The translations under genes were made by a program, and so were the position numbers. DNA of 64,000 bases from Candidatus Woesearchaeota archaeon (GTDB lineage Archaea > Nanobdellota > Nanobdellia > Woesearchaeales > JAGVYF01): assembly GCA_041650315.1 (NCBI GenBank), contig JBAZLJ010000001.1, positions 141,237-205,236 of the forward strand. The letters are read 5' to 3'. The notes beneath the pieces are model-generated. The model searched no databases, was not told where the DNA came from, and was given only the letters and a program-made list of their open reading frames with translations. Within the stretch, counting starts at the first letter, position 1; every line of letters begins with the position of its first letter. Of this stretch, positions 1 through 64,000 are shown one piece after another.

Positions 1-3000
1 GATGTGAAATTGAATCTTGTGCTTGCAGTAACTGATTTTGTTTCATTTTGCGTCCAAATTGTCGGCCAAGTTCCGTATAATGTACAGCTTCCAGTTTTTG
101 TGGATATTGCTGAGAATGTGTATGATAATCTGTCATTAGTGTAATTGACCAAATTGGTTACGTTTAATGCTATAGTTCCTGTTATTGTCAGCGGAAGATA
201 ATCAGTATTATTTGGATCTCCATTTATTGAATAAGTTGTATCACATATTCCGTTGCCATTTGTATCTGCACATAATTCGCTGAAGCCCGAGCCATTCGTA
301 AGCGTCCAATAATTACCACCAATGTAATCGTCATTCTTTATATTCGTGCGTAGCGTATATGATGTGTTCCATGCGTTATAATACCCGTGAGTTACACCAT
401 TCCCTAGATAGTAATAGAAATTGTCTAAAGAACTATTGAAATAGTTGTTATATACATTACAATTTTCGCAATAATATGGTTCTAATGCATAAGTATTATT
501 GATTATAATATTAAATGAAATTTCATTGTTATACCCATTCATATAAATTCCAATAGAATTATTTCTTATTGTGTTGTTTATTATTTTGTTATAATTTCCT
601 TCAGCGTATATCGCATGACTTTCAGGATCAATAAGAGTGCCGTCAAATGTGCAATCTGTAATGTTATTGTAATCGCCATACATCTCTACCCCCTCATAAT
701 AATTATCTAAAAATGTAGAGTTTGTGACTGACATATAGTCAACTAAACTAAGTCCGGCATATTGATTGTTTGTGAAGGTGCATCCGGTAATGGTCTGATT
801 ATACATTGGATTAGTGCTAAAATAAAGGCCATAATACGCGTTATTGATGAAATTGCAATTGACAAATGCATTATTGTTTCCATTGCCGTATAAAGTAGTC
901 ATAAATGCTCCATCTCCACTCGTATCTATGGTTAATCTTTCAAAATAGTTGTTATATCCTTCAAGCCAAGGACCATCAACATTATGACTATCTATGACAT
1001 TGATTACTTTTACATCTATTATTCCATCAAAATACATACCATTGTCGTCATTTCCACTGAAATTAGAATCGAATACATTGGTATGGTTGGTAAATTTCAA
1101 TTGAAGTCCATATCTTGTTGAGTTGGCAAAAAGAGAATTGATAATGGAATTATTATCGCCTAATTCAATCCAATTGCCGTCGTTTAGATAGAATTGAGAA
1201 TTAATTATAGTTACGTTCTTAACAACTGTTGTAAAAAATCCATGATCTCCAGTAGTGGTTACGTTTAATGATTCAAATCTCAAACCATTTACATATTGAG
1301 CATATATCCCCATATTACTGAATTCACTTATTGTACAATTAACTATTTTGATATCAGATATCCATGCAGTCGGTGAGGTGTATACATCTATTCCATCATA
1401 ATTGCCAGCTAAATTACTATCAATTCGGTAGCCTCTGCAGTCTAACGTGATATTGCTTGCAGTTATCCTCATACATGTACTCGCTTGATTCATTATATCT
1501 GCATTAAGATAATAAACTGTATTTGGAATACTCATCGTAATACAGGTTGTGATTGTTTTATTTGGGACATATACCTGACTTGTAGAACTATTGATACTCC
1601 ATACTACATTTCCGGAAATATCTGAGCAGTTAATTCCCCATGAATACGCAAAGCCATTCGGCGGGAATGTAATTGATGTGAAATTGAATCTTGTATTTGC
1701 GGTAACTGCTTTTGTTTCATTGATTGCCCATGATCCTGACCAATTACCGAATAAACTGCATGATCCAGTTTCGTTAGATTGCGCAGAAAATATGAATGTT
1801 TGCCAGTCATTACTATAATTCTTTACATTTGAAATTCCTGGTGCGATTGAATCAACTATAAATAGGCTATAATTTCCTTCTGAGCTCCATGCTAGATTTG
1901 AAGAATTGTCATATCCTAAGCAGTTCCATGTATAATTTCCATAAGAGGACAAATTTATATTCCAAGAACTTAAGTTAGAAGTTCCTGATAAAGATGAAGA
2001 ATACCCTTCATATTTCAATAATCCTGATTTGTCTACTACTGCCGGAAGGTGAGAAGCTACATAGATATTACCTAATTTATCTGAGGCAATGCCTGAACCC
2101 CAACTTCCGGTCTCAGAAAGATAACCTACTGTTTTGTTCCAGATGTTATTGCCATTTGAATCATATTTAACTGTCCATCCATAAGTTGGTGCCTGGCCAG
2201 TGATATAAAAATTCCCTGCAGAGTCTGTAGCGCCGGCTAAAGCTGTATCTGAATAAGGTGAGCCGAATGTTCTGTTCCACAATTGATTACCATTAGAATT
2301 AAACTTAATTGTCCAATAATCATCCATTCCTGCGCCTGACTGATTTGTAATTCCAGCTACATAATAATTTCCTGCATAGTCAAAGGATATGTCCACTCCA
2401 TTGTCAGATAACTCCCCCATGGTTGTATTTGAAATTTGAGTCCCATTTGAATAATATTTTACAATCCAGAGACCTCCCGTTTCAAATGATGAAGTTGTTC
2501 CAACAATGTAAATATTTCCACTACTATCTGTAGCAATTCCCGAACCAATATCGGATCCAGTACCTCCTATAGTATTATTCCATATTTGAGTTCCATTTGG
2601 GTAGTATTTTATGGTCCATACATCCGAATCTCCTGCACCAAATGAATTTGTTGCACCAGTCACTAAAATATTTCCGGAATTATCTTTTGAAATAGCATAG
2701 CCATAATCATTGTCACTTCCCCCTGCGGTTTTATTCCAAATTTGAACGCCATTTGAGTTATACTTAATTGTCCAAAAATCTATATTGCCTGAAGAATTCG
2801 TGTATCCAATCGCATAAATATTCCCTAGATCATCAGTGATAATGCGCCGGGCGTATTCATCATATGATGTTTCCCCTATAGTTTTATTCCATAGCTGATT
2901 TCCAGAAGAATCATCTTTTTCAATCCAAATATCAAAAGGATACCATGTTGTTGGTCCTGATTGGTATCTTACCGTTCCAATGAAGTATACATTTCCATCT

Positions 3001-3377
3001 GAATCTGTAGCCACATCTTGAGGGCTAGTGAAATATCCTGAACCTAATGTAGGCGAATCTCCAGTTAAAGTTTTATTCCAAATCTGAATATTATCGCCTG
3101 TAATGTAATTACCGGATGAATCCCAAACATATAATTCTAGATTGGTTACTTGAGTTTCATCAGTTATATTGCAAGTGAATGTTTGACTAAGGGAAGAGGC
3201 TGTAGTATTATTTGATGGTGATATTAGTTGCACAATTGGCGGAGTAGATTCCATCATTTCGTAGATGCCGAAACCGGTTATCTTTGGCTCGAAGTAGATA
3301 CCGAATCCAATAAAAATCGCTATGAACAAACCTAGTATAATCTTAGAACTATTGTTAACTGGTTCTTCTATCACCAT
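1..3377 (-). CDS. Large secreted/surface protein, partial (C-terminus beyond window start). N-terminal signal/TM segment, ~7 SBBP-type beta-propeller repeats, right-handed parallel beta-helix (NosD/pectate-lyase-like) region, Ig-like repeated modules
   Basis: Manual reverse-complement translation from the ATG at 3377 is open to position 1; it is absent from the ORF track because no stop lies in the window. N-term MVIEEPVNNSSKIILGLFIAIFIGFGIYF. Repeats of the form D.xGN.Y..G.T.S.G....WTIKY.SNGxQIWNKT occur 7 times. Long NxxNNxI/NCxFxNN beta-helix-like region. Motif NETK.VTA.TRFNFTS occurs twice (nt 1-47 vs 1674-1720). Confidence 0.8.
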   Translation of the reverse strand, partial: MVIEEPVNNSSKIILGLFIAIFIGFGIYFEPKITGFGIYEMMESTPPIVQLISPSNNTTASSLSQTFTCNITDETQVTNLELYVWDSSGNYITGDNIQIWNKTLTGDSPTLGSGYFTSPQDVATDSDGNVYFIGTVRYQSGPTTWYPFDIWIEKDDSSGNQLWNKTIGETSYDEYARRIITDDLGNIYAIGYTNSSGNIDFWTIKYNSNGVQIWNKTAGGSDNDYGYAISKDNSGNILVTGATNSFGAGDSDVWTIKYYPNGTQIWNNTIGGTGSDIGSGIATDSSGNIYIVGTTSSFETGGLWIVKYYSNGTQISNTTMGELSDNGVDISFDYAGNYYVAGITNQSGAGMDDYWTIKFNSNGNQLWNRTFGSPYSDTALAGATDSAGNFYITGQAPTYGWTVKYDSNGNNIWNKTVGYLSETGSWGSGIASDKLGNIYVASHLPAVVDKSGLLKYEGYSSSLSGTSNLSSWNINLSSYGNYTWNCLGYDNSSNLAWSSEGNYSLFIVDSIAPGISNVKNYSNDWQTFIFSAQSNETGSCSLFGNWSGSWAINETKAVTANTRFNFTSITFPPNGFAYSWGINCSDISGNVVWSINSSTSQVYVPNKTITTCITMSIPNTVYYLNADIMNQASTCMRITASNITLDCRGYRIDSNLAGNYDGIDVYTSPTAWISDIKIVNCTISEFSNMGIYAQYVNGLRFESLNVTTTGDHGFFTTVVKNVTIINSQFYLNDGNWIELGDNNSIINSLFANSTRYGLQLKFTNHTNVFDSNFSGNDDNGMYFDGIIDVKVINVIDSHNVDGPWLEGYNNYFERLTIDTSGDGAFMTTLYGNGNNNAFVNCNFINNAYYGLYFSTNPMYNQTITGCTFTNNQYAGLSLVDYMSVTNSTFLDNYYEGVEMYGDYNNITDCTFDGTLIDPESHAIYAEGNYNKIINNTIRNNSIGIYMNGYNNEISFNIIINNTYALEPYYCENCNVYNNYFNSSLDNFYYYLGNGVTHGYYNAWNTSYTLRTNIKNDDYIGGNYWTLTNGSGFSELCADTNGNGICDTTYSINGDPNNTDYLPLTITGTIALNVTNLVNYTNDRLSYTFSAISTKTGSCTLYGTWPTIWTQNETKSVTASTRFNFT

Positions 3378-3595
3378 TCTCTGCTTATTTTATTATTATT
3401 TTGTAATATAAATGTTTCTTTTGTGATACTTATATGCTACCAACAGCAAAATGTAGCGAGTTCTATTGTGATTGTGCTATATCGCCGTAGGCTTCTATAA
3501 CGCACGTGATTTCAGAATTGATAACATTTTGAGATGGTTGGTAGCATTTGTAATATGGGTTAACCATCAGTTTTATAAATGATAATTGATAATGA

Positions 3596-4918
3596 ATGCC
3601 TATGCAAATAGAAGTTGGAGATAAGGTGATTGTTAAGTCTAAGAATGGCTCACATGAAGGAATCTATATGCCTTCTGCGAACAAAGACGTTGAAGTAATC
3701 AAGCTGGATTCTGGCTACAATATAGGCATTGACAAGGAGAATGTCACTGAAATTAAAGTTGTGGCTAAGGATAAAGAGCATTTTTCTGTTAAAGTGGATA
3801 AACCTGCGATAAATCCTACTTTACCTTTTGTTTCAATTCTTCATACTGGCGGAACAATCGCTTCTAAGGTAGATTATCAAACTGGCGGAACTGTATCAAG
3901 GTTTACACCAGAAGAATTGCTTGCGATGTTCCCTGAACTCAAACAATATGCGAATATCCGTAGCAGATTGATCAAGAACATGTGGTCGCAGGATATGAGG
4001 TTTGAGCATTACAATCTTATCGCGAAAGAAGTTGAGAAAGAATTGAAGGCGGGCGCCAAAGGTGTGATAGTCACGCAGGGGACTGATACAATGCATTATA
4101 CAAGCGCAGGACTCGCGTTTGTTCTTGAGGGTCTTTCTTCTCCGGTTATCTTGGTTGGCGCGCAACGTAGTTCTGACCGAGGAAGCTCTGACGCTTATAT
4201 GAATTTGATAAATGCGGTATATTTCATTGCGCATTCTGATTTCGGCGAAGTCGGAATATGCATGCATGAGAATATGGATGACAATAATTGCCTGATACTT
4301 CCGGCTACAAAATCGCGCAAGATGCACACTTCGCGTAGAGACGCATTCCGTCCAATCAATACTTTGCCATGGGCGCGCGTGAATTATGCTGGCAAAGAAA
4401 TAACTTATTTGAAGAATGATTATCATAAAGCGGAATCGAATGGTTCTGCTAATAGTAAATTAACACTTAAATTATTCAAAGAGGATATTAAAGTCGCGAT
4501 ACTGAAGCAGACAACAAATATGTATGCTGAACAATTCCTTTCGTACAAAGGTTATTCTGGTTTGGTCATTGAGTCGACTGGTCTTGGCTGTCTTCCGATA
4601 ACTGAAAAAGATGAATCAACTTCTGAATCTGGCAAGATATTCGACGCCGTGAAAACGCTTATCAAAAATAAAGTGGTTGTCGTTGAAGCACCGCAGACAA
4701 TCTACGGACGTCTTGTTTTAAATGTTTATTCAGATCAGCGTCAGGCGCAGGAGATCGGTGTTGTCGGTTGTTTCTCTGACATGACTCCTGAAACTACTTT
4801 CATAAAATTAGCATGGCTGCTCTCGAATCATAATCACGATAAGGCAAAAGAATTACTTTTACAGAATCTGCGCGGTGAAATCACTGAGCAGACTGATCCG
4901 AATACTTTTTTGTATTGA
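3596..4918 (+). CDS. gatD: Glutamyl-tRNA(Gln) amidotransferase subunit D (asparaginase-like domain)
   Basis: 440 aa; HTGGTIASK asparaginase threonine motif, GatD N-terminal domain; TATA box ~20 nt upstream (leaderless). Confidence 0.9.
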   Translation: MPMQIEVGDKVIVKSKNGSHEGIYMPSANKDVEVIKLDSGYNIGIDKENVTEIKVVAKDKEHFSVKVDKPAINPTLPFVSILHTGGTIASKVDYQTGGTVSRFTPEELLAMFPELKQYANIRSRLIKNMWSQDMRFEHYNLIAKEVEKELKAGAKGVIVTQGTDTMHYTSAGLAFVLEGLSSPVILVGAQRSSDRGSSDAYMNLINAVYFIAHSDFGEVGICMHENMDDNNCLILPATKSRKMHTSRRDAFRPINTLPWARVNYAGKEITYLKNDYHKAESNGSANSKLTLKLFKEDIKVAILKQTTNMYAEQFLSYKGYSGLVIESTGLGCLPITEKDESTSESGKIFDAVKTLIKNKVVVVEAPQTIYGRLVLNVYSDQRQAQEIGVVGCFSDMTPETTFIKLAWLLSNHNHDKAKELLLQNLRGEITEQTDPNTFLY

Positions 4919-4935
4919 GAATATAGAGGTAAAAT

Positions 4936-6099
4936 ATGCAAACGAAAGAAAACCTGGTGAATATGTTCCGTTATTTCGCGCATGATAAGATGAGTGAAGT
5001 ATATGTCGCGAACGCGCTGCGTTCATTTGCATTGTCGCTTATTGGATTATTCATCCCGATATTCTTTTTCGAGAAAGCGTTCACTCTTATGCAGATATTT
5101 ATTTTCTATACTTATTATGCAATGTTTTCATTAGTGCTACTTTACTTTGTCACTAGGCTCGCAGTTAGAATCGGTCCTCGATATAATATACTGTTGAGCA
5201 TGCCTTTGATGATAATTACATTCGGCATGATTTATTCAATTGAGATTTACGGCTGGCCATTGCTGCTTATTGCGTTCGTCTATGCATTGGCTGAGAATAT
5301 GTATTGGGTAGCATTCCATGCTGAATTCACGCAGTCATCATGCCAGGAATCCAGATCGAAATCCGTCAGCATGAATTATATGATTGTCACGACACTAAGC
5401 GTAGTTGCGCCGTTGCTTGGCGGTTTAATACTCTATTATTTATCATTCGATTGGCTATTCTTGTTGAGTTCATCATTGTTGTTCTTGGCAGCAATGCCCT
5501 TGCTTTTCTCAAAGGATTTGGAAATCCCTCTTGAAGTAACCAAATTGTCATTTCGCGGGGAGAAAAGGTTCAATGAATTAGGTGTTTTCATGGGCGACGG
5601 CCTTAGATCATGGGCGACCGGTATTATCTGGCCATTTTTCATATTCTTAATTGGCGCAGGCTATGTCGGGCTTGGCGGGATATACTCTGTCGTCAATTTG
5701 GTTGGCGCATTTTTCGGATTGTATGTGGGCAGATTGTGCCTGAGATATACTCCTGAAAAAATATTGAAAATAGGTTCAGTGTCGCACGCTGCATCAATAT
5801 TTGTTCGAGGTTTCATGAGCACCATATTTTCAGCGACCATTGTCACTTGTTTTGGTGCTATATCTTTTGCATTCCTTGACGTGCCATACGCATCAATATT
5901 CTATAATAAAGCAAACCGCGAGGGCGCTTTCAATTTCATATTCATGAGAGAGATGATACTTGCTGCGAGCAGGCTGATTTTTATATTATTAGTTATGGGA
6001 ATATTCTATTACACCGCGGATATCTTCCTGACATTTACACTTGCATTGATAATCGGAAGTATGGGTACATTATGCTATTCATTATTCAAAGATGATTAA
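4936..6099 (+). CDS. Polytopic membrane protein, putative MFS-type transporter
   Basis: 387 aa, ~10-12 hydrophobic helices; inserted between gatD and gatE. Confidence 0.45.
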   Translation: MQTKENLVNMFRYFAHDKMSEVYVANALRSFALSLIGLFIPIFFFEKAFTLMQIFIFYTYYAMFSLVLLYFVTRLAVRIGPRYNILLSMPLMIITFGMIYSIEIYGWPLLLIAFVYALAENMYWVAFHAEFTQSSCQESRSKSVSMNYMIVTTLSVVAPLLGGLILYYLSFDWLFLLSSSLLFLAAMPLLFSKDLEIPLEVTKLSFRGEKRFNELGVFMGDGLRSWATGIIWPFFIFLIGAGYVGLGGIYSVVNLVGAFFGLYVGRLCLRYTPEKILKIGSVSHAASIFVRGFMSTIFSATIVTCFGAISFAFLDVPYASIFYNKANREGAFNFIFMREMILAASRLIFILLVMGIFYYTADIFLTFTLALIIGSMGTLCYSLFKDD

Positions 6100-6104
6100 A
6101 TAAG

Positions 6105-7931
6105 TTGATTCAAATGGAATTAGACTACAAAAAATTAGGATTGAAAGTCGGGCTTGAGATACATCAACAGCTTGATACGCACAAGCTTTTTTGTAGCTGT
6201 CCTTCTGAATTACGCGAGGATAAGCCGGACATAATCGTACGGCGCAAAATCCGCGCAGCCGCCGGCGAGTCTGGTAAGGTCGACATCGCCGCTGAGATGG
6301 AAAAAGATAAGGACATTACTTTTGTATATGAAGCATATTCTGATACTAATTGCCTTGTTGAGCTTGATGAAGAGCCGCCGCATGATATGAATAAAGAGGC
6401 TCTTAATATTGCTTTACAAGTAGCTAAGATGCTGAATGCTCACGTTGTCGATGAGATACAAGTAATGAGGAAGACAATTGCGAATGGTTCTGTCACTTCC
6501 GGATTCCAGCGTACTTCTCTTGTTGCAACTGGTGGGCATATGAAATTTGATTTCGGTTCTGTGGGCGTTCCTACTATAATGGTAGAAGAAGATGCTGCCA
6601 AAGAAGTGTCAAGCACTCCTGATGTCGTCACTTGGCGTCTTGATCGTCTTGGAATTCCATTAATCGAATTAGCCACCACTCCTGACATACATACTCCTGA
6701 GCAAGCTAAAGAAGTTGCTGCTTATATCGGCATGGTCCTTCGTAGCACTGGCAAAGTAAAGCACGGGCTTGGCACTATCCGTCAGGACTTGAACGTAAAT
6801 ATCGAAGGCGCGCAACGTGTTGAATTGAAAGGTGCGCAAGATTTGAAGATGTTGCCGAAAATTGTAGAACTAGAAGTTGTGCGTCAGAAGAATTTGCTGG
6901 ATGTGGCTAAAAAGGTGCATAAGGATATCAAGATTGGTGCTGTTGTTGATGTAACTTCATTTTTTAAATCGTCCGAATCAAAAGTTGTTAAGTCTGCGCT
7001 TGATAATTCAGGCGTTGTTCTTGCGGTGAAATTACCTAAATTGCATGGTCTGCTTGGTCTTGAGATACAGCCTGGCCGTCGCGTCGGTACGGAGCTATCG
7101 GATTGGGCTAAGGCTCGGGCAGGCGTCGGCGGGATATTCCACTCAGATGAGCTTCCGAAGTATGGCATTACTGCATTGGATGTTGAGAATCTGCGCAACA
7201 AATTGGAATGTTCCAAAGAAGATGCTTTCGTCATGATTGCGGATACTGCTGATAAAAGCCAGAAGGCTTTGCACGGCGTTATTGATCGCGCTAAAATGCT
7301 AGAACGCGGGATTGTGAAAGAAGTGCGTAAGGTCAATGCGGACGGCACTTCAAGTTTCATGAGGCTCATGCCTGGCGCTGCGCGTATGTATCCAGAGACT
7401 GATGTTCTTAGCGTTCGTCCTGTTCTTTCGGGCATTGAAACTGCTGAGCTTATTTCAGATAAATCTTTGCGTTTCGAGAAGAAATATGGGCTTGGTAAGG
7501 ATCTTGCTGAGCTTGCTGCTAAGTCTGAGCTTTCTGATACTTATGAAGATTATTGCCGTAAGTTTGTGAATGTTAAACCTGCTTTTATCGCTGAGATTTT
7601 GTTAGGTTCTGTCAAGACTGTGCGTAGCATGTTCGGCGTTGATATTTCTCCAAGTGTTGAAGATTTCCATCTGTTATTCGAATCGCTTGATTCCGGCCTT
7701 ATTGCAAAGGATTCTGTGCTTGAGATATTGAAATTGAACAAACCTGTCAAGTCAGTGATAGATGATTTCAAGATGATGTCTGACGTTGAATTACGCAAAG
7801 AGCTAGAAGCGATTGTTGCGCATAATAAAGCTCTTCCATTCAATGCATTGATTGGCAAAGCCATGGGTAAGCTTAAAGGTAAGGCTGATGGTAAGAAGAT
7901 AGTTGATTTCTTGAAAGAAATGTGCCATTAA
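6105..7931 (+). CDS. gatE: Glutamyl-tRNA(Gln) amidotransferase subunit E
   Basis: 608 aa; N-terminus MELDYKKLGLKVGLEIHQQLDTHKLFCSCP is the characteristic GatE/GatB motif. Confidence 0.9.
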   Translation: MIQMELDYKKLGLKVGLEIHQQLDTHKLFCSCPSELREDKPDIIVRRKIRAAAGESGKVDIAAEMEKDKDITFVYEAYSDTNCLVELDEEPPHDMNKEALNIALQVAKMLNAHVVDEIQVMRKTIANGSVTSGFQRTSLVATGGHMKFDFGSVGVPTIMVEEDAAKEVSSTPDVVTWRLDRLGIPLIELATTPDIHTPEQAKEVAAYIGMVLRSTGKVKHGLGTIRQDLNVNIEGAQRVELKGAQDLKMLPKIVELEVVRQKNLLDVAKKVHKDIKIGAVVDVTSFFKSSESKVVKSALDNSGVVLAVKLPKLHGLLGLEIQPGRRVGTELSDWAKARAGVGGIFHSDELPKYGITALDVENLRNKLECSKEDAFVMIADTADKSQKALHGVIDRAKMLERGIVKEVRKVNADGTSSFMRLMPGAARMYPETDVLSVRPVLSGIETAELISDKSLRFEKKYGLGKDLAELAAKSELSDTYEDYCRKFVNVKPAFIAEILLGSVKTVRSMFGVDISPSVEDFHLLFESLDSGLIAKDSVLEILKLNKPVKSVIDDFKMMSDVELRKELEAIVAHNKALPFNALIGKAMGKLKGKADGKKIVDFLKEMCH

Positions 7932-8085
7932 TTGTTTCTTAGCTGTTTGTGATTGACATTCATATCATTTCAGAGCATATTTATTAAGATGTTGATGGTT
8001 TCAAATCAGTGTTCTGAAGTATATATTTTACTAAATATCTTTTGAAGAAACATTAATATACTAGTTTTACTATATAATTATACAA

Positions 8086-8130
8086 GGAGTGATAGGTAAT
8101 ATGGTTAAGCTACCTATGCAGTATCACTCC
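8086..8130. promoter_or_regulatory. Nested palindrome (candidate operator) overlapping the RHH gene promoter
   Basis: ggagtgata(8086-8094)/tatcactcc(8122-8130) 9-bp inverted repeat enclosing the inner aggta/tacct pair; TATA-like tatataat at ~8072-8079 just upstream. Confidence 0.45.
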
Positions 8131-8150
8131 TGTAAAGTGTTGACCCTTGA

Positions 8151-8336
8151 TTGGTTCAACAGGGTGATCCCATGCTATATGTAAACGTTCCGTTACCAAA
8201 ACCATTGGTGGACAAGATCGATCAGATTATAGCAGACGAGTCTAACAGCTTCAGGAGCAGACCCGATTTTATTCTGCAACACATCAGAGATGTAGTTGAC
8301 AAAGAGATTGAAAAGAAAAAGTTATTGCCTGAATGA
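8151..8336 (+). CDS. Ribbon-helix-helix (CopG/Arc/MetJ-like) DNA-binding protein
   Basis: 61 aa; MLYVNVPLPKPLVDKIDQIIA has a beta-strand then helix pattern typical of RHH; palindromic operator immediately upstream. Confidence 0.5.
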   Translation: MVQQGDPMLYVNVPLPKPLVDKIDQIIADESNSFRSRPDFILQHIRDVVDKEIEKKKLLPE

Positions 8337-8462
8337 GAATATATCTCATAGGTTCCTATTTTTACTATACAGCATAATCTATTATTATCCAATATATCCT
8401 TTATGGATTAGTAAAGTATTTAAAATTAAGATGTCAGAAAATTGACAGGGAGGTTGGGGTAA

Positions 8463-11312
8463 ATGGCTGAAAAGAAAAAGAAGGATAGGAAGTCTGCTAA
8501 CTCACCGGCAACATTGATAGATATTATTGAAAAAGAGAGTTTAACTGCAAAATCACAATTTAATTCTACTGCATCTGAAGGTGAACAAGTTTCTTTAGAG
8601 CAAAGAGCGACGACTTCTATATTAGAGATAGGTGACCTGGCCATAGGCACGAAAGTATTCAACCCCGACATATTGAAAGGATTAGGCTATTTCCTTGAAT
8701 CAAATGGTTATGATAAAAAAATAAAGCAAGTGATTATCGCTGGTGGTCTGAAACCGGCTATTCCTTTATTCTGGTCAGTACGTTATGGAGATTTGATGAG
8801 ATTTTTAGGCAATGATCCCGAAAGGAATGATTATGGTGAAGTCGGACGTGTCATTGAAGAATGCAAGGATCTTGTAGACGAGCTTAAGAAGTATGCTGAA
8901 AAATATTGGAAAGGAAAAGTATCCACCCCAAAAGAAGCAGAAGATATGGTCCAGAGGTATATGACTGAATTCTTCAATAAGTTGCCTGGCGCAAGAATCG
9001 ATTACTATCATGGTGATGAAGACAAGCTAAATATGAGAATGGCTGAAGAGATGGAAAGGCAGCGTATGCATGAGCAGAGAAAAGCAGAAGCTGAAGCTCA
9101 AAAAGAAAAAATTAGCCAAATGAAAGGAACATTAGATGATCTTGTTTCATCGAATACAGAATTGGAAAGAGAGAAGTTATATCATGCGCAGCTCAAGACT
9201 GTGCTTTCAGGAATATCTGTTGGATTGCAAGGACTCAATGATGATTCACAGAAGAAAGATTATATCATGAAATGGTTGAAGACTCCTGCTAATCGTAGCA
9301 CTATTCCACACGGCGAGAAAGGCAATGTGGAAGATATGCTCAATCTAACTCATCATACTGTGGATGAAGTGCAAGCGCAGATGGCAGAGCAGATTGTTGA
9401 AATTGATAAGCGTCTTATGGAGATAGACGCTGAAGCTGTCGCTAATACTGATGCGATGAATAAAGGTCAAGCTGAGATTGCTGATCTTGAAGCGAGGAAA
9501 GCTTCATTGGAAAGACCTTTGGAGAAGTTAGCGCATCTTACTGGGCAGTATTCAACCGCGCCTGGGGAAGAAGAGTTTATTTTCAAAATGGTAAAAGATG
9601 CATATAACGGCAGGCTTTATGACTTGTTCCAAGGATTGAATTTCCACGTGCACACTAGTTCAAAAGCAGATGTTGAGCTTGATTCCGGCGTAAGCACCAA
9701 GGCAAAAATTGCTGGCGAAGATGTAGGCAAAGCCGGACAGATTTATGAGATGGACGGAGAATTTAGCGCTCACGAGGTCGAATGCGGCGGTCAGAAATTG
9801 CTTATCGCAGTCATGCACAATATGAATCGTTCCAGCAATAGCGCTGGTTTGAATGATATTGAATTGATAGCTTTGGAGAATTCTTATCTTGAGAAAATGG
9901 CTGCTAATTACAAATCAAAGATGGGCAAAGTCCCAGACATATTCATAACTCAGCATGGCGCTGGCGGACTTAGGGTAAAAGCATTACCCAAGAAAAGAGA
10001 TGAAGTCAGCGAAGTCGGCTCGACAGAACGCGCGCCTATTCCTGAGATATGTATGGCAGTCAAGATTCCAGGTCTTGAAGACCTAGTTAAATTGCAGATT
10101 ATGAGGGACAAAGGTTTGAAAACACCTTCTACAATCAGGCAATCTAAAAAATTGAATGCTTCTGGCGCAACTATCCATACAGTGTTGGAAGATGGTTCGC
10201 ATGTAATCGAATATGTTGATTCAAGCTATCTTGCTGAAATCGGAGAATCTCTGACTCAGTTGGAAGGCATGGATAAGAAATCTGAAGAGTATAAGACATT
10301 GAAACAATCGCTTGATTCAAAAGTTTTGTTATCTAAACAGACTATTCGTAAGTCTTTGATTGCAGGAGATCTGCACGTAGGTGCGGGTAATCTGCCTGAC
10401 AAACCTTCTAATTACGAATATCTTGAGATGATGAAAAATTATGTTTTGTTGAATTATGTCTGGACTCAGAATGATCGTGCAGCATTGAGCGAAGTTATTA
10501 ATGGGGATCTTCCAAACATTCAAAGCCATTATAGTGAATGGGGCGATACTCCTGCAGCATTCGAACAGAAGCTTCAGAAAACTCTTGATGAAAGGATGGC
10601 TGCGATGGATGATTTATCTGTGAATAAGCAGAATAAAGGATTGAAAGAATTAGTGCATGATATCGCTAAAGAAGCAATCGATGCTTATAGAACAAGACCT
10701 ATCGCAAGCATAAGTCTGCAGATGGATGAAGCTGTCGCTCGTTTGAAACAGATATTCACTGACGTCCTTGGCGCAGGCGGAGAGCTTGTATTCGTTTCTG
10801 GAAATCACCCTAACAAGATTCCGGGCTATGATGAAGCAAAAGAACTTCGACGTGCGGTTCTTGGTTTGCAAGAGCAATACAAGGATCAAGTCAGGATTGT
10901 TGAAGGGCAAAGTTCAGGTCTTGGCGGTTCAGGCGTCATCAAAGACAAAGATGGCAAGAAAACATACTTCTGTCACGTACCACCAAGAGGCGGAAAAGAT
11001 TCAGTAGTCTCTTCAATGAAGAAAGCTCTTGGAACGGCTAATGATGCAGGACAATTCGTGCTATATCATGTCCATCAAGGAGAATGCGGTTATGCAGATG
11101 GCACAGCATATACAATCCCTCCTGGATTGCAAAATGCTTTGTATCCTGATGTGGCGGGTTATTTCTCAACCATACCTGGTTTCATGATGCATTATGGGTT
11201 GGTCGGAGAGAATACCGGCGTATATCACGCATGGCATTTCGTGCTAGGCAATACTTTGTTAAAGCATTATCCTGAGAATATCGCGAATGTGGGTTCTTCG
11301 AAACCCAATTAA
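8463..11312 (+). CDS. 949-aa protein: Lys-rich N-terminus, long central coiled-coil, C-terminal calcineurin-like metallophosphoesterase-like domain
   Basis: SD-like GGGAGG 8 nt upstream. Coiled-coil heptads ~aa 190-350 (EEMERQRMHEQRKAEAEAQKEK...). C-terminal motifs IAGDLHVGAGN (GDxHG-like), VINGDLPN (GD), VSGNHPNK (GNH), LYHVHQGE (HxH) appear in the order expected for an MPP fold. Confidence 0.6.
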   Translation: MAEKKKKDRKSANSPATLIDIIEKESLTAKSQFNSTASEGEQVSLEQRATTSILEIGDLAIGTKVFNPDILKGLGYFLESNGYDKKIKQVIIAGGLKPAIPLFWSVRYGDLMRFLGNDPERNDYGEVGRVIEECKDLVDELKKYAEKYWKGKVSTPKEAEDMVQRYMTEFFNKLPGARIDYYHGDEDKLNMRMAEEMERQRMHEQRKAEAEAQKEKISQMKGTLDDLVSSNTELEREKLYHAQLKTVLSGISVGLQGLNDDSQKKDYIMKWLKTPANRSTIPHGEKGNVEDMLNLTHHTVDEVQAQMAEQIVEIDKRLMEIDAEAVANTDAMNKGQAEIADLEARKASLERPLEKLAHLTGQYSTAPGEEEFIFKMVKDAYNGRLYDLFQGLNFHVHTSSKADVELDSGVSTKAKIAGEDVGKAGQIYEMDGEFSAHEVECGGQKLLIAVMHNMNRSSNSAGLNDIELIALENSYLEKMAANYKSKMGKVPDIFITQHGAGGLRVKALPKKRDEVSEVGSTERAPIPEICMAVKIPGLEDLVKLQIMRDKGLKTPSTIRQSKKLNASGATIHTVLEDGSHVIEYVDSSYLAEIGESLTQLEGMDKKSEEYKTLKQSLDSKVLLSKQTIRKSLIAGDLHVGAGNLPDKPSNYEYLEMMKNYVLLNYVWTQNDRAALSEVINGDLPNIQSHYSEWGDTPAAFEQKLQKTLDERMAAMDDLSVNKQNKGLKELVHDIAKEAIDAYRTRPIASISLQMDEAVARLKQIFTDVLGAGGELVFVSGNHPNKIPGYDEAKELRRAVLGLQEQYKDQVRIVEGQSSGLGGSGVIKDKDGKKTYFCHVPPRGGKDSVVSSMKKALGTANDAGQFVLYHVHQGECGYADGTAYTIPPGLQNALYPDVAGYFSTIPGFMMHYGLVGENTGVYHAWHFVLGNTLLKHYPENIANVGSSKPN

Positions 11313-11372
11313 TTTTATTTTTTGTCTCTTTTTTATATATGTTTTTATAGGTGGGATGCCTAGCAATATTGC

Positions 11373-12530
11373 ATGAATCTGGAAAAGAGGATAGGTTCTT
11401 GCGTAAAATCTCTTGCTCTAGGTCTTGCTGTGTCTTTAGGAAGTATTTTTTATCCGGTTGATTCTCGTGCGGACGATGTTAAATCAGTTTCACCAGCTGT
11501 TACAACTACTGCTAATCAGAATGTTGAGCGATTGAATAGAATGGATATAGATAAGATTGAAGAGTTCGCCGCGGGAATAAAATATGTTCCGTTTGATAGA
11601 TGTCGACGTATTAAATTAGAATCAGATAAGATAGAGGATTCTAGAATTAAGGAATTGGAAGAGATATTGCGAATGTCTTATCTTTATACTGAGAAAACAA
11701 GTAATAATTATATTTTAAAAGATAAACAAAGATTCACAAAATTGATATATGATACTTCTAAAAAAATAGGTTATAAGAATTTTGATAAGATGTCTATAGC
11801 TGAATTCATCAGATGGAACGCAAATCTTGTGATGTATTGGCATTCTTATTATAATGAGATGTTGAAATCTCCTGAAATAGCTGCTAAAGTTGATGGGGCT
11901 CATTTAGACGAGCTGTTGTATGCCGTTAACGGCAAAAAGGGAAAGACTTTTTTGATCTGTCGGAATATAAGTCCTTTACTTCAGATGGTTTTTGATTGCA
12001 CTAAGGATATTAATCCAAATCTTAAGAATACTTATTGTATATCTGTGGTTAATCAGACGCATATGTGGAATCTTTTTGTAACATTGACTAAAAAAGGACC
12101 TTATGCGGTTTCTATAGATCCAACTTTAGGGGATAATACTATGGCACATATGCAAAGTCAATTAGATTTTTCTAGCGGCGCTCATCGTGAGTTATTGCGA
12201 GACAAAGGTTATGTGCATTTATTAGCTGCTAAAATCTATTGTAATGAAAATGGTTTAATTGAATTATTGAAACGTTTAGAATTACATCAAGATTTTACTG
12301 ATAAAAATAAAATAGAATTGAATCGTTTCAGAACAAGTTCGCAGAATTATCTTCTGGCGCAATCTTTGAATCGGACTAATGAGATTATACAATTTTTCCC
12401 GCAATTATATAAATCTCGTATTCCTTCGATAGATAAATACATAAAATCTAATTTTGATATGATTCATTATAAGGTGGTAAGTAATTTAATTACTTTAGCG
12501 AAAACTCAGAAAGAGGTTTTATTCTTTTAA
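11373..12530 (+). CDS. Secreted hypothetical protein with a signal peptide
   Basis: 385 aa; N-terminus MNLEKRIGSCVKSLALGLAVSLGSIFYPVDSRADD; AT-rich gene. Confidence 0.55.
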   Translation: MNLEKRIGSCVKSLALGLAVSLGSIFYPVDSRADDVKSVSPAVTTTANQNVERLNRMDIDKIEEFAAGIKYVPFDRCRRIKLESDKIEDSRIKELEEILRMSYLYTEKTSNNYILKDKQRFTKLIYDTSKKIGYKNFDKMSIAEFIRWNANLVMYWHSYYNEMLKSPEIAAKVDGAHLDELLYAVNGKKGKTFLICRNISPLLQMVFDCTKDINPNLKNTYCISVVNQTHMWNLFVTLTKKGPYAVSIDPTLGDNTMAHMQSQLDFSSGAHRELLRDKGYVHLLAAKIYCNENGLIELLKRLELHQDFTDKNKIELNRFRTSSQNYLLAQSLNRTNEIIQFFPQLYKSRIPSIDKYIKSNFDMIHYKVVSNLITLAKTQKEVLFF

Positions 12531-12540
12531 TATAATTTCA

Positions 12541-12562
12541 ATCAAGGGTTTCGTTCCTTGAT
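12541..12562. terminator. Hairpin between convergent genes (candidate bidirectional terminator)
   Basis: atcaagg-gtttcgtt-ccttgat, a perfect 7-bp stem. Confidence 0.4.
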
Positions 12563-12609
12563 CCCGAACTCAAGTATTATTTCGCTTTGCTCAATAATAC
12601 GACAGAAAT

Positions 12610-14337
12610 CTATTCTTTAAGAATTATCTCGATCATCGCTGCGTAAGCAGGTCTTGCTATAAATACGCCGAATGATGCGCCGAGAATTGTTGTTATCGCA
12701 AAGCCTTTAAGCATACCTGCGCCAGCGAACATCAATGGTAGCATCGCAACAGTCAATGTCAGATACGAACCCATAATTATGCTGAAGCTTTCTTTGATGC
12801 GCTCTTTCCAAGTCGCTGTTTGTTTCGCTGCATCACCATACAAGACTTGATCAGTTATAACAATAAGGTTATCAACACCTGTACCTATTGCAATCAGGAT
12901 ACCTGCGATTGCTGCTAGATCAATATTCCAGCCAATCAATGCGGCCATACCAAGCAATAAGATTGTTTCTGCAATTAACGTGCATACAATTGGCGTGATA
13001 ATTTTCGCTTTTCTGTACCAGAATCCAATCAATAGACTGACTGCTATTATAACTAATATGCCTATTTCCAACGAATTATTAACGAATTCTTTACCCAATG
13101 TAGGCGAGATAGCTTCAACATTTGTCATTTCTAATTTTATAGGTAAGCTGCCTGTTTTCAATACAGTCTGAAGCTTTTTCATCTGTTCCAATGCATTGGA
13201 CATTGCTTCCTGCTGTGTTCTTCCAGAACCTGCGCCAGTTATTTGGATATCAGTAGTCGCTCTTCCTTTCAGGTCTGCAGCAATTCTTAATTCATCGACT
13301 TTAGAATCGTCTAAATATAGTTCTAATGATTTGGATAGATATTCTTGATTGTTTTCTGCAACTATGTCTAGTTTATCTGTAACTCTCGCTTGCCTCTCTG
13401 CTGCTTCCGGAGTCATGGCTATGCTGAATCTGAATCTGCAAACTGCTTCTCCTGCGCTTACTTGCTGGCAGCCATATTGCGGATCAATGCCAGAGCATGT
13501 TGCATCCCTGCATACGAATGTGATATCTCTACCGCCTATGAATACAGTTTCGTCGCCTACTTTAGCTTCGAATTTGCCTTGCTTAGACAATAGTTCTGTA
13601 ACTTCGCTTTTTGAAGCGCCAGCTATTTCGATAAGGACATATTGTTTTCCTGAACCGCCTAGATATGTTGGAAGATCGTTAGCTTGCGTTACAACTATAT
13701 CACTTAGGCCATATACATTCAATCTTTGTTTGAGATTGTCAATCAATAAAGTCATGTTGTCTGCTGATAATTGGTATTCTGGGGCTAGCAATACTCTGGT
13801 GCCGCCTTGAAGATCGAGACCTTTTTTGATATTGTTTGTTGGCGCGTTATATATTTCTATACCCAGTTCTTTAGGGCCGAGAATCTCAGTTTTAATTTTG
13901 TTTACATAAATAGTCTTTGTGACATTGCTTGTCACATTGGTTATATCATCAGTGACTGTTTCAGTCACTTCTTTAGCTTCCAGTTCTGGAAGGATGGTGG
14001 TTTTTATATTTGGTTGAACGATAAGGTAATATGTTTTGAGATTTGTTGTTATCTTTGCGCTTGTGTTTATCGCTAATGCGCTAACAATTGCATTATATTC
14101 TTCTACATTAGCTATAGGTTTGCTGTTTATTTCAATAATTCTTTCTCTTGCCATGGGCGCAATTGCAGGATTAGGATTAGCCATGCCTGCGAAATTCGCT
14201 GAGCTGTTTGCGGCAATGCTTCTAATGGCTACGCCTTCTCTGAACGGATCAGGATTAATTGATACTAACGCGAGTATGACTGCTATGATAAGGATTATCA
14301 CTCTTGCATTCTTGAATATCTGATTAAGCTTGGACAT
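12610..14337 (-). CDS. secD: Protein-export membrane protein SecD
   Basis: 575 aa; N-terminal TM, large periplasmic domain, C-terminal 6-TM region (GTGVDNLIVITDQV). Confidence 0.85.
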   Translation of the reverse strand: MSKLNQIFKNARVIILIIAVILALVSINPDPFREGVAIRSIAANSSANFAGMANPNPAIAPMARERIIEINSKPIANVEEYNAIVSALAINTSAKITTNLKTYYLIVQPNIKTTILPELEAKEVTETVTDDITNVTSNVTKTIYVNKIKTEILGPKELGIEIYNAPTNNIKKGLDLQGGTRVLLAPEYQLSADNMTLLIDNLKQRLNVYGLSDIVVTQANDLPTYLGGSGKQYVLIEIAGASKSEVTELLSKQGKFEAKVGDETVFIGGRDITFVCRDATCSGIDPQYGCQQVSAGEAVCRFRFSIAMTPEAAERQARVTDKLDIVAENNQEYLSKSLELYLDDSKVDELRIAADLKGRATTDIQITGAGSGRTQQEAMSNALEQMKKLQTVLKTGSLPIKLEMTNVEAISPTLGKEFVNNSLEIGILVIIAVSLLIGFWYRKAKIITPIVCTLIAETILLLGMAALIGWNIDLAAIAGILIAIGTGVDNLIVITDQVLYGDAAKQTATWKERIKESFSIIMGSYLTLTVAMLPLMFAGAGMLKGFAITTILGASFGVFIARPAYAAMIEIILKE

Positions 14338-15247
14338 TCTTCGCCTCTTTCTTCTTATCTGTCCATTCTAAATACCACATCATAATTCCTGCGTTCTGTA
14401 CCCAAGTCATAATCTGGTCTATTAATATTCCTATTAAGATGATTGTCAATATCTGTTGAATGTCCGGAGACATTGTCAATAATATGCCCATCGTGACTGC
14501 TACTAATGTAGTGCCATTCATCATGCAGCCTGTCTTGAATGCTCTGTAAACGTTATGCACTCTGTCTTCTTTTCTTGCTTTCAATAAATAAGTTGTGAGA
14601 AGGATGTCTGTATCGACTGAATAACCGATGAGCATGAGGAATGCTGCAATACCTGCAGTTGAGATCTTTATCCCTAAGAGGTTCGTGATTGCCATTGTCA
14701 CACTTACATCTGCGAATGCGCATAGTATAACTGCAACGCTAGGTATTGGAACTTTGAAGTATAAATAAACTACAAGAGCCATGAATAAGAACGCCAATAT
14801 CATTGATCTGAATGTTGCTTGGAAGAATGAACTTCCTAGTTGCGGGCTTATTGCCTGTGTGTTCTCTTCTAGTTGTTCTTGGGTTAAAGTCGGGACTGCT
14901 TTTAATAAAACTTCTTTGAATCTTTGGATTTCTTTTTGGTCATTTATATCAAGATCAATTTTGACCGCAAGTCCTAGTACTTGTCCGGATGATGATAATG
15001 TACGTACTTCGATATCAGATTTAGGGAATTCTTGTTTCAGGATTTCTGATATTCCGTTTTCATCTGCAGTAGGTTCTAATACTTTGATTGTAAGGCCGCC
15101 TTTTAGTGAAACGCCTTTTGTGAAAAAGTCTCCTGTAGTAGAATATTGGTAACCTAATTGCGCTAATCCTGCAATAAGAATCAACATAGAGAATATGATT
15201 AGGTACTTGTAATTCTTTGTGTATAAATCTGAAATATGTTGTGACAT
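14324..15247 (-). CDS. secF: Protein-export membrane protein SecF
   Basis: 307 aa; overlaps secD by 14 nt; SecD/F-type TM topology. Confidence 0.85.
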   Translation of the reverse strand: MSQHISDLYTKNYKYLIIFSMLILIAGLAQLGYQYSTTGDFFTKGVSLKGGLTIKVLEPTADENGISEILKQEFPKSDIEVRTLSSSGQVLGLAVKIDLDINDQKEIQRFKEVLLKAVPTLTQEQLEENTQAISPQLGSSFFQATFRSMILAFLFMALVVYLYFKVPIPSVAVILCAFADVSVTMAITNLLGIKISTAGIAAFLMLIGYSVDTDILLTTYLLKARKEDRVHNVYRAFKTGCMMNGTTLVAVTMGILLTMSPDIQQILTIILIGILIDQIMTWVQNAGIMMWYLEWTDKKKEAKNVQA

Positions 15248-15358
15248 GATTAAGCTATTCGGAGTTGGTTTTGATTTATAAATATGATGGTTCTTTTATA
15301 TGGTATTAACTTTAGCTATTAAGGAATATTTATATATGATTTATACATTAAATAATAT

Positions 15359-16312
15359 ATGGTATTGACTTCATTTTTCTTTTTTGCAGTTTCTTGTTTA
15401 ATATTAGTCATTAGTGGAGGTTATCTGGTTAAATTAATCATTAAAATAGCTACATTTTTGAAATTAAGCGAATTTGTAGTTGCGTTCATTATAATGGCTT
15501 TTTCCACATCAATCCCTGAACTTTTTGTAGGAATCAGCGCAGCATTGAATAAAAACCCCGGATTATCTCTCGGAAATGTTATTGGTTCGAATATTGCTGA
15601 TTTGACATTAGTCATAGGCTCGGCGGCATTGTTAGGTAAAGGGTTGAAGGTAAAAAATCCATTCATTAAAAGGGATAGTTTATTCATGTTTATAGTGGTT
15701 CTGATACCGATGGTGCTTATGGCAATCAATCAAAGTTTGTCACGTTTGGATGGGGTTCTTTTAATTGGTGTTTTTATTGCTTATTCAATATATTTAGTTA
15801 ATGAAAGAAAGGAAATTAAAAAACAATTTGTTCAAGAGGGGCATAATCATATTTTTGTTACGACTTTATTTTTCATTTTATGTCTACTAATACTTTTCTT
15901 CAGCGCACATTTCGTAGTTAAATATGCTACAGAACTAGCTTTGGGCTTATCCATGCCGCCAATACTTATTGGTTTATTCTTGGTAGCATTCGGGACTTCT
16001 TTACCAGAATTAGTCTTTGAAATAAGATCTATGCAGGATAGGAAGGGGGATTTGGCTTTGGGAGATGCAATGGGTAGTGTCGTTTGCAATTCTACTTTAG
16101 TATTAGGCGTGACTGCTCTAATCTATCCAATTACTACGTTGAGTTTTTCTTTGTTCGAGACTAGCGGAGTATTCATGGTGATTATCACATTCATATTCAT
16201 TATGCTGGTAAGAAGTAAAAAGGGATTGTCCATAATGGCTTCTTTGTTCTTAATCTTGTCCTATATCTTATTCATATTATTTGAATTTTATCTCAAGTCT
16301 AAAATCATTTAA
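15359..16312 (+). CDS. Sodium/calcium exchanger (CaCA family, YrbG-like)
   Basis: 317 aa; alpha-repeat motifs GNVIGSNIADLTLVIG and GTSLPELV. Confidence 0.8.
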   Translation: MVLTSFFFFAVSCLILVISGGYLVKLIIKIATFLKLSEFVVAFIIMAFSTSIPELFVGISAALNKNPGLSLGNVIGSNIADLTLVIGSAALLGKGLKVKNPFIKRDSLFMFIVVLIPMVLMAINQSLSRLDGVLLIGVFIAYSIYLVNERKEIKKQFVQEGHNHIFVTTLFFILCLLILFFSAHFVVKYATELALGLSMPPILIGLFLVAFGTSLPELVFEIRSMQDRKGDLALGDAMGSVVCNSTLVLGVTALIYPITTLSFSLFETSGVFMVIITFIFIMLVRSKKGLSIMASLFLILSYILFILFEFYLKSKII

Positions 16313-16556
16313 AAATTAAAAAAACCCACCCTCCTTCGCCCTGATAAAAATAGTTTTGTCAACAAGGCTTATCAGTTTTGCCTTGATGTTCTGAACATAT
16401 TTCCGATAGATTGCATCTATTCAGAAGTAGGTTCAGGTTCTTTTGGTTTATCACCATCAGGAGCTGGCTCCTGAGGTTCAGGTTGTTGTTCGTCTGCCAT
16501 GAAAAATCAAAGTTACAATACTATATATATGTTTGTAATCGGAGGGATTATTCTGT

Positions 16557-17111
16557 TCAGAATAAACTTAGTAGCCCGGTATATACCCAGAAGCCGTCTA
16601 ATCCTGGAATCGGAAGCATGTTGACTACGAATAGGAATCCGTTGATGTATTTGGTGAAATAGATTAATGGAAGATATTTCTTTTTTGCCATGTTTTCTTT
16701 TATTATTACATAACATGCTAGCCAGATTAATAGGTTTGCTAGAGGTCCGCCGAACGCGATTAATGCGCTGTTTAGTCCTGTTGTCGCAGTGTGGCTTACA
16801 TATGCTGGAACGAAGAATATGTATCCGACTCCCATCAGTCTTAACAATAATCCAAAAAATAGGAAATTGTATGCTGCATGGAATGTCGCAGTTAATCCTA
16901 ATGACATTGCTATGAATTTGTGGAATAGTTCGTGAAGCAGGATGGATGAGCCAACTGTGATCACTGCGTACATGAATGGTCTATAGTCCGTAGTTTGGTT
17001 CAGTGGGTCATAAGCTTGCTTTCCATACCTATTGAATATATCCTTGAAGAGATAGCCGATGACTGCAGCCATGACTAGAATATCAAATATTTCGGTTGAT
17101 TGGAACAACAT
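16557..17111 (-). CDS. Site-2 protease-like M50 family zinc metalloprotease (short form)
   Basis: 184 aa; HELFH (HExxH) plus NMLPIPGLDG (LDG motif) in a membrane protein. Confidence 0.7.
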   Translation of the reverse strand: MLFQSTEIFDILVMAAVIGYLFKDIFNRYGKQAYDPLNQTTDYRPFMYAVITVGSSILLHELFHKFIAMSLGLTATFHAAYNFLFFGLLLRLMGVGYIFFVPAYVSHTATTGLNSALIAFGGPLANLLIWLACYVIIKENMAKKKYLPLIYFTKYINGFLFVVNMLPIPGLDGFWVYTGLLSLF

Positions 17112-17146
17112 ATTAGTCTATTAAATAAGCAAACTTTAAAAACGTT

Positions 17147-17857
17147 TTGACGTATTTCCGGAATATGGCAATTTTAGGGTTCAAAAACGTGATTGGCGAG
17201 TTCTCTTTCACTGATAAGTACAAAGTATCTAAGAAGAAAGCTGATCTTGTTATTGATGAATCCAATATAGATAAATATTCTAAAGTGCTGTTCCATTTCA
17301 AGAATAAGAAGTATTTTTCTAAGTTCTTCGCTGAGAATCTTAAATTGACTACATTAGCTCTTGGCGCAAAGAAGGATTACGACTTTTTGATACGTGAGAT
17401 TATCAAAGAGCTTGATCCGATGTATCGAGCTCGCAATACTCTGAAGGATGAGATATTGCTGAAGCATCTTGATGAAGTGATTGTCGAGAAAGAGATATAT
17501 CTTGAAAGCTTAATGGAAAAGTATTGTCCGAATTTGCTTGCAGTTGCGGATGCTTTTGTTGGAGGCAAGTTAATACATGCGGCTGGTTCTCTGGAGAAAC
17601 TTTCTAGGATGACTGCGCGCAAGATACAGATAATCGGCGCGGAATCGGCATTTTTCAGGTTCTTGAAATCGCAGAGGCGTGATGCGCCTATGTTTGGAAT
17701 CATATTCAATCATTCATTGGTCAAACGTTCATTGAATAAAGGCAAGGCTTCGCGTCTGCTTTCAGATAAGATTGTGATTGCTGCGCGTGTTGATTTTTTC
17801 AAGGGGGAATTTATAGGTGACAAGCTGAGGGAAGAGATTGAGCAAAAAATTGATTAA
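17147..17857 (+). CDS. nop5: Nop5 (Nop56/58) C/D box snoRNP protein, short form
   Basis: 236 aa; Nop domain ...GAESAFFRFLKSQRRDAPMFGIIFNHSLV...KGKASRLLSDKIVIAARVDFF; directly upstream of fibrillarin. Confidence 0.7.
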   Translation: MTYFRNMAILGFKNVIGEFSFTDKYKVSKKKADLVIDESNIDKYSKVLFHFKNKKYFSKFFAENLKLTTLALGAKKDYDFLIREIIKELDPMYRARNTLKDEILLKHLDEVIVEKEIYLESLMEKYCPNLLAVADAFVGGKLIHAAGSLEKLSRMTARKIQIIGAESAFFRFLKSQRRDAPMFGIIFNHSLVKRSLNKGKASRLLSDKIVIAARVDFFKGEFIGDKLREEIEQKID

Positions 17858-18410
17858 AAAGGAAGGAGAATATTATCTGGACGGACGTTTGTTCGACGCG
17901 TGCCATAGCAAGCTTGCTGCGGCCATGAAGAACGGATTGAAGAATCCGATTAAAAAAACTGATGTTGTACTTTATCTTGGCGCGTCGCATGGGTACACTC
18001 CTTCGTTTGTAGCTGAGATGTCTGCGTTTGTTTTCGCAGTTGAGTTTTCGCAATACGTGGTTGACGCACTTATTTCTGTTTGCAAGAAGGCGGGGAATAT
18101 TGCACCAATTCTTGCGGATGCTTCCAAGCCACTTACTTATTTCAGGCGCGTTTCTGGTGTTGATATTGTATATCAGGATATCGCGCAGAAGAATCAGGTT
18201 GGGATATTTGTTAAGAATATTAATCTGTTCTTGAAGAAAGGCGGGTATGGTCTTTTGGCTGTTAAGTGCAGAAGCATTGATGTTGCTGCAGATCCTGCTA
18301 AAGTATTCTCATCTGTAAAGTCTGAATTAGAAAAGCATTTAAAGATTGTAAGTTATACTTCTCTTGAACCTTTTGAGAAGGATCATTATTTCGTGATTGT
18401 GAGAAAATGA
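17838..18410 (+). CDS. flpA: Fibrillarin-like rRNA/tRNA 2'-O-methyltransferase
   Basis: 190 aa; [19 protein letters not shown] (cf. VLYLGAASGTT) and C-terminal ...[16 protein letters not shown]...[12 protein letters not shown]. Confidence 0.75.
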
Positions 18411-19789
18411 CATTAAAGCTATACAATACGCTTACGCGCAAGAAACAGGATTTCAAACCGATACATAAGAATGAAGTTGGTTTCTATAGCTGCGGGCCTA
18501 CTGTTTACAATTATGCACATATAGGCAATCTTCGTACATACATATTCAATGATACTTTGAAACGTGTCTTGATGTATGATGGTTTCAATGTAAGTCACGT
18601 AATGAATATCACAGATGTCGGACATCTTACTTCTGATGCGGATTCTGGCGAAGACAAGATGTTGAAAGGAGCTAAGCGCGAGCATAAATCAGTATGGGAT
18701 ATAGCTGAGTTCTATACCAATGCGTTCAAGGATGACATACATAAATTGAATATTTTAGATCCGACTGTATGGTGCAAAGCGACTGATCATATTAAAGAAA
18801 TGGTTGAGTTGATCAAGAAGATTGAAGCAAAAGGTTATGCTTACACTGCCGGTGGAAATGTTTATTTTGATACTTCAAAGTTTAAGAAATATGGAAAATT
18901 AGCTGGTCTGAAATTGGATGATCTGAAAGCTGGCGCTAGAATTGATGTTGATGTCGAGAAAAAGAATCCACGCGATTTCGCTCTTTGGTTTACAAAATCC
19001 AAGTTTGAAGATCAAGAGATGAAATGGAATAGCCCTTGGGGCGTTGGTTATCCTGGTTGGCATATTGAATGCTCAGCTATGTCTATGAAATATCTCGGCA
19101 CTCATTTTGATATACATACCGGCGGAATCGATCATATTCCTGTGCATCATACCAATGAGATTGCGCAATCGGAAGCGGCTACAGGTAAAAAGTGGGTTAA
19201 TTATTGGTTGCATGGCGAATTCCTTGTGATGGATAAGGGTAAGATGTCTAAGTCAGGAGATAGTTTCATTACGCTTTCTACTATTATTGAAAAAGGATAT
19301 GATCCTCTCGCATATAGGTATTTCTGTTTAGGTTCGCATTATAGAACGCCGTTGACTTTCAGTTATGAAGGTCTTGATGGTGCGAAGAATGCTTATCACA
19401 ATCTGAAGAATAAAGTTTTGGAGATACGCGGTTTGGATCTTCCTGGAAGCGATGGCAAGAATTACGTCTCTCAGTTCGAGGAGTACATCAATGACGATTT
19501 GAATATGCCTAGAGCGCTTGCAGTCATGTGGGAGCTTGTGAAAGATGAAAGCGTTTCTTCTAAGGATAAGTATAACGCTTTATTGCTATTTGACTCTGTA
19601 TTCGGTCTTAAATTGGATATGATTCACGCAGAGACTGTTCCTGCCGCAGTCATGAAACTAGTGCATGAACGCGAGACTGCGCGTGCTGCTAAAGACTGGA
19701 AGAAGTCCGATCATCTGCGTGATGAAGTTAAGAAGCACGGATATTTAGTAGAAGATTCTAAAGACGGCGTTAAGGTTAAGAAGATATAA
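18407..19789 (+). CDS. cysS: Cysteinyl-tRNA synthetase
   Basis: 460 aa; HIGN (HIGH) and KMSKS motifs, [13 protein letters not shown]. Confidence 0.9.
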
Positions 19790-22249
19790 TTAATTAGTTG
19801 GTTCTATAACTTTTGCTAAAATTATCTTAATTGATATTGGGAAATTCTCACATTTGATCATGTCTGGTTCGTGCTTGCCGAATTTTATCGCTTTTGTTTT
19901 AATAACAGCCTTCAAATCTTCTGCGCCTGCGAGTATAAGTTTTTCATGATCTGATTGTTCACAGTTAATTGTAATGCTTTCTAAATCTGCTTTGATTGAT
20001 AGGCTTGCCTGCGCCTTGAATTTCCTGACTACATTGATTATATCAATCATCATGTCGCCAGCGAGTTCTGCTTTTTCGTCGACCAATGCGTTATCTGCCT
20101 TAGGCCATTGCGAGATATGGATACTGTCGCATCTTTCTTTTTCTGCGAAATATGATAAGTAGACTGATTCTGTAATATGCGGCATGATTGGAGCGAAAAG
20201 TTTCAATACGTTCAGCAAACTTGTATATAATGCATATTGTGCCGCGTTCCTTTCTTCTACGCCCCTTATCTCTGGATTGTACAATCTTTCTTTTACAATT
20301 TCTAGATAATTGTCACACAAGGTGTGCCAGAAGAATATGTCCACTTCGGATTTAGGTTTTGAATAATCGTAGGATTCAAATGCTTCTGTTGACGTCGCTA
20401 TAAGTTTTTGTAGTTTGCTTAATATCCATTTGTCCATTATCTGGAGCTTTGGTTTTGATAAATGGTAATCCTGTAAATGCATGAATGCGAATTTAGATGC
20501 GTTCCATAATTTGGTGACTGTTTTCTTGCCAGTCATTAGATCTTTTTCTTGGAACGGCATATCTTCGCCTAGTTTGGAGCCTGCTGCCCAGTATCTCAAT
20601 GCGTCAGCGCCGTATTTGTCAACCATCAGCTGCGGTTCTATGGTATTGCCTTTGGATTTGGACATCTTCTTCCCGTGCGGGTCAAGTGCCCAACCTGAGA
20701 TGACGATGTTCTCCCAAGGATTGACATTGTTGTGCATTTGGCTCTTTACCATTGTGTTGAATAACCAGAAGCTAATGATGTCGTGCGCCTGAGGTCTCAA
20801 TGACATTGGATAAAGTTTTGTGAATATCTTATGGTCTTTGAAAAGTTCTGTTGATAACTGCGGTGATAGTGATGACGTCGCCCATGTATCCAAGACATCT
20901 TTTTCAGGGATAAATTCTTTCGATCCGCATTTTGGGCAAGGCGTTTTCGGATTACTAGTTAATGGATCTATTGGTAAGTCTTTTTCGTCCGCTAGAATCA
21001 CATTCTCGCATTTCTTGCAGTACCATACTGGAAATGGAACTCCGAAATATCTTTGTCTAGAGATGCACCAGTCCCATTGCAAGCCAAGTATCCAGTTGTC
21101 TAATCTTGATTTCATATAAGGCGGATACCAATTCATCTGCCTGCCTGCTTCTAGAAATTTTTCTCTTAAGTCAAGATATTTGATGAACCATTGCTTAGTC
21201 TCTAGGATTTCAATAGGTGTTCCACATCTTTCGTGCACATTCACTGTATGGGATATTTGTTTTTGTCCAGTCAATAGATTTTCGGCTTTAAGGTCTTCGA
21301 TGACTTCTTTCCTTGCTTCGGCAATCTTCATGCCTTTGTATTTGCCGGTAAGATCTGTCATCTTGCCGTCTTTTGTGATTGCGATTTTTAATGGGAGATT
21401 GTGAGCCTTGTACCATTCGATGTCAGTTTGGTCTCCGAATGTGCAGCACATGACTAAGCCAGTTCCTTTTTCAGGGTCTGCTCTTTCGTCTGCTAAAATA
21501 GGGACTTCGAAGTTCATTAATGGGACTTTAGCTTTTTTGCCGATTATATCTTTGTATCTTGTGTCAGTTGGATTTGCGAATAGTGCTACGCATGCAGGTA
21601 GCATTTCCGGTCTTGTTGTTGCGACGGTGAGTTCTTTGCCACCTATTTTGAATATGATATCGTTGAAATGTGAGGTAAGTTCTTTGTCTTCTAACTCTAC
21701 CTGCGCAATAGCAGTCTGGCATTCAGGGCACCAAATTGTCGGCGACTCTTTCCTGTACTCCCTTCCGTCTTTGTATAATTGGATGAAAGACCTTTGAGAG
21801 ATCCTTCTGCTATGATCATTGATAGTTGAGTAGAATATGTCCCAATCACATGAGATTCCGATTCTTTTCCAGTCGTCTACGAATTTCGGTCTTATTTCTT
21901 TTAATGTTTCTATGCAGAGCTGGATGAATTCTTCTCTTTTCATCATGCTAGCTTTGACTTTTTTTGTCTTTTCGATTAATCTTTCAGTTGGAAGTCCGTT
22001 ATCATCTGTTCCGAACGGATAGAATACGTTCTTTCCTGTCATCCTATGATATCTGACTATGAAGTCCTGTTGTGAGTATGAGAATGAATGGCCCAAATGC
22101 ATCGCGCCTGACACTGTTGGTGGAGGTGTATCTACAGAATAAACTGGCCTGGTTGAGTTAGGATTGAATTTGTAGATTCCTTTCTCTTGCCAGAGCTTCT
22201 GAATCCTAGGTTCGTCCACTTTCGCGTCATAATTGACTACGTTATCCAT
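19790..22249 (-). CDS. valS: Valyl-tRNA synthetase
   Basis: 819 aa; PPPTVSGAMHLGH, PFGTDDNGLPTE, KMSKSKGN. Confidence 0.8.
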   Translation of the reverse strand: MDNVVNYDAKVDEPRIQKLWQEKGIYKFNPNSTRPVYSVDTPPPTVSGAMHLGHSFSYSQQDFIVRYHRMTGKNVFYPFGTDDNGLPTERLIEKTKKVKASMMKREEFIQLCIETLKEIRPKFVDDWKRIGISCDWDIFYSTINDHSRRISQRSFIQLYKDGREYRKESPTIWCPECQTAIAQVELEDKELTSHFNDIIFKIGGKELTVATTRPEMLPACVALFANPTDTRYKDIIGKKAKVPLMNFEVPILADERADPEKGTGLVMCCTFGDQTDIEWYKAHNLPLKIAITKDGKMTDLTGKYKGMKIAEARKEVIEDLKAENLLTGQKQISHTVNVHERCGTPIEILETKQWFIKYLDLREKFLEAGRQMNWYPPYMKSRLDNWILGLQWDWCISRQRYFGVPFPVWYCKKCENVILADEKDLPIDPLTSNPKTPCPKCGSKEFIPEKDVLDTWATSSLSPQLSTELFKDHKIFTKLYPMSLRPQAHDIISFWLFNTMVKSQMHNNVNPWENIVISGWALDPHGKKMSKSKGNTIEPQLMVDKYGADALRYWAAGSKLGEDMPFQEKDLMTGKKTVTKLWNASKFAFMHLQDYHLSKPKLQIMDKWILSKLQKLIATSTEAFESYDYSKPKSEVDIFFWHTLCDNYLEIVKERLYNPEIRGVEERNAAQYALYTSLLNVLKLFAPIMPHITESVYLSYFAEKERCDSIHISQWPKADNALVDEKAELAGDMMIDIINVVRKFKAQASLSIKADLESITINCEQSDHEKLILAGAEDLKAVIKTKAIKFGKHEPDMIKCENFPISIKIILAKVIEPTN

Positions 22250-22350
22250 AGCATCGGTGTATACATGGCGGATTTAAAAAGGTTACTAGAATTCATATAT
22301 AGGGTAGCAATCATAAATGTATAAATATGAGTAAAGAGTAATTCTATATT

Positions 22351-23562
22351 ATGGCCGCAGACACATGGACTAAGAAGTATGCGCCTAAGAAAGGCGCGGA
22401 AGTTGTAGGTCAGGATAAGGCGATTACTGCACTGAAGACTTTCGTTGTCAATTTTAAGAACGCTAAACGTCGCGGTCTTATTCTGTATGGTCCGCCTGGT
22501 TGCGGAAAGACTTCTTCAGTTTATGCAATTGCTAATGAACTTGCTAAAGAAATCATTGAAGTGAATGCTTCAGATTGCAGAAATAAAGATGCGATTGATG
22601 CGGTTGTTGGTTCTGCTTCGAAGCAGACTTCTCTTTTTTTCAGGGGCAAGATTATACTTGTGGATGAGCTTGACGGAGTATCCGGCATGAATGATCGCGG
22701 TGGAGTGGCTGCAATAGCCGATATTGTGAAAACAACTTCATTTCCTATCGTAATTACTGCGAATAATCCTTTCGATGAGAAGTTTTCATCTCTGCGCAAG
22801 GTGTGCGATTCAACGGAGTTTGTTGAGATGGATTGCAATAATGCATTTGCGATTTTACGAAAGATAGCTGACGCCGAAAAGTTGAAATGCGAAGATGCTG
22901 ATCTGAAATCACTCGCTCGACGTTCTGGCGGCGATTTGCGCGGAGCGATCACTGATTTGCAGATATTGACAACTGTCGGCGGCGTTTTCGATAAGAACGC
23001 TCTTGATGATCTTGAAGGGAGGAAGCAGACTGAATCAATGCCGACTGCTCTGACTAAGGTATTGAAAACGACTGATCCGAAAATTGCACTTACTGCATTC
23101 GAGAATGTGAATGAGGATGTGGATGAGCAGATGATGTGGGTCGATTATAATCTTGGCATGGAATATACAAAAGCTGAGGATTTGTATCGCGCTTATACTT
23201 CACTTGCGAAGGCTGACATATTTAGTCATCGTATTAGACGATGGATGCATTGGAGATATCTTGTATATGTCGGCGCTTTGATGACTGCAGGTGTCGCTGT
23301 GGCGAAGGATGAGAAGTACAAGTTCGTAGGATACAAACCGACTTCGCGTATCTTGAAGATATGGGGCGCGAATATGAGAAACGCGAAAAAGAAAGCGATT
23401 GCTGAGAAAATCGCTGAACATACACACACTTCCAAGAAGGTTGTGATTCGCGATGTTATGCCTTATTTACAAGTCGCTTTTAAGAATGATGCTAATATGT
23501 GCAAATCTGTTTCTGAAGAGCTTGATCTGAGTTCGGAAGAAGTTGATTGGCTGAAGAAGTAA
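22351..23562 (+). CDS. rfcL: Replication factor C large subunit
   Basis: 403 aa; WTKKYAPK...LILYGPPGCGKTS AAA+ clamp-loader N-terminus. Confidence 0.85.
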   Translation: MAADTWTKKYAPKKGAEVVGQDKAITALKTFVVNFKNAKRRGLILYGPPGCGKTSSVYAIANELAKEIIEVNASDCRNKDAIDAVVGSASKQTSLFFRGKIILVDELDGVSGMNDRGGVAAIADIVKTTSFPIVITANNPFDEKFSSLRKVCDSTEFVEMDCNNAFAILRKIADAEKLKCEDADLKSLARRSGGDLRGAITDLQILTTVGGVFDKNALDDLEGRKQTESMPTALTKVLKTTDPKIALTAFENVNEDVDEQMMWVDYNLGMEYTKAEDLYRAYTSLAKADIFSHRIRRWMHWRYLVYVGALMTAGVAVAKDEKYKFVGYKPTSRILKIWGANMRNAKKKAIAEKIAEHTHTSKKVVIRDVMPYLQVAFKNDANMCKSVSEELDLSSEEVDWLKK

Positions 23563-23587
23563 TTTAACTATTATAATTGTTGAATTC

Positions 23588-24001
23588 TTATAATCTATTT
23601 TTATATTTGATAATTAATTCACGTACGCCTAAAACTAAATCTTTTTCTAATATTTCGTCAATTGAGAAATAGCTTACCTTTTGTCCTTCATTTAAATTAA
23701 TCTCATGCAGTTCTGCATCAATCAATGCTTTAAATATGTAAATATCGATGTTATAATCCTTTTCTTGAATTCTTTGCGTATGTTGAATCTTTGTGACCAA
23801 ATCAACATTATAAATGTCAGTACCAATTTCTTCTCTAATTTCCCTGATCAATGCTTCTGTAGGATTCTCTCCTTCTTCAATCCCTCCGCCGAGTATTGAC
23901 CATTTATTAGGGTTGGGAATAGTTGGTTTATTATCTCGTAAGACGAATAGATATTTATCCAATTTTGGATTTTTCAGAAAAACTTTAGCACCAGGTAACA
24001 T
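23588..24001 (-). CDS. NUDIX hydrolase
   Basis: 137 aa; Nudix box GGGIEEGENPTEALIREIREEIG. Confidence 0.8.
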   Translation of the reverse strand: MLPGAKVFLKNPKLDKYLFVLRDNKPTIPNPNKWSILGGGIEEGENPTEALIREIREEIGTDIYNVDLVTKIQHTQRIQEKDYNIDIYIFKALIDAELHEINLNEGQKVSYFSIDEILEKDLVLGVRELIIKYKNRL

Positions 24002-24048
24002 ATTAGGAAATATTATAATTAGATATAAAAAGATGCCTAAATATAAAA

Positions 24049-24122
24049 AGGAGGTACTGGGATTTGAACCCAGAGGTTATCGGGTTGCAGCCGATTGCCT
24101 TACCGGATTTGGCGATACCTCC
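24049..24122 (-). tRNA. tRNA-Cys (anticodon GCA), discriminator U73
   Basis: Manual cloverleaf: acceptor GGAGGUA/UACCUCC, anticodon stem AUCGG/CCGAU, loop CUGCAAC (anticodon at 24086-24088), T-arm CUGGG-UUCAAAU-CCCAG. Confidence 0.85.
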
Positions 24123-24252
24123 AGCTTTTTGACTCCGCTGCGCTCCGCAAAAACCTGGGAAAACAACGCAAGTGGGGTATTACTACGTAAACCCCACGAA
24201 GAGTTAATTCTTCATATTTATAACGATTTATTGTCTTTGGTGAATATAAAAA
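24123..24252 (-). other. 130-nt GC-enriched spacer between two co-oriented tRNA genes with strong hairpins (possible small RNA / processed spacer)
   Basis: GUGGGGUUUACGUAGUAAUACCCCAC hairpin and a GCGGAGCGCAGCGGAG block; no TATA box within 40 nt upstream of tRNA-Cys. Confidence 0.3.
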
Positions 24253-24359
24253 ACGCACTCGGGAGGATTTGAACCCCCGATCTACAGCTTAGAAGGCTCT
24301 AGCGAAAAGGCAATTATTTACTGCCATTTTGTCGCCTTATCCAGGCTAGGCTACGAGTG
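24253..24359 (-). tRNA. Intron-containing tRNA, best read as tRNA-Arg (anticodon UCU); 32-nt intron at non-canonical position 29/30 (~24297-24328)
   Basis: Acceptor GCACUCG/CGAGUGC, D-arm GCCU/AGGC with GG18-19, T-arm GGGGG-UUCAAAU-CCUCC. Only removal of AAAUGGCAGUAAAUAAUUGCCUUUUCGCUAGA gives a perfect anticodon stem ACAGC/GCUGU with loop CUUCUAA (anticodon at 24290-24292). Own TATA box ~30 nt upstream. Confidence 0.6.
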
Positions 24360-24406
24360 CATATATAAACGAAAGAAATAAGCGATTTATAAATATAGCG
24401 GTAAAT

Positions 24407-25498
24407 CTAATCCAAGAACTTCTTTTTCTTGATCTTTTCAGGCAGATATGTATCTGAGATGAATGTGATACCTCTTGCGCTCATAGCCTGAATCTCGGCT
24501 TTTGCCTTGAAGTCTTTCATCTTCTTGAACTGTTTCTGCCATGCTGCATTGTCCTTAAACCAAGGATATTCTGACATCTGTTTAAGCCTGCTGATGTCAA
24601 CGTCTTTTAGTTTGATGAAATGTTTTTGAAGTCCGTAATCTTCAATATCTTCTGCCATGATGCCTAGGAATTTGGCTTCAGGTATAGCTAGTTTCTCTGA
24701 CATGTGAGCAAGACTGATGGAACCGAATTTCAATACTGAGTATATGTAGAAACCCCATGGATCAAAATCTGCAAGCACATAGATCGGGAGCTTGTGCTCT
24801 TTCGCTAATCTCTGGAGCAATCTTCTGATGCCTCTCGTAGTCTGGCCTTGAGATGTTACAATGATACAGTTCTGTTTCTTCCAGAATTTATCTTCATGAA
24901 GACGTTCCCAGACTGCCTGTTTCTCCATGTAAATCACGTAATCTGCTTTGACTTCTTTGAATTCGATATTTTCAACATTTGACGGGATTGACCAACCACC
25001 TGAACCTAGTTTTGACCAGTTGATTGTATCTTCTCCGTCTATGATTGTGACGTTTCCTGCAACTGAACCCATTTTGTTTGCGTTGATGTTCAATTCTTCC
25101 CTTGAGCAGTCTGTCATCAATTCTAGATCTTCCAATGATTTGTCTGATTCTGACTGATCGTCAACAATGTTAGCATTAGTGCCAGGTATATTCCTTTTGG
25201 CCATGTAGAACACATCCCTTAAGCTGGCGTGTTTGGATATCTCTAGGAGCTGTTTTGCGATTTTCGCTACCTCTAGCGTCTGCATGAATTTCTTCGCATG
25301 ACCGACATTGAAGAAACTTCTTTTAGCAAGGTTTTCGCCTAGCATCAATCTTTTCTTCTTTTCGTCAAATTGGACGTTTGATAATGCGCGCGTTCCGAAT
25401 TCTATTGTAGGATTTTTCGCGCTCTTTACATCTTTCAGTAGTCCTTTACCGAGTTTTTGCAATTCAGATAATGCTTTCTTTTCACTCATCTGAATCAC
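24407..25498 (-). CDS. top6A: DNA topoisomerase VI subunit A (Spo11-like)
   Basis: 363 aa; toprim motif YVLADFDPWGFYIY. Confidence 0.9.
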   Translation of the reverse strand: MIQMSEKKALSELQKLGKGLLKDVKSAKNPTIEFGTRALSNVQFDEKKKRLMLGENLAKRSFFNVGHAKKFMQTLEVAKIAKQLLEISKHASLRDVFYMAKRNIPGTNANIVDDQSESDKSLEDLELMTDCSREELNINANKMGSVAGNVTIIDGEDTINWSKLGSGGWSIPSNVENIEFKEVKADYVIYMEKQAVWERLHEDKFWKKQNCIIVTSQGQTTRGIRRLLQRLAKEHKLPIYVLADFDPWGFYIYSVLKFGSISLAHMSEKLAIPEAKFLGIMAEDIEDYGLQKHFIKLKDVDISRLKQMSEYPWFKDNAAWQKQFKKMKDFKAKAEIQAMSARGITFISDTYLPEKIKKKKFLD

Positions 25499-27176
25499 CT
25501 TTTTTATCTTTCACTTCTTCCTCTTCATCTTCTTTGTAATCGCCTAATTTATATTTCTGATCTTCTTCATCGATGGTATTAATCTGTTCCTGGAATTCAG
25601 GTTTCTTGACCATCTTTTGGAAATCTGCAAGAAGTTCTTGCATTTTAGTATCTGATAAGTATGCGATGGATTCCGCTACAATCGGCAAGTATTTCTCAAA
25701 TATGTTCACTCTTTCCAGCTGTTCTTTCATTTTTCTTTTCTTTCTTACATAACTGGCGAGTTCTCTGCCGCATTCCTGCAATCCTAATCTCATCTCTTTG
25801 ATGATCTCAGGATAATGTGCAATCGCTTCTTTGCTTTCAGATGTGAACGGAACCCAGACTGATGCTATGTGAATCACGACCGAGACTGGTCCGACTGGCA
25901 ATGAGCCTTGACTCTGACTAAGTCCGTACTGTCTCCAATTCATACCTGAAATAGCTTTGAATGTAGAACATCCTGATTGCTGGAATAGTAAAGGAACTCT
26001 GTTAGCGAATCTCAACAACCTCATCGGCTCTTCGGATGATTGATTTCCGCCGTATGCCAATCCTACTTCGATCTGGAACGGATTTCCCCTGTAAACTGCA
26101 GGAGGTCTTGTGTTAGAAGTGTAAAATTCTGCTTCAATCTCTTTTTTCAATCCGCCCTTCAATGTTTCTGCGCCAATCGGCGAGATGCAATCTGAAGGTG
26201 GTGAGAATAGTTTTGTATTTTTGATGCCTTCCATGAGTTTTTCAATCATCTCTCTGGATAATGATTTAGGTTTTGTGTTAGGCAATAGCGCTGAATTCTC
26301 GCAGATGGTTTTCGCGGCTCCTGCACCTACTCTACTGAATTCTGCAGTCAAGAATGCTTGAAGCGTCCTTGATTCTGTGTTTTCTAACATCTTCTGCATC
26401 AAGCCAAGTTCTACACCATATGGGTGCGGTTTGATCTCTAACGGCTTTTTCGGGAGCTTGTCTGTTGATCTTGCAAAAATTATCTGTTCTGCTTTAGGTG
26501 TTGTGTAAATTATAGTAGCGTGAGGATTAGTAATTGCTGTCTGCTTCAGATATTCGTCGATTGATTGATTGCCTTTCTGGTAGGTCGCTTCTAGGTCTAT
26601 CTCTACTCTTGTGCCGTGATCCTTTTCCCATTCAACAACTTCTTCTTTCAATACTTTCGGCGCGTTCTTCTGCGTGTCAAGCATGAGTTCTACGAAATTA
26701 GATGGATAATTTTTTCCAATTGTGGATGTTATTTTTGCAGCTCTTCCGGTTGTGAGCTGTCCGTACATGACTGCTGCGCTTATACCTATGCCTTGCTGGC
26801 CTCTTGACTGTTTCATTGAATGGAATTTGCTTCCGTACAATAGTTTAGCGAAAATCTTAGGAATCTGGTCTTTGACAATTCCTGGGCCATTATCTTCTAT
26901 GACAACACGGAATCTATCATTTTGCATGTCAATGACTTCAACAATGATTTCTGGCAGGATATTAGCCTCTTCGCACGCGTCCAACGAGTTGTCGACTGCT
27001 TCTTTAATTGCGGTCATCAATGCTTTTCTTTTGTTATCGAAGCCAAGCAAGTGCCTGTTCTTCGCGAAGAATTCTGCTACGCCGATATCACGCTGTTTTT
27101 TAGCGAGCTCTTGAGCTATTGGAGTCTCTTTCGGCTCTTTAGAAGGTTTAGCATCGTTGAGTGTCTTTTGTTCCAT
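25482..27176 (-). CDS. top6B: DNA topoisomerase VI subunit B (GHKL ATPase)
   Basis: 564 aa; Bergerat-fold motifs DNSLDACEE, EDNGPGI; overlaps top6A by 17 nt. Confidence 0.9.
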   Translation of the reverse strand: MEQKTLNDAKPSKEPKETPIAQELAKKQRDIGVAEFFAKNRHLLGFDNKRKALMTAIKEAVDNSLDACEEANILPEIIVEVIDMQNDRFRVVIEDNGPGIVKDQIPKIFAKLLYGSKFHSMKQSRGQQGIGISAAVMYGQLTTGRAAKITSTIGKNYPSNFVELMLDTQKNAPKVLKEEVVEWEKDHGTRVEIDLEATYQKGNQSIDEYLKQTAITNPHATIIYTTPKAEQIIFARSTDKLPKKPLEIKPHPYGVELGLMQKMLENTESRTLQAFLTAEFSRVGAGAAKTICENSALLPNTKPKSLSREMIEKLMEGIKNTKLFSPPSDCISPIGAETLKGGLKKEIEAEFYTSNTRPPAVYRGNPFQIEVGLAYGGNQSSEEPMRLLRFANRVPLLFQQSGCSTFKAISGMNWRQYGLSQSQGSLPVGPVSVVIHIASVWVPFTSESKEAIAHYPEIIKEMRLGLQECGRELASYVRKKRKMKEQLERVNIFEKYLPIVAESIAYLSDTKMQELLADFQKMVKKPEFQEQINTIDEEDQKYKLGDYKEDEEEEVKDKKGDSDE

Positions 27177-27235
27177 CGTATAGAATAAAAAATCGAGACT
27201 TTATAAATTTTTAGTTATTATCGGTTCTTAATCTT

Positions 27236-27263
27236 TAAGTCTGCAACGGATAATGTGGACTTA
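27236..27263. repeat. Short copy of the 'taagtctgcaacggataa' repeat family forming a hairpin (taagtc...gactta)
   Basis: Exact 20-mer shared with 34796-34816; lies immediately 3' of the KH-protein gene. Confidence 0.5.
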
Positions 27264-27273
27264 GAATTAGCAA

Positions 27274-27861
27274 TTATTCTTCTTTCGTATCTTCTTTAAT
27301 TTTAAGATTCTCTCTGAATTCTTCGTTATTTGTTATCTTTGATTCGTGTAACTGCGCTCTTTTTTTCTCAAGCCATTTGTAAACGGATGCATGAGGACTT
27401 CCTGTCAGCAATGCTTCGACTGCTTTCCTTGCGGTTGTCACATTTTCAGGCTCTCCGATTATAGCGATGGTTTTTCCATAGACCGAAATATAAGTTTCAG
27501 TGTGATCTTCAATTATGTTCCTTGTCTTGCCGTCTTTTCCGATGACTCTTCCTTTGATCCTGTTCAATGTGTTAGCATTCTTGGTGAAGTCATTCAAATT
27601 TATCATGTTAAGAATATAATCCGGTTTTAGTAATAATAATGCCACTTCGGGATTGAAACCGCGACCTACTGCTTTGACTATTTCTCTTGCAGAAAGCAGA
27701 CCTAATGGGTCAGAACCTTCGATAGTAACATCGCCTTCTTTAGAATCAATTATGAGTTTAGTATGGGTTGTCTCCTCGATCTTCTTCTTGGTTTCACCTG
27801 ATTTGCCAATTAGAACTGCGATTCTGATTTTCGGCGCTTTGGTTTCGTAGGAGTATTCCAT
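27274..27861 (-). CDS. KH-domain RNA-binding protein (aDim2/Pno1-like, two type-I KH domains)
   Basis: 195 aa; IGKSGETKKKIEE... and IGKDGKTRNIIED... GxxG KH loops; adjacent to rio1, a pairing conserved in archaea. Confidence 0.8.
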   Translation of the reverse strand: MEYSYETKAPKIRIAVLIGKSGETKKKIEETTHTKLIIDSKEGDVTIEGSDPLGLLSAREIVKAVGRGFNPEVALLLLKPDYILNMINLNDFTKNANTLNRIKGRVIGKDGKTRNIIEDHTETYISVYGKTIAIIGEPENVTTARKAVEALLTGSPHASVYKWLEKKRAQLHESKITNNEEFRENLKIKEDTKEE

Positions 27862-27960
27862 GGTGGTGATATGTCTTTTGCAGACATTATATACGATTGT
27901 ATATGATTAATTTAAAAAGCTGATGCTCTATTTAAAAGGCTTGCTATTTTAAAAAGCCAG

Positions 27961-28668
27961 TTATTTTCCGGTGACTTGTTTTTTTAGTTCTTCAGACGTT
28001 ATTTTCGCTCCGTGCTTTGTGAAGAATGTAGCAATGTTATGCACATCCTTGTCGAGCAGTTCTTTGGCGTTCTGCGTGCTTACCGGCATTGCCTGTGAAA
28101 AGTCTATGAATACTGGTTTCTCATTATAATTTAGGATATTGAATGAAGACAAATCGCCGTGCACAAGTCCTGCTTGGTACAGCTTTTTCATGTTCGAAAT
28201 GACCATTTCTAAGAATTTCTTAGGATTTTCAGGCGGATAATCTTTGAGTTTTGGCGCTACATCGTCATCGCCTATGAATTCCATGATAAGTATATTGTCT
28301 TTAATCACAATAGGTTTCGGGATTGATACTCCTGCTTCTCTTGCTTTCATAAGGTTCCTGAATTCCCTTTGGGTCCAAGCGAATATGATCTTCCTTTTGT
28401 GCTTCTTTAGCCAGAGATATCTTGGATCTGACCTAATGTAATCATACATCTTATTGAAATCGCAGGTTTCAAGCCTATGGATCTTGACTATGACCCTTTC
28501 GCCACTTTTAGTGCTTGCTGAGAATATGTGGGATTCCTTGCCTATGCTAATAGGGCTTTTAAGTTCAATGAAATGGCCTTTGCTGGAAAGCTCGAATAGA
28601 TCTCTATTTATGAATCCGTCAAATACCCCTTGGTATGTCTTCCAGGCTTCTTTTGTCTTTTTGACCAT
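27961..28668 (-). CDS. rio1: RIO-type serine kinase Rio1
   Basis: 235 aa; LVHGDLSSFNIL catalytic loop, IDFSQAM. Confidence 0.85.
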   Translation of the reverse strand: MVKKTKEAWKTYQGVFDGFINRDLFELSSKGHFIELKSPISIGKESHIFSASTKSGERVIVKIHRLETCDFNKMYDYIRSDPRYLWLKKHKRKIIFAWTQREFRNLMKAREAGVSIPKPIVIKDNILIMEFIGDDDVAPKLKDYPPENPKKFLEMVISNMKKLYQAGLVHGDLSSFNILNYNEKPVFIDFSQAMPVSTQNAKELLDKDVHNIATFFTKHGAKITSEELKKQVTGK

Positions 28669-28680
28669 ATTTCCTTTATA

Positions 28681-28708
28681 AATAGCCTTATTTATAAGGG
28701 TATCGCTC
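28681..28708. promoter_or_regulatory. Palindromic double TATA box (cctttataaata-gcct-tatttataaggg) followed by GGTATCG; promoter of the rio1 operon (leaderless) and possibly bidirectional
   Basis: TATA centred ~-27 from the rio1 ATG; the same TTTATAAAGGTATCG arrangement recurs at 34751-34769 and 55244-55262. Confidence 0.5.
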
Positions 28709-28769
28709 TATTTCATCTACTATATATTTCATATATAATAATCAGAAAGCTTTATAAATAACCCCTAGT

Positions 28770-28945
28770 TCTGTTCAGCTACAGAAGAATTGCGTGAATG
28801 GGTCCTCTTTTGAGCTGAAACTACTAAATGTTTTGGCGGTGAAAAAAGAGACACTCTTATGCAATCCAGCCCGTCACGAGAGTACTCAAAGGAGCACACG
28901 CTAAAAGCAGGCCATGATAATTGGGAGTTAGTGTTACGGGCAACA
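28770..28945. ncRNA. Candidate structured ncRNA in a GC-enriched island of the 390-bp rio1-dnaG intergenic region (identity unresolved; strand uncertain)
   Basis: Local GC ~45% vs ~35% background. Complementary segments GUUCAGCU(28773-80)/AGCUGAAC(28813-20) and GCCCGU(28868-73)/ACGGGC(28936-41). AAAGCAGGCC loosely resembles the SRP RNA helix-8 AGCAGG motif. The overlapping 61-aa ORF has atypical composition. Confidence 0.3.
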
Positions 28946-29112
28946 TTCATTTCACATTCAACAAATCATATATCACACAAAACAAACGCAGAATAAGTTC
29001 AATTTCACAGATCATCACAAATCAAGAGTCAAAAGGGGTATCGGATAGCAATTAGGTAGTGCATGATTGTGTTAAAATACTTATTCTAGCAATCCATTCG
29101 GAGGCGATTAAA

Positions 29113-30471
29113 ATGGGAAAAATAAGCCCAGTATCAGCAAAATACATAATCAACGCATCAATCAACATTGATGGAGTAGTAGATAGGCCGGACGTAATCG
29201 GCGCAATATTCGGCCAGACTGAAGGCCTATTAGGCTCTGACTTAGAGTTAAGAGAGCTTCAAAGGTCAGGCAGAATCGGCAGGATAGAAGTAAACGTAGA
29301 CACAAAGACCGGAAAATCAGTAGGTAATATTGTAATTCCTTCTTCATTAGATAAAGCGGAGACTGCAATCGTTGGAGCATCTTTAGAGATAATCCAAAGG
29401 ATTGGTCCATGTAATGCTAAAATCTTAGTAGCTAACATAGAAGATGTCAGGATCTCAAAACGTTCATTCGTTGTTGAAAGAGCTAAAGAGCTTTTGAAAA
29501 CTTTGATGGATAATGTGATGCCAGATTCACAGGAATTGGCAGAAGAAGTAGCTCATTCCGTAAGAGTAACCGAAATTGGTGAATACGGAAAAGATAAACT
29601 TCCATGCGGTCCTTCAATCGAAGATTCTGATGAAGTCATAGTTGTAGAAGGTCGTGCGGATGTATTGACATTATTGAAACATGGTTTCAAGAACTGCATC
29701 GCATTGAACGGAAATTCAATTCCAGAGACTATAATCGAGCTTTCGAAGAAGAAAGTCTTGACAGCTTTCGTTGATGGAGACAGAGGCGGAGTATTAATCT
29801 TGAGAGAATTGTTCGCTCAGGTTGATCTAGATTTCGTGACCAGAGCTCCAGACGGAAAAGAAGTTGAAGAATTGGCTAAGAAAGAATTGCATAAAGCGCT
29901 TAGGTCAAGAGTATCTGTAGAACAAGCTAAAGTAGAGGTCGAGAAATTGCTCTCTATCGAAGGCAAAAGAAATTCACAGAACTTGTACACCGGCGTTATG
30001 CAGAGAAGGCCGCAAACAAGTGCAACACCTTCCTCAAGGCCAGTATCTAGTACTTCTTCAAGCCCTAGCTCAAGCATGAGTTCAAGTTCCAGCTCTAGTT
30101 TCCAGAGATCAGCGCCTGTATCAAGGCCAATCTCAGCTAGTGCTCCAATGAGCGTATCTGCGCCTAAAACAGTGATAACTGCTGAAGAAAAGCAGAAATT
30201 CAAGGAAATGCTTGAATCATTGATAGGCACAAGAGGCGGATATATCTTGAACAAGGAATTGACCATACTGGGTAAAGTGCCAGTATCTGAGTTGATGCCA
30301 ACATTGAAGAGCTTGAATACTGCAGTATATGCTGTTGTGTTCGACGGCGCGATTGACAAGGTTCTTGCTAACGTAAGCGAGAAGATTCCAGTGACCCATA
30401 TTGTCGCTATGCATTCGACCGTGAAACCAAGCGAGACTTCAGTGAACGTTTTCACAATCAATGACTTATAG
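29113..30471 (+). CDS. dnaG: Archaeal DnaG primase-like protein (Toprim; exosome-associated) with a Ser-rich low-complexity insertion
   Basis: Start chosen at MGKISPV (SD GGAGG 9 nt upstream; the ORF track starts at 29059). VIGAIFGQTEGLLG N-terminus, Toprim EGRADVLTLLKHGFKNCIALNG. Ser-rich stretch ~nt 30000-30160. Confidence 0.85.
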   Translation: MGKISPVSAKYIINASINIDGVVDRPDVIGAIFGQTEGLLGSDLELRELQRSGRIGRIEVNVDTKTGKSVGNIVIPSSLDKAETAIVGASLEIIQRIGPCNAKILVANIEDVRISKRSFVVERAKELLKTLMDNVMPDSQELAEEVAHSVRVTEIGEYGKDKLPCGPSIEDSDEVIVVEGRADVLTLLKHGFKNCIALNGNSIPETIIELSKKKVLTAFVDGDRGGVLILRELFAQVDLDFVTRAPDGKEVEELAKKELHKALRSRVSVEQAKVEVEKLLSIEGKRNSQNLYTGVMQRRPQTSATPSSRPVSSTSSSPSSSMSSSSSSSFQRSAPVSRPISASAPMSVSAPKTVITAEEKQKFKEMLESLIGTRGGYILNKELTILGKVPVSELMPTLKSLNTAVYAVVFDGAIDKVLANVSEKIPVTHIVAMHSTVKPSETSVNVFTINDL

Positions 30472-30549
30472 AGAGTTCAACTCTCTTTTTTTCTTTTTAT
30501 TATTTTTCATATAGAAATTTATTTATAGTGATATCTCTATCTTAATCCC

Positions 30550-30873
30550 ATGGAAACACGCGGACGTCCGGTCGGTTCTGAGATTCGTTCTAATATCATC
30601 GAAATACTTTTTTTCATGGGGCAAGGATATGCCTATGAGGTGTATAAAACGTATCGCGAGATATTTCCGAAAGTCACTATGCGTTCTGTGTATTACCATC
30701 TGAACAAAGGCGCTGCTTTAGGCGTGTTCAAGGTGAAGGAAGTTAAGACGGAATCCGGCGATTATTCTTGGGGAACTTCTGCAGAGAAAATCTATTATTC
30801 TCTGGGCGAAAATGCCAAGCCTGTCGGCAATCTTCTGGTCAAGGATTATATTGATAAGAAACCGAAGATATAA
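30550..30873 (+). CDS. Winged-helix transcription regulator, PadR-like
   Basis: 107 aa; ...GQGYAYEVYKTYREIF...SVYYHLNKGAALGVF...YYSLGENA pattern. Confidence 0.5.
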   Translation: METRGRPVGSEIRSNIIEILFFMGQGYAYEVYKTYREIFPKVTMRSVYYHLNKGAALGVFKVKEVKTESGDYSWGTSAEKIYYSLGENAKPVGNLLVKDYIDKKPKI

Positions 30874-30905
30874 GTCAGCGGCTGGTTCAGATTGCGCATC
30901 TTAAA

Positions 30906-30957
30906 TATGATGACTGCCATTCCCGGGGACTGGGGACCTTGGCAGTTTTATTTTTTG
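30906..30957 (+). repeat. GC-rich hairpin element copy 1 (ATGATGA-CTGCCA-TTCCCGGGGACTGGGGACCT-TGGCAG + T-run); terminator-like
   Basis: Homologous to 34835-34870 with covarying stem bases (CTGCCA/TGGCAG vs ATAGCCA/TGGCTAT); followed by ttttattttttg. Confidence 0.5.
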
Positions 30958-31071
30958 TTTGATAATCTTCACAATTGTCGCTGACTTTCGAATAAAACAT
31001 AGAAAGGTATATATAAATGAGATTCTTGGTATATATTAGTTTATTTCAATCTAAAAAAGAGGTGCAATATA

Positions 31072-31329
31072 ATGAATGATACAGGATTTGTGAGACAACC
31101 TTTCTCTGCGTCTTTTCTACTGATAGGCGTTGTTGGTTTTTTGGTCAGTCTTTATTATACATGGTTTGGAATGCTTAATCTTACTTATGGTCTGCTTTTC
31201 ATGCTGATGTTTGCGATATTCGCAGTGGCTGCATTGAGGTCATTCGAAGAGAGCAAAAGCAAAAAAGTTGAAATGGTTAAAAAGCCATTAAAGAAAAAAG
31301 CTAAGAAAGTAGTCAAAAGAAGGAAATAG
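31072..31329 (+). CDS. Small membrane protein with Lys-rich C-terminal tail
   Basis: 85 aa; two hydrophobic helices then KKPLKKKAKKVVKRRK. Confidence 0.35.
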   Translation: MNDTGFVRQPFSASFLLIGVVGFLVSLYYTWFGMLNLTYGLLFMLMFAIFAVAALRSFEESKSKKVEMVKKPLKKKAKKVVKRRK

Positions 31330-31369
31330 ATTCTTTCTTTTCTTTATTTTTATATTAATTTTATTTTTC

Positions 31370-32710
31370 TCAGAAATTGATTTTCTCGTCTTTGACGTTA
31401 CGTTTCTCAGGCGTTCCGGATAATGCGCTTGGCGCTTCTCCGCCGTGCCATGTGAATCTCGGACGGATCATGACTTGATACAATCTTTCGTTCTCGTCAT
31501 CTAGAATCACGGCTGAACCTTTTGATCTCGGCAAATTCTCAAACTGTTGGCCGAGATTCTCTCTCATATAGGATTGCGTCAGCATGCCCAATGCATCAAC
31601 ATCAAGTCTTGCGGTTATCCTGTGGCTGATGACGACATCAGATTGTGTCATAACATCAGTATGAATTTTACCGGGCTGTTGACTTGCCAGAACTAATGAA
31701 ATGCCTGGCTGCCTGCCTTCTCTTAGGATAGTGATCAATGCATCTGTCGCAGTAGTCTTGCCTACATTTGGGAGGAATTCATGCGCTTCATCGATTATGA
31801 GCCAGACCAATGGATTCTGTTCTTCAGCTGCAATTTCTCTGAAATAATGCTCAGATTCTTGGATTGCTTTGAATTCTTCATTTTTTCTGGCTGCCATTCT
31901 CTCAATGAATAGCTTTTGAGCAACAAGACCAATTACCAATGATTTAATTTCCCAGCCGTTTGGCGCTGTCGCATAACAACTAACATCTATGATGCTGACT
32001 TTTCCGCCAATGACTAAATCTTTGAATGGAGTTCCTTCAGGGCTGAACAAGCCCCACATGTCCGCATTCTTGAAATGGTTTATTGCTGCTTGTATCACAT
32101 GCGGTTCATTGGATTTATCTTCTTGAAATTTCTGGATGATATCGTGTATAGAATAATTCTCTTTTTCGATTAAAAGGTCATTAAGTATGGTTTCGATGAG
32201 TATTGCGATTGGATCATTACTCGCCAGTTTGAATGTCAGTATCCAATCCTGCGCAGTTAAATCGCTCGGCCTTATCGCGTAGGGGAAATCTGTTGGTATG
32301 CCTTTCTCTTTGTATTCTTTGTAGTATCCGATTGGCGTGAATATCTGTACGTCAAGAGCTTTGCCTTCAAGATTCCACTCTTTGAGCATTGCCTCATCTT
32401 TATGATTAGGATATTTCATGGTCCAGTAAACGCCCATTGTATCTAAAATTACACAGCTGAGATTTTTGGATATATCAGAATCGAGTCCAGTGATGCCTTC
32501 GGCGATGACACCCATTGTATATGATTTACCACCGCCTCTTTTTCCGCAGACGAATACAACGTGCGATCTCGCTACATCTAAGTAAAGATTGTTTGCCAAT
32601 GAAGTAATTTGGCCCATATGCACGAATTGCCTGGCTAGAAAGACTGTTCCTGACTTGCCATATTTTTCTATGTCGGATTTCTTCCTGCCTATGATTATGT
32701 CGTAGACCAT
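31370..32710 (-). CDS. FtsK/HerA-superfamily P-loop ATPase (DUF87/HerA-like)
   Basis: 446 aa; Walker A GKRGGGKSYTMGVI, Walker B LIIDEAHEFLP; no NurA partner nearby. Confidence 0.7.
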   Translation of the reverse strand: MVYDIIIGRKKSDIEKYGKSGTVFLARQFVHMGQITSLANNLYLDVARSHVVFVCGKRGGGKSYTMGVIAEGITGLDSDISKNLSCVILDTMGVYWTMKYPNHKDEAMLKEWNLEGKALDVQIFTPIGYYKEYKEKGIPTDFPYAIRPSDLTAQDWILTFKLASNDPIAILIETILNDLLIEKENYSIHDIIQKFQEDKSNEPHVIQAAINHFKNADMWGLFSPEGTPFKDLVIGGKVSIIDVSCYATAPNGWEIKSLVIGLVAQKLFIERMAARKNEEFKAIQESEHYFREIAAEEQNPLVWLIIDEAHEFLPNVGKTTATDALITILREGRQPGISLVLASQQPGKIHTDVMTQSDVVISHRITARLDVDALGMLTQSYMRENLGQQFENLPRSKGSAVILDDENERLYQVMIRPRFTWHGGEAPSALSGTPEKRNVKDEKINF

Positions 32711-32819
32711 TGCCTTTTTTGATGTTCTCTAATAATATAAATCTTCGGTTTCTTTCATTCTTCTTTGATATCCTATTTTATTGTATATAAATCTTTAAAA
32801 GCGTAAGTTTCATCATTTT

Positions 32820-33860
32820 GTGCAAGGAGGGGATACAATGAATAGTCATCCACCAAATCTCATATTTGAAGAAGAACAAAAACATCCTGTGAACAGGAAA
32901 ATGAAACTTAGATACGGAAGATTAATATTTCTTTTATTATTAGTTGCGGCGGCAGTATTCTTTTCAAACGGGTATACCGGCGCCTCAGTATTCGGTAGTC
33001 TTTTCACTGGCGATGTCGCTGCAGTTGTTGATGATCATAAGATTTTAATTTCTGACGTAGAAGCAAGATTTGCTCAGCTTCCTGAATATTATCAAGCGGT
33101 ATTCACAAAAACAGATTTGCTTGACAAAATGATTGAGGAGTATCTGTTCCATCAAGATCTTGATGCGAAAGGGTATACTGTTTCTGATGAGGAGCTAAAA
33201 ACCGCTTTCGCAGATTTCAAAGTGCAGGCTGCAATGTCTGATGACGAGTTCTTGCAATATCTAGAGACAGAAGGAGTGCAATTGGATCAATTCTTGATTG
33301 CATTGAAGAGCAAATTATTGAGCGACAGATTCCTGGATTCTGAATTGTTCGGAGATATTTCTGCGAGCGAATCAGAGATGTTGGCGAAATACAATGAGAA
33401 TCTTAAATTATTCACTGAACCTGAAAAAGTCAAGGCAAGGCATATTCTATTGAAGACTGATAATCGCAAAGAGGATGAAGCTTTGGCAAAAATAAATGAT
33501 CTTTTTGATGAGTACAAAGCCGGCGCTAAGTTCGAGGATTTGGCCAAGACTTATTCCGAATGCCCTAGCGCAGTTAACGGCGGAGATCTCGGCTATTTTA
33601 CCCGCGATCAAATGGTAAAAGAATTTGCTGATGCGGCGTTTGTCACTGCGGTTGGTCAAGTGTCTCAGCCAATCAAGACCAGTTTCGGCTATCATCTGAT
33701 ATTTGTCGAAGAGAATGTTCCTTCGCAAGTCATCGCTTTCAAGGATGTATCTTCACAAGTTGAAGAGCTTGTTATTTCGGAGAAGCAACAGAAGATATTC
33801 GATACTTATATGGCGCAGTTAAAGAGCAAAGCCAAGATCGATATTTATTATACTGAGTAG
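32820..33860 (+). CDS. Membrane-anchored parvulin-type peptidyl-prolyl isomerase (SurA/PrsA-like)
   Basis: 346 aa; N-terminal TM (LIFLLLLVAAAVFF), SurA-N-like helical region, PpiC domain ARHILLKT...GGDLGYFTRDQMVKEFADAAF...SFGYHLIFV. Confidence 0.75.
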   Translation: MQGGDTMNSHPPNLIFEEEQKHPVNRKMKLRYGRLIFLLLLVAAAVFFSNGYTGASVFGSLFTGDVAAVVDDHKILISDVEARFAQLPEYYQAVFTKTDLLDKMIEEYLFHQDLDAKGYTVSDEELKTAFADFKVQAAMSDDEFLQYLETEGVQLDQFLIALKSKLLSDRFLDSELFGDISASESEMLAKYNENLKLFTEPEKVKARHILLKTDNRKEDEALAKINDLFDEYKAGAKFEDLAKTYSECPSAVNGGDLGYFTRDQMVKEFADAAFVTAVGQVSQPIKTSFGYHLIFVEENVPSQVIAFKDVSSQVEELVISEKQQKIFDTYMAQLKSKAKIDIYYTE

Positions 33861-33913
33861 AGATTCTACTCTTTCTTTTTCTTTGTTAAATTTTTAAGAA
33901 TTAGTTTGGAATC

Positions 33914-34714
33914 CTATTCCATGTCTTTCCATGCGTGATTGAAAAGATGATCTAATGCGCCTGCGAAATATGCGCCGTGGCTCCAGATGCCAACATCGTA
34001 ATTAGGATGCACATCTTTGTCATCAAGAACCATGAATGTGACATGCTTGCCATCAACTGTGCAGAATCTGGCATTCAATCCTTTTGAATTTTTCACTTCA
34101 ACCAATCCTTTAAGGTCAGAAGCCATATCTTTCTCTTGCTTGCTGCTGATTGGCGCTGCTATCCTAATTGTAACGCCTTTGTCTTTCAATTGCTGGAATA
34201 TATGTTTCATTCCTTCAGCTTTTCTCAGGAAGCCTTGCGCAGTTGTGACAATATTAACATTTTTCTCCGCAGATTTTAGAGTTTGTTCAAGATGATCGTA
34301 AAGATTTCTCCTTCCTTTCAATGAACCAGCATAATCTGTTGGTTCGACAAGTTCTATGCCTTGATTATGGAGCGAGCTAAGCTCTTTCATTAAATCAGAG
34401 TCATTCAATGATTCAAGCCTTTTGACTTTTTCATCGGCTTCTTCTTTCATATTTTTCTTGACCCTAGATACTACTTCAGTAGGCGGCACTGCTAGATATT
34501 TTATCGGCTTGCCAAGTTTCATCACTACGAAACCTTTTTTCTCAAGCGTTTCTAGAATGTCGTATGATCTCGATCTCGGAACGTTTGCGATATCAGAAAG
34601 TTCGCCGGCGGTAGATACTCCGCGTGAAAGAAGAGCTGCCCAAACTTTTGCTTCGTACAGGTTAAGAGAAAAATATCGACGAAGTTTGTTCAAAAATTCT
34701 TCTTTTACTATCAC
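33914..34714 (-). CDS. TrmB-family transcriptional regulator
   Basis: 266 aa; N-terminal wHTH YEAKVWAALLSRGVSTAGELSDIANVPRSRSYDILETLEKKGFV; apparent GTG start with GGAGGGG SD. Confidence 0.8.
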   Translation of the reverse strand: MIVKEEFLNKLRRYFSLNLYEAKVWAALLSRGVSTAGELSDIANVPRSRSYDILETLEKKGFVVMKLGKPIKYLAVPPTEVVSRVKKNMKEEADEKVKRLESLNDSDLMKELSSLHNQGIELVEPTDYAGSLKGRRNLYDHLEQTLKSAEKNVNIVTTAQGFLRKAEGMKHIFQQLKDKGVTIRIAAPISSKQEKDMASDLKGLVEVKNSKGLNARFCTVDGKHVTFMVLDDKDVHPNYDVGIWSHGAYFAGALDHLFNHAWKDME

Positions 34715-34797
34715 TTGTCTACCCCTCCGATTTTACTAAGAATTTATAGCAACTATTATTATATAAAGGTATCGAAACAAATTCAACGATTGAGTTT

Positions 34798-34911
34798 TAA
34801 GTCTGCAACGGATAAATTTTCTACTTCTAATTGCGATGATAGCCATTCCCGGGACCGGTACCTTGGCTATTCTCTTATTATGCTATAAAATTTATAATGG
34901 TTGCAGACTTA
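34798..34911. repeat. Composite palindromic element (MITE-like): 12-bp terminal inverted repeat taagtctgcaac/gttgcagactta enclosing the conserved GATGATA-GCCATTCCCGGGACCGGTACCTTGGC hairpin (34835-34870)
   Basis: Left arm 34798-34809, right arm 34900-34911. Shares an exact 20-mer with 27234-27253 and the inner hairpin with 30906-30945. Confidence 0.55.
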
Positions 34912-34918
34912 ATTAGAA

Positions 34919-35980
34919 TCAGTAACTAGTTTTGTAACGCAATATCGCACCTATGCCGCCAAGTCCGTCTAACTTTTTTCCGCCGTCATGGAGCGATGAT
35001 ATGATTGTGATGTCTCCGTTCGTCTGGTCAACAATTTTCATTATCTTGTCGATTTCATTGTATACATTATCCAATCTTGTCTTTTCAATGAAATTGTCTG
35101 TAATCAATAACTGCTCAACTGCGCCGGCATGAGCTTTTTCTTGGACTTCTTTCAAGCCATATGCTGCTTTGCCATCAATTGATATTTCTTTGAGCAGGTT
35201 TTCCACAAGATTTATTTCTTTTGCGGCTCTGTCTTGTCTTAGTACTGTTTGCGTTTCCGGTCTTCTTAGGACTTCATTAATAGCAGTTTCGCTCGCGCTT
35301 GAGCAAGTGACCAATGTTATCTTTTGTTTTATCATGCTGTCTGTGATTAGTTTCAATAAGTCTTCTTTCCAGAATGCGGGGCTTGCCAGCAGGATTTTTT
35401 CAATTTCATATCTTTTGGTGTACTCAGTCATTTGCTTGATTATGTCTTGATAGAAAGTGTTCCTTGATGCTGCGCTTTCCTGCTTTTTCTCAACATCGCC
35501 TTGCAGGCTTGTAAGTAGCGTGTATCCGGATTGGCTTGATAACGCGAAGAAAGCTTCTTCTCGGTCCATCACGCATATGAGTATCTTTGGGAGTTTAGGT
35601 TCAGCAGCTTCCTGCAGTTTTTTTATCTGGTAAGTAAGCCATCTTTCCTTTTCAATTGTGATTACTGAGTTTTCTTCTAATGTGAATGAATGGTAGCTTC
35701 CCCTTGGAACATCATCCGGGCCTTCTGTAATTGGTCCGAGTATTCTTAATTGGTTTGTTTCGTATTCTATCTTTTCAACTTGGATCTTGATGAAAGCTGG
35801 TTTTTTAATTACGTTTGCTTTACGCTCATCGCTTCCGCCTTCAAGTTTTATTTTCCTAAACGTTCTTCCGCTGACAAAATCCTTTTCTGATATCAGTTGG
35901 CTTAGATACCAAAGGTCATCAGGGTTTGTCACCTGTACTGTGGCTGTGCCATGGTTTAGGCTCTTTGAAATGATTTTCAT
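34919..35980 (-). CDS. pelA: Pelota (Dom34) ribosome-rescue factor
   Basis: Start set at MKIISKS...; TNPDDLWYLSQLISEKDFVSGRTFRK N-domain; eRF1-like domains. Confidence 0.85.
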   Translation of the reverse strand: MKIISKSLNHGTATVQVTNPDDLWYLSQLISEKDFVSGRTFRKIKLEGGSDERKANVIKKPAFIKIQVEKIEYETNQLRILGPITEGPDDVPRGSYHSFTLEENSVITIEKERWLTYQIKKLQEAAEPKLPKILICVMDREEAFFALSSQSGYTLLTSLQGDVEKKQESAASRNTFYQDIIKQMTEYTKRYEIEKILLASPAFWKEDLLKLITDSMIKQKITLVTCSSASETAINEVLRRPETQTVLRQDRAAKEINLVENLLKEISIDGKAAYGLKEVQEKAHAGAVEQLLITDNFIEKTRLDNVYNEIDKIMKIVDQTNGDITIISSLHDGGKKLDGLGGIGAILRYKTSY

Positions 35981-36153
35981 GACATATATAAGGAAAGATA
36001 ACATTTATATACCTTTAGTATCAATAGAATATATAATATAAAGATATTATAGAAGGGTTAATTTAGTGGTAAAATCCTTCTAATATACTAGCAAGGTTTC
36101 AAAAATTAATGTTTGCTATTATACTTTATACTATAATAAACAGGTGATATGGC

Positions 36154-37335
36154 ATGTTCAATAGAAAAGCTCAGGAAGGCGGCGGATCTGCTGCTATTTT
36201 AGTCGCATTGATTGCATTGTTCATTCTCGTATATCTTTTATTCGTACCACCAAGCGTAAGGCTTGAGATATTAGAAGGAGATGGTACTGAAACTGATAGT
36301 TCTGATGATGAAGTCACTGTAAATGGAGCTGTACTATTGCGTGAGAATCCTGGTTCAGTTGTTGAAGAAGGAAGCACTTCTTTATCGCATAGCATGCCAT
36401 CATTGAACTTGTATACTAAAAGCGAAGGCAAAGTGCTTGAGAATCTAGGCGGAGTTGCGATTGCTCGTTCTGATTTCAGCTCAACTTTGAAAAGCTATCC
36501 TTTCACTATATCCAATCTAGGTAATGTCAATAATGTGATGTTGACTTTCAATGTAATCACTTCTGAAGGCAATTTGATAGTTAAATTGAATGGCGTTGAA
36601 ATATTGAATAAGCAAGTGACTGGTTCAGTTGAACCTATAGTCATTGCAAAAGGTTTGCTTAAAGAGAATAATCTGCTTGATTTTGATGTGACTTATCCAG
36701 GCTGGAGATTCTGGGCAAAGAATGATTATGAATTATCAGCTGTTGCTTTGCGAGCAGATGTCACTGACACCGAGCATAAGAAAGCTACAACGCAATTCTA
36801 TATCGATTCTGAAGAGAAATCTAGTCTCAGAAGCGCTTTATTATACTTCTTCCCTTATTGCGGAGCTAATGCTGATACTATGACTATGAAGATAAACGGC
36901 AATCAAGTATTCAGAGGAACTCCTCAATGCGGATACAGCAACAGGTTTGAATTATCGCCTGAGCAATTGCAGTCCGGAGAGAATAATGTAGAATTCGATA
37001 TTGCGGGCGGGTCATATACTATTACACAATTGAAAATCAATACTGAATTGAAAGCTAAGAAGAATACCATATATCATTTCGAAATAAGTGATAAGCAATA
37101 TGTGAATATCACTGATAGAGATTATGATGTGTATGTATCTCTTAAGTTCCCTTTGGATTATGAAAGAAGGGAAGGCAAGCTCTATATCAATTCTGATATA
37201 AAATCATATGATACATCTGATTCAATATTCCAGTACAAAATAACAGATTTCGTTAGGGAAGGATTCAACTCGGTCAGGATAGTGCCTGAAGCTTCCTATG
37301 AAATAGACGAAATTAAAGTCTGGCTCAAGAAGTGA
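36154..37335 (+). CDS. Membrane-anchored (N-terminal TM) beta-rich extracellular protein; first gene of a 5-gene surface locus
   Basis: 393 aa; SAAILVALIALFILVYLLFV TM; TATA plus GGTGAT SD upstream. Confidence 0.6.
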   Translation: MFNRKAQEGGGSAAILVALIALFILVYLLFVPPSVRLEILEGDGTETDSSDDEVTVNGAVLLRENPGSVVEEGSTSLSHSMPSLNLYTKSEGKVLENLGGVAIARSDFSSTLKSYPFTISNLGNVNNVMLTFNVITSEGNLIVKLNGVEILNKQVTGSVEPIVIAKGLLKENNLLDFDVTYPGWRFWAKNDYELSAVALRADVTDTEHKKATTQFYIDSEEKSSLRSALLYFFPYCGANADTMTMKINGNQVFRGTPQCGYSNRFELSPEQLQSGENNVEFDIAGGSYTITQLKINTELKAKKNTIYHFEISDKQYVNITDRDYDVYVSLKFPLDYERREGKLYINSDIKSYDTSDSIFQYKITDFVREGFNSVRIVPEASYEIDEIKVWLKK

Positions 37336-37363
37336 GCCTTTTCGCGATAAAAAAAGAGGTCGA

Positions 37364-40057
37364 GTGATGGCTGAAGAGAGCAAACTGAAGTCTTTGTTGA
37401 TCACCATAATCAATCTTATAGTAGCACCTTTCAAAGAGAAAAATATGGAGTTTGAGGTGCCTTTAACTGTTGCTCTTATCGCAGATCTCACTCCTTTTTT
37501 TAGTTTTATTTTTGGGATATCATTTTTAAAAGATTTATTCGGGTCTAGTTTCATCGCTTTCTTCCCTGATTATAATCAGATTATGTTTATGACAATATTG
37601 TTTTTTATCGCATGGGGATATTTTGGTGTTACTTATTCAATTTTGTTCTTTTTCAAATTTGTTCCTATTGTGTATATCTTTCCGATATTCACAACAATTA
37701 TCCTGACTAATTACCTCAATTCCATACAAGGCGAGGCATCTGATGCGGCTGGCAAATTCATCGGTATACTTGCTGGGGCGAAGAAGACTTATCCATTCTG
37801 GGCGATTGTTTTCAGAGTCATTGCCGGGATTATGCTTTGTGTGGTTGTTTTAGGCAATATGACAAATTCAGCGAATGTTCTGATGGGCAATTTGCCAGGT
37901 GTAATCGCGCAGCCTCTATATGAAAAAGCATTGCCTGAGTATCAGGCGCAGGTTATTACTTTGAGGCAGATGCTAGATCCTAGAACTGCTTATACTGCCG
38001 CAATTAACAGCATTAAGAAGACTGTTTCTTATCCAGTTACTTCAGTCAAATCGTGGTTCACTACACAAATCAATGTAGCGACTGGCGGATATTACATGGG
38101 TCAGGTCGATAAGTATGCCAATAAAGATCTTGGCGTTTATTTGCGTGAAGTGAAACCAACTGAAAGATGGTTCTATCTAGATGAATCCACTTATCAAGTT
38201 CCAGCTATCCAAATAATGGCGAGCGTTGAGGGTGCGGCGATTGATGTGGATGATTGCGAGCAATACTTGACCGAAGCTGAAACTGATTTTGAAATTAAGA
38301 AAAATCAGCTTACTGCTGAGCAGGAAAAAGCTTATTATGCAAACATATTGTATAAAAATAAAGGAGATTGCGAACTCAATCAAAAAGTCAAATTAGGTTG
38401 CGCAATCAGTAATAAAAGAATAAACGGCACAGTGAATCCTTCTACGATTTCTTTATTCGAAATACAGAATGGTTTTGCGATGCTTGAATGCAATTTTGAT
38501 AAGGCTAAACTTACAAAGCCTAGTTCTGAGCTTGTTGATATCACTGCAAATTTCCCCTTCGTCACAAAATCTTATTTGAAAACTTATTTCATGGATCTGA
38601 AAAGGTTCCGTGATATGAAACTTCAGAAACTTGATCCTTTGACCTATTATAAAATAACAGATACAAAACCTATTGCGGTTTATACCGGCGGTCCTGTTAT
38701 GATTGGGATTGGCATAAATGATGTGCTTCCTTTGACACTTATCACCGATATAGATTCTCCTGAACCAATTAGATCGTACAGCTTGGGTATAACCCTTGAT
38801 AATAAATGGACTGGCAAGATCGCTGAATTGATGGATATTGTAGTTGTGCTTCCACCACAACTTGAATTGAGATGTCCTCCTTATTTCGAAGCGGATCCTA
38901 TTGAAAGCAATAAATATATCTTGACTGATTTCAGCAAGAAGCAAGTAATAGCTGAGAAAGGGTTCAAAGAATCAAAGACCTATAATTGCAGGATACTGCC
39001 TAAAACAATTCTAGCTGCGCGTGAATTATTGAATAATGTTCCGTTAGCCACTAAGTATGTGCAAGTGACTGCATCCTATAAATATGAAATATCTGAGTCG
39101 ACTTCCATTACATTAAGGCAAGGTGATGGTATAAAATCTGATTTGAGTTCGGGTTGTACTGATACTTCTACACCTTGCGGGGATTATGACGGATGTTATT
39201 GCACGGAAGGATGTCCTGCAGGTAATTATTTGTCAGAAGTCAGTCGTGAGTATAATTGCAATGGAAAGTATGTGGCTATTCCTGAAGCTGTTATGACTAC
39301 TACGAGCGGTACTGGGACCGGAACGATTACTTCTGGCGAGAAACCTTATAGCTGGGATGCGGATACTACTGGTTTGAGTCCAGTATCTTCGATCACAGGA
39401 ACGACTGTGCCTAATGAACCTTCCTCTGGATTCAATTCTGCTCATGCTACAGAGTTTGCAGATGGGAGAACTTATGTCACTTCTTATTATACTCCAGTTA
39501 GAAGTGATTTTAGCGTTTGGTCTACTTTCAAACAAACAGCAGATTATAAGGATTATATGTACACAGATAGTAAAGGCAGAGAGTTATTGACTGATGCTTA
39601 CTTCACTAAAATAGGACGTGATAACTCCTTCAGATGGTGCGTAATTTCTCCGAAAGGATTCTATGAAGAAGTGCAATGCCAAGGTGAGGGTGTGGATAAT
39701 CAGAAAAAATTAGCTTATAGCTATGCGACAATCAGGATAGAGGATGAAACTGCTGGAGCTACTCCCTTATCCGGTACTGGTCTTTCCTATACCCCTAGAT
39801 ATACTTTGGCTGGACCAAGCAGCCTTCAAGGCAGAGAAATATACCTTTTCTTTGGCGTAAAGAGTTCTTGGAATGGATGTTATAAAGTTCAAGATACTGG
39901 AAGTGCAATCCAAGGCAATCATCTAGATCTTTTTAGAGGGTTTTCTAAAGAAACACATCCATCCCAATTCCCGAAAGCATATCTCTATCCTGGATGCGTA
40001 GCTGCATATGAAAAATTGAAAGCAGAACAAGCAGCTGCTGCGACGATAACACAATGA
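37364..40057 (+). CDS. Large polytopic membrane protein with Cys-rich extracellular region and C-terminal 3D/RlpA-like double-psi beta-barrel (DPBB) domain
   Basis: 897 aa; 4-5 N-terminal TM helices; CTDTSTPCGDYDGCYCTEGCPAGNY; C-terminal ...GREIYLFFG...NGCYKVQDTGSAIQGNHLDLFRGF (3D-domain DTG..I.G..iDlf signature). Confidence 0.65.
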   Translation: MMAEESKLKSLLITIINLIVAPFKEKNMEFEVPLTVALIADLTPFFSFIFGISFLKDLFGSSFIAFFPDYNQIMFMTILFFIAWGYFGVTYSILFFFKFVPIVYIFPIFTTIILTNYLNSIQGEASDAAGKFIGILAGAKKTYPFWAIVFRVIAGIMLCVVVLGNMTNSANVLMGNLPGVIAQPLYEKALPEYQAQVITLRQMLDPRTAYTAAINSIKKTVSYPVTSVKSWFTTQINVATGGYYMGQVDKYANKDLGVYLREVKPTERWFYLDESTYQVPAIQIMASVEGAAIDVDDCEQYLTEAETDFEIKKNQLTAEQEKAYYANILYKNKGDCELNQKVKLGCAISNKRINGTVNPSTISLFEIQNGFAMLECNFDKAKLTKPSSELVDITANFPFVTKSYLKTYFMDLKRFRDMKLQKLDPLTYYKITDTKPIAVYTGGPVMIGIGINDVLPLTLITDIDSPEPIRSYSLGITLDNKWTGKIAELMDIVVVLPPQLELRCPPYFEADPIESNKYILTDFSKKQVIAEKGFKESKTYNCRILPKTILAARELLNNVPLATKYVQVTASYKYEISESTSITLRQGDGIKSDLSSGCTDTSTPCGDYDGCYCTEGCPAGNYLSEVSREYNCNGKYVAIPEAVMTTTSGTGTGTITSGEKPYSWDADTTGLSPVSSITGTTVPNEPSSGFNSAHATEFADGRTYVTSYYTPVRSDFSVWSTFKQTADYKDYMYTDSKGRELLTDAYFTKIGRDNSFRWCVISPKGFYEEVQCQGEGVDNQKKLAYSYATIRIEDETAGATPLSGTGLSYTPRYTLAGPSSLQGREIYLFFGVKSSWNGCYKVQDTGSAIQGNHLDLFRGFSKETHPSQFPKAYLYPGCVAAYEKLKAEQAAAATITQ

Positions 40058-41031
40058 TCTACAAATATATAGCGATAATCTGTATCTTAATGTTCATATC
40101 TAGCTGTACTTCTACAAATCCTTCGTATATCGATATCAAGAAGATACGTACAGGCACTGACGGAATATCTATGGTGTTCCTTCCTCAGGGAGATATACCT
40201 ATGATGGAAGAAGAGAGCCGTACTGTTTCTGTGCAGTTGAAGAATGACGGCGCGTTCGATGTAGGGCATATGTATTTCCTGCTGGGCACTGAAAGCGATT
40301 ATGTGACTCTCGGAAAGACTTATTTCAACGGAGGAGAGGGTAAACAGGAAGACAAGCAAGGTCAGCTCACGACCTATCTGCCTGAGAATCTGTTCAAAGG
40401 CAAATCTTTGAAAACTGTTGTCGGTGATTATGCTGAATATGATGCGGAACTCACTACGAAAAAGATAACTCTTAGCAAATATCAAGACACTTTATTGAGC
40501 GCTATATTGTGCTATGAATATGGTACTGTAGCAGAAGATGAAGTGTGCATCCAGCCATCTGTTTCGGTGATCGGATTGCAAGCAGCATGCGTACCTAAAG
40601 ATTTGACTTTCTCTAGTCAAGGCGCGCCTCTTGTTGTGAATAAAGTCGAAGTGAAAAGCACATTGACAACTAACAAACAGATAAAGACCTTATTTAAAAT
40701 ATATTTCGAGAATAAAGGCATAGGCGATGTATTGAACTGGAATACCGGCAGATTGGTCTGTTCATCTAAACCTATGGGTGAAGAGAAGATATGGAATTAT
40801 TTCATAATGGCTGCTTTCCTTGGCGATAAGGAGATAGAATGCAGAGTGCCTAAGACTACAGTATTGGGAGATAGTTACTGGTTGGTAAGATTAAAGGGCG
40901 GGAAAGCTGAAGTCGTATGCGAATCGACAAGTCCTAGCGGAGTTGCTTATACAACGCCATTCACAGTCAAAGCATTTTATGATTATACACAGACATTGAC
41001 TAAGAAACTAACTATTGAACGTACTAGTTAG
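40054..41031 (+). CDS. Secreted lipobox-type protein, paralog 1 of 3
   Basis: 325 aa; signal peptide ending ...LMFISSCTST; shares C...FSSQGAPL...K..VK...K.L.KIYF.N.G.GDV with the next two genes. Confidence 0.6.
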   Translation: MIYKYIAIICILMFISSCTSTNPSYIDIKKIRTGTDGISMVFLPQGDIPMMEEESRTVSVQLKNDGAFDVGHMYFLLGTESDYVTLGKTYFNGGEGKQEDKQGQLTTYLPENLFKGKSLKTVVGDYAEYDAELTTKKITLSKYQDTLLSAILCYEYGTVAEDEVCIQPSVSVIGLQAACVPKDLTFSSQGAPLVVNKVEVKSTLTTNKQIKTLFKIYFENKGIGDVLNWNTGRLVCSSKPMGEEKIWNYFIMAAFLGDKEIECRVPKTTVLGDSYWLVRLKGGKAEVVCESTSPSGVAYTTPFTVKAFYDYTQTLTKKLTIERTS

Positions 41032-41089
41032 CAAAATATTTATATACAGCAATTTATATAATATATAGTATCGAAAAAGAGATGATAGC

Positions 41090-42304
41090 ATGAAAGTACC
41101 TAAACTATTGGCAGTATTATCGATTCTTATAGTCATTTTCAGTTCTGGATGCACAAGTTCCACAACACCTAATCTCGATGAAGAGATATATAGGGGCACT
41201 AGAGCATTGACAATGAATTTTTTGCAGGATGTGCCGCCTACTGAGACTTTTGCTAGCACAGGTGATGAGTATGAGATGGCTATCGAATTGAAGAATGAAG
41301 GCACTTATCCAGTATACGGCAAGATTTATTTCTCAGGTTTTGATCCTAACATAATCAGTTTCTCTAAACTAGGAATGGATCAAGGTTATTCTTTCCCATC
41401 ATCAAATTGCGGTTTTAAAGAGATAATTCCAAGATCTAAATTGAATCCTCCTGGCGGAGCTTGCGTTGAAGAATTCAAAGGCAAACTTAATCTTGATTCA
41501 ATCACTGATTCATATTCAGCGAATATTTTCGCTCAGGCAGTCTATAAATATATAACAGATGCTAGCATTGTCATGTGCGTAGATCCTGACGTGTATCACG
41601 TATCACCTGCGCAAAGAGCTTGCACAATGAGCGCGTTCTCATCAGGTTCCGGACAAGGGGCGCCTCTCGGAATTACTAAGATAGAACCGACTGCCATAGG
41701 TGGCGGCCAGATACTTTATAGAATTTATATCCAGAACATGGGCGAAGGAGAAGTTGTCGACTATATGAAAGCGCCTTATGAGCTGAAACCTAGCGATGTA
41801 GGTAAAGTTAGATACAGAATAGGAACGCCTGCGAATACAAGAACGGGTATTACGGTATCTGCTAACGGTGGATCAGTGTTTGTAGGCAATGCAATTGCTG
41901 ATATAACTGGCAGAGCTATCGGATTGTCTTATACTGATTCTAATTTCAGGATAAATTTCAATCCTAAGTCAAACTATGCATATTCTGAGGATGTAATCAG
42001 ATTGAACAACGGCCAAGGAGTAATCACTAAGGTCATCGATTACAGCGGAAATGCTTATGCATTCCAGACTCCTCTGCAGATAACATTGGAATATGGATAT
42101 ATGCATGCGGTCCAGAAGAATATAGAGATAGTCAATATCGATCAATATAATTCTGCATACGGCGCCGGTGGTATCAGATTCGTTTATGATAAGAACGGCA
42201 AGAGAGTAGAATTGAATCCAGACGGCTCTGTGAGATATAGGGATGATGATTTCCAGATAGATCTCCCTTCAGATACATTGGATCTGAATAATCTTTTCAA
42301 ATAA
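41090..42304 (+). CDS. Secreted lipobox-type protein, paralog 2 of 3
   Basis: 404 aa; SP ...VIFSSGCTSS; motif CTMSAFSSGSGQGAPLGITKIE...ILYRIYIQNMGEGEV. Confidence 0.6.
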   Translation: MKVPKLLAVLSILIVIFSSGCTSSTTPNLDEEIYRGTRALTMNFLQDVPPTETFASTGDEYEMAIELKNEGTYPVYGKIYFSGFDPNIISFSKLGMDQGYSFPSSNCGFKEIIPRSKLNPPGGACVEEFKGKLNLDSITDSYSANIFAQAVYKYITDASIVMCVDPDVYHVSPAQRACTMSAFSSGSGQGAPLGITKIEPTAIGGGQILYRIYIQNMGEGEVVDYMKAPYELKPSDVGKVRYRIGTPANTRTGITVSANGGSVFVGNAIADITGRAIGLSYTDSNFRINFNPKSNYAYSEDVIRLNNGQGVITKVIDYSGNAYAFQTPLQITLEYGYMHAVQKNIEIVNIDQYNSAYGAGGIRFVYDKNGKRVELNPDGSVRYRDDDFQIDLPSDTLDLNNLFK

Positions 42305-42316
42305 GGAGGTATCATA

Positions 42317-43285
42317 ATGAATAAAATAATCACATTAATTGTTATTGCGATGATGGTGTGCATGTCAGGATGCACCGGTTCTAAAACGCCTACTAAAGCA
42401 GCAGTCACGCCTTTCATTGGCGGAAGCGATGCTTTGAAAGTAAGCTTTGTCGAAGGAACTCCACCTGCACAAATATATGACTCAGGCAGTTCAGCGTTTG
42501 CTATCGGTCTTAAATTGGATAATGTAGGTGAGCATACTGTATTAGCTACTGATGGTTATGTGGAGATTCTTGGTTTGAATGCGCAAGACTTTGGTCTTGG
42601 TTCACAAGTTGATTTGAAAAAATCTTTTGTCTCTGATATCAGAGGCGCTAAAAAGAATCTTGACGGCACCACACTTGAAGGCGATTCAGTCTATATGGAT
42701 TTCTCGGATATGAAATATCTTCCAGATCTAAAAGGAGATGTTGAATTCAAGTTCCGTGCTAATCTATGTTATGATTATGTGACGCAGACAAGTTCAAAGA
42801 TTTGCTTGAACAAGAATCCTTTAGCAGGTCTTGGAGAAGCAATTTGCAAAGTTTCTGCTGATAAAACAGTCTATAATTCAGGCGGCCCTATTCAAATTGT
42901 GAAAGTCAAGGAAAGCCCTCTAGGCAATAACAAAATTCAATTGCTTTTCGAGATTGGACATAAAGGTTCTGCAAACAATCTGTTCTATAAAATGGGCACT
43001 GCTTGCGATGATGCATTGACAAATACAGACAGATATAAAGTGCTTGTGAAAGTCACATCTGATGTGAATGGTGCAACTGCGCAATGTTCAGGTCTTGAAT
43101 CTGCAGTTAGCGGGTCTGAAGGCTATGTCACATTGTTCGGCGGCAAGAACAGAGCAATTACTTGCGTGCTTGACTTAGCGGCTGTTGATAGTGTCTACGA
43201 GGACTTATTCAATGTCGATCTGTATTACAGATATAATCAATTCCTTGATAAGACAATAGAAATACAGGATACTGGCAGCAGTTAA
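42317..43285 (+). CDS. Secreted lipobox-type protein, paralog 3 of 3
   Basis: 322 aa; SP ...VCMSGCTGS; motif CKVSADKTVYNSGGPIQIVKVKE...IQLLFEIGHKGSANN. Confidence 0.6.
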   Translation: MNKIITLIVIAMMVCMSGCTGSKTPTKAAVTPFIGGSDALKVSFVEGTPPAQIYDSGSSAFAIGLKLDNVGEHTVLATDGYVEILGLNAQDFGLGSQVDLKKSFVSDIRGAKKNLDGTTLEGDSVYMDFSDMKYLPDLKGDVEFKFRANLCYDYVTQTSSKICLNKNPLAGLGEAICKVSADKTVYNSGGPIQIVKVKESPLGNNKIQLLFEIGHKGSANNLFYKMGTACDDALTNTDRYKVLVKVTSDVNGATAQCSGLESAVSGSEGYVTLFGGKNRAITCVLDLAAVDSVYEDLFNVDLYYRYNQFLDKTIEIQDTGSS

Positions 43286-43433
43286 GGCTGCTTTTTTTAT
43301 TTATATTATTTCTTAAATAATAGTTCTAATACAAATAGCTAATATTCCGCCTAAGACCATGCCTACTCCTATCTTGAGAAAGAAGAATTCTATTTGAGCT
43401 TTTTTTGACATAATCTCACCTCTGTAGAGATTT

Positions 43434-43766
43434 CTATTTTTTAGGTTTATATATCTTTTCATTGGTATCTACCTTCTGTTTTAAGAGTTCTATCTTCTTA
43501 TCATGATCATGAAGAATGGATAACACATTCATCTTATCTTCTATTTTATCTAGTCTTTGGAATATTCCTTTAATGTCTATTGTATTCTTCTTTACTTTTT
43601 TGGTCCTATCTTGTAGCCACGAAATTGCCCAACTGATAATCAGCATTAGTCCACATATTATGATCAATCCTATCCAGTATTCGTTCAATTGGAAATATTT
43701 CTCTAAAACTAGTGGAACCAAAGCGCCGATAAGGACTATCAGCAATGTTTCTCCATACTTATTCAT
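43434..43766 (-). CDS. Small membrane protein with coiled-coil tail
   Basis: 110 aa; two TM helices then KIEDKMNVLSILHDHDKKIELLKQK. Confidence 0.4.
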   Translation of the reverse strand: MNKYGETLLIVLIGALVPLVLEKYFQLNEYWIGLIIICGLMLIISWAISWLQDRTKKVKKNTIDIKGIFQRLDKIEDKMNVLSILHDHDKKIELLKQKVDTNEKIYKPKK

Positions 43767-43816
43767 GGTTTTTGAGATTATTTGTTTTATTTAAAAGAAT
43801 TTAGCTAGTATGATTT

Positions 43817-44797
43817 CTATTTTATTTTCAATAACATTACGAAAGCTAACAATGCTTCTAATTGTATATATTCGTCAGAGCCTTCAACTAATCTGAATTC
43901 TACTTCTCCACATTTGTCTATGAGCTCTACTTTCTTTCTGTTGTCTAAGTCTAGGTCCCATACACCAGTTTCAATCTGTTTGATGATGTCTAAACCTGAA
44001 AGTCCGTAGTTCAACATTGTGTCTAATAGTTTTCTTCTTGCGTCTTGAAAGTTTTGTTTTAACGCTAGATCTAAGAATTCTCTAACTTCTTGCGGGCGTG
44101 CTTGTGACGCTAATGAATAAACGAGATCTGCAGTGATGTCCTTATATGCCAAATCTTTTGAAGGTTCAGCTACTGCTAGGCATGATTGCAATATATTGGT
44201 GACTTTCCTTGCGTCTCCGTTGGATGCTAGATACAATGCGTCAAAAGCATCATCCCATATTCTAAATTCTTCTGATTTCGCAATTTTATCAACCATTACT
44301 TTTATATCTTCCTTCGGCAATGGTTTAAATTTGAATACTGCGCATCTGCTTTGGATAGGATCGATTATCTTTGAGCTGTAATTGCAGCTGAGTACGAACC
44401 TGCAAGTCTTTGTGAAGTTCTCCATAGTTCTCCTTAACGCTTGCTGTGCTTCTTTTGTGAGTGCATCACATTCGTCTAAGTAAATGATTTTGAATGGGAC
44501 GTCTCCGATGGCTCTTGTCCTTGCGAAATCTTTGACTTTTATTCTGACAATGTCAATGCCTCTTTCGTCCGATGCATTTAGTTCTAAGAAGTTGGATCTC
44601 CATGATTCGCCGAATAATTGTTTGGCTATGATTAATGATAATGTGGTTTTTCCCACTCCGGCTGGTCCGCTGAATAATAAGTGCGGCATGTTCTTCTGCT
44701 CTACGAATGATTTGATTCTATTCACTACATGCTGCTGGCCCTTCATATCCTCGAAGTTTGATGGCCTGTATTTCTCGGTCCAGATGGTGGATTCCAT
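43817..44797 (-). CDS. rfcS: Replication factor C small subunit
   Basis: 326 aa; WTEKYRP...LLFSGPAGVGKTT, DEAD-like LDECD, SRC motif. Confidence 0.85.
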   Translation of the reverse strand: MESTIWTEKYRPSNFEDMKGQQHVVNRIKSFVEQKNMPHLLFSGPAGVGKTTLSLIIAKQLFGESWRSNFLELNASDERGIDIVRIKVKDFARTRAIGDVPFKIIYLDECDALTKEAQQALRRTMENFTKTCRFVLSCNYSSKIIDPIQSRCAVFKFKPLPKEDIKVMVDKIAKSEEFRIWDDAFDALYLASNGDARKVTNILQSCLAVAEPSKDLAYKDITADLVYSLASQARPQEVREFLDLALKQNFQDARRKLLDTMLNYGLSGLDIIKQIETGVWDLDLDNRKKVELIDKCGEVEFRLVEGSDEYIQLEALLAFVMLLKIK

Positions 44798-44882
44798 GAT
44801 GTTTTGGGATGGGATGATTCTTTATAAAGTTATCTTGACTCATACGTAATGTTTAAAAAAGAAGGTTGTTTTTAGTTTTGTT

Positions 44883-45437
44883 ATGGGATACTTCAATTAC
44901 CAATGCGGGCCATGGGTGCGCTATTTAGGTGGCTCTAAAGAAGAAGTGAAAGATGCCATTGATTTCTGTTTCAAAAACCATTCAGGGATAAAATCGTTAG
45001 GTTTTCCTATGCCTAAAGATGAAGAGATTTCTTTCTTAGACAAGATAGTATTAGAATGCTGGATGCCGTTGTGCGCAAAAGATCAGTATATCAAGATGGA
45101 TATACTTCCTGATTTTTCATTGGATGTTAATGCTAATGTTTATCATTTCTTGCTTAATCAGGTTTCTAAATTAGATATGAAAAAAGAAGGGCCATTGTAT
45201 AGAATGAGGAAAAGCCCTGCAGAATATCTTTGGGTGCCTGAAAGCGTGAAGAACGGATTGCAAACCTATAATTGGGAATTTTATCGCGAGATGGTTGATG
45301 CTTGTCTTGAAGATAGGACTAAACGTCTTTCCGATCTGTCTGAGAATATAGCGACGGATATTATACAGCGCGATGGTAGGTTGATGAAAGTCTTTGCTGT
45401 GCCGCATCCTGAAGCGGGAAAAAAGATTTTGAATTGA
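44883..45437 (+). CDS. Hypothetical protein
   Basis: 184 aa ORF, no recognisable motif. Confidence 0.45.
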   Translation: MGYFNYQCGPWVRYLGGSKEEVKDAIDFCFKNHSGIKSLGFPMPKDEEISFLDKIVLECWMPLCAKDQYIKMDILPDFSLDVNANVYHFLLNQVSKLDMKKEGPLYRMRKSPAEYLWVPESVKNGLQTYNWEFYREMVDACLEDRTKRLSDLSENIATDIIQRDGRLMKVFAVPHPEAGKKILN

Positions 45438-45568
45438 TATTTTTGATTAATCTATATTCTGCAATCACTAAAAATATTTAAATAAGTTCACGCCTATGTT
45501 ATTGGTAATAGAAAGCTTTTTCTGTTACACATTGAAAAAATCACGTAAAAATTTAATGAGGTGTAAAT

Positions 45569-46795
45569 ATGAAAAATGGATATACAATACCTGGCCAGAG
45601 CTGCGGCGCATCTTCTATAGGCGTAACTGCTCCTGTCCTGAAATCCGGAGATAGCATAGAAGATTTCGTAATCGACGCATTGAAACCATTCTACGAGAGC
45701 GGCGCTTTAGGCGATGATGATATCGTATGCGTTACAGAATCGGTAGTTGCGAGATCGCAGCAGAACTATGTCACACTTGATAATATCGCAGAAGATTTTG
45801 CAAGAAAGCTGCAGATATCTGCTGATGATAATGTGGGTATTGTGTTTCCTATCCTTAGCAGGAATAGATATTCCATGATGCTGCATGCATTCGCTAGAGC
45901 TGCGCCTAATTTAACTCTATTATTGGGTTATCCTAGGGATGAGCAGGGCAATCAGTTGATGAGCGAAGAGCAGATCAAGCAATTGGGCAAGAATCCGTAT
46001 ACAGACTTGATTGATATGGCTGAATATGATTCATTGGCTCCAAAATTCCTGCACCCATTCACTCACATGAATTATGTGGATTATTATAGGGAGATAATGG
46101 CTCAAGAAGGAACCAATGGCGCAGTTTATCTAGGGAATGATCCTTTGCAGATAATGAGATTTGCGAATAAGATATTAGTATCTAATATCCCTGGAAGGTT
46201 CTCTGACAAAGAGAAATTGAAAGAAGCTGGCGCTCAGCATGTGATTACTCTTGATGAAGTATGCAATGAGCCTAGCACAGCGCATGGATACAATCCTCAG
46301 TTCGGTTTGCTTGGTTCAAATATATCGAATCCAGCGATTGAACAATTGAAATTGTTCCCGCGTGATGGCGACCTGTATGCTAAAAGGATTCAAGACAGAT
46401 TGCTTGCAGAATACGGCAAAAAGATGCATGTAATCATCTATGGTGACGGCGCATACAAAGATCCAACTTCGCAAGTCTGGGAATTGGCAGATCCTGAAGT
46501 GGCCGCTGGATGCACACCTGAAATCAAAGACAGAGTGCCAAAAGAGCTTAAATTCAAGTATCTTGCAGATAAGTATACTGCACAAGGTATGAGCCATGAA
46601 CAGATTGCTGCGCAGATCAGGCATGATATTGACCATAAGGAAGCGGATCTTGAGAAAAGGTTTGAATCTCAGGGAACAACTCCAAGGTATGTCCGTAATC
46701 TGATTGGCAGTTTGGCTGACTTGACTTCGGGTTCTGGAGATAGGGGAACACCTATTGTCTTAGTCAAGAACTATTTCACAAATTGGACTAGCTAA
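45569..46795 (+). CDS. CofE-like (F420-0:gamma-glutamyl ligase family) protein, long form
   Basis: 408 aa; KSGDSIEDFVIDALKP...DDDIVCVTESVVARSQ, KKMHVIIYGDGAYKD, GDRGTPIVLVKNY parallel the CofE conserved blocks. Confidence 0.4.
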   Translation: MKNGYTIPGQSCGASSIGVTAPVLKSGDSIEDFVIDALKPFYESGALGDDDIVCVTESVVARSQQNYVTLDNIAEDFARKLQISADDNVGIVFPILSRNRYSMMLHAFARAAPNLTLLLGYPRDEQGNQLMSEEQIKQLGKNPYTDLIDMAEYDSLAPKFLHPFTHMNYVDYYREIMAQEGTNGAVYLGNDPLQIMRFANKILVSNIPGRFSDKEKLKEAGAQHVITLDEVCNEPSTAHGYNPQFGLLGSNISNPAIEQLKLFPRDGDLYAKRIQDRLLAEYGKKMHVIIYGDGAYKDPTSQVWELADPEVAAGCTPEIKDRVPKELKFKYLADKYTAQGMSHEQIAAQIRHDIDHKEADLEKRFESQGTTPRYVRNLIGSLADLTSGSGDRGTPIVLVKNYFTNWTS

Positions 46796-46864
46796 GTCCA
46801 TTTTTTATTTTTCTTTTTAATTATTTTTGTTAAATTCTAAGAAAATAGAAATAATAAGAAGACC

Positions 46865-47125
46865 TTAAATTATGTCTTCTTCTGCAATGACTAAGAAATC
46901 TCCTGAAGCGATTACTGCGCTATAAGGTATTAGTATTTTACCTTCTTTGCTTTTTTCCAGTTCAAGCTTCTCGGTGTATGAAGTTGGGTTTGCTAATTCA
47001 ATGTGAATCAGTTCACCAGATTTAGTCTCGAAAATTATGTCGCCGACTTCGCCGAATCTTTTGCCGGTCTTGCTAACTACTGTTTTACCCATTAGGTTTC
47101 TTGCGAAAGTTTTATCGTCAGCCAT
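46865..47125 (-). CDS. PRC-barrel domain protein
   Basis: 86 aa; LMGKTVVSKTGKRFGEVGDIIFETKSGELIHIEL...IPYSAVIASGDFLVI. Confidence 0.7.
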   Translation of the reverse strand: MADDKTFARNLMGKTVVSKTGKRFGEVGDIIFETKSGELIHIELANPTSYTEKLELEKSKEGKILIPYSAVIASGDFLVIAEEDII

Positions 47126-47377
47126 CTTATCCCCTCACTATATATTATAATATTATAATTATGACTATACTCTATTAATCCTGTTTCTATTTAAACTTTT
47201 TGGTAGTGATTTATCTATAAAACTATAGCTATTTTAAGGATTTGTCCAGAATACTCACTATCGTTCGGTCAATGCGGCTTCACATCTACTACTTTTTATT
47301 GATTTCAAGATAAATCTTGTATTTAAATGTAGAATAAGTATGTTCAGTATAGACATTGACACTATTCTGGATAAACC

Positions 47378-48271
47378 CTATTTAGCTTTAATACCAATTT
47401 TTTCGTTCAGTAACACTTTGTTTTGGCATTCGCCTTTCAGGCTGCAGGCATTGCATTTGTTCTCAGAATGAATTGGTTCAGGTATTTCACTTGAATCCAA
47501 GGTTTCTTTTACTTTTTTTATTAACGCTAGGATGTCTTGCTTCAAGAAAGGGTTCATTATGACATCGTATTTGATGTCTTCGTTAAGGTAATGGATGTAT
47601 CCGCCTTTGACTTCAAGGCCGTATTTCTCTTCTAGAAGGAGCATGTATGCCGCTAATTGTATCCTGTGACCCTCCCATAATGTGTCTGTCGGCGCTTTGC
47701 CTGTCTTTAATTCGGCGGGTATAATGTTGCCTTTGTAGATCTCTACTCTATCTATGACTCCCATTAGTTCGAGTTTTTGGGATTCAACCCTTACTTCAGA
47801 TTCTATTTTAGGCGTAAGCTTTTCCCATAATTGTTCGCCTAGAAGGTTATTTTCTTTGATGAATTCGCAGATATTCTGGGATCTGAACTTGTACTCTTTT
47901 TCCATAAACGGCCAGATTGTCTTGAAAGTCTCGCCTAGATCAAGATTCACATCTTTTAGTGAAGGTTTGAACTTGATAATGGATTCTCTTACAGTCAGAG
48001 AATATTTTTGCTTGTAATGATTCTGAATAGTGTTTATGTTCTGGTCTTTTATTGATAGGACTATGCTTTTCTCCATCTTATTGATTTTGTCATAGATGTC
48101 ATGCCTTAATGAGCCGATGATTGTGGCTTCCCTTGGCGGTTCGATGAATCCTAATACTTTAGTAAGATAGAGTTTTCTAGGGCAATATAGGTAGCTGGTC
48201 AGTGCAGTTACGCTTAGCATAGATTTTATGTGGGGAATGGAGTATATAAATCTCACGGGTGACCAGTGCAC
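47378..48271 (-). CDS. Cas4-like PD-(D/E)xK nuclease (DUF83) with Fe-S cysteine cluster, stand-alone
   Basis: 297 aa; N-terminal YLYCPRKLYL, IGSLRHD, GVIDRVE, ELKTGK, QLAAYMLLLE, C-terminal CNACSLKGEC. Confidence 0.65.
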   Translation of the reverse strand: MHWSPVRFIYSIPHIKSMLSVTALTSYLYCPRKLYLTKVLGFIEPPREATIIGSLRHDIYDKINKMEKSIVLSIKDQNINTIQNHYKQKYSLTVRESIIKFKPSLKDVNLDLGETFKTIWPFMEKEYKFRSQNICEFIKENNLLGEQLWEKLTPKIESEVRVESQKLELMGVIDRVEIYKGNIIPAELKTGKAPTDTLWEGHRIQLAAYMLLLEEKYGLEVKGGYIHYLNEDIKYDVIMNPFLKQDILALIKKVKETLDSSEIPEPIHSENKCNACSLKGECQNKVLLNEKIGIKAK

Positions 48272-48319
48272 TATGGAGGATGTCCAGTGCTACTCTAATT
48301 GTATTATTACTCTCTATAA

Positions 48320-49693
48320 ATGCTTATAAAACGACTTTTTGTTTTCGAGTGCATGAGATGGTGGTTATTGGTTTTATTGGTTTTAATGCCGTTTGCTTGC
48401 GCTGAGACTTATTTCTCAGAAGTGATGTATAATCCATTGGGATCTGATACTGGTTTTGAATGGGTTGAGGTTTATAGTAATGATTCTTTAGAGATTACTT
48501 CTTGTAAGTTTTTGGAAGCTGGTGTGAATCACGGCATTACTTTGAGTTCTAATGGTACTTCATCTTATTTTGTGATTGCGGACGTGCCTTCAAAGTTCTT
48601 GGGGAACTATAGCTATAATGGCACTTTGTATGATTCAGCATTCTCTTTGTCTAATACTGGCGAGGCTTTGAGTTTTGTTTGTGATGGCATTACTATCGCT
48701 TTTGTGAATTATACGGATATTGCTCTGGAAGGCGATACTTTGCAGTTCATTTCATCTGAGTGGGTTTCGGGTGTTGCATCTCCGGGTTATTTGGGCTTAA
48801 AGACTGAAGTACCAAACGAAACATTGCCGGAAGCTGTGAACGAATCAGTTTCTTTCATTAAGATTGATAAGGTTGATGCGAATGTAACGTTTGGTTCAGT
48901 TCTGGATGTGAAGTTCACTGCACATAAAGGCGATACTTCGAAGTATGCCGTTTATGTGTGGGTGGATGGCGCGAGCGACAAATCGCAGGTAAATATGTAT
49001 ACCAAACTTTCAGATGGCACTTTCACTATCCCTGTGCAATTGCGCCCTAATTGCGATGGCCGCTACGATGAAGGCGATTATACTTTACGAATATCTGGTC
49101 TTGGTGTTGAAGTGAATGCTTCTGTGCATGTGTCTGGAATCAATACTAAGCTGTGCAAGGTTGTTGAGAAGACTGTGACGAAGACAACCGGTTCTTCTTG
49201 TCCCGCTACTTCTAGCTTCGAGTATTCTCTTGTAGGTTATCCTACAGCAGTTCTTGTCGGTTTGGAATTCAAGACGTTGGTTAAGATTGTGAATAATTAC
49301 GATTATGAGATTCCTGTGAAAGTCTGGAGTTATGTGTATCGCGGTTCGAAGACGTATTCCGGCGAACGCGAAGAGAACATGATTTCTTTCGATCTCGATT
49401 CTGGCGATGAGAAGATTATCGAATTGAAGAATACTGTTGAAGATGCTTTATCTGGCGATTACAAGCTTAAAGTCTTAATCAATAAGAAGGATCAGAAGAC
49501 TAATCAGGAACTGACTTCGGACATTTCTATTTTCGCAATACCTGTCGCGGAGAATAAGACTTGCGCAGTGTGTCCGACGTGTTCTTCTGCGGAAAAATCG
49601 GTTTCGAAAGAGATTGTCATGTCTGGCGCGAAAGCGGGCTTTGGTTATGAGAATGTCGCAAGCGATGTTATTTCTGATGGAATTGTGTACTAG
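48320..49693 (+). CDS. Secreted protein with N-terminal lamin-tail domain (LTD); in-frame TAG followed by a C-terminal TM anchor
   Basis: 457 aa; signal peptide then FSEVMYNPLGSDTGFEWVEVYSND (LTD motif); the frame is open past the TAG for 33 more codons (49694-49795). Confidence 0.6.
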   Translation: MLIKRLFVFECMRWWLLVLLVLMPFACAETYFSEVMYNPLGSDTGFEWVEVYSNDSLEITSCKFLEAGVNHGITLSSNGTSSYFVIADVPSKFLGNYSYNGTLYDSAFSLSNTGEALSFVCDGITIAFVNYTDIALEGDTLQFISSEWVSGVASPGYLGLKTEVPNETLPEAVNESVSFIKIDKVDANVTFGSVLDVKFTAHKGDTSKYAVYVWVDGASDKSQVNMYTKLSDGTFTIPVQLRPNCDGRYDEGDYTLRISGLGVEVNASVHVSGINTKLCKVVEKTVTKTTGSSCPATSSFEYSLVGYPTAVLVGLEFKTLVKIVNNYDYEIPVKVWSYVYRGSKTYSGEREENMISFDLDSGDEKIIELKNTVEDALSGDYKLKVLINKKDQKTNQELTSDISIFAIPVAENKTCAVCPTCSSAEKSVSKEIVMSGAKAGFGYENVASDVISDGIVY

Positions 49694-49795
49694 TCGGACG
49701 CATTACTGCAGAAGAAAGCTGTGCCAATGTTCCTGAGCTTGGTAGGGTTGCTGGGCGTGGGTTTGTTCAAGTATAAGTTTGAAGAAGGCGAATAA
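49694..49795 (+). other. In-frame extension downstream of the TAG stop of the LTD protein, encoding a TM anchor (SDALLQKKAVPMFLSLVGLLGVGLFKYKFEEGE)
   Basis: Same frame as the upstream CDS; hydrophobic helix plus charged tail; GC-richer than the background. Confidence 0.4.
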
Positions 49796-49798
49796 ATT

Positions 49799-50362
49799 TT
49801 ATTGCACCATGCCGAATTTCTTATTCTTCTTTGTCATCTTGACGAAGTTGTCCAATCTGTTCTGGAAGATTCTCTTGCCTTGAGCCCTTGAATGCTCAAT
49901 ATAACCAATACGTACTCTTTTGTAGCCGTCTGAGAAGTTTTGGAAATGTTTCCATGCTTCTTTATCCGCTTTCAACGCTTTGAGGATATCTTTGGCGATG
50001 ATGAATTTTTCATCTTTATCCTTATCGAATGCGTGCTTCACTGCTTCGAGCCCTATCTTCGTCATCCTTTTGTTCTTAATTAGCCTGCGGATGCGTTCTT
50101 TGTTCATTTCCGAGAGCACGCTTGTCGGTTTCCTTGGCGTGAATCTCTGCGCGAACTTTTCGTCATCAATTCTTTTTACGATGCTGTCAATCCAGCCATA
50201 ATTCAACGCTTCTTCCACTGCATCATTGTACGGGATCCTGGGCTTGTTGCTGGATTTCCGGTAATATATCAGCCAGATACATTTCTCTTTCTTAGAATTG
50301 TTCTTTAGCCATGAGCGCCATTGTGTTCTGTTGGTGACATACAGCGTTTTGCCTATTTCCAT
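49799..50362 (-). CDS. YdeI/OmpD-associated family protein (DUF1801/DUF1905-like)
   Basis: 187 aa; NYGWIDSIVKRIDDEKFAQRFTPRKPTSVLSEMNKERIRRL. Confidence 0.6.
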   Translation of the reverse strand: MEIGKTLYVTNRTQWRSWLKNNSKKEKCIWLIYYRKSSNKPRIPYNDAVEEALNYGWIDSIVKRIDDEKFAQRFTPRKPTSVLSEMNKERIRRLIKNKRMTKIGLEAVKHAFDKDKDEKFIIAKDILKALKADKEAWKHFQNFSDGYKRVRIGYIEHSRAQGKRIFQNRLDNFVKMTKKNKKFGMVQ

Positions 50363-50553
50363 GACATTTAATAAATAATTGAAATTTATAAAACTATAGA
50401 ATCAGATATCATCTTTTCTTAAAGTCTGCATAGAAGGACATTATTCCCAATGCTAGAAATAACAATGCTTCAATCCAGTTCTGTTTTTGGAATGCTTCTA
50501 TCAATGCTATCCCAAAGAATAAGATAAAAACAGCGATGTTAGTGTATTCCATT

Positions 50554-52308
50554 CTATATGCCCCAAAGCGGAGTTCTAACTCTCATTATCTCCATGATTT
50601 CTTTGATGCATTCGACTTCTTTAGCAGTGAGATATTTCTTGAGTTTTTTGAGTTTCCTGAAATCCTCTTCAGGCATTGCTGAGTATAAGAAATCGCCTTC
50701 CATGGCTTGTCTGCCCATGGTGATCTTGTCGTAAGATACAGCCACTTGCTTGCCTTGTTTCGCTTCGCAGATATTTTCTTTGTTCTCTTGCATCTCTTTC
50801 GCGGTCGTTATGGTCATTCCTTCCTTGTTCATCAATGGAGTGCCTGTTTTCAATACGCCTGCAATTATATCTGTTCCGCAGACTGCTGGATTGTTTTGCC
50901 TGAATACATAGCCAGTCATCAGTTGAACTTTGCATGGTCTGATTATTAAATCCAATTCTCTCTTTTCCTTATTTTTTTCCATATCAAGAACCCATGCGTC
51001 GTACTCTTCGATAAGTCTGTAAACGACTTGGTTCATTATGATTTTAATATAAGAACAAGAATCTAATTCAGCTTTCACATTGAATCCAAGGATTACTGCG
51101 TGCAATGGATTCTTTTCTAAGTTTGATTCTGCTTCAACAACATCTTTCTTAGTGATGTTCCCGATTGCCGCTTTTCTTATCGGAATCTTCTTGTCTTTCA
51201 ATAATTTTGATAATGCTTCTAATGCGCCTAGAGTGTCTGCTTTGATTACAACGCCTTCTTTGTCTGTTTCAATAAGGACTTCGTTGACTTCTTTCTGTAT
51301 CTCTTCAGATACTTTTTCCAATGTTAGCTTTGTAGCAACTCTTATTGGCATGCCTGCGATGACGCCGTTCATGTCTGGCGCTGAGATTTTGACTCCGGTC
51401 GCAGCATATACTTCTTTGACATTGTCGTATTTGCTCTTCTTGTCGCGCATCTCTGCTAATGGCGTAGGCTGAAGCAATGCTCTGACTTTTGTCACGATTG
51501 GTTTGTCAATTCCGCCGATGACTATCATGTCATTGACTTTGAGATTGCCTTCGTAAAGAATAACATCAATTGTAGTGCCTAATCCTTTGTCTTCCTTGAC
51601 TTCAAGAATTGTTCCTTTGCCTGCGTTTTCCGTATTGCATTCAAGGCATGCGTTCAGATATTTTTGCGCAAGCGCTGTGATTATCATCAACAATTCTGGA
51701 ATGCCTTCTCCAGTCTTTGCTGATACTGGTATGATTGTGATTTTCTTTGTGAAATCTTCAACTCTGTCGAAGCGTTCTGCATCAAGTCCATTCTCTTGGA
51801 GCTGACCTACCATCTCGTACATTTTTGTCTCAAATTTTGCGATGACTTCAGGGGATTGTTTTTCAATACTTTTCGCTAAAATTTGGTCTTTGTTCTGCCA
51901 ACCGTGAATCAAGTCGACTTTGTTGGCTGCAATCACGAACGGAGTCTTATAATCTCTTAGGATATTGATAGATTCTAATGTCTGCGGCATAAGTCCTTCG
52001 TTGATGTCAACGACTAGAATCGCGATGTCTGCTAAGTTGCCGCCTCTTTTTCTCAGGTTTGTGAAAGCTGCGTGTCCTGGCGTATCAATTGTCAGGAATC
52101 CTGGTAATGTTATGTCTGTTTTTAGAGAATCTAGAAGTTTTCCGCAGATCTTCTTGATTGTTGAGATAGGGATGATAGAAGCACCGATTGCCTGTGTGAT
52201 ACCGCCGGCTTCTGTGGCTGTGATAGCGCTGTTCCTAATCTTGTCTAGTAAAGAGCTTTTCCCATGGTCAACATGACCGAGCACCGACAATATCAGACTG
52301 CGTTTCAT
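50554..52308 (-). CDS. infB: Translation initiation factor aIF5B (IF-2)
   Basis: 584 aa; GHVDHGKSSLLD, DTPGH, NKVD G-domain. Confidence 0.9.
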   Translation of the reverse strand: MKRSLILSVLGHVDHGKSSLLDKIRNSAITATEAGGITQAIGASIIPISTIKKICGKLLDSLKTDITLPGFLTIDTPGHAAFTNLRKRGGNLADIAILVVDINEGLMPQTLESINILRDYKTPFVIAANKVDLIHGWQNKDQILAKSIEKQSPEVIAKFETKMYEMVGQLQENGLDAERFDRVEDFTKKITIIPVSAKTGEGIPELLMIITALAQKYLNACLECNTENAGKGTILEVKEDKGLGTTIDVILYEGNLKVNDMIVIGGIDKPIVTKVRALLQPTPLAEMRDKKSKYDNVKEVYAATGVKISAPDMNGVIAGMPIRVATKLTLEKVSEEIQKEVNEVLIETDKEGVVIKADTLGALEALSKLLKDKKIPIRKAAIGNITKKDVVEAESNLEKNPLHAVILGFNVKAELDSCSYIKIIMNQVVYRLIEEYDAWVLDMEKNKEKRELDLIIRPCKVQLMTGYVFRQNNPAVCGTDIIAGVLKTGTPLMNKEGMTITTAKEMQENKENICEAKQGKQVAVSYDKITMGRQAMEGDFLYSAMPEEDFRKLKKLKKYLTAKEVECIKEIMEIMRVRTPLWGI

Positions 52309-52442
52309 AGTGAAAACGATAAAATAGGCTCTTTTTAAAGGTTGTGTTTATAAATAAGGCATTTCCGAGAATACTAATTCGTATCATTTATATACTAATA
52401 TTTCCTAAATAATAGCAGTATTATTCAAAAGAGGTGTGATAT

Positions 52443-53357
52443 ATGGATAATTCATTAAAATTCATTTCGATTTCTTTAGCGGTTCTTTTTGTTGTGATTA
52501 TAGGTTTTGGTTCTCCTTTGGTGGAGAATACCATTGTAGGCGATGCAATTCGAAATCAATTTGAGAGTAATCGTATTGCGCTTAACTGGCACCAATGCAC
52601 AGAAGGTTATAAGTGCATTTCAAAAAATACTTTAGTTTATCAGTCTGAAAATTGCAGGCATACCAAAACAACTTATTGCAGATATGGGTGTGAAATGGGC
52701 GTGTGTAAAACTGCACCTAATTTCATACCGCCATATGATTGCGCTGATACTGATGATGGCGCGGATAAATTCTATATGAAAGGAACTGTCACTGGTAGCA
52801 TTCCAAGCATAGTAACAACACTCACTGATCTATGTGAGAATCCTGATACTAAAGAATCTTGCGAAGGCAGCGTGGATTGTCCTCTTCTGGAGTTTTCATG
52901 CACAAGAACATGGAACAAATATACTGGTTATATAGTCAAAGAAAGGTATACATGCCCTTACGGATGCAAAGAAGGAGCTTGCTTGGCTGGATGTCCTATC
53001 GAGTATGTCAAAGCAGTATGTCCTGACGGAATGATTGAGAATCCAACATACGATGAAAATGGTTGCCATATAACTGGCGAATGCATACAAATGCCTGCCT
53101 GCACTGACTCCGATCTAGGTCAAGATCATTATTTGATGGGGATTAACTCTGGCTATTTCATCGGAGAAGATACTACTTTTGATAGGTCTTCTGCAGTGTT
53201 CCAACAATTCAATGATTCATGCAGTGGTATAAATCTAAATACATTGAAAGAGTTCTATTGCACAAATGATGGGTATCTTACCTTTAATTCTTTCACCTGC
53301 CCAGGCAGATGCGTTAATGGCGCTTGCATAGAACCAGTGTTAGAAACAACGAACTGA
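52443..53357 (+). CDS. Cys-rich secreted/membrane-anchored protein with repeated CxxGCxxGxC modules
   Basis: 304 aa; N-terminal TM; CRYGCEMGVCK, CPYGCKEGACL, CPGRCVNGACI. Confidence 0.5.
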   Translation: MDNSLKFISISLAVLFVVIIGFGSPLVENTIVGDAIRNQFESNRIALNWHQCTEGYKCISKNTLVYQSENCRHTKTTYCRYGCEMGVCKTAPNFIPPYDCADTDDGADKFYMKGTVTGSIPSIVTTLTDLCENPDTKESCEGSVDCPLLEFSCTRTWNKYTGYIVKERYTCPYGCKEGACLAGCPIEYVKAVCPDGMIENPTYDENGCHITGECIQMPACTDSDLGQDHYLMGINSGYFIGEDTTFDRSSAVFQQFNDSCSGINLNTLKEFYCTNDGYLTFNSFTCPGRCVNGACIEPVLETTN

Positions 53358-53419
53358 GATTCAGTTCTTTTTTCTTTTTTTCCGTTTTCTTTATATATTG
53401 GCTTTTTTCTCTATAGTGC

Positions 53420-54412
53420 ATGGATTCAATAACAGAAGGCAAAGCGAAGCTGAACGTTCACTTAGGCAAGATTTCTAAGAAACTGCCTGTGTTCTATAAT
53501 CCTGTGATGAAGCTGAACAGAGACATAGCCATCTCTTTGATAAACGCTTCAGGCAAATCGCCGCGTGTAGCAGATTTTCTTGCCGGCTGCGGTGTTCGCG
53601 GCATCCGTATGTTGCTTGAATGTCCATCTATTGAATCAGTAACTTTCAATGATTACAATCCTAAAGCGGTTGAGATGATCAATTCCAATCTTTCTCTTAA
53701 TGGTCTCAAAGCAGAAGTCCATTGCGAAGATGCTGAAAAATTCTTGCTTGAGTCAAAAGGTTTTGATTATATCGATATTGACCCGTTCGGTTCTCCTAAT
53801 CAGTTCCTAGATGCTTCTGTCAAACGCATTTCTCGCGATGGTATCCTTGCAGTTACTGCTACGGATACATCTTCTCTTGCTGGCTCTTCACGGAATGCTT
53901 GCATACGTAAGTATTGGGCAGTGCCTTCACACGATTCTCTCATGCATGAAGTAGGCATGCGTATACTAATCCGTAAAGTGCAATTGATTGGGGCGCAGTA
54001 TGATAAGGCACTAATTCCGATATTCTGTAATTCTACTCTGCATTACATGAGAGTGTATTTCAGATGTATCAAAGGCAAGACTAAAGTCGATGCTATGTTG
54101 AAATTGCATGGAATGTTGTCTAATTCCGGTCCGATGTGGTTAGGCAAACTTTGGGATGCTGAGCTTGTAGCTAAGATGGACTTAGGTTCGTTGTCTATTA
54201 TCACTGATGAAGCTAAAATTGATGTTGTCGGTTTCTATGATGTGCATCAATTGGCTAAGAAACATAAGTTCAAGCTGCATAAGATGGTTGAGATTTTAGA
54301 ATTGGTTCATAAAAAAGGATATTCTGCAAGCTTGACGCATTTTTCGAATTATGGAATCAAGACAGATATGCCTATTGAAGAGTTCTGCGAAGCAATGAAG
54401 AATTTTTCTTGA
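53420..54412 (+). CDS. trm1: tRNA (guanine26-N2)-dimethyltransferase Trm1
   Basis: 330 aa; KLPVFYNPVMKLNRDIAI..., DxFGSP-type motif IDPFGSPNQF. Confidence 0.85.
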   Translation: MDSITEGKAKLNVHLGKISKKLPVFYNPVMKLNRDIAISLINASGKSPRVADFLAGCGVRGIRMLLECPSIESVTFNDYNPKAVEMINSNLSLNGLKAEVHCEDAEKFLLESKGFDYIDIDPFGSPNQFLDASVKRISRDGILAVTATDTSSLAGSSRNACIRKYWAVPSHDSLMHEVGMRILIRKVQLIGAQYDKALIPIFCNSTLHYMRVYFRCIKGKTKVDAMLKLHGMLSNSGPMWLGKLWDAELVAKMDLGSLSIITDEAKIDVVGFYDVHQLAKKHKFKLHKMVEILELVHKKGYSASLTHFSNYGIKTDMPIEEFCEAMKNFS

Positions 54413-54773
54413 TAAGTCTTAGATACATTCTGTTGCTGATTCCCATTGTTAGATAAACTAGGAATGATAAGAATAAAGTCATTCCGTGCACTAATGCGAT
54501 TATCCATGCAGGTGTGTTGATGGTATAGAGCATCAATGTCACGAATACCACTTCAATCACAGTATAGCTGGTAGTGACTTTTAGCATTGTGGCTCTTGGC
54601 ATAGGTTCTTTGAAAACAATCCCGTAGAATACTCCTAAAGCAATAGCTGCCACCAATACTGATAGTTCTACTGGCACTTTAATTAACGAGAAAATATACC
54701 ATATCAAACCATAAAGAAAGAATAATAATATCGCGAGAACAATGAAATTTCTGAAGAGTTTTTTTATATCCAT
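54372..54773 (-). CDS. Membrane protein (4 TM), hypothetical
   Basis: 133 aa hydrophobic ORF. Confidence 0.4.
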   Translation of the reverse strand: MDIKKLFRNFIVLAILLFFLYGLIWYIFSLIKVPVELSVLVAAIALGVFYGIVFKEPMPRATMLKVTTSYTVIEVVFVTLMLYTINTPAWIIALVHGMTLFLSFLVYLTMGISNRMYLRLIKKNSSLLRRTLQ

Positions 54774-55052
54774 CTAGCCAATCGCTCTTCTTACGTCTAT
54801 CACTTCTACGGAATTGACGTCTTCTAATGTAGAAATATCTTTTTCTAAAGGATCAGTAGTTCCTTGGCTTTCTTCCATAACAAAGATGATATTGACTGAT
54901 TTCAAGCCAAAAGCTATAGGTTCAACAGTAGTCCTGGTTTCGGTCTGGCCTGCGAACTTGTAAATCTTTTGCTTTACATCATTCTCTAGCTTAACAAGAT
55001 CCACGTCTGGGCTTGTAGGCATCACTCTTAATGTGACGATCGCTCTTGCCAT
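54774..55052 (-). CDS. Elongation factor 1-beta (aEF1B)
   Basis: Start set at MARAIVTLRVMPTSPDVDL...; conserved aEF1B fold motifs. Confidence 0.8.
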   Translation of the reverse strand: MARAIVTLRVMPTSPDVDLVKLENDVKQKIYKFAGQTETRTTVEPIAFGLKSVNIIFVMEESQGTTDPLEKDISTLEDVNSVEVIDVRRAIG

Positions 55053-55053
55053 C

Positions 55054-55227
55054 TTAGTTTGGACCTGTGAAACCGCATTCAGGGCATTTGTACTTAGCAA
55101 CAATCTCTCTGCAATGTGCGCATCTGATTAGTTCGAATTTGCCGCAATTTGGGCATTTGAACTGCACACTGCCTATATTGTTAGTAAGTTCTGTTTTGCA
55201 TGAATTGCATATTAGTTGTGATTTCAT
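55054..55227 (-). CDS. Zn-ribbon protein (COG2888-like; conserved partner upstream of aEF1B)
   Basis: 57 aa, not in ORF track: MKSQLICNSCKTELTNNIGSVQFKCPNCGKFELIRCAHCREIVAKYKCPECGFTGPN, with several CxxC pairs; TATA ~-23 from the ATG. Confidence 0.6.
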   Translation of the reverse strand: MKSQLICNSCKTELTNNIGSVQFKCPNCGKFELIRCAHCREIVAKYKCPECGFTGPN

Positions 55228-55271
55228 TTTAGTATTTGAATTAGAAGTTTGTTTATAAAGGTATCGCTTAT

Positions 55272-56351
55272 TTATACACGGATTATATTCCCGTCTACCT
55301 TGAATATCTTGCCTAGGAATTGCTCAGTAGTCCAGATGTTCGTCTTTGTGTGCTCGGTCATGTTCACGACTTTCATTTCGCCGCCGAATGCTAGGAACGG
55401 GATGAGGTTGTCTGCGAGATGTTGGTCAACACAAGCGCCGGAGTCTATCTCTTTAGCTAGCTTCTCTGCAGCGATCCTTCCGACGTCTTCTGAAGGCAAG
55501 CCTTTCTCGCCGAATGCATCTGCGCCTAGTATGACTGGGTTGGCATAATCTTTTTCTTCATTGCCTTTTGAGAATCTTGCCCAGACTGTTATTCCTGAGC
55601 CTATGCCATGTGTATCGCAATATATTGTGTCAATATTAACTGGGCAATTGAATTTTGATAATATGGTTCTTGCAGCTTTCGCCTGTCTTTCTGCGACATT
55701 CGCATTCTGCAGGTTCATGGATGCGTGCGATATTCCGCTGATGTTTACTATTTTGCCTTGCTCTAATAAATCAATCTTTGATTTGTTCTTCCTGAAGTCG
55801 TCCATCATAGAAAGGAAACTTTCGTATTCTTTCAGGTGATACTTCGGCTTGATTGTGAGCTCGATATGGCCGCCGCCTTCTGGATAATATCCTCTTTTCT
55901 CAAGTTTGAGCTCTAAATCTGCGTATTTAACAAGATGCGGCATCACAACATGACGGAAGTAATCGATTGACATTGACCATTGGACGTCTGTTCCTCCCGT
56001 TAGCCTGAATTTCGTCCTTTTCTCTGCGAACAATGCCGGAAGAATTGTTGATTGCAATAAGAGTGTGATTGAGCCTGCAGTTTCTATATCGATTGTGATT
56101 ATTCCACCTTTGACTTCCCCAGGCATGTACATGACATTTGATGATCCTAATTTGGCATTAGTTGTTTTCGCATTGCAGAGCTTTTCCAATGCTTTAATGC
56201 AGAACAGATGTTGGTTTTTGATGCCTGCATCTTTGCGTCCTTTCCTTATATGCTGCATCTCGAACGATGTTTTGGTTAATGTTGATAGGGCTAGCGCTGT
56301 CCTGAGTATCTGTCCGCCGCCTTCACCTTGTGATCCGTCTAGGTATAGCAT
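55272..56351 (-). CDS. rtcA: RNA 3'-terminal phosphate cyclase
   Basis: Start at MLYLDGSQGEGGGQILRTALALS; RtcA family. Confidence 0.85.
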   Translation of the reverse strand: MLYLDGSQGEGGGQILRTALALSTLTKTSFEMQHIRKGRKDAGIKNQHLFCIKALEKLCNAKTTNAKLGSSNVMYMPGEVKGGIITIDIETAGSITLLLQSTILPALFAEKRTKFRLTGGTDVQWSMSIDYFRHVVMPHLVKYADLELKLEKRGYYPEGGGHIELTIKPKYHLKEYESFLSMMDDFRKNKSKIDLLEQGKIVNISGISHASMNLQNANVAERQAKAARTILSKFNCPVNIDTIYCDTHGIGSGITVWARFSKGNEEKDYANPVILGADAFGEKGLPSEDVGRIAAEKLAKEIDSGACVDQHLADNLIPFLAFGGEMKVVNMTEHTKTNIWTTEQFLGKIFKVDGNIIRV

Positions 56352-56436
56352 TCTCTCTAGGTAGTAATCCGTTGTATATAAAGTTTGACTGGCTTTTGTC
56401 AACAAATTTAAATATAATCGCGCTAAATCTAGAATT

Positions 56437-56700
56437 ATGGCACATTCAGAAATGTTGGATTTATTCCATCACATACATCATAATCAGGAAGGGCATGTTG
56501 TTCATCATTGCGGGGGGAAGCATGTCGAGGTAGATTCCAAACTGGATTATAATATTGAGCATTGCAAATGCGGTAAGCATAGAATTGATAAGAAAAAAGT
56601 AATTGGCCATGATTTCTCGCATAATGAAGTGCTTGTTGAATTTTTTGAGAAATGCCCTGAAGGCGGTTGGCATATAGAAAGCGGGAAGAAGGTTAACTAA
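56437..56700 (+). CDS. Small His/Cys-rich protein (possible metal-binding)
   Basis: 87 aa; HHIHHNQEGHVVHHCGGKH...HCKCGKH. Confidence 0.4.
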   Translation: MAHSEMLDLFHHIHHNQEGHVVHHCGGKHVEVDSKLDYNIEHCKCGKHRIDKKKVIGHDFSHNEVLVEFFEKCPEGGWHIESGKKVN

Positions 56701-57349
56701 AAACTATTCTTGCATCTACTACTTTCGCGTCTTTTGAGTTTATCATCAATGGATTGATGTCAAGCTCTTCTATCTTCGGATGCGTTTTAGGTATCTTGGA
56801 TGCTTTGACTAGAATCTCTTTCAGAAGCCTTAGATTGACTGGCTTTTCATTCCTGAATCCTGTTAGTAATTTATTTAATTTTAAATCCGCTATCATTTGT
56901 TCTGCGTCTTTTTCTGTGATTGGACAAGATCTGAATTGGACGTCTTTGAGCATTTCTGTGTAGATTCCGCCAGTGCCGAACATTATCACATGACCGAATG
57001 TCGCATCCTTTTTTATGCCTACGATAACTTCTTTGCCTTTGATGTATTCTTGAGCGAGAATTCCTTCTAATTTTAGCTTATTTGCTTTGACTATTTTTTC
57101 AAGCTCTTGATATTGAATCACTAAGTCTGTTTTGTTGTTGACTATTCTGATTCCTTTTATTTCGGTCTTGTGGAGAGCTTGCGGTGATATGATTTTTAGA
57201 ACAATAGGATACTTTTTCGCGAATTTCAATGCTTGTTCGGCATTCTTAGTTAGCTCGCTCTTCGCTACCGGCAGGTACTTCTTCAGAAAGTCTTCTGCTT
57301 TTTTCTCTGCGAACACTTCTTTTTTCTTACCGAATAATCTGCTGAACAT
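56693..57349 (-). CDS. Acetate--CoA ligase (ADP-forming) beta subunit (ATP-grasp)
   Basis: 218 aa; ...GHVIMFGTGGIYTE...DINPL. Confidence 0.7.
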   Translation of the reverse strand: MFSRLFGKKKEVFAEKKAEDFLKKYLPVAKSELTKNAEQALKFAKKYPIVLKIISPQALHKTEIKGIRIVNNKTDLVIQYQELEKIVKANKLKLEGILAQEYIKGKEVIVGIKKDATFGHVIMFGTGGIYTEMLKDVQFRSCPITEKDAEQMIADLKLNKLLTGFRNEKPVNLRLLKEILVKASKIPKTHPKIEELDINPLMINSKDAKVVDARIVFS

Positions 57350-57432
57350 ATAGAGAATAATGGATTTTTGGGTATTTATATGTTTCTGTGTATAGAAATG
57401 CTTTTAAGATAATTCTTCTATTTAATGGTGTA

Positions 57433-58368
57433 ATGAATAGCATCAAAAGAATTCTTGTGACTGGCTCCAACGGATGCATAGGTACCAGATTGTGCGAAAC
57501 TTTGCTAAATCGGGGTTATGAAGTTGTTGGGGTAGATATCAAACGAAATGCTTGGAATCCTAAAGTGGATGCCATCACTAAGCTGATAGATCTCCGCGTG
57601 CATAATTCGTTGGATGCTTTGAATCAGGATTTTGACCTGATAATACATTTAGCGGCGAATCCTTATGTTTTCAATTCTGTTGTTAATCCGAATTTGGCTT
57701 ATGAGAATTTCCAGTTGGTGTATGAAGCTCTTGAATTCGCACGCAAAAGAAAAGTTCCTAGATTCATGTTCTCTTCAAGCCGTGAAGTGTATGGCAATAC
57801 TCAGAAGGAGATATTGACTGAAGAGGATTCTTATGTCAAGCATTGTGAGAGTCCTTACACTGCAACTAAGATAGGCGGAGAGGCTTTGATACATTCTTAC
57901 ACGAAATGCTATGATTTGCATCACATGATATTGCGTTTCTCTAACGTTTATGGCATGTACGATGAGAGCGATAGGTTGATTCCTAAGTTCATTCGTAGGG
58001 CTAAGCGCAGTGATGACCTCACTGTGTTCGGCAAAGATAAATTGCTTGATTTCACGCACATTGATGATTTGATGAATGGTATTCTACTTTGCATCAAGAA
58101 GTTTGATTCATTCCCTAATAATACTTTTAATTTATCTGGCGGACAGCCTACGCCTATATTGCGCGTTGCTGAATTGATCACTGAGAATCTGCGTTCTCAT
58201 TCTAAGATTATCTTAGGAGTGCCTCGCGCTGGTGAAGTCATCAGGTATGTGGCGGACTTGACCAAGGCACGGCAATTCCTGGGGTATTTGCCATCTATCA
58301 CGATTGAAGACGGAATAAAGAAGAGCATTGATTGGTACGAAAGGTTTGCGGATCTAGACAAGGAATAA
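57433..58368 (+). CDS. NAD-dependent epimerase/dehydratase (SDR family)
   Basis: Start at MNSIKRILVTGSNGCIGTRL (Rossmann GxxGxxG); YxxxK in YTATKIGGE. Confidence 0.8.
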   Translation: MNSIKRILVTGSNGCIGTRLCETLLNRGYEVVGVDIKRNAWNPKVDAITKLIDLRVHNSLDALNQDFDLIIHLAANPYVFNSVVNPNLAYENFQLVYEALEFARKRKVPRFMFSSSREVYGNTQKEILTEEDSYVKHCESPYTATKIGGEALIHSYTKCYDLHHMILRFSNVYGMYDESDRLIPKFIRRAKRSDDLTVFGKDKLLDFTHIDDLMNGILLCIKKFDSFPNNTFNLSGGQPTPILRVAELITENLRSHSKIILGVPRAGEVIRYVADLTKARQFLGYLPSITIEDGIKKSIDWYERFADLDKE

Positions 58369-58398
58369 ATTTATATACTTCTGAGTCATTGAAATGTT

Positions 58399-58599
58399 AT
58401 GGGAATCATTGATATTTTATTTGGCGGAAAAAATAAAGTAACATGCGCAGATTGCGGTGCTCCATTTTATTTGCCTTTCAAGCCTAGTGAAGGAAAGCCG
58501 GTATATTGTAAAGCTTGTGTTAAACAAAAACAAGAGAAAGAAATCGCTAAGGCGGCAAAGCAGAAAGCATTGGCTAAAATCGCTAAACTCAGAAAGTGA
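58399..58599 (+). CDS. Small zinc-ribbon protein with Lys/Ala-rich tail
   Basis: 66 aa; CADCG...CKAC then KQKQEKEIAKAAKQKALAKIAKLRK. Confidence 0.45.
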   Translation: MGIIDILFGGKNKVTCADCGAPFYLPFKPSEGKPVYCKACVKQKQEKEIAKAAKQKALAKIAKLRK

Positions 58600-58663
58600 T
58601 TAATTTCTGGCATAATCTTTATATAGCTTAATCTCTATAGTCTTATTAGTAAAAAGAGGCAAG

Positions 58664-60019
58664 ATGGACTTAGATAAATTCTTCAAGGCGAAAACTGTAG
58701 CAGTAATCGGCGTTTCTGAGAATCCTAGTAAGGTGGGGCATGTTATATTTCGTAATTTCATAGAAGAAGGTTTTTCTGGTAAAGTCTATCCAGTCAATCC
58801 TAATCTTGAATCAATCTTAGGATATACTTGCTATAAATCAGTTCTTGATATACCCGGCGAAGTTGAGTTAGGCATTGTAGCGATTCCTGCGAAGATAATT
58901 TTGTCTACTATTAAGGAATGCGGGAAGAAAGGAATACATGATCTCGTTATCATTACATCTGGTTTTGATGAGATTGGCAATCATTCTTTGGCTGCTGATA
59001 TGAAAAAATTGTTGGACCAGTATAAGATACGCGTGATCGGACCGAATTGCTTAGGTGTTTATGACGCGCATACTAAATTAGATTCTTTATTTTTACCTGC
59101 GGATAGACTACAACGTCCTTCTGCGGGCGGAATTTCATTTGTTTGTCAGTCAGGCGCGGCTGGTTCTGCATTACTTGATCTTGCGGCGTATGAGAATTAC
59201 GGATTCGCTAAATTCATCAGCTATGGGAATGCTGTTAATGTTAATGAGACTGACATAATCGAATATCTCGGGAATGATCCTGATACTAAAGTGATTTGCC
59301 TTTATGTTGAAGGCGTGAAAGCCGGACGTCGTTTCATTGATGTCTGTCAGAAAGTCTCTTTGAAGAAGCCGATTGTCGCAATCAAAGGTGGCGTTAGTGA
59401 GGCTGGAGCAGCGGCTGCCATGTCGCACACTGGGTCTTTAGCGGGTTCTGCTGCGGTTTACGAAGGTGTGTTCAAGCAGGCCGGCGTTTTACAAGTTCCT
59501 TTCTTGCGCGATATGTTCTCTTACGCTAGAATACTTGAAACTTCTGTTAAGCCTGCAGGTAAAAGGATACAGATAATCACTAACGGCGGTGGTTACGGAA
59601 TACTCTGCACGGATGCTATTGAAAGATATGGTTTAGAGATGGCACATATGGATGCTAAGACTCAGGCTGAATTGAAGAAGCATTTCTCTGAGCTTGTGAT
59701 TGTGAACAATCCTATTGATCTGATTGGTGACGCTGATAATGAGCGTTATAGATTGTCTATCACTGCTGCTTTGAATGACAAGAACGTGGATATTGTTTTA
59801 GTTGTGTTGCTTTTCCAGACTCCTTTGATTACTTCTGAGATTGTATCGATTGTATCTGAGTTGACTGAACGTCAGAAGAAGCCGATTGTCACGATTTCCA
59901 CTGGCGGCGATTATACGCGCGAATTGCAAGAGAAGCTTTCTCGTAAGGGCGTGCCTACGTTTACATTCCCGAATGAAGCTGTAAAAGCGATTAAGGCGCT
60001 TTGCGATTATTGGTTGTAA
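58664..60019 (+). CDS. Acetate--CoA ligase (ADP-forming) alpha subunit (CoA-binding)
   Basis: 451 aa; KTVAVIGVSENPSKVGHVIFRN CoA-binding fold, succinyl-CoA-synthetase-like domains. Confidence 0.85.
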   Translation: MDLDKFFKAKTVAVIGVSENPSKVGHVIFRNFIEEGFSGKVYPVNPNLESILGYTCYKSVLDIPGEVELGIVAIPAKIILSTIKECGKKGIHDLVIITSGFDEIGNHSLAADMKKLLDQYKIRVIGPNCLGVYDAHTKLDSLFLPADRLQRPSAGGISFVCQSGAAGSALLDLAAYENYGFAKFISYGNAVNVNETDIIEYLGNDPDTKVICLYVEGVKAGRRFIDVCQKVSLKKPIVAIKGGVSEAGAAAAMSHTGSLAGSAAVYEGVFKQAGVLQVPFLRDMFSYARILETSVKPAGKRIQIITNGGGYGILCTDAIERYGLEMAHMDAKTQAELKKHFSELVIVNNPIDLIGDADNERYRLSITAALNDKNVDIVLVVLLFQTPLITSEIVSIVSELTERQKKPIVTISTGGDYTRELQEKLSRKGVPTFTFPNEAVKAIKALCDYWL

Positions 60020-60059
60020 TTAGAAAGTTATTTAAATGTAAATTCTTATTATTAATACA

Positions 60060-60677
60060 ATGACTAAAGAACATAAATCTAATGATAAACCTCATGAGGT
60101 TCATTTCGATTATTTTAGTCATGGTTTTAAATTTATGGCGGGCGCTTTTGCATTTTTCTTTGTATTATCGGTTGTAGTTGGAATGTATGGATTTTATGTC
60201 TTGAATAGCGCAGATAGTGCTCAAACATCACTTTCAGAACGTGAACAATTACCAACTATTCAAACAACTCCCCCACCCGCAGATGAATCTCCATTTTTAC
60301 CTGAAAGTATAATTAATACTGAAAATGGAATATCTTTATCTATTGATAAATTTGAATTTGAAAATAAGGGTACTTGGGGAAAAATAACTAAATTAGAAAT
60401 GACTCTCCTAAATAAGGGTGTTAATACTATTAGTCCAACTATTACAGTTAGAGTTTATTCACCAAATGCTGATGCTAAAGATAGATCTGAAGATTTAGCG
60501 GTTATTGATTTAGAGGTATTAGGATTAGGCGTTGGCCAGCATGTGATTAAGAATATCCCTCAACCAATTAGTTTTTCGGGGAATGGCCCTAAAATTCTTA
60601 AAATTACAGCTTATGATGGATGGTTATTTGATAAGCAATATCTAGTTAGTACTGAAAAAACTTTTGAAGTTAAGTAA
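60060..60677 (+). CDS. Hypothetical membrane-anchored protein (very AT-rich gene)
   Basis: 205 aa; one TM (FAFFFVLSVVVGMYGFYVL). Confidence 0.45.
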   Translation: MTKEHKSNDKPHEVHFDYFSHGFKFMAGAFAFFFVLSVVVGMYGFYVLNSADSAQTSLSEREQLPTIQTTPPPADESPFLPESIINTENGISLSIDKFEFENKGTWGKITKLEMTLLNKGVNTISPTITVRVYSPNADAKDRSEDLAVIDLEVLGLGVGQHVIKNIPQPISFSGNGPKILKITAYDGWLFDKQYLVSTEKTFEVK

Positions 60678-60749
60678 CTTTTATTCTATTAGTGATTATT
60701 ATCTTAGAGAAGAGATATATTTAAAAAAGAATTATTTTTTGATTAAATT

Positions 60750-61304
60750 ATGGATTTACCTTTAAATTATGATTCATATTATAAATTTCAAGTTTCATTG
60801 GGTTTAATTCTATTTATTTTTGCAGCATTTTTTCCTACAGTATTTACCAATAATATCTTGAACGAATTTAAAGATTTAAAAGAAACTACTTTTGAGAATA
60901 TAAACTTATTATCTCAGATAAATGAATCCAATTCTAATTATAATATGACTTCATCATTGATTAAAATTGAACAACAAATGTATAGTGTTAAATTTAAGCT
61001 ATATTCTCCCAATTACTTAAGAGTTTTAGAACTATTTGACCTATTTTTATTATTTTTAGGGGCTTTAATGTTTTATTTTGGTATGAATAATTGGAAAGAT
61101 AAACAAAATTTAATGGATTTAGAACTTAAGAATAAAATAGTTATGCAATCTCTTGAGCATGAGAAGAAGATCTGGGAATTAGCTGACAAAATAGAATTAT
61201 CTCAAATTGACAAAATATTACTTGCTACAAGTATAAGCTCTTCTGAAAGTATAGTGAGATATAATAAAGCAAAACAAATGATAAATTCTAATCTGAAAAA
61301 ATAG
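60750..61304 (+). CDS. Hypothetical membrane protein (very AT-rich gene)
   Basis: 184 aa; two TM helices. Confidence 0.45.
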   Translation: MDLPLNYDSYYKFQVSLGLILFIFAAFFPTVFTNNILNEFKDLKETTFENINLLSQINESNSNYNMTSSLIKIEQQMYSVKFKLYSPNYLRVLELFDLFLLFLGALMFYFGMNNWKDKQNLMDLELKNKIVMQSLEHEKKIWELADKIELSQIDKILLATSISSSESIVRYNKAKQMINSNLKK

Positions 61305-61959
61305 ATAATTTCTTAGAACTTTTTGTCAAGACTTTACCGCCGACTTCTAACGTGTCTTCTATCCTGATTCCGAACTTATTGCTGAAGTAGATGCCGGGTT
61401 CTATCGTTATGATGTCGCCCTTGTTCAGCGTTTGGACTGGGACTTTCTTTCTCATCGATAGTCTTGGCTTGTCGTGGATTAGTTTGCTCACGCCGTGGCC
61501 TAGACTGTGATATTGATGCTCGAAATAACTTTTCAATTGCTTCTTGTTGAATAATGCGAGCTCTTTGTTGGTCATTCCGGGTTTTACGTGTTTAATATCA
61601 TTCTCTTGCACTTGCTTGAGGAAATTATAGAATTTTAGTTCGTATTTGGTAGGTTTGCCGATGTAAACCATCCTAGTCATATCCGAGCAGTATCCATTGT
61701 ATTTCGCACCCATATCGATTATGCAGAATCCTTTCTGCCATCTGTTTTCAGGTTTGTGATGGATGCTTTTGGGATAAGGCAATTTCCCTATAGAAACTAT
61801 CGGCGGGAATGCGGGTTTTACTCTGAGTTTTTTGAATTCGTTCCTAATGAATCTTTCAACATCTTTTTCAGAATGAAATCTGCTAAAATTTTTTAATACG
61901 TTGGAATATACTTTGTCTGTTATCTTGCAGGCTTTCTTGATAGAATCAAGCTTGTTCAT
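61288..61959 (-). CDS. M24-family metallopeptidase catalytic (pita-bread) domain
   Basis: 223 aa; DMGAKYNGYCSDMTR, HSLGHGVS, GDIITIEPGIY, GIRIEDTLEV. Confidence 0.7.
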   Translation of the reverse strand: MNKLDSIKKACKITDKVYSNVLKNFSRFHSEKDVERFIRNEFKKLRVKPAFPPIVSIGKLPYPKSIHHKPENRWQKGFCIIDMGAKYNGYCSDMTRMVYIGKPTKYELKFYNFLKQVQENDIKHVKPGMTNKELALFNKKQLKSYFEHQYHSLGHGVSKLIHDKPRLSMRKKVPVQTLNKGDIITIEPGIYFSNKFGIRIEDTLEVGGKVLTKSSKKLSIFSD

Positions 61960-62555
61960 TTACTTTTGTAGCCTAAATTGAATATCTTAATATTGTCAGC
62001 CAATGATTTCTCAGGCACAACTGATTTCATCGCATAAAGGACAGCTTCTCTGCTCAAAGGTAATACTTTCTCTTTAGTGACTCTGCCTAAAATATAAGCA
62101 TTTGCGAGCATTGTGTACTTGGTCTCTTTTTCAGTTGCATAAGTCGCATCCATTTCAATCACTTTCTTAGATACGCTCTTCAATGTCTTCTTAACTTCAG
62201 TTATAAGCGGATAATGTATTTCATCACGATAAGTTATATTTGGGATTTGCCTTTTTGTGTCGAACATTATAACAGTATCCTTATTTGCGAATTTCAGAGC
62301 TTTCAATGCTTCCAATGGCTCGTGGGCAATCAATAGATCAGCATTGCCGCCGCCTACCATAGGCGACATTATTTTCTTCTTTCCAATCCTGAGATGGACT
62401 GATAATGATCCGAAACGCACTGCCAATCCATGCAGTTCGCTTGCTTTAACATCGAAGCCTTGCTTGACTGCAGCTCTCGCTAGAATTGCTGCTATAGTTA
62501 ATACGCCTTGACCGCCTACTCCTACAATGATTGTGTCATATATCTCTTTTTTCAT
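61956..62555 (-). CDS. iorB: Indolepyruvate/2-oxoacid:ferredoxin oxidoreductase beta (gamma-type) subunit
   Basis: Start at MKKEIYDTIIVGVGGQGVLT; overlaps iorA stop (ATGA). Confidence 0.75.
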   Translation of the reverse strand: MKKEIYDTIIVGVGGQGVLTIAAILARAAVKQGFDVKASELHGLAVRFGSLSVHLRIGKKKIMSPMVGGGNADLLIAHEPLEALKALKFANKDTVIMFDTKRQIPNITYRDEIHYPLITEVKKTLKSVSKKVIEMDATYATEKETKYTMLANAYILGRVTKEKVLPLSREAVLYAMKSVVPEKSLADNIKIFNLGYKSK

Positions 62556-64000
62556 GTTTCTTTTCTCGCAGATATAGCTGATACTGGGCATACTTGCGAA
62601 CATGCGCTGCAGCCCCAGCATAGGCTTGGATCGATAAATACTTTGCCGTCTTTCTCTTTTTCTATTGCAGGACATGCGTATTTTTCTACGCAAGTATTGC
62701 ACCTTATGCATTTCTTTTGATCAATCTCAAATATAGGAACTTTAAATCCTTCTTTCCTGGATCTTCTCATATACTGCAATCTGCATTCGCCTTTTGATAC
62801 TAGCAGAGAAGTACCTGGTTTAGCATAGGCATCTTTAATTTTCTGAGTAGTCTCTCTTAGATTATAGCAATTGGCAATAACTACGTTATCTACTCCGCAA
62901 GCTCTTCCGACATCTTCTATTCTCAATGCTTTTGTCGGTTCGCCCATTGCGGTAATTCCTGTAGTAGGATTAGGCTGGTGGCCAGTCATGGCTGTCCAGC
63001 GATTGTCTAATGCAATCAGCAATGAATTAGCTTTATTGAATACGTCATTAACTAACGCAGGTATACCTGCGTGGAAGAATGTGCTGTCTCCGATGAATGA
63101 GACGGGTTTCTGTTGTGTTGATTTGGCAATTCCATGTGCTATTCCTTGCGCGGCACCCATAGATATCACGAAATCTTCCATCTGTGTTGGTGGATATATG
63201 CCTAAGATGTAGCATCCGATGTCTCCTGCCAATACGGTTTCTGGCGGCACTGACTGCTTGACTGACCAGAACGATGCTCTGTGCGGGCAGCCTGGGCAGA
63301 ATGTAGGCAATCTTCTTGCCGTCTTAATTTCTTTCTGTTCGACATATTCGATTTTAATCTTGAATATCTCACTAAACGCTAAAGTCACTATTTCTTGATT
63401 AAGCTCGCATGTGCCTGGAAGATGATTTTTACCAATTATTTTGGTCTTGATATTGGCCTGTTGAGCGATAAATGAAATTTCTTGTTCCATAATAGGTTCA
63501 AGCTCTTCTACCACTATAGCAGTCTCTAATTCTTTTAAGAATTTCTTGATTTGCTCTTCGGGGAGCGGATTGGTCATTCCTAATTTAAATATTGGGATTT
63601 TCAAGTCTAATCTTTCCAATGCTTCCATAACATGACAGAATGCGACTCCCGTGGTTATAACGCCTATTTTTCCTTTGCCGGGAATTATCTTATTTAAATC
63701 AGTGATTTTTTTCAGCTTATCCATGTTCATATTCAATTCTTCATGGACGCAGAGTATGTCTGGCGGCATGTTTCTTGTCTTGTAATCTTTAGTATATTTT
63801 CCAATAGTTTTGCCTTTTATTATTGGATCAAGTTTGACTATTCCGCTGGCATGAGATACTCTCGTAGTAGTCCTTAATATGATTGGGAGTCTGAATTTTT
63901 CAGAAATTTTATAGCCAAATTTAACGAAATCTTTACAATCTTGCGGATCTGACGGCTCAAGAACTGGAATATGGCCCATTCTTGCGAAGAATCTTGAATC
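62552..64000 (-). CDS. iorA: Indolepyruvate ferredoxin oxidoreductase alpha subunit, partial (N-terminus beyond window end)
   Basis: TPP-binding GDIGCY..., two 4Fe-4S motifs CIRCNTCVEKYACP and CWGCSACSQVCP; frame open to nt 64000. Confidence 0.8.
   Translation of the reverse strand, partial: DSRFFARMGHIPVLEPSDPQDCKDFVKFGYKISEKFRLPIILRTTTRVSHASGIVKLDPIIKGKTIGKYTKDYKTRNMPPDILCVHEELNMNMDKLKKITDLNKIIPGKGKIGVITTGVAFCHVMEALERLDLKIPIFKLGMTNPLPEEQIKKFLKELETAIVVEELEPIMEQEISFIAQQANIKTKIIGKNHLPGTCELNQEIVTLAFSEIFKIKIEYVEQKEIKTARRLPTFCPGCPHRASFWSVKQSVPPETVLAGDIGCYILGIYPPTQMEDFVISMGAAQGIAHGIAKSTQQKPVSFIGDSTFFHAGIPALVNDVFNKANSLLIALDNRWTAMTGHQPNPTTGITAMGEPTKALRIEDVGRACGVDNVVIANCYNLRETTQKIKDAYAKPGTSLLVSKGECRLQYMRRSRKEGFKVPIFEIDQKKCIRCNTCVEKYACPAIEKEKDGKVFIDPSLCWGCSACSQVCPVSAISARKET

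What the first reader, a model, noticed from the sequence alone, without database searches (positions are those of the whole stretch)
8060..12530. RHH repressor with palindromic operator followed by a 949-aa coiled-coil + metallophosphoesterase fusion protein and a secreted protein
The 61-aa RHH (CopG-like) gene sits directly behind a nested palindrome (GGAGTGATA...TATCACTCC with inner AGGTA/TACCT) that overlaps the predicted TATA/TSS region, a classic autoregulated operator layout. The next gene, 125 nt downstream, encodes a 949-aa protein with a Lys-rich N-terminus, ~150 aa of coiled coil, and a C-terminal region carrying MPP-type motifs in canonical order (GDLHVG, INGDLPN, GNHPN, YHVHQGE). 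Known archaeal MPPs such as Mre11 or the PolD small subunit do not have this architecture: their phosphoesterase domain is not C-terminal to a long coiled coil. A signal-peptide protein follows. The block lies between housekeeping gatE and secD and is AT-richer, so it has accessory-island character. The coiled-coil plus nuclease/phosphatase architecture is reminiscent of defence or DNA-processing proteins.
Basis: partly seen in the sequence, partly recalled or inferred. Interest (0 to 1): 0.65.

Follow-up and report, generated by a model that had tools for sequence, protein, structure and literature searches.

The report
Uncharacterised two-lobed DPANN metallophosphoesterase
A 949-residue protein of a tiny symbiotic archaeon (Woesearchaeota) belongs to a rare family annotated only as hypothetical, which joins a degenerate and an intact metallophosphoesterase lobe with a long coiled-coil arm; it is probably a nucleic-acid-cutting enzyme, and it is a conserved chromosomal gene rather than a mobile defence island.

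Summary
The three ORFs and the palindrome are real. The "accessory island / defence" reading is not supported. The window comes from a Candidatus Woesearchaeota MAG. Two relatives with ~70% identical housekeeping genes keep the same order: gatE, RHH, large protein, secreted protein, secD. The large gene's GC (0.41) is not below the window's (0.39).

Pfam, NCBIfam, PDB sequences and a word-indexed search of 5.8 billion proteins gave no hit. An exhaustive HMMER search found 78 representatives, mostly 800-1000 aa. The four that carry a source name are DPANN archaea, all labelled "hypothetical".

The N-terminal lobe has the same secondary-structure order but degenerate motifs. It carries a ~180-residue antiparallel coiled-coil arm. 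About a third of the family has an N-terminal winged-helix domain. This subclade instead has a separate, very conserved RHH gene behind a dyad element at its promoter.

Most likely it is a metal-dependent nuclease or phosphodiesterase. The substrate is unknown.

The parts
8050..8076 (+). Conserved promoter-like block ACATTAATATACTAGTTTTACTATATA, containing a TATA-like box (TTTTACTATATA, 8065-8076)
   Evidence: Nearly invariant in the three-way alignment with L004 and L001. The TATA-like word also occurs at 8026-8037. Promoter function is inferred, not shown.
8085..8131 (.). Dyad-symmetric element: outer arms 8085-8094 / 8122-8131 (10 nt, perfect) and inner arms 8093-8098 / 8111-8116. It overlaps the expected transcription start about 20-25 nt after the TATA-like box. 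Candidate RHH operator.
   Evidence: chance about 0.03 per spacer; 3 such repeats in 64 kb. The exact 9-mer occurs nowhere else in the window. Dyad symmetry is kept at the same position in L004 (z -4.3) and is weak in L001 (z -0.4).
8172..8336 (+). 54-aa ribbon-helix-helix-like protein. The listed ORF starts at TTG 8151; the likely start is ATG 8172, behind the Shine-Dalgarno-like GGTGATCC at 8163-8170.
   Evidence: It is 83-93% identical to the two syntenic homologs (alignment; BLASTP local 90-93%), which makes it the most conserved gene of the neighbourhood.
8359..8381 (+). Conserved intergenic element TTTTTACTATACAGCATAATCTA, about 80-100 nt upstream of the large gene. Possibly that gene's own TATA-like promoter.
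   Evidence: Present with few changes in the equivalent spacers of L004 and L001. Function is inferred only.
8463..11312 (+). 949-aa two-lobed metallophosphoesterase-family protein (deposited as MFA5141470.1, 'hypothetical protein'). Shine-Dalgarno GGAGGT at 8449-8454.
8598..9014 (+). N-lobe, first part (residues 46-184): strand-helix-strand-helices-strand with degenerate motifs. LEIGD58 stands in place of GDxH, AGG94-95 in place of GD, and HGDED187 in place of GNH[DE].
9015..9560 (+). Antiparallel coiled-coil arm (residues 185-366): helices 185-255 and 300-349 with a small, poorly conserved apex at 256-299. There is no CxxC hook.
   Evidence: pLDDT mostly 84-94. Searches give only coiled-coil-type matches (LmuB, prefoldin, Smc4). 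One search shows 11-34% identity between close relatives. One search finds no CxxC.
9561..10232 (+). N-lobe, second part (residues 367-590). It carries H452-N453 and H498-G-x-G-G at the positions of motifs IV and V, the family signature LPTxQS...NWHTKR...ASGAV, and a disordered loop at 407-438.
10338..11282 (+). C-lobe (residues 626-940): catalytically intact MPP domain. Conserved residues are D636, H638, E677, N781, H782, D790, E791, H838, H869 and H871. A three-helix insert lies at 697-770.
   Evidence: conservation in 39 sequences. Pfam Metallophos above cut-off in homologs P0010, P0020 and P0028, mapping to this lobe; structural matches.
11373..12530 (+). 385-aa AT-rich gene for a protein with a signal-peptide-like N-terminus. 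It is fast-evolving but syntenic, and has a conserved Cys...His...Asp pattern (ICRN, THMW, IDPT).
   Evidence: 30% and 27% identity to the syntenic genes of L004 and L001. No Pfam or PDB match. The transglutaminase-like reading is by eye only.

Best explanation
This is a vertically inherited chromosomal gene pair, plus a downstream secreted-protein gene, in a Woesearchaeota (DPANN) genome.

The 949-aa protein belongs to a rare family for which I found no functional annotation. It is built from two metallophosphoesterase-type lobes.

- C-terminal lobe. It keeps all metal-ligand positions: D636 and H638 (motif I), E677 (II), N781 with H782 (III), H838 (IV), H869 and H871 (V). It is predicted to bind two metal ions and hydrolyse phosphoester bonds.
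- N-terminal lobe. It has the same strand/helix order but has lost most ligands. Out of its third helix grows an antiparallel coiled-coil arm of about 180 residues, roughly 8-10 nm long.

I infer that the dead lobe serves as a built-in partner for the live one, in the way Mre11/SbcD work as dimers and DP1 docks on DP2. I infer that the arm serves for self-association or for reaching a partner or substrate.

The substrate is most likely nucleic acid, so the enzyme would be a nuclease or phosphodiesterase. Two observations point that way: the nearest structures are the PolD proofreading exonuclease DP1 and Mre11/SbcD, and about a third of family members carry an N-terminal winged-helix DNA-binding-type domain.

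In this subclade there is no winged helix. Instead a 54-aa RHH protein is encoded immediately upstream. It probably binds the dyad element over its own transcription start as an autorepressor. It may also act together with the enzyme.

Shown: the family, the motifs, the predicted fold, the synteny and the dyad. Inferred: catalysis, substrate, the roles of the arm and the dead lobe, and RHH-operator binding.
For: Family:
- Exhaustive phmmer found 78 representatives, 57 at E<=1e-10. Most are 800-1000 aa and align end to end.
- The four members with a source name are from Woesearchaeota, Aenigmatarchaeota and Nanoarchaeota MAGs. All are named 'hypothetical'.

Catalytic lobe:
- Conservation in 39 sequences: D636 38, H638 36, E/D677 39, N781 39, H782 39, H838 39, H/D869 39, H871 39.
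- Pfam Metallophos is above its gathering score in P0010 (23.9 bits, profile 4-190 of 191, residues 567-792 of 860), P0020 and P0028.

Structure:
- AlphaFold2 with a 72-sequence alignment gave pLDDT 88.8 and pTM 0.84.
- Every Foldseek PDB hit at E<=0.001 is an MPP, with DP1 best at 7.5e-5.

Two lobes:
- Element order is EHEHHHHEHEEEHEEEHHEE against EHEHHHEHHEEEHEEEHEE. Only 18 of 5000 shuffles match as well.
- Conserved residues sit at equivalent places.

DNA link:
- N-terminal extensions of about 100 aa occur in about a third of members. They hit winged-helix families: HTH_20 at 3.5e-6 and HTH_24 at 7.5e-5, both at their cut-offs, plus MarR, DnaD_N and MCM4_WHD below cut-off.

Vertical inheritance:
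- Same gene order in L001 and L004.
- Identities are 61-76% for flanking genes in L004 (46-71% in L001), about 90-93% for the RHH and 40-41% for the large protein.

Regulatory element.
Against: - The window protein itself matches no Pfam, NCBIfam or PDB sequence profile. The C-lobe family profile finds no solved MPP by sequence. The MPP assignment therefore rests on motifs, on three relatives and on a predicted structure.
- Similarity between the two lobes is not significant by sequence: BLASTP nothing, hhalign probability 2%, E 0.02. The N-lobe has no Pfam signal.
- Structural neighbours also include non-nuclease MPPs (Rv0805, GpdQ, Vps29, MJ0936) with similar scores, so the substrate is open.
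- No conserved partner gene and no DNA-repair or replication neighbourhood was found.
- The RHH's DNA-reading strand is invariant while the dyad arms differ between relatives and are weak in L001. That fits a simple operator only if a conserved subset of bases is read.
- Motif II has Glu instead of the usual Asp in most members.
Confidence: 0.55

Rival explanations
1. The enzyme is a phosphatase or phosphodiesterase for a non-polymeric substrate, such as cyclic or linear signalling nucleotides, phosphoproteins or phospholipid head groups. The winged-helix and RHH modules are then ordinary transcription regulators, fused or adjacent, and do not target the enzyme to DNA.
For: MPPs of this kind (Rv0805, GpdQ, MJ0936, 5'-nucleotidases, LpxH) score nearly as well as the nucleases. 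Neighbourhoods include NAD and nucleotide metabolism genes in some loci: NadA, NAD kinase and NUDIX in L013, NDK in L014. No repair or replication partner was found.
Against: The best structural matches are nucleases (DP1, Mre11, SbcD). A roughly 10-nm coiled-coil arm and a dead partner lobe are unusual for small-molecule MPPs. Winged-helix fusion to about a third of the members is more easily explained by work on DNA.
Confidence: 0.25
2. It is a very divergent PolD small-subunit (DP1) or B-subunit-like component of the replisome.
Against: The DP1 equivalog scores 10.8 bits against a cut-off of 445. No member matched a B-subunit Pfam family among those listed. DP1 has an OB domain inserted in the N-terminal part of its PDE domain (PMC6355029), whereas here the segments between the first three strands of the C-lobe are helical only. 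No DP2 gene lies nearby in any locus. PolD is reported as present in DPANN lineages (PMC6355029), so a canonical DP1 is expected elsewhere in the genome; I could not check this.
Confidence: 0.07
3. It is an anti-virus defence or accessory nuclease with an RHH regulator or antitoxin-like partner.
Against: The LmuB matches cover only the coiled coil, residues 203-357. Gene order is conserved between gatE and secD in relatives. GC is normal. The homolog loci examined lie among housekeeping genes and show no recognised defence-system neighbourhood, apart from one PIN-domain gene and a Schlafen/AlbA-like ATPase in L008. There are no viral-contig relatives and no PHROG match.
Confidence: 0.05
4. The dyad at 8085-8131 is not a protein operator. 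It is a transcribed 5'-UTR hairpin, or a chance feature.
For: It folds well as RNA (-21 kcal/mol, z -4.1). The arm sequences differ between relatives while pairing is kept in L004, as expected for an RNA stem. A 10-nt perfect repeat arises by chance in about 3% of such spacers.
Against: With the TATA-like box at 8065-8076, the expected start site falls inside the left arm or loop, so the full stem would not be transcribed (inference). Pairing is weak in L001. No Rfam family matches.
Confidence: 0.3

Closest known systems
PolD small subunit DP1 (Mre11-like proofreading exonuclease) and the eukaryotic polymerase B-subunits
   Different: There is no sequence-profile match: 10.8 bits against a cut-off of 445. 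No OB domain is evident inside the PDE lobe (compared with PMC6355029). The protein is twice the length, with a second MPP-like lobe and a coiled-coil arm. No DP2 gene lies nearby.
Mre11-Rad50 / SbcCD DNA-end-processing complexes
   Different: The arm here grows out of an MPP-like lobe, not an ABC ATPase. There is no Walker A motif and no CxxC zinc hook. There is no capping-domain or Rad50-binding match and no Rad50/SbcC gene nearby. Everything is in one polypeptide, and only one of the two MPP lobes looks active.
Small stand-alone MPP phosphodiesterases (MJ0936, Rv0805, GpdQ, YfcE, Vps29)
   Different: Those are single-domain proteins of 160-300 aa without a coiled coil, a dead partner lobe or a winged-helix fusion. 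Several act on small molecules.
Arc/MetJ/CopG/NikR-type ribbon-helix-helix repressors
   Same: The 54-aa protein aligns to the N-terminal strand-helix-helix of NikR. One homolog carries that label in JGI. The gene lies behind a dyad element at its own promoter, which is the usual autoregulatory layout.
   Different: All profile matches are below family cut-offs. Only three close relatives exist in 5.8 billion proteins. It is far more conserved (about 90-93%) than the DNA element it is supposed to read.

Membership tests
Metallophosphoesterase (calcineurin-like) superfamily | Five motifs in order, DxH / GD / GNH[DE] / H / GHxH, supplying the seven metal-ligand and catalytic residues | tested here: met
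   C-lobe: D636-x-H638, S-E677 (E 29, D 10 of 39), G780-N781-H782 (39 of 39), H838 (39 of 39), H869 (H 20, D 19), H871 (39 of 39). The variation is Glu for Asp in motif II.
Metallophosphoesterase (calcineurin-like) superfamily | Significant match to Pfam PF00149 Metallophos | tested here: inconclusive
   The window protein has no match even at E<=10. Homologs P0010 (23.9 bits), P0020 (22.8) and P0028 (26.0) exceed the 21.5-bit cut-off. In P0010 and P0020 the match covers almost the whole profile in the C-terminal lobe. The link is therefore transitive.
Metallophosphoesterase (calcineurin-like) superfamily | Two-sheet MPP sandwich fold | tested here: met
Metallophosphoesterase (calcineurin-like) superfamily | Metal-dependent phosphoester hydrolysis | not testable with these tools
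   Needs biochemistry.
PolD DP1 / polymerase B-subunit family | Match to the DP1 equivalog or B-subunit profile | tested here: not met
   NCBIfam PRK04036.1-3 scores 10.8 bits against a cut-off of 445, over residues 41-96 only. No B-subunit Pfam family appears among those listed for the 39 members.
PolD DP1 / polymerase B-subunit family | OB domain inserted in the N-terminal part of the PDE domain, forming the DP2 docking site (PMC6355029) | tested here: not met
Mre11 / SbcD nucleases | N-terminal MPP nuclease domain followed by a capping domain, and partnership with a Rad50/SbcC ATPase | tested here: not met
SMC / Rad50-type proteins | ABC ATPase head with Walker A and B motifs, split by a long antiparallel coiled coil with a hinge or zinc hook | tested here: not met
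   The antiparallel coiled coil split inside a head domain is present. There is no Walker A and no CxxC. SMC_prok_B scores 8.6 bits against a cut-off of 567.
Ribbon-helix-helix (Arc/MetJ/CopG) regulators | About 45-residue strand-helix-helix unit recognisable by profile | tested here: inconclusive
   NikR N-terminal domain profiles at E 0.017 and 0.02. PDB NikR 2bj1 at E 0.76, aligned over residues 4-43. HicB_lk_antitox at 0.053. PHROG 38461 at 1.3e-7 and a 'transcriptional repressor' PHROG at 0.028. JGI label on a 93% identical homolog.
Ribbon-helix-helix (Arc/MetJ/CopG) regulators | Sequence-specific binding to a repeated operator | not testable with these tools
   A candidate dyad is present and positionally conserved. 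Binding needs EMSA or footprinting.
Known anti-phage defence systems (PADLOC) | Match of the proteins to defence-system models and location in defence islands | tested here: not met
   The only match is LmuB at E 1e-4, over the coiled coil at residues 203-357. Neighbourhoods are housekeeping.

The most novel reading that the evidence does not exclude
The family is a single-polypeptide, ATP-independent counterpart of Mre11-Rad50/SbcCD, possibly restricted to DPANN archaea. One live and one dead MPP lobe would form a built-in pseudo-dimer. A Rad50-like coiled-coil arm growing from the dead lobe would let two molecules bridge or clamp DNA ends. Targeting would come from a fused winged helix or, in this subclade, from the separately encoded RHH protein.
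Probability: 0.15. Interest if true: 0.8.

Novelty: new variant of a known kind. Interest (0 to 1): 0.55.

Why it matters
DPANN archaea have very small genomes, so a roughly 950-residue protein kept across Woesearchaeota, Aenigmatarchaeota and Nanoarchaeota is likely to do something important. Yet every named copy I found is labelled 'hypothetical'. The family is missed by Pfam and NCBIfam, and the word-indexed homology search I ran did not retrieve it either.

The architecture I propose has no counterpart among solved or viral predicted structures. It has an SMC/Rad50-style coiled-coil arm growing out of a metallophosphoesterase lobe instead of an ATPase, and that lobe is paired with a second, active lobe.

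If it is a nuclease, it could be part of how these reduced symbionts repair, replicate or recycle DNA. It would also be a clean example of gene duplication giving an enzyme/pseudo-enzyme pair in one chain.

The case also shows that conserved families can escape word-indexed searches when a coiled coil swamps the candidate list.

Tried and rejected
1. Direct annotation. Pfam, NCBIfam, PHROGs, PADLOC and PDB sequence searches on the whole protein and on sub-fragments gave nothing beyond coiled-coil noise.

2. Word-indexed homology search. It found nothing with the single protein or with the 39-sequence alignment. The exhaustive HMMER search was what worked.

3. The search for related loci. Nothing with the protein in genome and viral contigs, or with gatE in genome contigs. 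This method needs exact 8-residue words.

4. Single-sequence AlphaFold. Useless at pLDDT 38.9.

5. AFDB50 fold search. The library was unavailable.

6. Proof of an internal duplication by sequence. BLASTP and hhalign were not significant, and there was no Pfam signal for the N-lobe. Only the topology argument holds.

7. C-lobe family profile against PDB sequences. No MPP hit.

8. OB-fold reading of residues 493-586, which would have made the C-terminal 450 residues DP1-like. I rejected it because the same strand-strand-strand-helix-strand-strand pattern occurs at the end of the C-lobe, where it is part of the MPP sandwich.

9. The 27-codon upstream ORF at 8101-8184 behind the SD-like left arm. 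I judged it chance, because the equivalent position in L004 is ATG followed directly by TAA.

10. The sigma-70 promoter and terminator scan is uninformative for an archaeon.

11. Literature searches for this architecture found no description.

12. Source names for ten more family members were all empty.

Full report
WHAT IS THERE

The window carries three + strand ORFs between gatE (6105-7931) and secD/secF (12610-15247, - strand). They lie at 8151-8336 (most likely starting at 8172), 8463-11312 (949 aa) and 11373-12530 (385 aa).

Upstream of the small ORF lies a perfect 10-nt inverted repeat, AGGAGTGATA 8085-8094 / TATCACTCCT 8122-8131. It has an inner 6-nt pair, TAGGTA 8093-8098 / TACCTA 8111-8116. 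A repeat that long, with a gap of at most 60 nt, arises in 2.5-2.9% of shuffled or first-order Markov copies of the 240-nt spacer. Only three exist in the whole 64 kb. The exact 9-mer occurs nowhere else in the window. The stretch folds far better than shuffles, with z -4.1 as RNA and -3.3 as DNA.

ORGANISM AND CONTEXT

The exact 949-aa sequence is deposited as MFA5141470.1, [quoted passage not shown]. It sits on a 1.007-Mb contig.

The surroundings are archaeal housekeeping genes:
- gatD, an MFS transporter and gatE on one side.
- secD, secF, a Na/Ca exchanger, an M50 peptidase, Nop5, fibrillarin, CysRS and IleRS on the other.
- Further along, Topo VI B, a DnaG-type Toprim protein, a HerA-like ATPase and aIF5B.

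GC is 0.412 for the large gene and 0.388 for the small one, against 0.386 for the window, 0.435 for gatE and 0.395 for secD. Only the 385-aa gene (0.318) and the spacers are AT-rich. The block is not compositionally foreign.

THE BLOCK IS VERTICALLY INHERITED

Two relatives have the same order: gatD (L004 only; the L001 contig starts within the MFS gene), MFS, gatE, a 54-aa gene, a 950-1000-aa gene, secreted-protein gene(s), secD, secF, M50, Nop5, fibrillarin. They are L001 (NCBI GCA_017973895.1) and L004 (JGI 3300063115).

Identity to the window:

| Gene | vs L004 | vs L001 |
|---|---|---|
| gatE | 76% | 71% |
| secD | 74% | 66% |
| fibrillarin | 71% | 71% |
| Nop5 | 64% | 67% |
| RHH | 93% | 90% |
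| large protein | 40% | 41% |
| 385-aa protein | 30% | 27% |

It removes the "accessory island" reading.

The large protein does evolve faster than its neighbours. Much of that comes from the coiled coil (11-34% identity). The globular parts are 45-57% identical.

FINDING THE FAMILY

Searches that found nothing:
- Pfam, NCBIfam, PHROGs, PADLOC and PDB sequence searches gave nothing but coiled-coil noise. PADLOC matched LmuB at E 1e-4 over residues 203-357 only.
- The word-indexed search of 5.8 billion proteins returned nothing, both with the protein and with an alignment.
- Pattern-based locus searches also failed.

The exhaustive phmmer search of 1.84 billion representatives found 78 proteins at E<=1e-3. 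Of these, 57 are at E<=1e-10 and 35 at E<=1e-30. Most are 800-1000 aa and align over the full length.

Clusters are tiny, with 1-3 members. The four that carry a source name come from Candidatus Woesearchaeota, Aenigmatarchaeota and Nanoarchaeota MAGs, and all are "hypothetical protein".

Six further loci of distant homologs all lie among archaeal housekeeping genes:
- an archaeal rRNA operon with RNase P RNA, HisRS and r-protein/EF-2/EF-1alpha operons;
- gyrB/gyrA;
- archease and ribosomal protein S7;
- FtsZ, NadA and NAD kinase;
- L7Ae, S28e, L24e and NDK;
- RtcB.

There is no recurrent partner gene, no recognised defence-system or defence-island neighbourhood, and no viral relatives.

THE C-TERMINAL LOBE IS A METALLOPHOSPHOESTERASE

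In a 39-sequence alignment, the canonical positions are conserved as follows:

| Residue | Motif | Conservation (of 39) |
|---|---|---|
| D636 | I | 38 |
| H638 | I | 36 |
| E677 | II | E 29, D 10 |
| G780-N781-H782 | III | 39 |
| H838 | IV | 39 |
| H869 | V | H 20, D 19 |
| H871 | V | 39 |

A family-specific D790-E791 pair is also nearly invariant.

D682 is not conserved, and the conserved acid is E677 in "SEVING". Members with "GD" at that position show the equivalence.

Three homologs exceed Pfam's Metallophos gathering score. In two of them the match spans almost the whole profile inside this lobe. By sequence the family is otherwise very remote, because its C-lobe profile finds no solved MPP.

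STRUCTURE

The single-sequence AlphaFold model was useless (pLDDT 38.9). With the 72-sequence family alignment, the model reached pLDDT 88.8 and pTM 0.84.

- Foldseek against the PDB gave only MPPs at E<=0.001: PolD DP1 at 7.5e-5, Vps29 and GpdQ, with Rv0805 next at about 1e-3 and SbcD at 0.015.
- The viral structure library gave only single-domain MPP matches with TMq <=0.22.

Nothing solved or in BFVD shares the whole architecture. AFDB50 was not available.

THE N-TERMINAL LOBE AND THE ARM

The model shows the following layout:
- strand 50-56, helix, strand 87-93, four helices, strand 178-182;
- two very long helices, 185-255 and 300-349, with a small apex at 256-299;
- after helix 367-388, a set of strands and helices up to residue 586.

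With the arm removed, the order of elements in the N-lobe is EHEHHHHEHEEEHEEEHHEE. In the C-lobe it is EHEHHHEHHEEEHEEEHEE. The alignment score is 33 of a possible 37, and only 18 of 5000 order-shuffles reach it.

Conserved N-lobe residues sit where the C-lobe has its motifs:

| N-lobe | Conservation | C-lobe equivalent |
|---|---|---|
| E/D58 | 36 of 39 | D636 |
| G94-G95 | 37 and 33 of 39 | S676-E677 |
| D187 | at least 90% | G780-N781-H782 |
| H452-N453 | 30 and 28 of 39 | H838 |
| H498-G-x-G-G | H498 34 of 39 | H869 / H871 |

Most metal ligands are gone, including the motif I His and the motif II acid.

I read this as a degenerate MPP copy whose third helix is extended into an antiparallel coiled-coil arm. 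This step is inferred, for three reasons:
- Sequence comparison of the two lobes is co-linear but not significant.
- The N-lobe has no Pfam signal.
- Coordinates were not exposed for a superposition.

The protein has no Walker A motif and no CxxC hook.

LINK TO DNA

About a third of the family has an N-terminal extension of about 100 residues. Several of these hit winged-helix families. HTH_20 (3.5e-6) and HTH_24 (7.5e-5) are at their cut-offs. MarR, HTH_DeoR, DnaD_N, MCM4_WHD and RPA_C are below theirs.

The window's subclade lacks this domain and has the separate RHH gene instead. The RHH has only three close relatives in the indexed collection, all in this subclade. One is labelled "Arc/MetJ-type ribbon-helix-helix transcriptional regulator" by JGI. 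Other members without a winged helix, such as P0005, have no RHH gene upstream. The RHH association is therefore specific to this lineage.

THE REGULATORY REGION

A block at 8050-8076, ACATTAATATACTAGTTTTACTATATA, is nearly invariant in the three genomes. The dyad follows directly after it. With a TATA-like box at 8065-8076, the start site is expected inside the left half of the dyad.

Dyad symmetry is kept in L004 with different arm bases (GAGGAATA / TATTCCTC plus CAGTATA / TATACTG; z -4.3). It is weak in L001 (z -0.4). The RHH's N-terminal strand is identical in all three. If it reads this element, it must use the conserved subset of bases. An RNA-hairpin reading is not excluded.

A second conserved element, TTTTTACTATACAGCATAATCTA (8359-8381), lies between the two genes in all three genomes. 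It may be the large gene's own promoter.

MECHANISM, AS FAR AS THE EVIDENCE GOES

- Likely (about 0.9): the C-lobe is a two-metal phosphoesterase.
- Plausible (about 0.6): the N-lobe is a dead duplicate that forms a fixed pseudo-dimer with it. The high pTM suggests a defined arrangement.
- Tentative (about 0.4): the substrate is nucleic acid. This rests on the nearest structural neighbours (DP1, Mre11, SbcD) and on the winged-helix fusions.

The arm may mediate self-association or reach, as in Rad50/SbcC, but here it grows from an MPP-like lobe instead of an ATPase.

Rivals are:
- a small-molecule or protein phosphatase with ordinary transcription-factor modules (0.25);
- a very divergent DP1/B-subunit-like replisome part (0.07), disfavoured because the DP1 profile and the OB-insert test fail (one search compared with PMC6355029);
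- a defence nuclease (0.05), disfavoured by synteny and context.

VERDICT

It is half wrong: there is no island and no defence link.

The family looks like a new architectural variant within a well-known enzyme superfamily. I found it only in DPANN archaea, it is rare in databases, and every named copy lacks a functional annotation. It deserves biochemical follow-up, but the present evidence does not fix its substrate or cellular role.

Noticed in passing
window 11373-12530 (+); L004 12939-14009; L001 7474-9111 and 6725-7477: The 385-aa downstream protein has a signal-peptide-like N-terminus. Its Cys (ICRN), His (THMW) and Asp (IDPT) pattern is conserved in both syntenic homologs, which looks transglutaminase- or papain-like by eye. 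No Pfam or PDB match exists for it. It is the fastest-evolving (27-30% identity) and most AT-rich (0.318) gene of the block. L001 has an extra 250-aa secreted neighbour with sub-threshold Transglut_core hits (E 0.0036).
   Followed up: partly
window 7974-7986 (+), in the gatE-RHH spacer: A second short element, GCATATTTATTAA, is almost invariant in the three related genomes, about 90 nt upstream of the TATA-like box. It could be another promoter or a binding site. No explanation was tested.
   Followed up: no
window 8359-8381 (+): A conserved 23-nt element (TTTTTACTATACAGCATAATCTA) lies between the RHH gene and the large gene in all three genomes. It resembles the upstream TATA-like word, which suggests the large gene has its own promoter rather than being only co-transcribed.
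   Followed up: partly
family members P0006, P0008/P0081, P0012, P0024, P0031, P0032, P0036, P0047 and others: About a third of the family carries an N-terminal winged helix-turn-helix domain of about 100 aa. The window's subclade lacks it and has the RHH gene instead. This may be domain replacement by a separate subunit.
   Followed up: partly
L005 3747-9774, upstream of the homolog gene at 10001-12730: In an Aenigmatarchaeota MAG, the homolog lies directly downstream of a tRNA, the 16S-23S rRNA operon and the RNase P RNA gene.
   Followed up: no
window 28688-28697 / 28752-28761 and 6125-6134 / 6187-6196: These are the only other perfect 10-nt inverted repeats (gap up to 60 nt) in the 64-kb window. 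One is in the spacer upstream of the DnaG-type Toprim gene (29059-30471). The other is inside the start of gatE.
   Followed up: no
window 37364-40057 (+), 41090-42304 (+), 48320-49693 (+): Other large ORFs have little or no annotation. An 897-aa protein has only a C-terminal '3D domain' hit, and two proteins of 404 and 457 aa have no Pfam match at E<=1e-4.
   Followed up: no
window 31370-32710 (-): A HerA-like ATPase (DUF87, E 9e-10) is encoded about 20 kb from the finding. Whether NurA, Mre11 or Rad50 accompany it was not examined. That would bear on the idea that the new family substitutes for Mre11-Rad50.
   Followed up: no
method (versus 36): The word-indexed search of 5.8 billion proteins missed the whole family, including the query's own cluster, although the exact sequence is in the collection. 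Only the exhaustive HMMER scan recovered it.
   Followed up: partly

Follow-up and report, generated by a model that had tools for sequence, protein, structure and literature searches.

The window, by which we mean the whole 64,000-nucleotide stretch of DNA analysed here, very probably carries a functional tRNA-Arg(UCU) gene of Woesearchaeota type in which a predicted 32-nt, protein-spliced archaeal intron lies between nucleotides 28 and 29, that is, within the 5' strand of the anticodon stem. The gene is a well-supported example of a known phenomenon and leaves the understanding of archaeal tRNA splicing unchanged. Its main value is practical, as ARAGORN and Rfam miss the gene, and ARAGORN run with the intron option (-i) mis-calls it as a tRNA-Ala.

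Gene structure and intron position

Read from 24360 to 24254 on the minus strand, the gene begins GCACUCG UA GCCU AGCCUGGAUA AGGC G AC, continues with the intron AAAAUGGCAGUAAAUAAUUGCCUUUUCGCUAG, and ends AGC CUUCUAA GCUGU AGAUC GGGGG UUCAAAU CCUCC CGAGUGC G (Table 1). The acceptor stem, GCACUCG/CGAGUGC, is paired at all seven positions, the D arm (GCCU/AGGC) and the T arm (GGGGG-UUCAAAU-CCUCC) are intact, the variable loop has 5 nt, and the CCA end is not encoded. A20 and C35, known arginine identity elements in other systems, are both present. A first-pass annotation of this DNA had placed the gene at 24253-24359 with a length of 106 nt; the gene is real, but this span is one base off and does not match the true extent on the minus strand.

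Table 1. Positions of the tRNA-Arg(UCU) gene, its intron and splice motif, and associated features (window coordinates unless a relative is named).
Feature	Position	Strand	Remarks
tRNA-Arg(UCU) precursor gene	24254..24360	-	107 nt; G1 at 24360, discriminator G73 at 24254
5' exon, standard nt 1-28, from the 5' half of the acceptor stem through the D arm and G26 to A27 and C28	24331..24360	-	
Predicted 32-nt intron AAAAUGGCAGUAAAUAAUUGCCUUUUCGCUAG, 28/29 register	24299..24330	-	sole deletion solution; sole strict-BHB solution; missing from the L001 ortholog
Same intron in the equivalent 29/30 register	24298-24329	-	
3' exon, standard nt 29-73	24254..24298	-	
Anticodon UCU	24291..24293	-	
Archaeal TATA-box-like element TTTATAAA	24386..24393	-	26-33 nt upstream of G1; read from sequence
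Oligo-T (T6) directly after the discriminator	24248..24253	-	read from sequence
H 5' strand, G23 G24 C25 G26 (GGCG; D-stem 3' strand + nt 26)	24333..24336	-	pairs with CGCU at 24301-24304
5' splice-site bulge A27 C28|A	24330..24332	-	predicted cut between 24331 and 24330
Inner helix h' 5' strand AAAUGGCA	24322..24329	-	
Inner helix h' 3' strand UGCCUUUU	24305..24312	-	
H 3' strand, intron CGCU	24301..24304	-	
3' splice-site bulge A G|A29	24298..24300	-	predicted cut between 24299 and 24298; without outer helix
Neighbouring tRNA-Cys(GCA)	24049..24122	-	62.2 bits; intron-less; same small tRNA cassette
Insert-bearing orthologs, L002-L005	~3880-4000	-	
Insert-bearing orthologs, L006-L008	~3830-3980		

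The TATA-like element TTTATAAA presumably acts as the promoter of the gene, and the T6 run is likely an archaeal terminator. When the upstream regions of homologs were compared, an A/T box was found at a similar distance in most orthologs. Most of the insert-bearing relatives L009-L021 have a TATA-like box about 25-35 nt ahead of the first tRNA nucleotide, a spacing that would leave a very short 5' leader or none. Such short leaders are reminiscent of Nanoarchaeum, for which leaderless tRNA transcription has been described.

To locate the intron, every deletion of 28-36 nt that falls between the D and T stems was scored by how well it restores a standard anticodon arm of 17 nt. This exhaustive scan gave one mature product only with five of five Watson-Crick anticodon-stem pairs, U33 and R37, namely that of a 32-nt deletion, with stem ACAGC/GCUGU, loop CUUCUAA and anticodon UCU. 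The predicted junction reads ...GGCGAC|AGCCUUCU..., and ARAGORN calls the spliced 75-mer tRNA-Arg(tct). [quoted passage not shown] The tRNA-Arg(UCU) identity, the stem and loop of the spliced arm, and the absence of a valid 37/38 arm had all been proposed in the first-pass annotation and are borne out. Scoring the deletions by ARAGORN itself proved too permissive (526 of 3146 deletions received some call) and was replaced by the anticodon-arm score.

For the window gene taken alone, the 28/29 and 29/30 registers are equivalent because an A is repeated at both junctions. The geometry of the bulge-helix-bulge (BHB) motif and seven homologs whose intron starts with U instead of A, so that 29/30 is impossible there, together fix the predicted cut at 28/29. 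The earlier assignment to 29/30 at about 24297-24328 was right about the 32-nt length and about the 5' strand of the anticodon stem; its coordinates are one base off, and its register is refined to 28/29. A true 29/30 variant does occur in one relative, L012, where helix H of the motif has moved by one base; its insert ends in U, which makes 29/30 the only possible register.

Other kinds of interrupted tRNA gene do not fit. The catalytic core of group I introns exceeds about 200 nt; the insert here is 32 nt long and has no Rfam intron match at the gathering threshold or at E<=10, and it is not a group I self-splicing intron. Nor is this a split or permuted gene, whose halves would lie at separate loci or in permuted order: here the two exons follow each other in the normal order in a single stretch of 107 nt.

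The splice motif

The motif that we searched for has a 4-bp helix between two 3-nt bulges, one on either strand, and an inner helix no shorter than 2 bp; the cuts fall after the second nucleotide of each bulge. Applied strictly to the whole window gene, this rule returned a single solution, with H = GGCG/CGCU and bulges AC|A and AG|A; the inner helix h' consists of 3 bp, a U.U mismatch and a further 4 bp. The outer helix h has 0 bp in the window gene, where a strict hBHBh' motif needs at least 2 bp, and with the outer helix missing the motif is a relaxed HBh' rather than a strict hBHBh'. It has the features of the relaxed class, namely H, h' and one closed bulge, with the second cut site beside H in a bulge or loop that is left unclosed, and in a constrained fold its 3' site lies within a 4x4 internal loop. 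The HBh' nomenclature reportedly goes back to Marck and Grosjean in 2003. A BHB-type motif at both junctions and an intron hairpin GGCA...UGCC had been anticipated beforehand; the hairpin is real, and the motif is present as a 4-bp H with two 3-nt bulges in the relaxed form just described.

Two other arrangements were considered and rejected. If H were GCGA/UCGC, cut at CA|A and UA|G, the product of the window gene would be wrong, being two nucleotides too long. An outer helix formed by exon-exon pairing, AAGGC/GCCUU, cannot coexist with H, and no central helix of 4 bp would remain.

Since H uses D-stem nucleotides 23-25, the precursor is unable to form the D stem and the motif together. The unconstrained minimum free energy (MFE) fold, at -38.1 kcal/mol, does not show helix H. 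Under constraint, the BHB conformer reached -36.0 kcal/mol and the intron-retaining cloverleaf -28.2 kcal/mol, which makes the BHB conformer less stable than the MFE fold by about 2 kcal/mol and more stable than the cloverleaf by about 8 kcal/mol. In these folding models, the splice-competent conformation is thermodynamically accessible and is preferred to a mature-like fold with the intron still in place.

Conservation among related genomes

Relatives were taken from contigs that encode orthologs of top6A and on which local synteny is kept. The closest long syntenic relative, L001 (top6A 91% identical), has an intron-less gene whose anticodon arm, GACAGCCUUCUAAGCUGU, is exactly the predicted spliced product. 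The L001 gene matches the spliced window gene at 68 of 75 positions, both differences in the acceptor stem are compensated on the other strand, and the gene scores 65.8 bits against the Rfam tRNA model.

A scan of species-representative genomes, in which GCGAC and GCCUUCUAAGCUGU had to be separated by any insert of 20-50 nt, added 13 genomes under the names Woesearchaeota, Nanoarchaeota or Nanobdellati, each with an insert of 20-35 nt at the same site. The inserts differ in sequence and have a common architecture: GCGAC, one nucleotide, a hairpin, CGYN, and RRA (AUA in L021). All 14 precursors, that of the window included, have a motif that fits the rule and yields exactly GCGACAGCCUUCUAAGCUGU. 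In 13 of them, H is formed by nucleotides 23-26 and the intron CGYN, the bulges are A27 C28|N and R-R|A29 (A-U|A29 in L021), and the position is 28/29; the outer helix is 0 bp in 12 of these 13 and 1 bp in L019. The remaining one, L012, has H = GCGA/UCGC and a 3-bp outer helix, and thus a full hBHBh' motif. The cut rule tracks the junction between the 28/29 set and L012, which argues that the motif, and not an accident of sequence, defines the intron.

Covariation was counted on gapless constructs from 13 genomes. In these, 96.6% of cells are paired, compared with 34-50% in controls that shift the 3' partners by 1-3 columns; both sides have changed in six of nine pairs, and none of 500 shuffles reached the observed score. 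Pair 23 of H, for example, occurs as G.U, G-C, C-G and A-U, and in h' all five positions nearest the bulge covary.

These comparisons bear on whether the gene might be a decaying pseudogene, that is, a tRNA-Arg gene disabled by the random insertion of 32 bp, with no removal of the insert. The silence of standard finders and the lack of the insert in the closest long relative would both agree with decay. Against it, an insert occupies the same site in 14 species-level genomes, with compensatory changes that keep the splice motif, and a random insert gives a BHB with the correct product in only about 0.1% of shuffles (18-32 of 20,000 insert shuffles in our counts, about 0.1-0.16%). In addition, the four arms are all intact, as are the promoter-like TATA box and the T-run, and a decoder is needed: AGA (45%) and AGG (23%) together make up 68% of the arginine codons in the 24 confidently annotated genes of the window. 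As AGA must be read by this tRNA, codon usage suggests that the gene is almost certainly functional, and we regard decay as very unlikely.

It is also conceivable that the insert stays in the mature RNA as an extra arm or has some other role, such as a regulatory hairpin or an internal terminator. The intron hairpin (24305-24325, minus strand) is followed by UUUU, and by U6 in the introns of L011 and L015, which fits a terminator-like pattern. Oligo-T runs can terminate archaeal transcription, and the intron might cause some premature termination within the pre-tRNA. A retained 32-nt arm inside the anticodon stem is, however, incompatible with known tRNA geometry, and the conserved features are exactly those that the tRNA-splicing endonuclease EndA needs (H with its 4 bp, the two 3-nt bulges, and the register of the cuts), and the length and sequence of the hairpin drift freely between genomes. 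We thus consider retention extremely unlikely and removal by splicing the far better account of the insert.

Other relatives carry inserts elsewhere in the same gene. In L002-L005 (top6A 83%) the anticodon arm is intact and a 45-nt insert with a full hBHBh' motif lies at 59/60, and L006-L008 (top6A 75%) carry one insert in the D-loop and another at 37/38. Three are present in L012 (D-loop, 29/30 and T-loop), L017 combines 28/29 with a T-loop insert of about 78 nt, and L019 combines the D-loop with 28/29; L009 is also among the orthologs with inserts at other positions. The T-loop inserts all end ...GAAAGU|CCC (GAAAUU|CCC in L002). For the multi-insert genes of L006, L012, L017 and L019, an iterative solver using the strict rule and a 75-nt cloverleaf filter gave no solution; relaxed motifs may underlie the D-loop inserts or the others, or the filter may have been overly strict. 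No tRNA lies downstream in L022 (top6A 89%), and the contig of L023, with 98% DNA identity, ends inside the tRNA-Cys, before the tRNA-Arg site.

The 14 orthologous precursors form a clean comparative set for a covarying, relaxed HBh' motif built on D-stem nucleotides. The set also displays presence and absence of the intron between close relatives and differing positions in the same gene, and could be used to test how the DPANN splicing endonuclease recognises relaxed substrates.

A few names in the comparison stand out. Four genomes with a tRNA-Arg of Woesearchaeota type (L014, L019, L020 and L021) are titled 'uncultured Methanosarcinales archaeon', and one top6A homolog (P0088) bears the name 'Candidatus Binatia bacterium'; the probable reason is that metagenome-assembled genomes (MAGs) or contigs have been taxonomically mislabelled.

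Detection by tRNA finders

Neither ARAGORN with default settings nor Rfam at its gathering threshold calls the window gene, and both report only the neighbouring tRNA-Cys(GCA). The Rfam tRNA model still gives no match to it at E<=10, and does report two homologs with shorter inserts. ARAGORN, which the first-pass annotation had suggested as a check, supports the proposed identity once the intron is removed but not on the unspliced gene: run with -i on 24253-24361, it returns a tRNA-Ala(UGC) with a 12-nt anticodon-loop intron and a variable arm of about 30 nt, the only alternative solution to emerge and a structurally much worse one.

Taken literally, that call would make the locus a tRNA-Ala gene. 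It is forced, as ARAGORN allows introns in the anticodon loop only. The resulting anticodon stem has three A-U pairs, one C-G pair and one mismatch, and the perfect ACAGC/CUUCUAA/GCUGU arm is demoted to a variable arm. tRNA-Ala is a class I tRNA and lacks a long variable arm. Moreover, the intron-less ortholog is a tRNA-Arg(UCU), and the deletion scan contained no competing solution with five of five pairs. The chance that the tRNA-Ala call is correct therefore appears negligible, and the locus is best read as tRNA-Arg(UCU).

tRNAscan-SE 2.0 looks for non-canonical introns by default, with BHB models trained on Crenarchaeota, Euryarchaeota and Thaumarchaeota (PMC8450103). Given this training set, DPANN genes of the present type may be under-annotated in MAGs. 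As the tRNA decodes AGA/AGG, and so 68% of the arginine codons in the window, a genome in which its gene is missed would seem to lack an essential decoder.

A strict scan for T arms and acceptor stems found no further hidden tRNA genes in the window. A 152-aa ORF (23814-24272, plus strand) runs antisense across the tRNA-Cys and into the 3' end of the tRNA-Arg; it is almost certainly spurious, and where the tRNA goes uncalled, gene callers could report this ORF instead.

Proposed processing and relation to known introns

By analogy with established archaeal tRNA splicing, we infer the following pathway. The gene would be transcribed from its own TATA-box promoter, and transcription would terminate at the T6 run. 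The precursor would not adopt a cloverleaf; instead, G23-G26 would pair with the intron CGCU to form the 4-bp H, and the AAAUGGCA/UGCCUUUU hairpin would form h', so that A27-C28|A and A-G|A29 would each form a 3-nt bulge, one on either strand. EndA would then cut after the second nucleotide of each bulge, leaving 2',3'-cyclic phosphate and 5'-OH ends, and an RtcB-type ligase would join C28 to A29. The exons would refold into the cloverleaf with the anticodon stem ACAGC/GCUGU, and CCA would be added afterwards. Because the 3' bulge has no closing outer helix, the precursor would be a relaxed HBh' substrate and would need an EndA of broad specificity.

Much of this has precedents. Non-canonical archaeal tRNA introns, HBh' and hBH motifs, multi-intron genes, and insertion sites including 29/30 and 30/31 are already documented (PMC4090602). 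Relaxed motifs need EndA variants with specific loops, and DPANN lineages, including those with an alpha4 EndA carrying the L3 loop, have been associated with increased disruption of tRNA genes, in a survey that included one Woesearchaeota genome (PMC5829648).

The closest likeness is to the non-canonical HBh' introns of Thermoproteales, Nanoarchaeota and ARMAN (PMC4090602, PMC5829648). Like them, the predicted intron is short, protein-spliced and outside 37/38; it has a 4-bp central helix, 3-nt bulges with cuts after the second bulge nucleotide, a well-formed h' and one unclosed bulge. Its precursor would likewise have to fold otherwise than as a cloverleaf, and orthologs of the same lineage carry several introns per gene. 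Two things set it apart, namely the DPANN host of Woesearchaeota type, a group represented in the literature searched by a single surveyed genome (PMC5829648), and the 28/29 register. The site examples given in the review include the adjacent 29/30 and 30/31 and end in 'etc.', without 28/29, in a list that is illustrative and not a full catalogue (PMC4090602), and 28/29 is not claimed here as a new intron position.

Two further systems are useful for comparison. The 29/30 split tRNA-Ala of Caldivirga maquilingensis (PMC4090602) also has its break in the 5' strand of the anticodon stem, and L012 falls at the same 29/30 site. In contrast to such 29/30 cases, which are trans-spliced split genes or crenarchaeal introns, the window gene has a contiguous cis-intron, belongs to a DPANN genome and is interrupted one base upstream. 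With the canonical 37/38 intron and its strict hBHBh' motif, the window intron is expected to share enzyme chemistry and BHB logic, and L006-L008 carry an insert at 37/38. Unlike in a 37/38 intron, however, the anticodon stem is unusable as an outer helix, and H is built from D-stem nucleotides, so that the D stem must open.

It is tempting to speculate further, with the caution that the following is tentative and in our judgement rather more likely wrong than right. Perhaps the 28/29 intron is old and clade-wide in Woesearchaeales tRNA-Arg(UCU) and was recently lost in some members, such as L001. Its obligatory pairing to D-stem nucleotides 23-26 may then turn splicing into a folding checkpoint, and the precursor may be processed by a DPANN alpha4 EndA with the L3 loop. 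The lineage might show a turnover of introns comparable to that of Thermoproteales and under-detected by tRNA finders. If so, the gene and its enzyme would offer a natural substrate/enzyme pair for relaxed-motif cleavage without crenarchaeal or ARMAN-type enzyme architectures, and the orthologs with an insert at 59/60, with D-loop or 37/38 inserts, or with three inserts together would reflect the same intron turnover.

Host and genomic neighbourhood

Genes of archaeal type surround the locus (RFC large subunit, Topo VI A and B, archaeal DnaG, Rio1, a KH protein, ValRS and CysRS). The Topo VI-A of the window had no exact sequence match, and its nearest homologs are named Woesearchaeota/Nanoarchaeota. 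Judged by gene content and these relatives, the host is an archaeon of DPANN, Woesearchaeota type; DPANN/Nanoarchaeota is among the lineages for which the first-pass annotation had named non-canonical introns as a hallmark.

Relative to top6A and RFC-L, a tRNA cassette of about 370 bp (~24028-24401, including the tRNA-Arg promoter) is inverted in comparison with L023 and L001. It is bracketed only by a weak 10-nt AT-rich inverted repeat (24018-24027 / 24402-24411), and the inversion could be either a real micro-inversion or an assembly artefact. In the window, a Nudix gene (23588-24001) lies between the tRNA-Cys and RFC-L; L001 lacks it.

Elsewhere in the window, five consecutive same-strand ORFs (36154-43285, plus strand; 393, 897, 325, 404 and 322 aa) are without a Pfam match, as are ORFs of 949, 385, 457 and 304 aa (8463-12530, 48320-49693 and 52443-53357, all on the plus strand). 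Neither EndA nor RtcB was found among the 49 window ORFs scanned. RtcA, the RNA 3'-terminal phosphate cyclase, and Trm1 are encoded at 55272-56405 (minus strand) and 53420-54412 (plus strand), respectively, about 30 kb from the tRNA. RtcA makes the cyclic-phosphate ends used by RtcB-type ligases. Trm1 is the N2,N2-dimethylguanosine-26 tRNA methyltransferase, and its target, G26, sits in helix H of the precursor.

Follow-up and report, generated by a model that had tools for sequence, protein, structure and literature searches.

In a 64,000-nt stretch of the genome of a Woesearchaeota archaeon, referred to here as the window, rio1 (27961–28668, − strand; Pfam RIO1, E = 6e-57) and dnaG, whose product carries a Toprim domain, are divergent neighbours separated by an extended gap, and the question is what this gap encodes. 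The dnaG ORF opens with a GTG at 29059, and the ATG at 29113, which is preceded by GGAGG, is the more likely start; the gap therefore measures 390 nt to the GTG or 444 nt to the ATG. An earlier note, made by eye from the letters of the window, had described the 390 nt before the GTG as non-coding, which the ORF map bears out, and had placed a candidate structured RNA in a GC-enriched island within it. The GC content of the island (28770–28945) was measured at 0.449, as claimed (~45%), and that of the window at 0.386, above the background of ~35% that the note had assumed. Across the window, 11% of 176-nt segments equal the island in GC, and its value exceeds only those of the non-coding flanks (0.27 and 0.34), with neighbouring genes reaching similar levels. 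A search of the whole window against Rfam 15 at gathering thresholds returned one tRNA as the sole match. Folded alone, neither the + strand (z = −0.57) nor the − strand (z = −1.29) performed better than its shuffles, so that the window by itself provides no statistical support for structure and such support has to come from relatives. On its own, the window makes only a weak case for an RNA.

We retrieved, by DnaG, 80 loci from Woesearchaeota and Nanoarchaeota assemblies, across which DnaG identity is 55–64% at the amino acid level. With the 444-nt gap as the query (blastn/nhmmer), a block with 75–87% nucleotide identity was identified in about 70 of the 80 loci; in every matching locus it lies 150–450 nt upstream of dnaG and is co-oriented with it, and its core corresponds to 28868–28945 of the window. 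A non-coding block that is better conserved than the adjacent protein is indicative of a functional RNA or DNA element. A profile search found a single copy per locus, the window copy being at 28787–28948. Furthermore, a covariance model (R1), built from 31 sequences, matched 77 of the 80 loci as well as the window, with one copy per locus, in + orientation and upstream of dnaG. The three loci missed by R1 contain almost no DNA upstream of dnaG, and thus all 77 informative loci are positive. The conserved element extends over about 28787–28946 (+), or ~160 nt: an RNA is present in the segment for which the earlier note had proposed one (28710–29058), and it is narrower than that segment. The stretch around 28774–28781, upstream of the element, is not conserved in the alignment of relatives.

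A two-hairpin structure was written from alignments that show compensatory changes, and its pairs were counted on an independent MAFFT alignment of the 31 sequences. In this alignment, 86.4% of the paired cells hold a pair, compared to 32–41% when the partners are slid by 1–3 columns; 29 of the 43 pairs show changes on both sides, and none of 500 shuffles matched the alignment in any structure measure. RNAalifold independently recovered the lower stem of each hairpin and, in part, the upper stems; for hairpin 1, the lower stem was found unaided, with an extra pair, 28797–28857. In a model-guided alignment of 78 sequences, changes on both sides are found in 38 of the 43 pairs, but this alignment is biased towards the model, and the MAFFT alignment of 31 is the cleaner test. 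That the + strand encodes a structured, conserved RNA is, we conclude, as good as certain, and conservation together with covariation in relatives upholds what the earlier note had suggested, namely a structured non-coding RNA on this strand with a promoter of its own. Two long-range pairings had been proposed for it. One, GCCCGU/ACGGGC (28869–28874/28936–28941), is part of a covarying helix; the other, GUUCAGCU/AGCUGAAC, lies outside the element and reduces to UUCAGCU/AGCUGAA, with its 5' partner (28774–28781) in the unconserved stretch upstream. AGCUGAAAC pairs with GUUUUGGC in a covarying apical stem. The parts of the element are listed in Table 1.

Table 1. Parts of the conserved element and of its putative transcription signals in the window, with their variation among relatives.
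Feature	Position	Strand	Description	Variation among relatives
TATA box TTTATAAA	28751–28758	+	block cTTTATAwA, ~30 nt upstream of the first stem	constant distance in 22 aligned loci; also before single-hairpin versions
Hairpin 1, overall	28789–28865	+		
Hairpin 1, lower stem, 5' strand	28789–28797	+	pairs with 28857–28865, 9 bp	8/8 modelled pairs change on both sides
Hairpin 1, internal loop, 5' strand AUGGGUC	28798–28804	+	putative 5' guide; unpaired in the covariation-supported structure	nearly invariant in 31 two-hairpin sequences
Hairpin 1, upper stem, 5' strand	28805–28811	+	pairs with 28844–28850, 7 bp	6–7/7 pairs change on both sides
Hairpin 1, K-turn, non-bulged strand	28812–28813	+	G-A, directly 5' of the apical stem	first position G/A 38/40, second A 37/40 (sequences with hairpin 1)
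Hairpin 1, apical stem-loop (K-turn C-stem)	28814–28837	+	28814–28821 pairs with 28830–28837	8/8 pairs change on both sides
Hairpin 1, K-turn, bulged strand	28838–28843	+	C-stem, 3-nt bulge GGU, then G-A; one extra A in the window	G 34/40, A 38/40
Hairpin 1, internal loop, 3' strand ACACUC	28851–28856	+	putative 3' guide	conserved core ACAC
Hinge triplet CCA	28866–28868	+	in place of an H box	ACA in most relatives; position 1 A in 45/74, positions 2 and 3 mostly C and A
Hairpin 2, overall	28869–28941	+		
Hairpin 2, lower stem, 5' strand GCCCGUCAC	28869–28877	+	pairs with 28931–28933 and 28936–28941, 9 bp; UU 28934–28935 bulged	98% of cells paired; 6/9 pairs change on both sides (78 sequences)
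Hairpin 2, internal loop, 5' strand GAGAGUA	28878–28884	+	putative 5' guide	G, A, G, A, G, U in 72–78/78; rare variants GAGAAU and AGGGAAU
Hairpin 2, upper stem, 5' strand	28885–28889	+	pairs with 28921–28925, 5 bp; two non-Watson-Crick positions beyond	4/5 pairs change on both sides
Hairpin 2, K-turn, non-bulged strand	28892–28893	+	G-A	G 72/78 (A in the other 6), A 78/78
Hairpin 2, apical stem-loop (K-turn C-stem)	28894–28912	+	contains AAAGCAGGCC	helices 6 and 7 covary
Hairpin 2, K-turn, bulged strand	28913–28917	+	bulge CAU, then G-A	G 78/78, A 77/78
Hairpin 2, internal loop, 3' strand AGUUA	28926–28930	+	putative 3' guide	purine at 28926 in 77/78; G, U, U, A in 77–78/78
ACA box	28943–28945	+	one spacer base after the lower stem	A 62/77, C 71/77, A 76/77
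Pyrimidine-rich tail UUCAUUUC	28946–28953	+	probable transcription stop	T-rich runs after ACA in relatives and in Nanoarchaeum equitans (PMC3491384)

Hairpin 1 is present in about half of the relatives, and about 35 relatives contain hairpin 2 alone. These hairpin-2-only versions have a TATA box of their own and end in GGGC-U-ACA, and would give an RNA of ~80 nt. A small protein would be encoded here if either of two short ORFs that exist in the window were translated, a 61-aa ORF on the − strand (28765–28950), already noticed by eye, or a 45-aa ORF on the + strand (28859–28996). This reading is effectively refuted by the pattern of change: no frame is open in more than 7 of the 31 relatives, the divergence lacks three-base periodicity (0.37/0.29/0.30), the conserved block contains indels of one base, and the substitutions in the helices are compensatory; nor was there a Pfam match. 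Given the closed frames and the lack of codon periodicity, the 61-aa ORF is a chance ORF.

Which class of RNA the element belongs to can be approached through its architecture. K-turns, present in both hairpins, also occur in C/D sRNAs and in archaeal RNase P RNA, and short motif resemblances had been noticed by eye, so that a divergent SRP RNA, RNase P RNA or box C/D sRNA has to be considered. However, the element consists of two independent covarying hairpins with internal loops and has neither the C/D and C'/D' layout nor the SRP helix 5/8 architecture or the P4 pseudoknot core. The segment AAAGCAGGCC, likened to the SRP AGCAGG motif, is inside a K-turn-capped apical stem, and the RNase-P-like segment is inside a K-turn and upper stem; both resemblances are due to chance. 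At the Rfam 15 gathering score, neither SRP RNA (RF01857) nor RNase P RNA (RF00373 and relatives) was found in the window, no Rfam match of any kind was obtained for 28500–29300 at E ≤ 10, and the element in 15 related loci likewise matched nothing in Rfam. We regard these identities as effectively refuted. The earlier note had listed the lack of an Rfam hit among the outcomes that would speak against an RNA; applied as such, it would wrongly have discarded a real one.

The hairpins conform to the rules published for archaeal box H/ACA guide RNAs. In these, the stems of a motif have minimum lengths of 7 bp (lower) and 5 bp (upper), the loop strands measure 5–11 nt, the upper stem contains a K-turn or K-loop, and an ANA triplet lies 14–15 nt from the target (PMC2377435); the spacing is n + 15 ± 1, and the distal G:A is 9–10 positions away from the upper-stem base (PMC7075261). 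Hairpin 1 combines a lower stem of 9 bp, loop strands of 7 and 6 nt and an upper stem of 7 bp; in hairpin 2, the corresponding values are 9 bp, 7 and 5 nt, and 5 bp plus two non-Watson-Crick positions. At the sequence level, both hairpins have a K-turn, with a C-stem, a 3-nt bulge and GA opposite GA, and each places its distal G:A at position 9, counted from the upper-stem base. The G and A residues of the K-turns are 92–100% conserved, the bulged-strand G of hairpin 1 being retained in 34 of 40 sequences. The distance between triplet and pocket is 15 nt in hairpin 1 (28851–28865). In hairpin 2, it is 16 nt when counted from G28927 and 17 nt from A28926, at or slightly past the published limit, like the 17 nt of the active hairpin SL2 of the Haloferax volcanii RNA sR-h45. 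The triplet at the 3' end is a canonical ACA, and the hinge box, CCA, is partly canonical. This hinge is the sole non-canonical feature in the window copy; a CCA box has been reported for one Pyrobaculum calidifontis H/ACA RNA (PMC4652768). None of the cbf5, nop10, gar1 and rpl7ae genes was found within the 64-kb window, which does contain the genes for Nop5 and fibrillarin (17147–18410), indicating that the organism uses L7Ae-type guide RNPs. Based on these features, the element is very probably a box H/ACA guide RNA.

For this sRNA, we infer expression, protein binding and actual modifications as follows. It would be transcribed from its own TATA box (28751–28758), with a start predicted near 28780–28785 on the basis of the distance from the TATA box that is usual in archaea. 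As in characterised archaeal H/ACA RNPs, L7Ae would bind the K-turn of each hairpin, Cbf5-Nop10-Gar1 would sit on the lower stem and the ACA/NCA triplet, and both loop strands would pair with rRNA flanking a uridine, which Cbf5 would convert to pseudouridine. The promoter differs from the one first suggested: a palindromic TATA box, TATAAATAGCCTTATTTATA (28677–28696), had been taken for that of the sRNA, but the conserved box is TTTATAAA, and the palindrome more probably serves as the promoter of rio1, whose start codon is ~25 nt away.

Beyond Nanoarchaeum equitans, we found no description of H/ACA RNAs in DPANN or Woesearchaeota in the literature. In N. equitans, a single H/ACA sRNA of 159 nt is abundant in RNA-seq (Randau 2012, Genome Biol 13:R63; PMC3491384). 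Encoded at genome position 339411–339574, it consists of two K-turn hairpins joined by an ACA hinge alone, with no ANANNA H box; its gene has a separate box A promoter and ends in a T-rich stop (PMC3491384). Against its sequence (Additional file 2 of PMC3491384), the Woesearchaeota RNA profile gave an nhmmer match with E = 4.9e-12 over model positions 50–154, and the 3' hairpins align base for base in the loop strands (ACAGCCCGnCACGAGAGU...GGGnGUUAGUG..CGGGCAACA). The two RNAs are alike in size (~159 nt), the two K-turn hairpins, the three-base hinge, the promoter and the T-rich stop, and they share the loop strands of the 3' hairpin (stem 2 in N. equitans), GAGAGU and GUUAGUG. In contrast, the loop strands of the 5' hairpin are AGAGGUGUA/CCCACCG in N. 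equitans and AUGGGUC/ACACUC here, which implies that the two 5' hairpins have different targets. The genomic context also differs, the N. equitans gene being located between those for tyrosyl-tRNA synthetase and a hypothetical protein, whereas the element described here lies upstream of dnaG. Going by sequence, the element corresponds to the N. equitans sRNA, its 3' hairpin being conserved and its 5' hairpin variable and dispensable; the former would be the ancient, universally retained part, and the latter an accessory guide. It is thus an H/ACA RNA of a known kind, kin to the published N. equitans sRNA, and its own gene is unannotated and without an Rfam family.

The position of the element raises the alternative of a cis-acting structured dnaG mRNA leader, such as a K-turn operator through which L7Ae or another protein controls dnaG expression. 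This would explain the strict linkage, seen in all 77 informative loci, where the element immediately precedes dnaG in the same orientation, and would agree with the failure to find a strong terminator, although the scan was of the bacterial type and is uninformative for an archaeon. However, the element has its own conserved TATA box and an ACA box followed by a pyrimidine tail, the spacer between the RNA and dnaG (140–290 nt) is poorly conserved, a TATA-like TTAAAATA and a Shine-Dalgarno sequence directly precede dnaG, and in N. equitans, where its neighbours are other, unrelated genes, the homologue occurs as a separate and abundant RNA of 159 nt (PMC3491384). The poorly conserved spacer and the different context in N. 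equitans argue for an independent gene rather than a dnaG leader, and we consider the leader very unlikely.

If the element is an independent H/ACA guide RNA, its loop strands should fit rRNA. No rRNA genes are present in the window or in the 80 related loci, and the targets were sought in E. coli 16S, 23S and 5S rRNA and in 120 archaeal rRNA loci obtained by a metagenome scan with a conserved 23S anchor, none of them recognisably Woesearchaeota. With a strict 'UN' model (two unpaired bases), E. coli 16S, 23S and 5S rRNA provided no convincing site, and the 120 archaeal loci yielded no recurrent site for hairpin 2, along with some antisense artefacts. Helix 69 of 23S rRNA (H69) emerged after four unpaired bases were allowed, following the literature on sR-h45. 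In this pairing, GUUA is complementary to UAAC (1911–1914) of the H69 loop and GAGAGU to ACUCUC (1919–1924), with UAUG left unpaired, which amounts to 4 + 6 bp on the 23S rRNAs of other archaea. Among archaea, an H69 sequence of the type GGGAGUAACU[A/C]UGACUCUC is common. Of the 120 archaeal loci, 28 contain the pattern TAAC-TVTN-ACTCTC; 19 of these hits are at the offset typical of helix 69, and most of the others at nearby offsets, consistent with rRNA insertions. In the 679 kb of archaeal rRNA operons, the pattern was seen only at H69 and does not occur on the antisense strand. In a flexible scan, H69 was the most recurrent site both for hairpin 2 and for stem 2 of the N. equitans sRNA, for which the published RNAsnoop targets are 23S U614 and 16S U796. 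Because several pairing models had been tried before, the H69 statistics are post hoc, and a stronger argument is the agreement with the experimentally characterised sR-h45.

In H. volcanii, SL2 of sR-h45 pairs with helix 69, leaving UAUG ('UVUN') unpaired (PMC7075261), and makes ψ1940 and ψ1942, equivalent to E. coli 1915 and 1917, with ACA-to-target distances of 17 and 19 nt (Blaby 2011; Majumder 2020, PMC7075261). Hairpin 2 resembles SL2, as far as the published description of its geometry, rather than a sequence alignment, allows comparison: each is the 3' hairpin of a double-hairpin RNA, the same UAUG would remain unpaired at helix 69, and the ACA-to-target spacing, here 16–17 and 18–19 nt, is longer than usual in both. 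Unlike those of the element, with its three-base hinge, the hairpins of sR-h45 are separated by a 56-nt spacer that includes an AUAGCUA H box, and the 5' hairpin of sR-h45 targets U2605 (E. coli 2586), where hairpin 1 has no match. Set beside the element by description only, the H/ACA sRNAs Afu-4, Pf7 and Pab40 of Archaeoglobus and Pyrococcus, with three hairpins of which the last motif is directed at helix 69 (P. abyssi ψ2016; PMC2377435), are likewise multi-hairpin RNAs with a motif for this helix, and differ in having three motifs instead of two. Taken on the 23S rRNAs of other archaea, helix 69 is the likely target of hairpin 2. By analogy, ψ1915 and/or ψ1917 (E. coli numbering) would be made via this hairpin, and the purine at 28926 (77 of 78 sequences) could also pair with U1915.

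The 3' guide side of the H69 pairing, which has been reported to be the more important of the two (PMC2377435, PMC7075261), comprises 4 bp. Such short pairing (4–5 bp), along with the uncertain target of hairpin 1, is what could be expected if the H/ACA-type scaffold, with L7Ae and Cbf5, acted mainly as a chaperone of rRNA folding or processing, or were an orphan guide with a non-rRNA target. Yeast snR30 and snR10 act in part as such chaperones. The neighbouring genes also fit a role in ribosome maturation: upstream are Rio1 and then a Pno1/Krr1-like KH protein, both of which are small-subunit maturation factors in other systems, with topoisomerase VI A and B beyond. Nevertheless, the invariant loop strands fit H69 in the geometry of the experimentally active sR-h45 SL2, and no conserved alternative target was found in 690 kb (the window and the 80 loci), where the top matches were the RNA's own antisense; we therefore consider the chaperone or orphan role unlikely. 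Our main reading, for which we estimate a probability of roughly 0.8 from the sequence comparisons, is that 28787–28946 (+) encodes a ~160-nt double-hairpin H/ACA sRNA with its own TATA box and a 3' hairpin directed at H69.

For hairpin 1, the most recurrent site in the 120 archaeal loci was the A-loop of helix 92, with the proposed pairing GGGUGU/UC/ACCCAUU, that is, at U2554/U2555. The match is perfect, with 7 + 7 bp (GGGGGUGU-UC-ACCCAUU), in 2 of the 120 loci, both from one lineage, and partial in about 40. Considering the amount of sequence searched, its significance is borderline, and the match is only suggestive. The U/C variation of the guide at 28855 fits a G at E. coli 2550. The first metagenome scan, for a guessed A-loop GAGTGTTNACCCATT...GAGCTGGGTTTAGA, returned 0 matches, probably because an A at 2550 had been wrongly guessed, the guide having U/C. 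The site targeted by SL1 of sR-h45 (E. coli U2586) was considered for hairpin 1 and rejected, with 4 bp on one side and none on the other. Motif 2 of Afu-4 was once proposed for A. fulgidus 2601, equivalent to P. abyssi 2647, an assignment later rejected by Muller et al. (PMC2377435). By a derived offset of +92, A. fulgidus 2601 corresponds to A-loop U2555, the candidate site of hairpin 1. On pairing grounds, we put U2554/U2555 forward as a tentative target that may well prove wrong; if it is correct, the A-loop of this lineage would read GGGUGUUCACCCAUU. In yeast, the U2554/U2555 site is modified via snR10; to our knowledge, pseudouridine at U2554/U2555 has not been established in any archaeon. 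DnaG is a subunit of the archaeal exosome, and it is conceivable, albeit improbable, that hairpin 1 directs pseudouridylation of the A-loop and that the linkage to dnaG reflects functional coupling, through co-transcription or exosome-dependent 3' trimming.

Archaeal H/ACA RNAs are poorly catalogued, and as Rfam has no family for this lineage, annotation leaves the gene as an unexplained long intergenic region in Woesearchaeota and Nanoarchaeota assemblies. The R1 model and its alignment could seed an Rfam family, and our results suggest revision of the published target of N. equitans stem 2 to helix 69. Although the element reveals no new mechanism, its one- and two-hairpin variants form a natural series for the gain and loss of guide hairpins. 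Modification of helix 69 is among the most conserved rRNA modifications, and the sequence of the 3' hairpin suggests that archaea of the DPANN group, with their small genomes, would retain RNA-guided pseudouridylation of this helix.

For the two-hairpin box H/ACA sRNA of Nanoarchaeum equitans (339411-339574), RNAsnoop assigned 23S U614 and 16S U796 as targets of stem 2 (PMC3491384, Additional file 2). These assignments are probably wrong. The stem 2 loop has the strands GAGAGU/GUUAGUG, exactly as in the window sRNA, and these are compatible with 23S helix 69 under the 'UVUN' model, in which four rRNA bases remain unpaired between the guide duplexes. For stem 1 of the N. equitans RNA, the commonest match lies about 75 nt before the 23S GAGCUGGGUUUAGA block, near E. 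coli position 2500.

A large number of related contigs, L001 and L004-L006 among them, carry the record title 'uncultured Methanosarcinales archaeon'. Their DnaG and sRNA sequences place them with Woesearchaeota/Nanoarchaeota and, given this grouping, they are likely mislabelled bins. In L014, a related Woesearchaeota contig, an RT-16 RNA (Rfam RF03019; positions 1330-1520, minus strand; 57 bits against a gathering score of 50) is located about 2 kb upstream of the H/ACA gene; this RNA is absent from the window.

The spacer between the sRNA and dnaG includes TCAT/ATCA-rich runs and a short motif, RCTTRTTCT, which is present in 12 of the 12 aligned relatives and is the sole conserved block of the otherwise divergent spacer. 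The window copy, ACTTATTCTA (29083-29092), immediately follows TTAAAATA, 20 nt 5' of the dnaG ATG, and might, tentatively, correspond to a start-site region or an operator. Within DnaG itself, a low-complexity, serine/proline-rich insert (…SATPSSRPVSSTSSSPSSSMSSSSSSSFQRSAPVS…; codons about 310-365, window about 30040-30200) separates the Toprim part from the C-terminal domain, and the GC skew locally becomes negative there. On the other side of the sRNA, some 25 nt separate the start codon of rio1 from a perfect palindrome, TATAAATA-GCCT-TATTTATA (28677-28696). This palindrome probably serves as a promoter from which rio1 is transcribed as a leaderless mRNA, and it may act in both directions; it is distinct from the promoter conserved with the sRNA.

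Genes of the window discussed in the text
Feature	Window position	Strand	Remarks
Nop5 and fibrillarin genes, overlapping	17147-18410	+	Pfam Nop, E=1.5e-32; fibrillarin, E=1e-53
KH-domain protein, Pno1/Krr1-like, together with the adjoining Rio1 kinase	27274-28668	-	next to the guide RNA gene, on its upstream side
Long ORFs without Pfam match	8463-12530, 36154-37335, 40054-43285, 48320-49693, 52443-53357, 60060-61304		threshold E<=1e-4
Cas4 / PD-(D/E)XK nuclease-like gene	47378-48271	-	isolated

Several long ORFs, the largest of 949 aa, lack a Pfam match at the threshold used, and the ORF at 37364-40057 has only a weak match, to a 3D domain. Apart from the Cas4 / PD-(D/E)XK nuclease-like gene, there are no cas genes among the annotated ORFs of the window.

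The overlapping Nop5 and fibrillarin genes, as identified by their domain matches, show that the organism possesses the box C/D methylation-guide machinery. Since the Rfam search of the window yields no C/D sRNA, other short gaps may conceal guide genes of the C/D type. Pno1/Krr1 proteins function in the maturation of the small ribosomal subunit, and the KH-domain protein and Rio1 beside the guide RNA gene form a small ribosome-biogenesis neighbourhood.

Follow-up and report, generated by a model that had tools for sequence, protein, structure and literature searches.

Palindromic elements in the window and at a second locus

The window, the whole 64,000-nt stretch of DNA analysed here, is archaeal, has a GC content of 38.6% and encodes topoisomerase VI B, a KH-domain protein, a RIO kinase, DnaG, a HerA-like ATPase and pelota, as well as Nop5/fibrillarin and aminoacyl-tRNA synthetases. 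Its exact pelota protein is also found on the ENA metagenome contig ERZ27247363 k141_3083672 (1,007,146 bp), the named homologues of this pelota are assigned to 'Candidatus Woesearchaeota archaeon', and a same-species NCBI MAG exists for the organism (proteins MFA5142199.1 and MFA5141492.1). Sequence sets containing this species are SRR8542065, ERZ27247363, ERZ27249449 and, from JGI, Ga0172379 and Ga0265297. Three members of a palindromic repeat family lie inside the window, within 8 kb of each other, namely copy 1 (34797-34912), copy 2 (30871-30988) and the remnant copy 3 (27234-27267). Two further members, L030-A and L030-B, occupy a span of 0.8 kb elsewhere in the same species. The family has five known copies in one Woesearchaeota species, four of them full-length and one a remnant. 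Each has an intergenic site of its own, the sites are spread over two separate regions, and the copy number of the family is low. Copy 1, L030-A and the remnant form subfamily I, copy 2 and L030-B subfamily II. The elements measure ~115-135 bp (116-125 nt for individual copies) and have a GC content of 35-43%, with AT-rich arms; the only open reading frame across copy 1 is an unsupported 57-codon frame with a TTG start. Judged by alignment, the copies are homologous over their entire length and sit at unrelated loci.

Copy 1 (34797-34912, plus strand, 116 nt including its 13-bp inverted termini) scores 138.7 bits with our covariance model R1 and is located between the pelota stop codon (34919-34921, minus strand) and the TATA box of a TrmB-like gene (~34758-34766). 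The initial annotation had described a 114-bp element with inverted 12-mer ends, and the 12-mer TAAGTCTGCAAC is indeed exact at 34798 (+) and 34900 (-). Counting the flanking T/A, the inverted repeat extends to 13 bp, with TTAAGTCTGCAAC at 34797-34809 and GTTGCAGACTTAA at 34900-34912. The window holds three exact matches to TAAGTCTGCAAC, the third being at 27236 (+), and none beyond these. The longer 20-mer TTTAAGTCTGCAACGGATAA occurs exactly at 27234-27253 and at 34796-34815, the end at 34816 given before being one base too far. Its repetition had been called unexpected for a genome of ~35% GC; this GC value was too low, but with ~0.004 such repeats expected in 64 kb, the repetition is not a chance event. 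The apical GC-rich hairpin of copy 1 (ATAGCCA...TGGCTAT, 34839-34870, plus strand) carries GCCATTCCCGGG at 34842-34853 and ACCTTGGC at 34860-34867. Directly after the right terminus follows ATTAGAAT (34912-34919), and by reading the flanks side by side we recognized this motif also behind the right terminus of L030-B and, degraded, behind those of copies 2 and 3.

Copy 2 (30871-30988, plus strand, 118 nt, 135.9 bits with R1) can be aligned with copy 1 end to end. Here, a family member with a homologous hairpin had been annotated at 30906-30957; the hairpin is present, but it forms only the centre of a full-length element that has its own 9-bp inverted termini, AAGTCAGCG at 30872-30880 and CGCTGACTT at 30979-30987. 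Its apical GC-rich hairpin (30913-30946, plus strand) contains GCCATTCCCGGG at 30916-30927 and ACCTTGGC at 30936-30943, and the stem differs from that of copy 1 by the compensated changes already noticed in the initial annotation, CTGCCA/TGGCAG vs ATAGCCA/TGGCTAT. When up to two mismatches were allowed, GCCATTCCCGGG, which is exact at 30916 and 34842, gave five matches in the window compared to 1.2 expected, a number reached in none of 100 shuffles. The first three bases of copy 2, TAA, are the stop codon of a 107-aa ORF (30550-30873), and its right end lies ~20 nt from the TATA box of an 85-aa gene. The label 'PadR-like' for the 107-aa gene could not be confirmed, its only match being a sub-threshold one to FUR (E 0.037). 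The U-tract TTTTATTTTTT (30946-30956) abuts the apical hairpin, which is the sole terminator-like arrangement in sense orientation. Because the GC hairpin followed by UUUUAUUUUUU provides the only U-rich stretch 3' of the 107-aa gene, copy 2 probably ends the transcript of this gene.

Copy 3 (27234-27267, plus strand) is a subfamily I remnant of 28-34 nt that consists of TTTAAGTCTGCAACGGATAA, TGTG and GACTTAGAAT, is matched only weakly by R1 (11.8 bits) and lies between the KH-domain gene, with its stop codon at 27274, and the topoisomerase VI B gene, whose TATA box is at 27200-27207. It had been listed as a family member on account of the 20-mer, which it shares exactly, but the element is reduced to a left end (TAAGTCTGCAACGGATAA), TGTG and GACTTA. 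This make-up would result if an element resembling copy 1, which has an ATAA repeat in each arm, had lost the DNA between these repeats and then undergone small changes.

The copies outside the window reside on L030, an 11.8-kb piece of a 392-kb JGI metagenome contig. L030 encodes a T2SSE ATPase (P0121) that is 100% identical to a protein on the 1,007,146-bp contig holding the window, and we therefore assign it to the same species. Over 105 nt, L030-A (L030 3381-3488) shows 83% identity with copy 1; apart from this stretch, L030 has no DNA similarity with the window, and the two have no genes in common. L030-B (L030 4081-4205), 0.7 kb from L030-A, was found by the covariance model built from three copies. 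Its termini, TAAGTTAGCAT and ATGCTAACTTA, form an 11-bp inverted repeat, compared to 8 bp in L030-A, and it aligns with copy 2 end to end in the plus orientation only (z 4.5, vs ~0 when reversed), with a diverged apex. The end of L030-B, TTCTAATTAAGT, is the source of the stop codon of a permease gene, and the same 12 bases terminate copy 1.

Every copy takes up the space that separates a stop codon from the TATA box of the following gene. The earlier placement of the copies just 3' of genes is accurate in that each closely follows a stop codon, but incomplete, as each also lies immediately upstream of the next TATA box. Four copies are situated between two minus-strand genes, their left (5') end being 15-32 nt from the near-palindromic TATA box of the neighbour. 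The orientation relative to the flanking genes is inconsistent, as had been observed before: copy 2 is in sense, and copy 1, L030-A and L030-B are antisense to both neighbours. Upstream of copy 2 there is coding sequence, whose TATA-like stretch is lost in the sister strain.

Fold and covariation of the elements

Copy 1 (~114-116 nt) folds into a single long irregular hairpin of -40.3 kcal/mol on the plus and -39.8 kcal/mol on the minus strand (z = -4.4 and -4.8, respectively), and none of 200 shuffled sequences was equally stable. For copy 2, the fold has -44.5 kcal/mol and a z of -3.7. Across the copies, energies range from -31 to -50 kcal/mol, and the z of the better strand, calculated for whole elements, from -2.9 to -4.8. 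The plus strand folds better in three of the four full-length copies; L030-B, however, strongly prefers the minus strand (-43.7 vs -31.1 kcal/mol), such that the folding energies favour neither strand consistently. Small perfect hairpins as such are not in excess in the window, with 9 observed vs 11.7 expected.

The model R1 is based on an alignment of copy 1, copy 2 and L030-A. In this three-copy alignment, 36 pairs are predicted and 94.3% of the paired cells can indeed pair. The initial annotation had proposed aligning the copies to look for covariation, and this proved informative: ten pairs carry compensatory changes on both sides, compared to 3.4±1.5 in shuffles (0 of 500 reached ten), and when the pairing partners were slid against each other, at most two double changes were counted. 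With five sequences, after adding L030-B and the sister-strain version of copy 2, the outer stem covaries at five positions. Copies 1 and 2 have arms with an identity of 60% (47/78), and even without the centre their similarity exceeds that of shuffled sequences, with a z of 2.9 for the left arm (reached by 19 of 1000 shuffles) and of 3.3 for the right arm (7 of 1000). G.U pairs on the plus strand occupy six cells, including one pair present in all three copies, vs a single A.C cell.

At the apex, copy 1, copy 2 and L030-A do not differ in GCCATTCCCGG(G) and ACCTTGGC, and a 3-nt bulge, CCU, is part of this invariant sequence. The apical hairpin is bulged, and its invariant bases occupy non-paired positions while its stems covary. 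The stacked GC palindromes pointed out earlier (CCCGGG, ACCGGT, GGTACC) are not conserved as such; CCCGG(G) alone recurs, and ACCGGT and GGTACC are peculiar to copy 1. In classical MITEs, the transposase-binding termini are the best conserved part, whereas here the termini vary with compensation and the centre is invariant. This pattern indicates that the putative hairpin is under selection as a folded single strand and that it carries an apical recognition motif. Going by the alignment, the long hairpin is kept by compensatory changes after insertion and does not decay freely. The invariance of the apex suggests that it may be recognized by a protein, making apex and compensatory stems a candidate protein-binding RNA or DNA hairpin of an uncultivated lineage.

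Distribution among relatives and searches for further copies

Species with a pelota that is 68-75% identical to that of the window have the genes around the elements arranged in the same order. The pelota-TrmB spacer, 204 nt in the window, measures 67, 99, 175 and 224 nt in four relatives; these have the TTTATATAAT promoter and ribosome-binding site in common with the window but are devoid of the element. Similarly, the spacer holding copy 2 is 198 nt long in the window vs 31, 77 and 123 nt in three relatives, all without the hairpin, and a search with R1 of ~80 kb of syntenic DNA of the relatives returned no copy. Because they are absent from the orthologous spacers, copies 1 and 2 appear, on this comparison, to be lineage-specific additions. 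A precise empty site was not seen among the relatives' spacers, which are otherwise unalignable.

The only closer genome, that of a sister strain with 96.5% identity (contigs L022 and L032), possesses copies 1 and 2, the two that it covers, L032 representing the same locus as the window. On both contigs the sequence of copy 1 is unchanged. Copy 2 of the sister strain, in contrast, is 171 nt long and carries a 55-nt insertion exactly in the apical loop that adds two perfect hairpins, and one substitution extends its terminal repeat to 11 bp. It is predicted to fold into a three-way junction of -50 kcal/mol (z -6.6; apical segment on L022, z -6.6/-8.7). The insert has no second copy in the sequences of this species and its relatives that were searched. 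Since L030-A has a short apex as well, the short apex is probably ancestral. Downstream of dnaG, the window has one perfect hairpin and the sister strain three. Indels in the elements differ between the strains.

We then asked how far the family extends. A search with the covariance model revealed no additional copy elsewhere in the window, in the 8 kb beyond it or in the other contigs of this species that were scanned, among them L037, and no further solo termini were present in the intergenic DNA of the ~90 kb scanned. The exact apical motif (GCCATTCCCGGG, a gap of 4-12 nt, ACCTTGGC) was found in no archaeon among 185,579 GTDB species representatives, which yielded 15 chance matches in bacteria. 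The corresponding scan of JGI metagenome contigs gave two true matches, L032 and L030, both from this species, along with four chance matches. Because no other organism scanned has the exact apical motif, recent mobility across hosts is not seen. Scans of viral contigs produced no match in one case and two matches in coding sequence in the other, none of them relevant, and BLAST searches of plasmids and phages likewise yielded nothing relevant. In ~100 kb of DNA of this species, we detected no transposase, integrase, HUH/Y1 enzyme, RAYT or TnpB, and no longer element with matching termini that could act as an autonomous partner. The initial annotation had also called for a search for target-site duplications. 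No direct repeat is common to the flanks of the five copies, and copy 2, with TA at its left and TT at its right side, does not fit a TA duplication, bearing in mind that a TA or TTAA duplication would sit inside the palindrome and be indistinguishable from the element. With Rfam 15, the whole window gave tRNA-Cys only, and local searches up to an E of 10 returned nothing but sub-threshold chance matches. In the literature, the sole archaeal match to the 12-mers was a coincidental one to a PCR primer located within a gene of a Heimdallarchaeal virus, and no description of a MITE-like or palindromic repeat family in Woesearchaeota turned up.

Several known classes of structured elements were compared with the family and set aside. 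Archaeal C/D box sRNAs have a box C (RUGAUGA) near the 5' end and a box D (CUGA) near the 3' end that form a K-turn, as well as C'/D' boxes and guides of 10-12 nt. Here, AUGAUGA occurs in copy 2 only, the equivalent positions reading GAUGAUA in copy 1, UAAGAUA in L030-A and GUGAUUG in L030-B, and the box C-like motif is located 36 nt inside the element, with no conserved CUGA partner and no Rfam match. Nor does the family qualify as archaeal H/ACA sRNAs, whose hairpin contains a pseudouridylation pocket and a K-turn or K-loop and whose stem is followed closely on its 3' side by an ACA box: no copy has an ACA after the outer stem, and the CCU bulge is without the GA pairs of a K-turn on either strand. 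Integron attC sites possess the core sites RYYYAAC...GTTRRRY, lie 3' of mobile gene cassettes and have an integron integrase nearby. GCAAC/GTTGC is present in copy 1, but copy 2 (GCGGC/GTCGC) and L030-B have no such cores, the flanking genes are housekeeping genes that are syntenic in relatives, and no integrase was seen. The 55-nt insert of the sister strain does not resemble a bulge-helix-bulge intron, in which two 3-nt bulges on opposite strands are separated by a 4-bp helix at the junctions. In the L022 fold, one junction falls into a 4-nt unpaired stretch and the other inside a helix, and the start of the insert is unable to pair with the start of the downstream segment. A hammerhead or other three-way-junction ribozyme was dismissed for the long L022 form, as the CUGANGA and GAAA cores are absent and Rfam is empty. 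An ORB element of a replication origin is not indicated, as there is no orc1/cdc6 gene nearby and no ORB-like dyad with a G-string. An operator of the adjacent TrmB-like regulator is equally unsuitable, as the other copies adjoin unrelated genes.

Interpretation of the repeat family

Taking these observations together, we favour, with moderate confidence, the interpretation that the elements are a low-copy, lineage-specific palindromic intergenic repeat of one Woesearchaeota species that is MITE-like in the broad sense and resembles ERIC and SPRITE elements. A mobile repeat family had been preferred to a simple terminator from the start, and this view gains from the five copies at unrelated sites and from the absence of copies 1 and 2 from the orthologous spacers of relatives; it is weakened by the lack of a consistent target-site duplication, of a precise empty site and of a transposase in the ~100 kb examined. 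The possibility that no copies exist other than those of the window, derived from a local duplication of a single 3' UTR, does not hold, as the L030 copies lie at a second locus. The repeats would have spread by being duplicated and inserted where little room is left from a stop codon to the promoter that follows, and the copying agent could be a transposase acting in trans or some other copy mechanism. Once inserted, an element would be transcribed within the 3' or intergenic region of a neighbouring mRNA, where a very stable hairpin would form in either orientation. Such a hairpin would define or protect RNA 3' ends and insulate tightly packed genes, and in the plus orientation the GC hairpin and U-tract would add a terminator-like signal.

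The alternative of an RNA-protein recognition motif, which had been put forward alongside mobility, may also apply, as the conservation pattern is the reverse of that of a classical MITE and points to selection on a hairpin and an apical motif. The main rival reading holds that the elements are a family of small structured RNA genes, each giving rise from the plus strand to a long-hairpin RNA of ~115-130 nt with a protein-bound apex and a 3' end set by the U-tract after the apex or by the end of the outer stem. Genes of this kind would preserve their structure as they evolve and keep an apical motif unchanged, the plus strand is both the better-folding one in most copies and the one accommodating the G.U pairs, and, with near-palindromic TATA boxes near the 5' ends of four copies, a divergent plus-strand transcript would start close to the element. 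However, these TATA boxes are the neighbours' own and conserved with those genes in relatives, copy 2 has coding sequence upstream with a TATA-like stretch that is disrupted in the sister strain, the G.U pairs are few and in part inherited from a common ancestor, and L030-B folds much better on the minus strand and has a diverged apex. Considering also the missing Rfam match at E values up to 10 and the absence of any copy from the relatives' syntenic DNA, which is unusual for a functional RNA gene family, we judge this reading unlikely. Ordinary 3'-end or terminator hairpins, similar to each other owing to a few local duplications of one 3' UTR, would explain why each copy closely follows a stop codon, why the copies cluster within 8 kb in the window and within 0.8 kb on L030, and why copy 2 presents a GC hairpin and U4AU6 in sense, with no other U-tract after the 107-aa gene; the one hairpin vs three downstream of dnaG illustrates how fast 3'-end hairpins turn over between strains. 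Three of the four full-length copies are antisense to the upstream gene, though, so that hairpin and U-tract read the wrong way. Archaeal termination needs only oligo-U, and the relatives use plain T-runs at the same sites. Moreover, a 115-nt hairpin with 36 pairs and an invariant apex far exceeds a terminator, the window has no general excess of perfect hairpins, and copies exist at a second, unrelated genome locus. We therefore regard terminators as very unlikely to explain the family.

An explanation at the DNA level, in which the bulged hairpin is the single-stranded substrate of a HUH/Y1-type enzyme, in the manner of REP/RAYT and of palindromic elements derived from IS200/IS605, or the palindrome binds a regulator (e.g. 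the adjacent TrmB-like protein), is in our view highly improbable, even though the conserved part is a bulged hairpin with unpaired invariant bases and covarying stems and the function appears to be independent of orientation. The 55-nt insert at a hairpin tip and the GC hairpin on top of AT-rich arms produce a nesting that would fit insertion into loops, and copy 1 lies upstream of a TrmB-family regulator gene. Against this, neither a Y1/HUH transposase nor RAYT or TnpB occurs in ~100 kb, IS200/IS605-type elements are without the terminal inverted repeats seen here, the 55-nt insert is unique among the sequences searched, the remaining copies adjoin unrelated genes, and half-sites ~90 bp apart are ill-suited to a dimeric regulator. 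The same nesting, with a GC hairpin topping AT-rich arms and a two-hairpin insert topping the GC hairpin, suggests a more specific scenario that we consider a long shot: the apex (GCCAUUCCCGG(G)...ACCUUGGC) would be recognized by a DPANN nucleic-acid-binding protein or enzyme, and the family would grow by hairpin modules inserted at hairpin tips. If true, this would amount to a hairpin-targeting propagation or a new RNA-protein system and not to a MITE moved by a transposase acting on terminal inverted repeats.

Returning to the interpretation as a MITE-like repeat, the family shares many properties with known elements. MITEs are shorter than 500 bp, have terminal inverted repeats, occupy intergenic AT-rich sites, form stable stem-loops, and show clustering and nesting; among archaea, they are named for Sulfolobus, Halobacterium, Haloquadratum, Desulfurococcus and 'several other archaeal genomes' (PMC10969869). 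Our elements likewise stay below 500 bp, have no coding capacity, carry terminal inverted repeats (in the ~4-30 bp range), occur at several unrelated AT-rich intergenic sites, are predicted to form a stable stem-loop and show clustering and nesting. In size, in their terminal repeats of 9-13 bp and in their absence at the relatives' sites, they resemble classical MITEs such as SM1-SM4 of Sulfolobus, those of Halobacterium and Haloquadratum, and the Correia elements of Neisseria; unlike for these, no flanking direct repeats, parent insertion sequence or transposase were found, and only five copies are known. With the ERIC/IRU elements of Enterobacteriaceae, imperfect palindromes of ~127 bp, the family has in common its length, the palindromic character of the whole element and the strictly intergenic position, within transcription units or adjacent to them. 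ERIC elements reportedly have a conserved central inverted repeat and internal insertion/deletion variants at fixed points. Differences to ERIC lie in the lack of sequence similarity, the archaeal host, the absence of a detectable TA duplication and the much lower copy number so far. ERIC copy number is low to moderate and varies between close lineages, and ERIC sequences located at a 3' end affect the fate of mRNA through RNase E (PMC10969869). Pneumococcal SPRITE, a dispersed small repeat with a core of hairpin and U-tract terminator (PMC10969869), is reminiscent of copy 2 and, less clearly, of L030-A. In contrast to this repeat of a bacterial host, the terminator-like module is here embedded in a far longer palindrome that is mostly antisense to the upstream gene. 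As with the RAYT-mobilized REP/REPIN elements, we deal with hairpin-forming extragenic repeats that undergo compensatory change, form within-genome families and may be recognized as a folded single strand. REPINs keep their structure by compensatory change too, with the conserved sequence in two inverted REP arms and a variable tip. In our family, by contrast, the tip is conserved and the arms are variable, no RAYT gene was seen, and the copy number is far lower.

DPANN genomes are very small and tightly packed, and repeats are rare in them. The palindromic repeat family described here is new for Woesearchaeota, although repeats of this kind have been described from bacteria and other archaea. 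By settling at stop codons and promoters, and even providing a gene with its stop codon or its only U-tract, such a repeat can alter where genes end and how they are expressed. Palindromes of this type also break assemblies, as in a public contig that stops right in the middle of one of them.

Gene content and spacers around the palindromic elements

We compared the window, from 31370-32710 to 31072-31329, with four contigs of related species that carry a syntenic pelota region (L018, L019, L021 and L023). In all four relatives, the 85-aa gene is separated from the HerA-like (DUF87) gene by a SAM synthetase gene, accompanied in L018, L021 and L023 by an HTH-CBS gene, and L018 harbors an extra radical SAM gene after TrmB. 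In contrast, the window genome lacks the SAM synthetase, HTH-CBS and radical SAM genes at these places, indicating that gene loss or relocation has affected the element-bearing region as well. The pelota-TrmB spacer, the site of element copy 1 (34797-34912), contains its own unrelated extra sequence of ~100-150 nt in two of the relatives (L019 9060-9234 and L023 9060-9283). The spacer seems prone to repeated insertion.

Strain-specific hairpins and assembly breaks

In the sister strain (96.5% identity to the window), element copy 2 (window 30871-30988) carries a strain-specific 55-nt insertion (CATTAGAAGTCCATGGGACTTCTATGCGCAGAAGTGCTTATGAGCACTTCCGCTG; L022 9956-10010, identical in a further sister-strain contig, L032). 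The insertion point is exactly the apical loop, the counterpart of window 30927/30928, and the inserted sequence forms two additional hairpins that both start with similar AGAAGT arms. No second copy of the insertion was found among the sequences examined. Downstream of dnaG, the window contains a single perfect hairpin followed by a T-run (30472-30500; AGAGAGTTCAACTCTCT TTTTTT), whereas the same site in the sister strain (L022 10451-10519) is occupied by three perfect hairpins, all different. This difference suggests a fast strain-to-strain turnover of 3'-end hairpins.

The palindromic elements also break short-read assemblies. The public Logan contig SRR8542065_319777 (L037) begins exactly at the palindrome centre of L030-B, an element on a contig of the same species (L030), with L037 1-70 corresponding to L030 4136-4205.

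Other features of the window and of L030

At 2131-2933, the window contains six tandem units of ~150 nt each (spacing 138-156, 62-79% identical), and no complete ORF is listed across this region. The units probably reside within a large ORF that extends beyond the window's left edge and may encode a repetitive surface protein. A Cas4-like PD-(D/E)XK nuclease gene is located at 47378-48271 (Pfam Cas_Cas4, 1.2e-22); the window genes scanned gave no further cas-family matches, and the repeat scan of the window listed no CRISPR-like array. A Nop5-fibrillarin operon lies at 17147-18410. The C/D box sRNP machinery is present, even though the palindromic elements themselves are not C/D sRNAs. On L030, a free-standing LAGLIDADG-like gene (236-847, 203 aa; Pfam LAGLIDADG_3, 1.7e-13) is situated 2.5 kb from the element L030-A.
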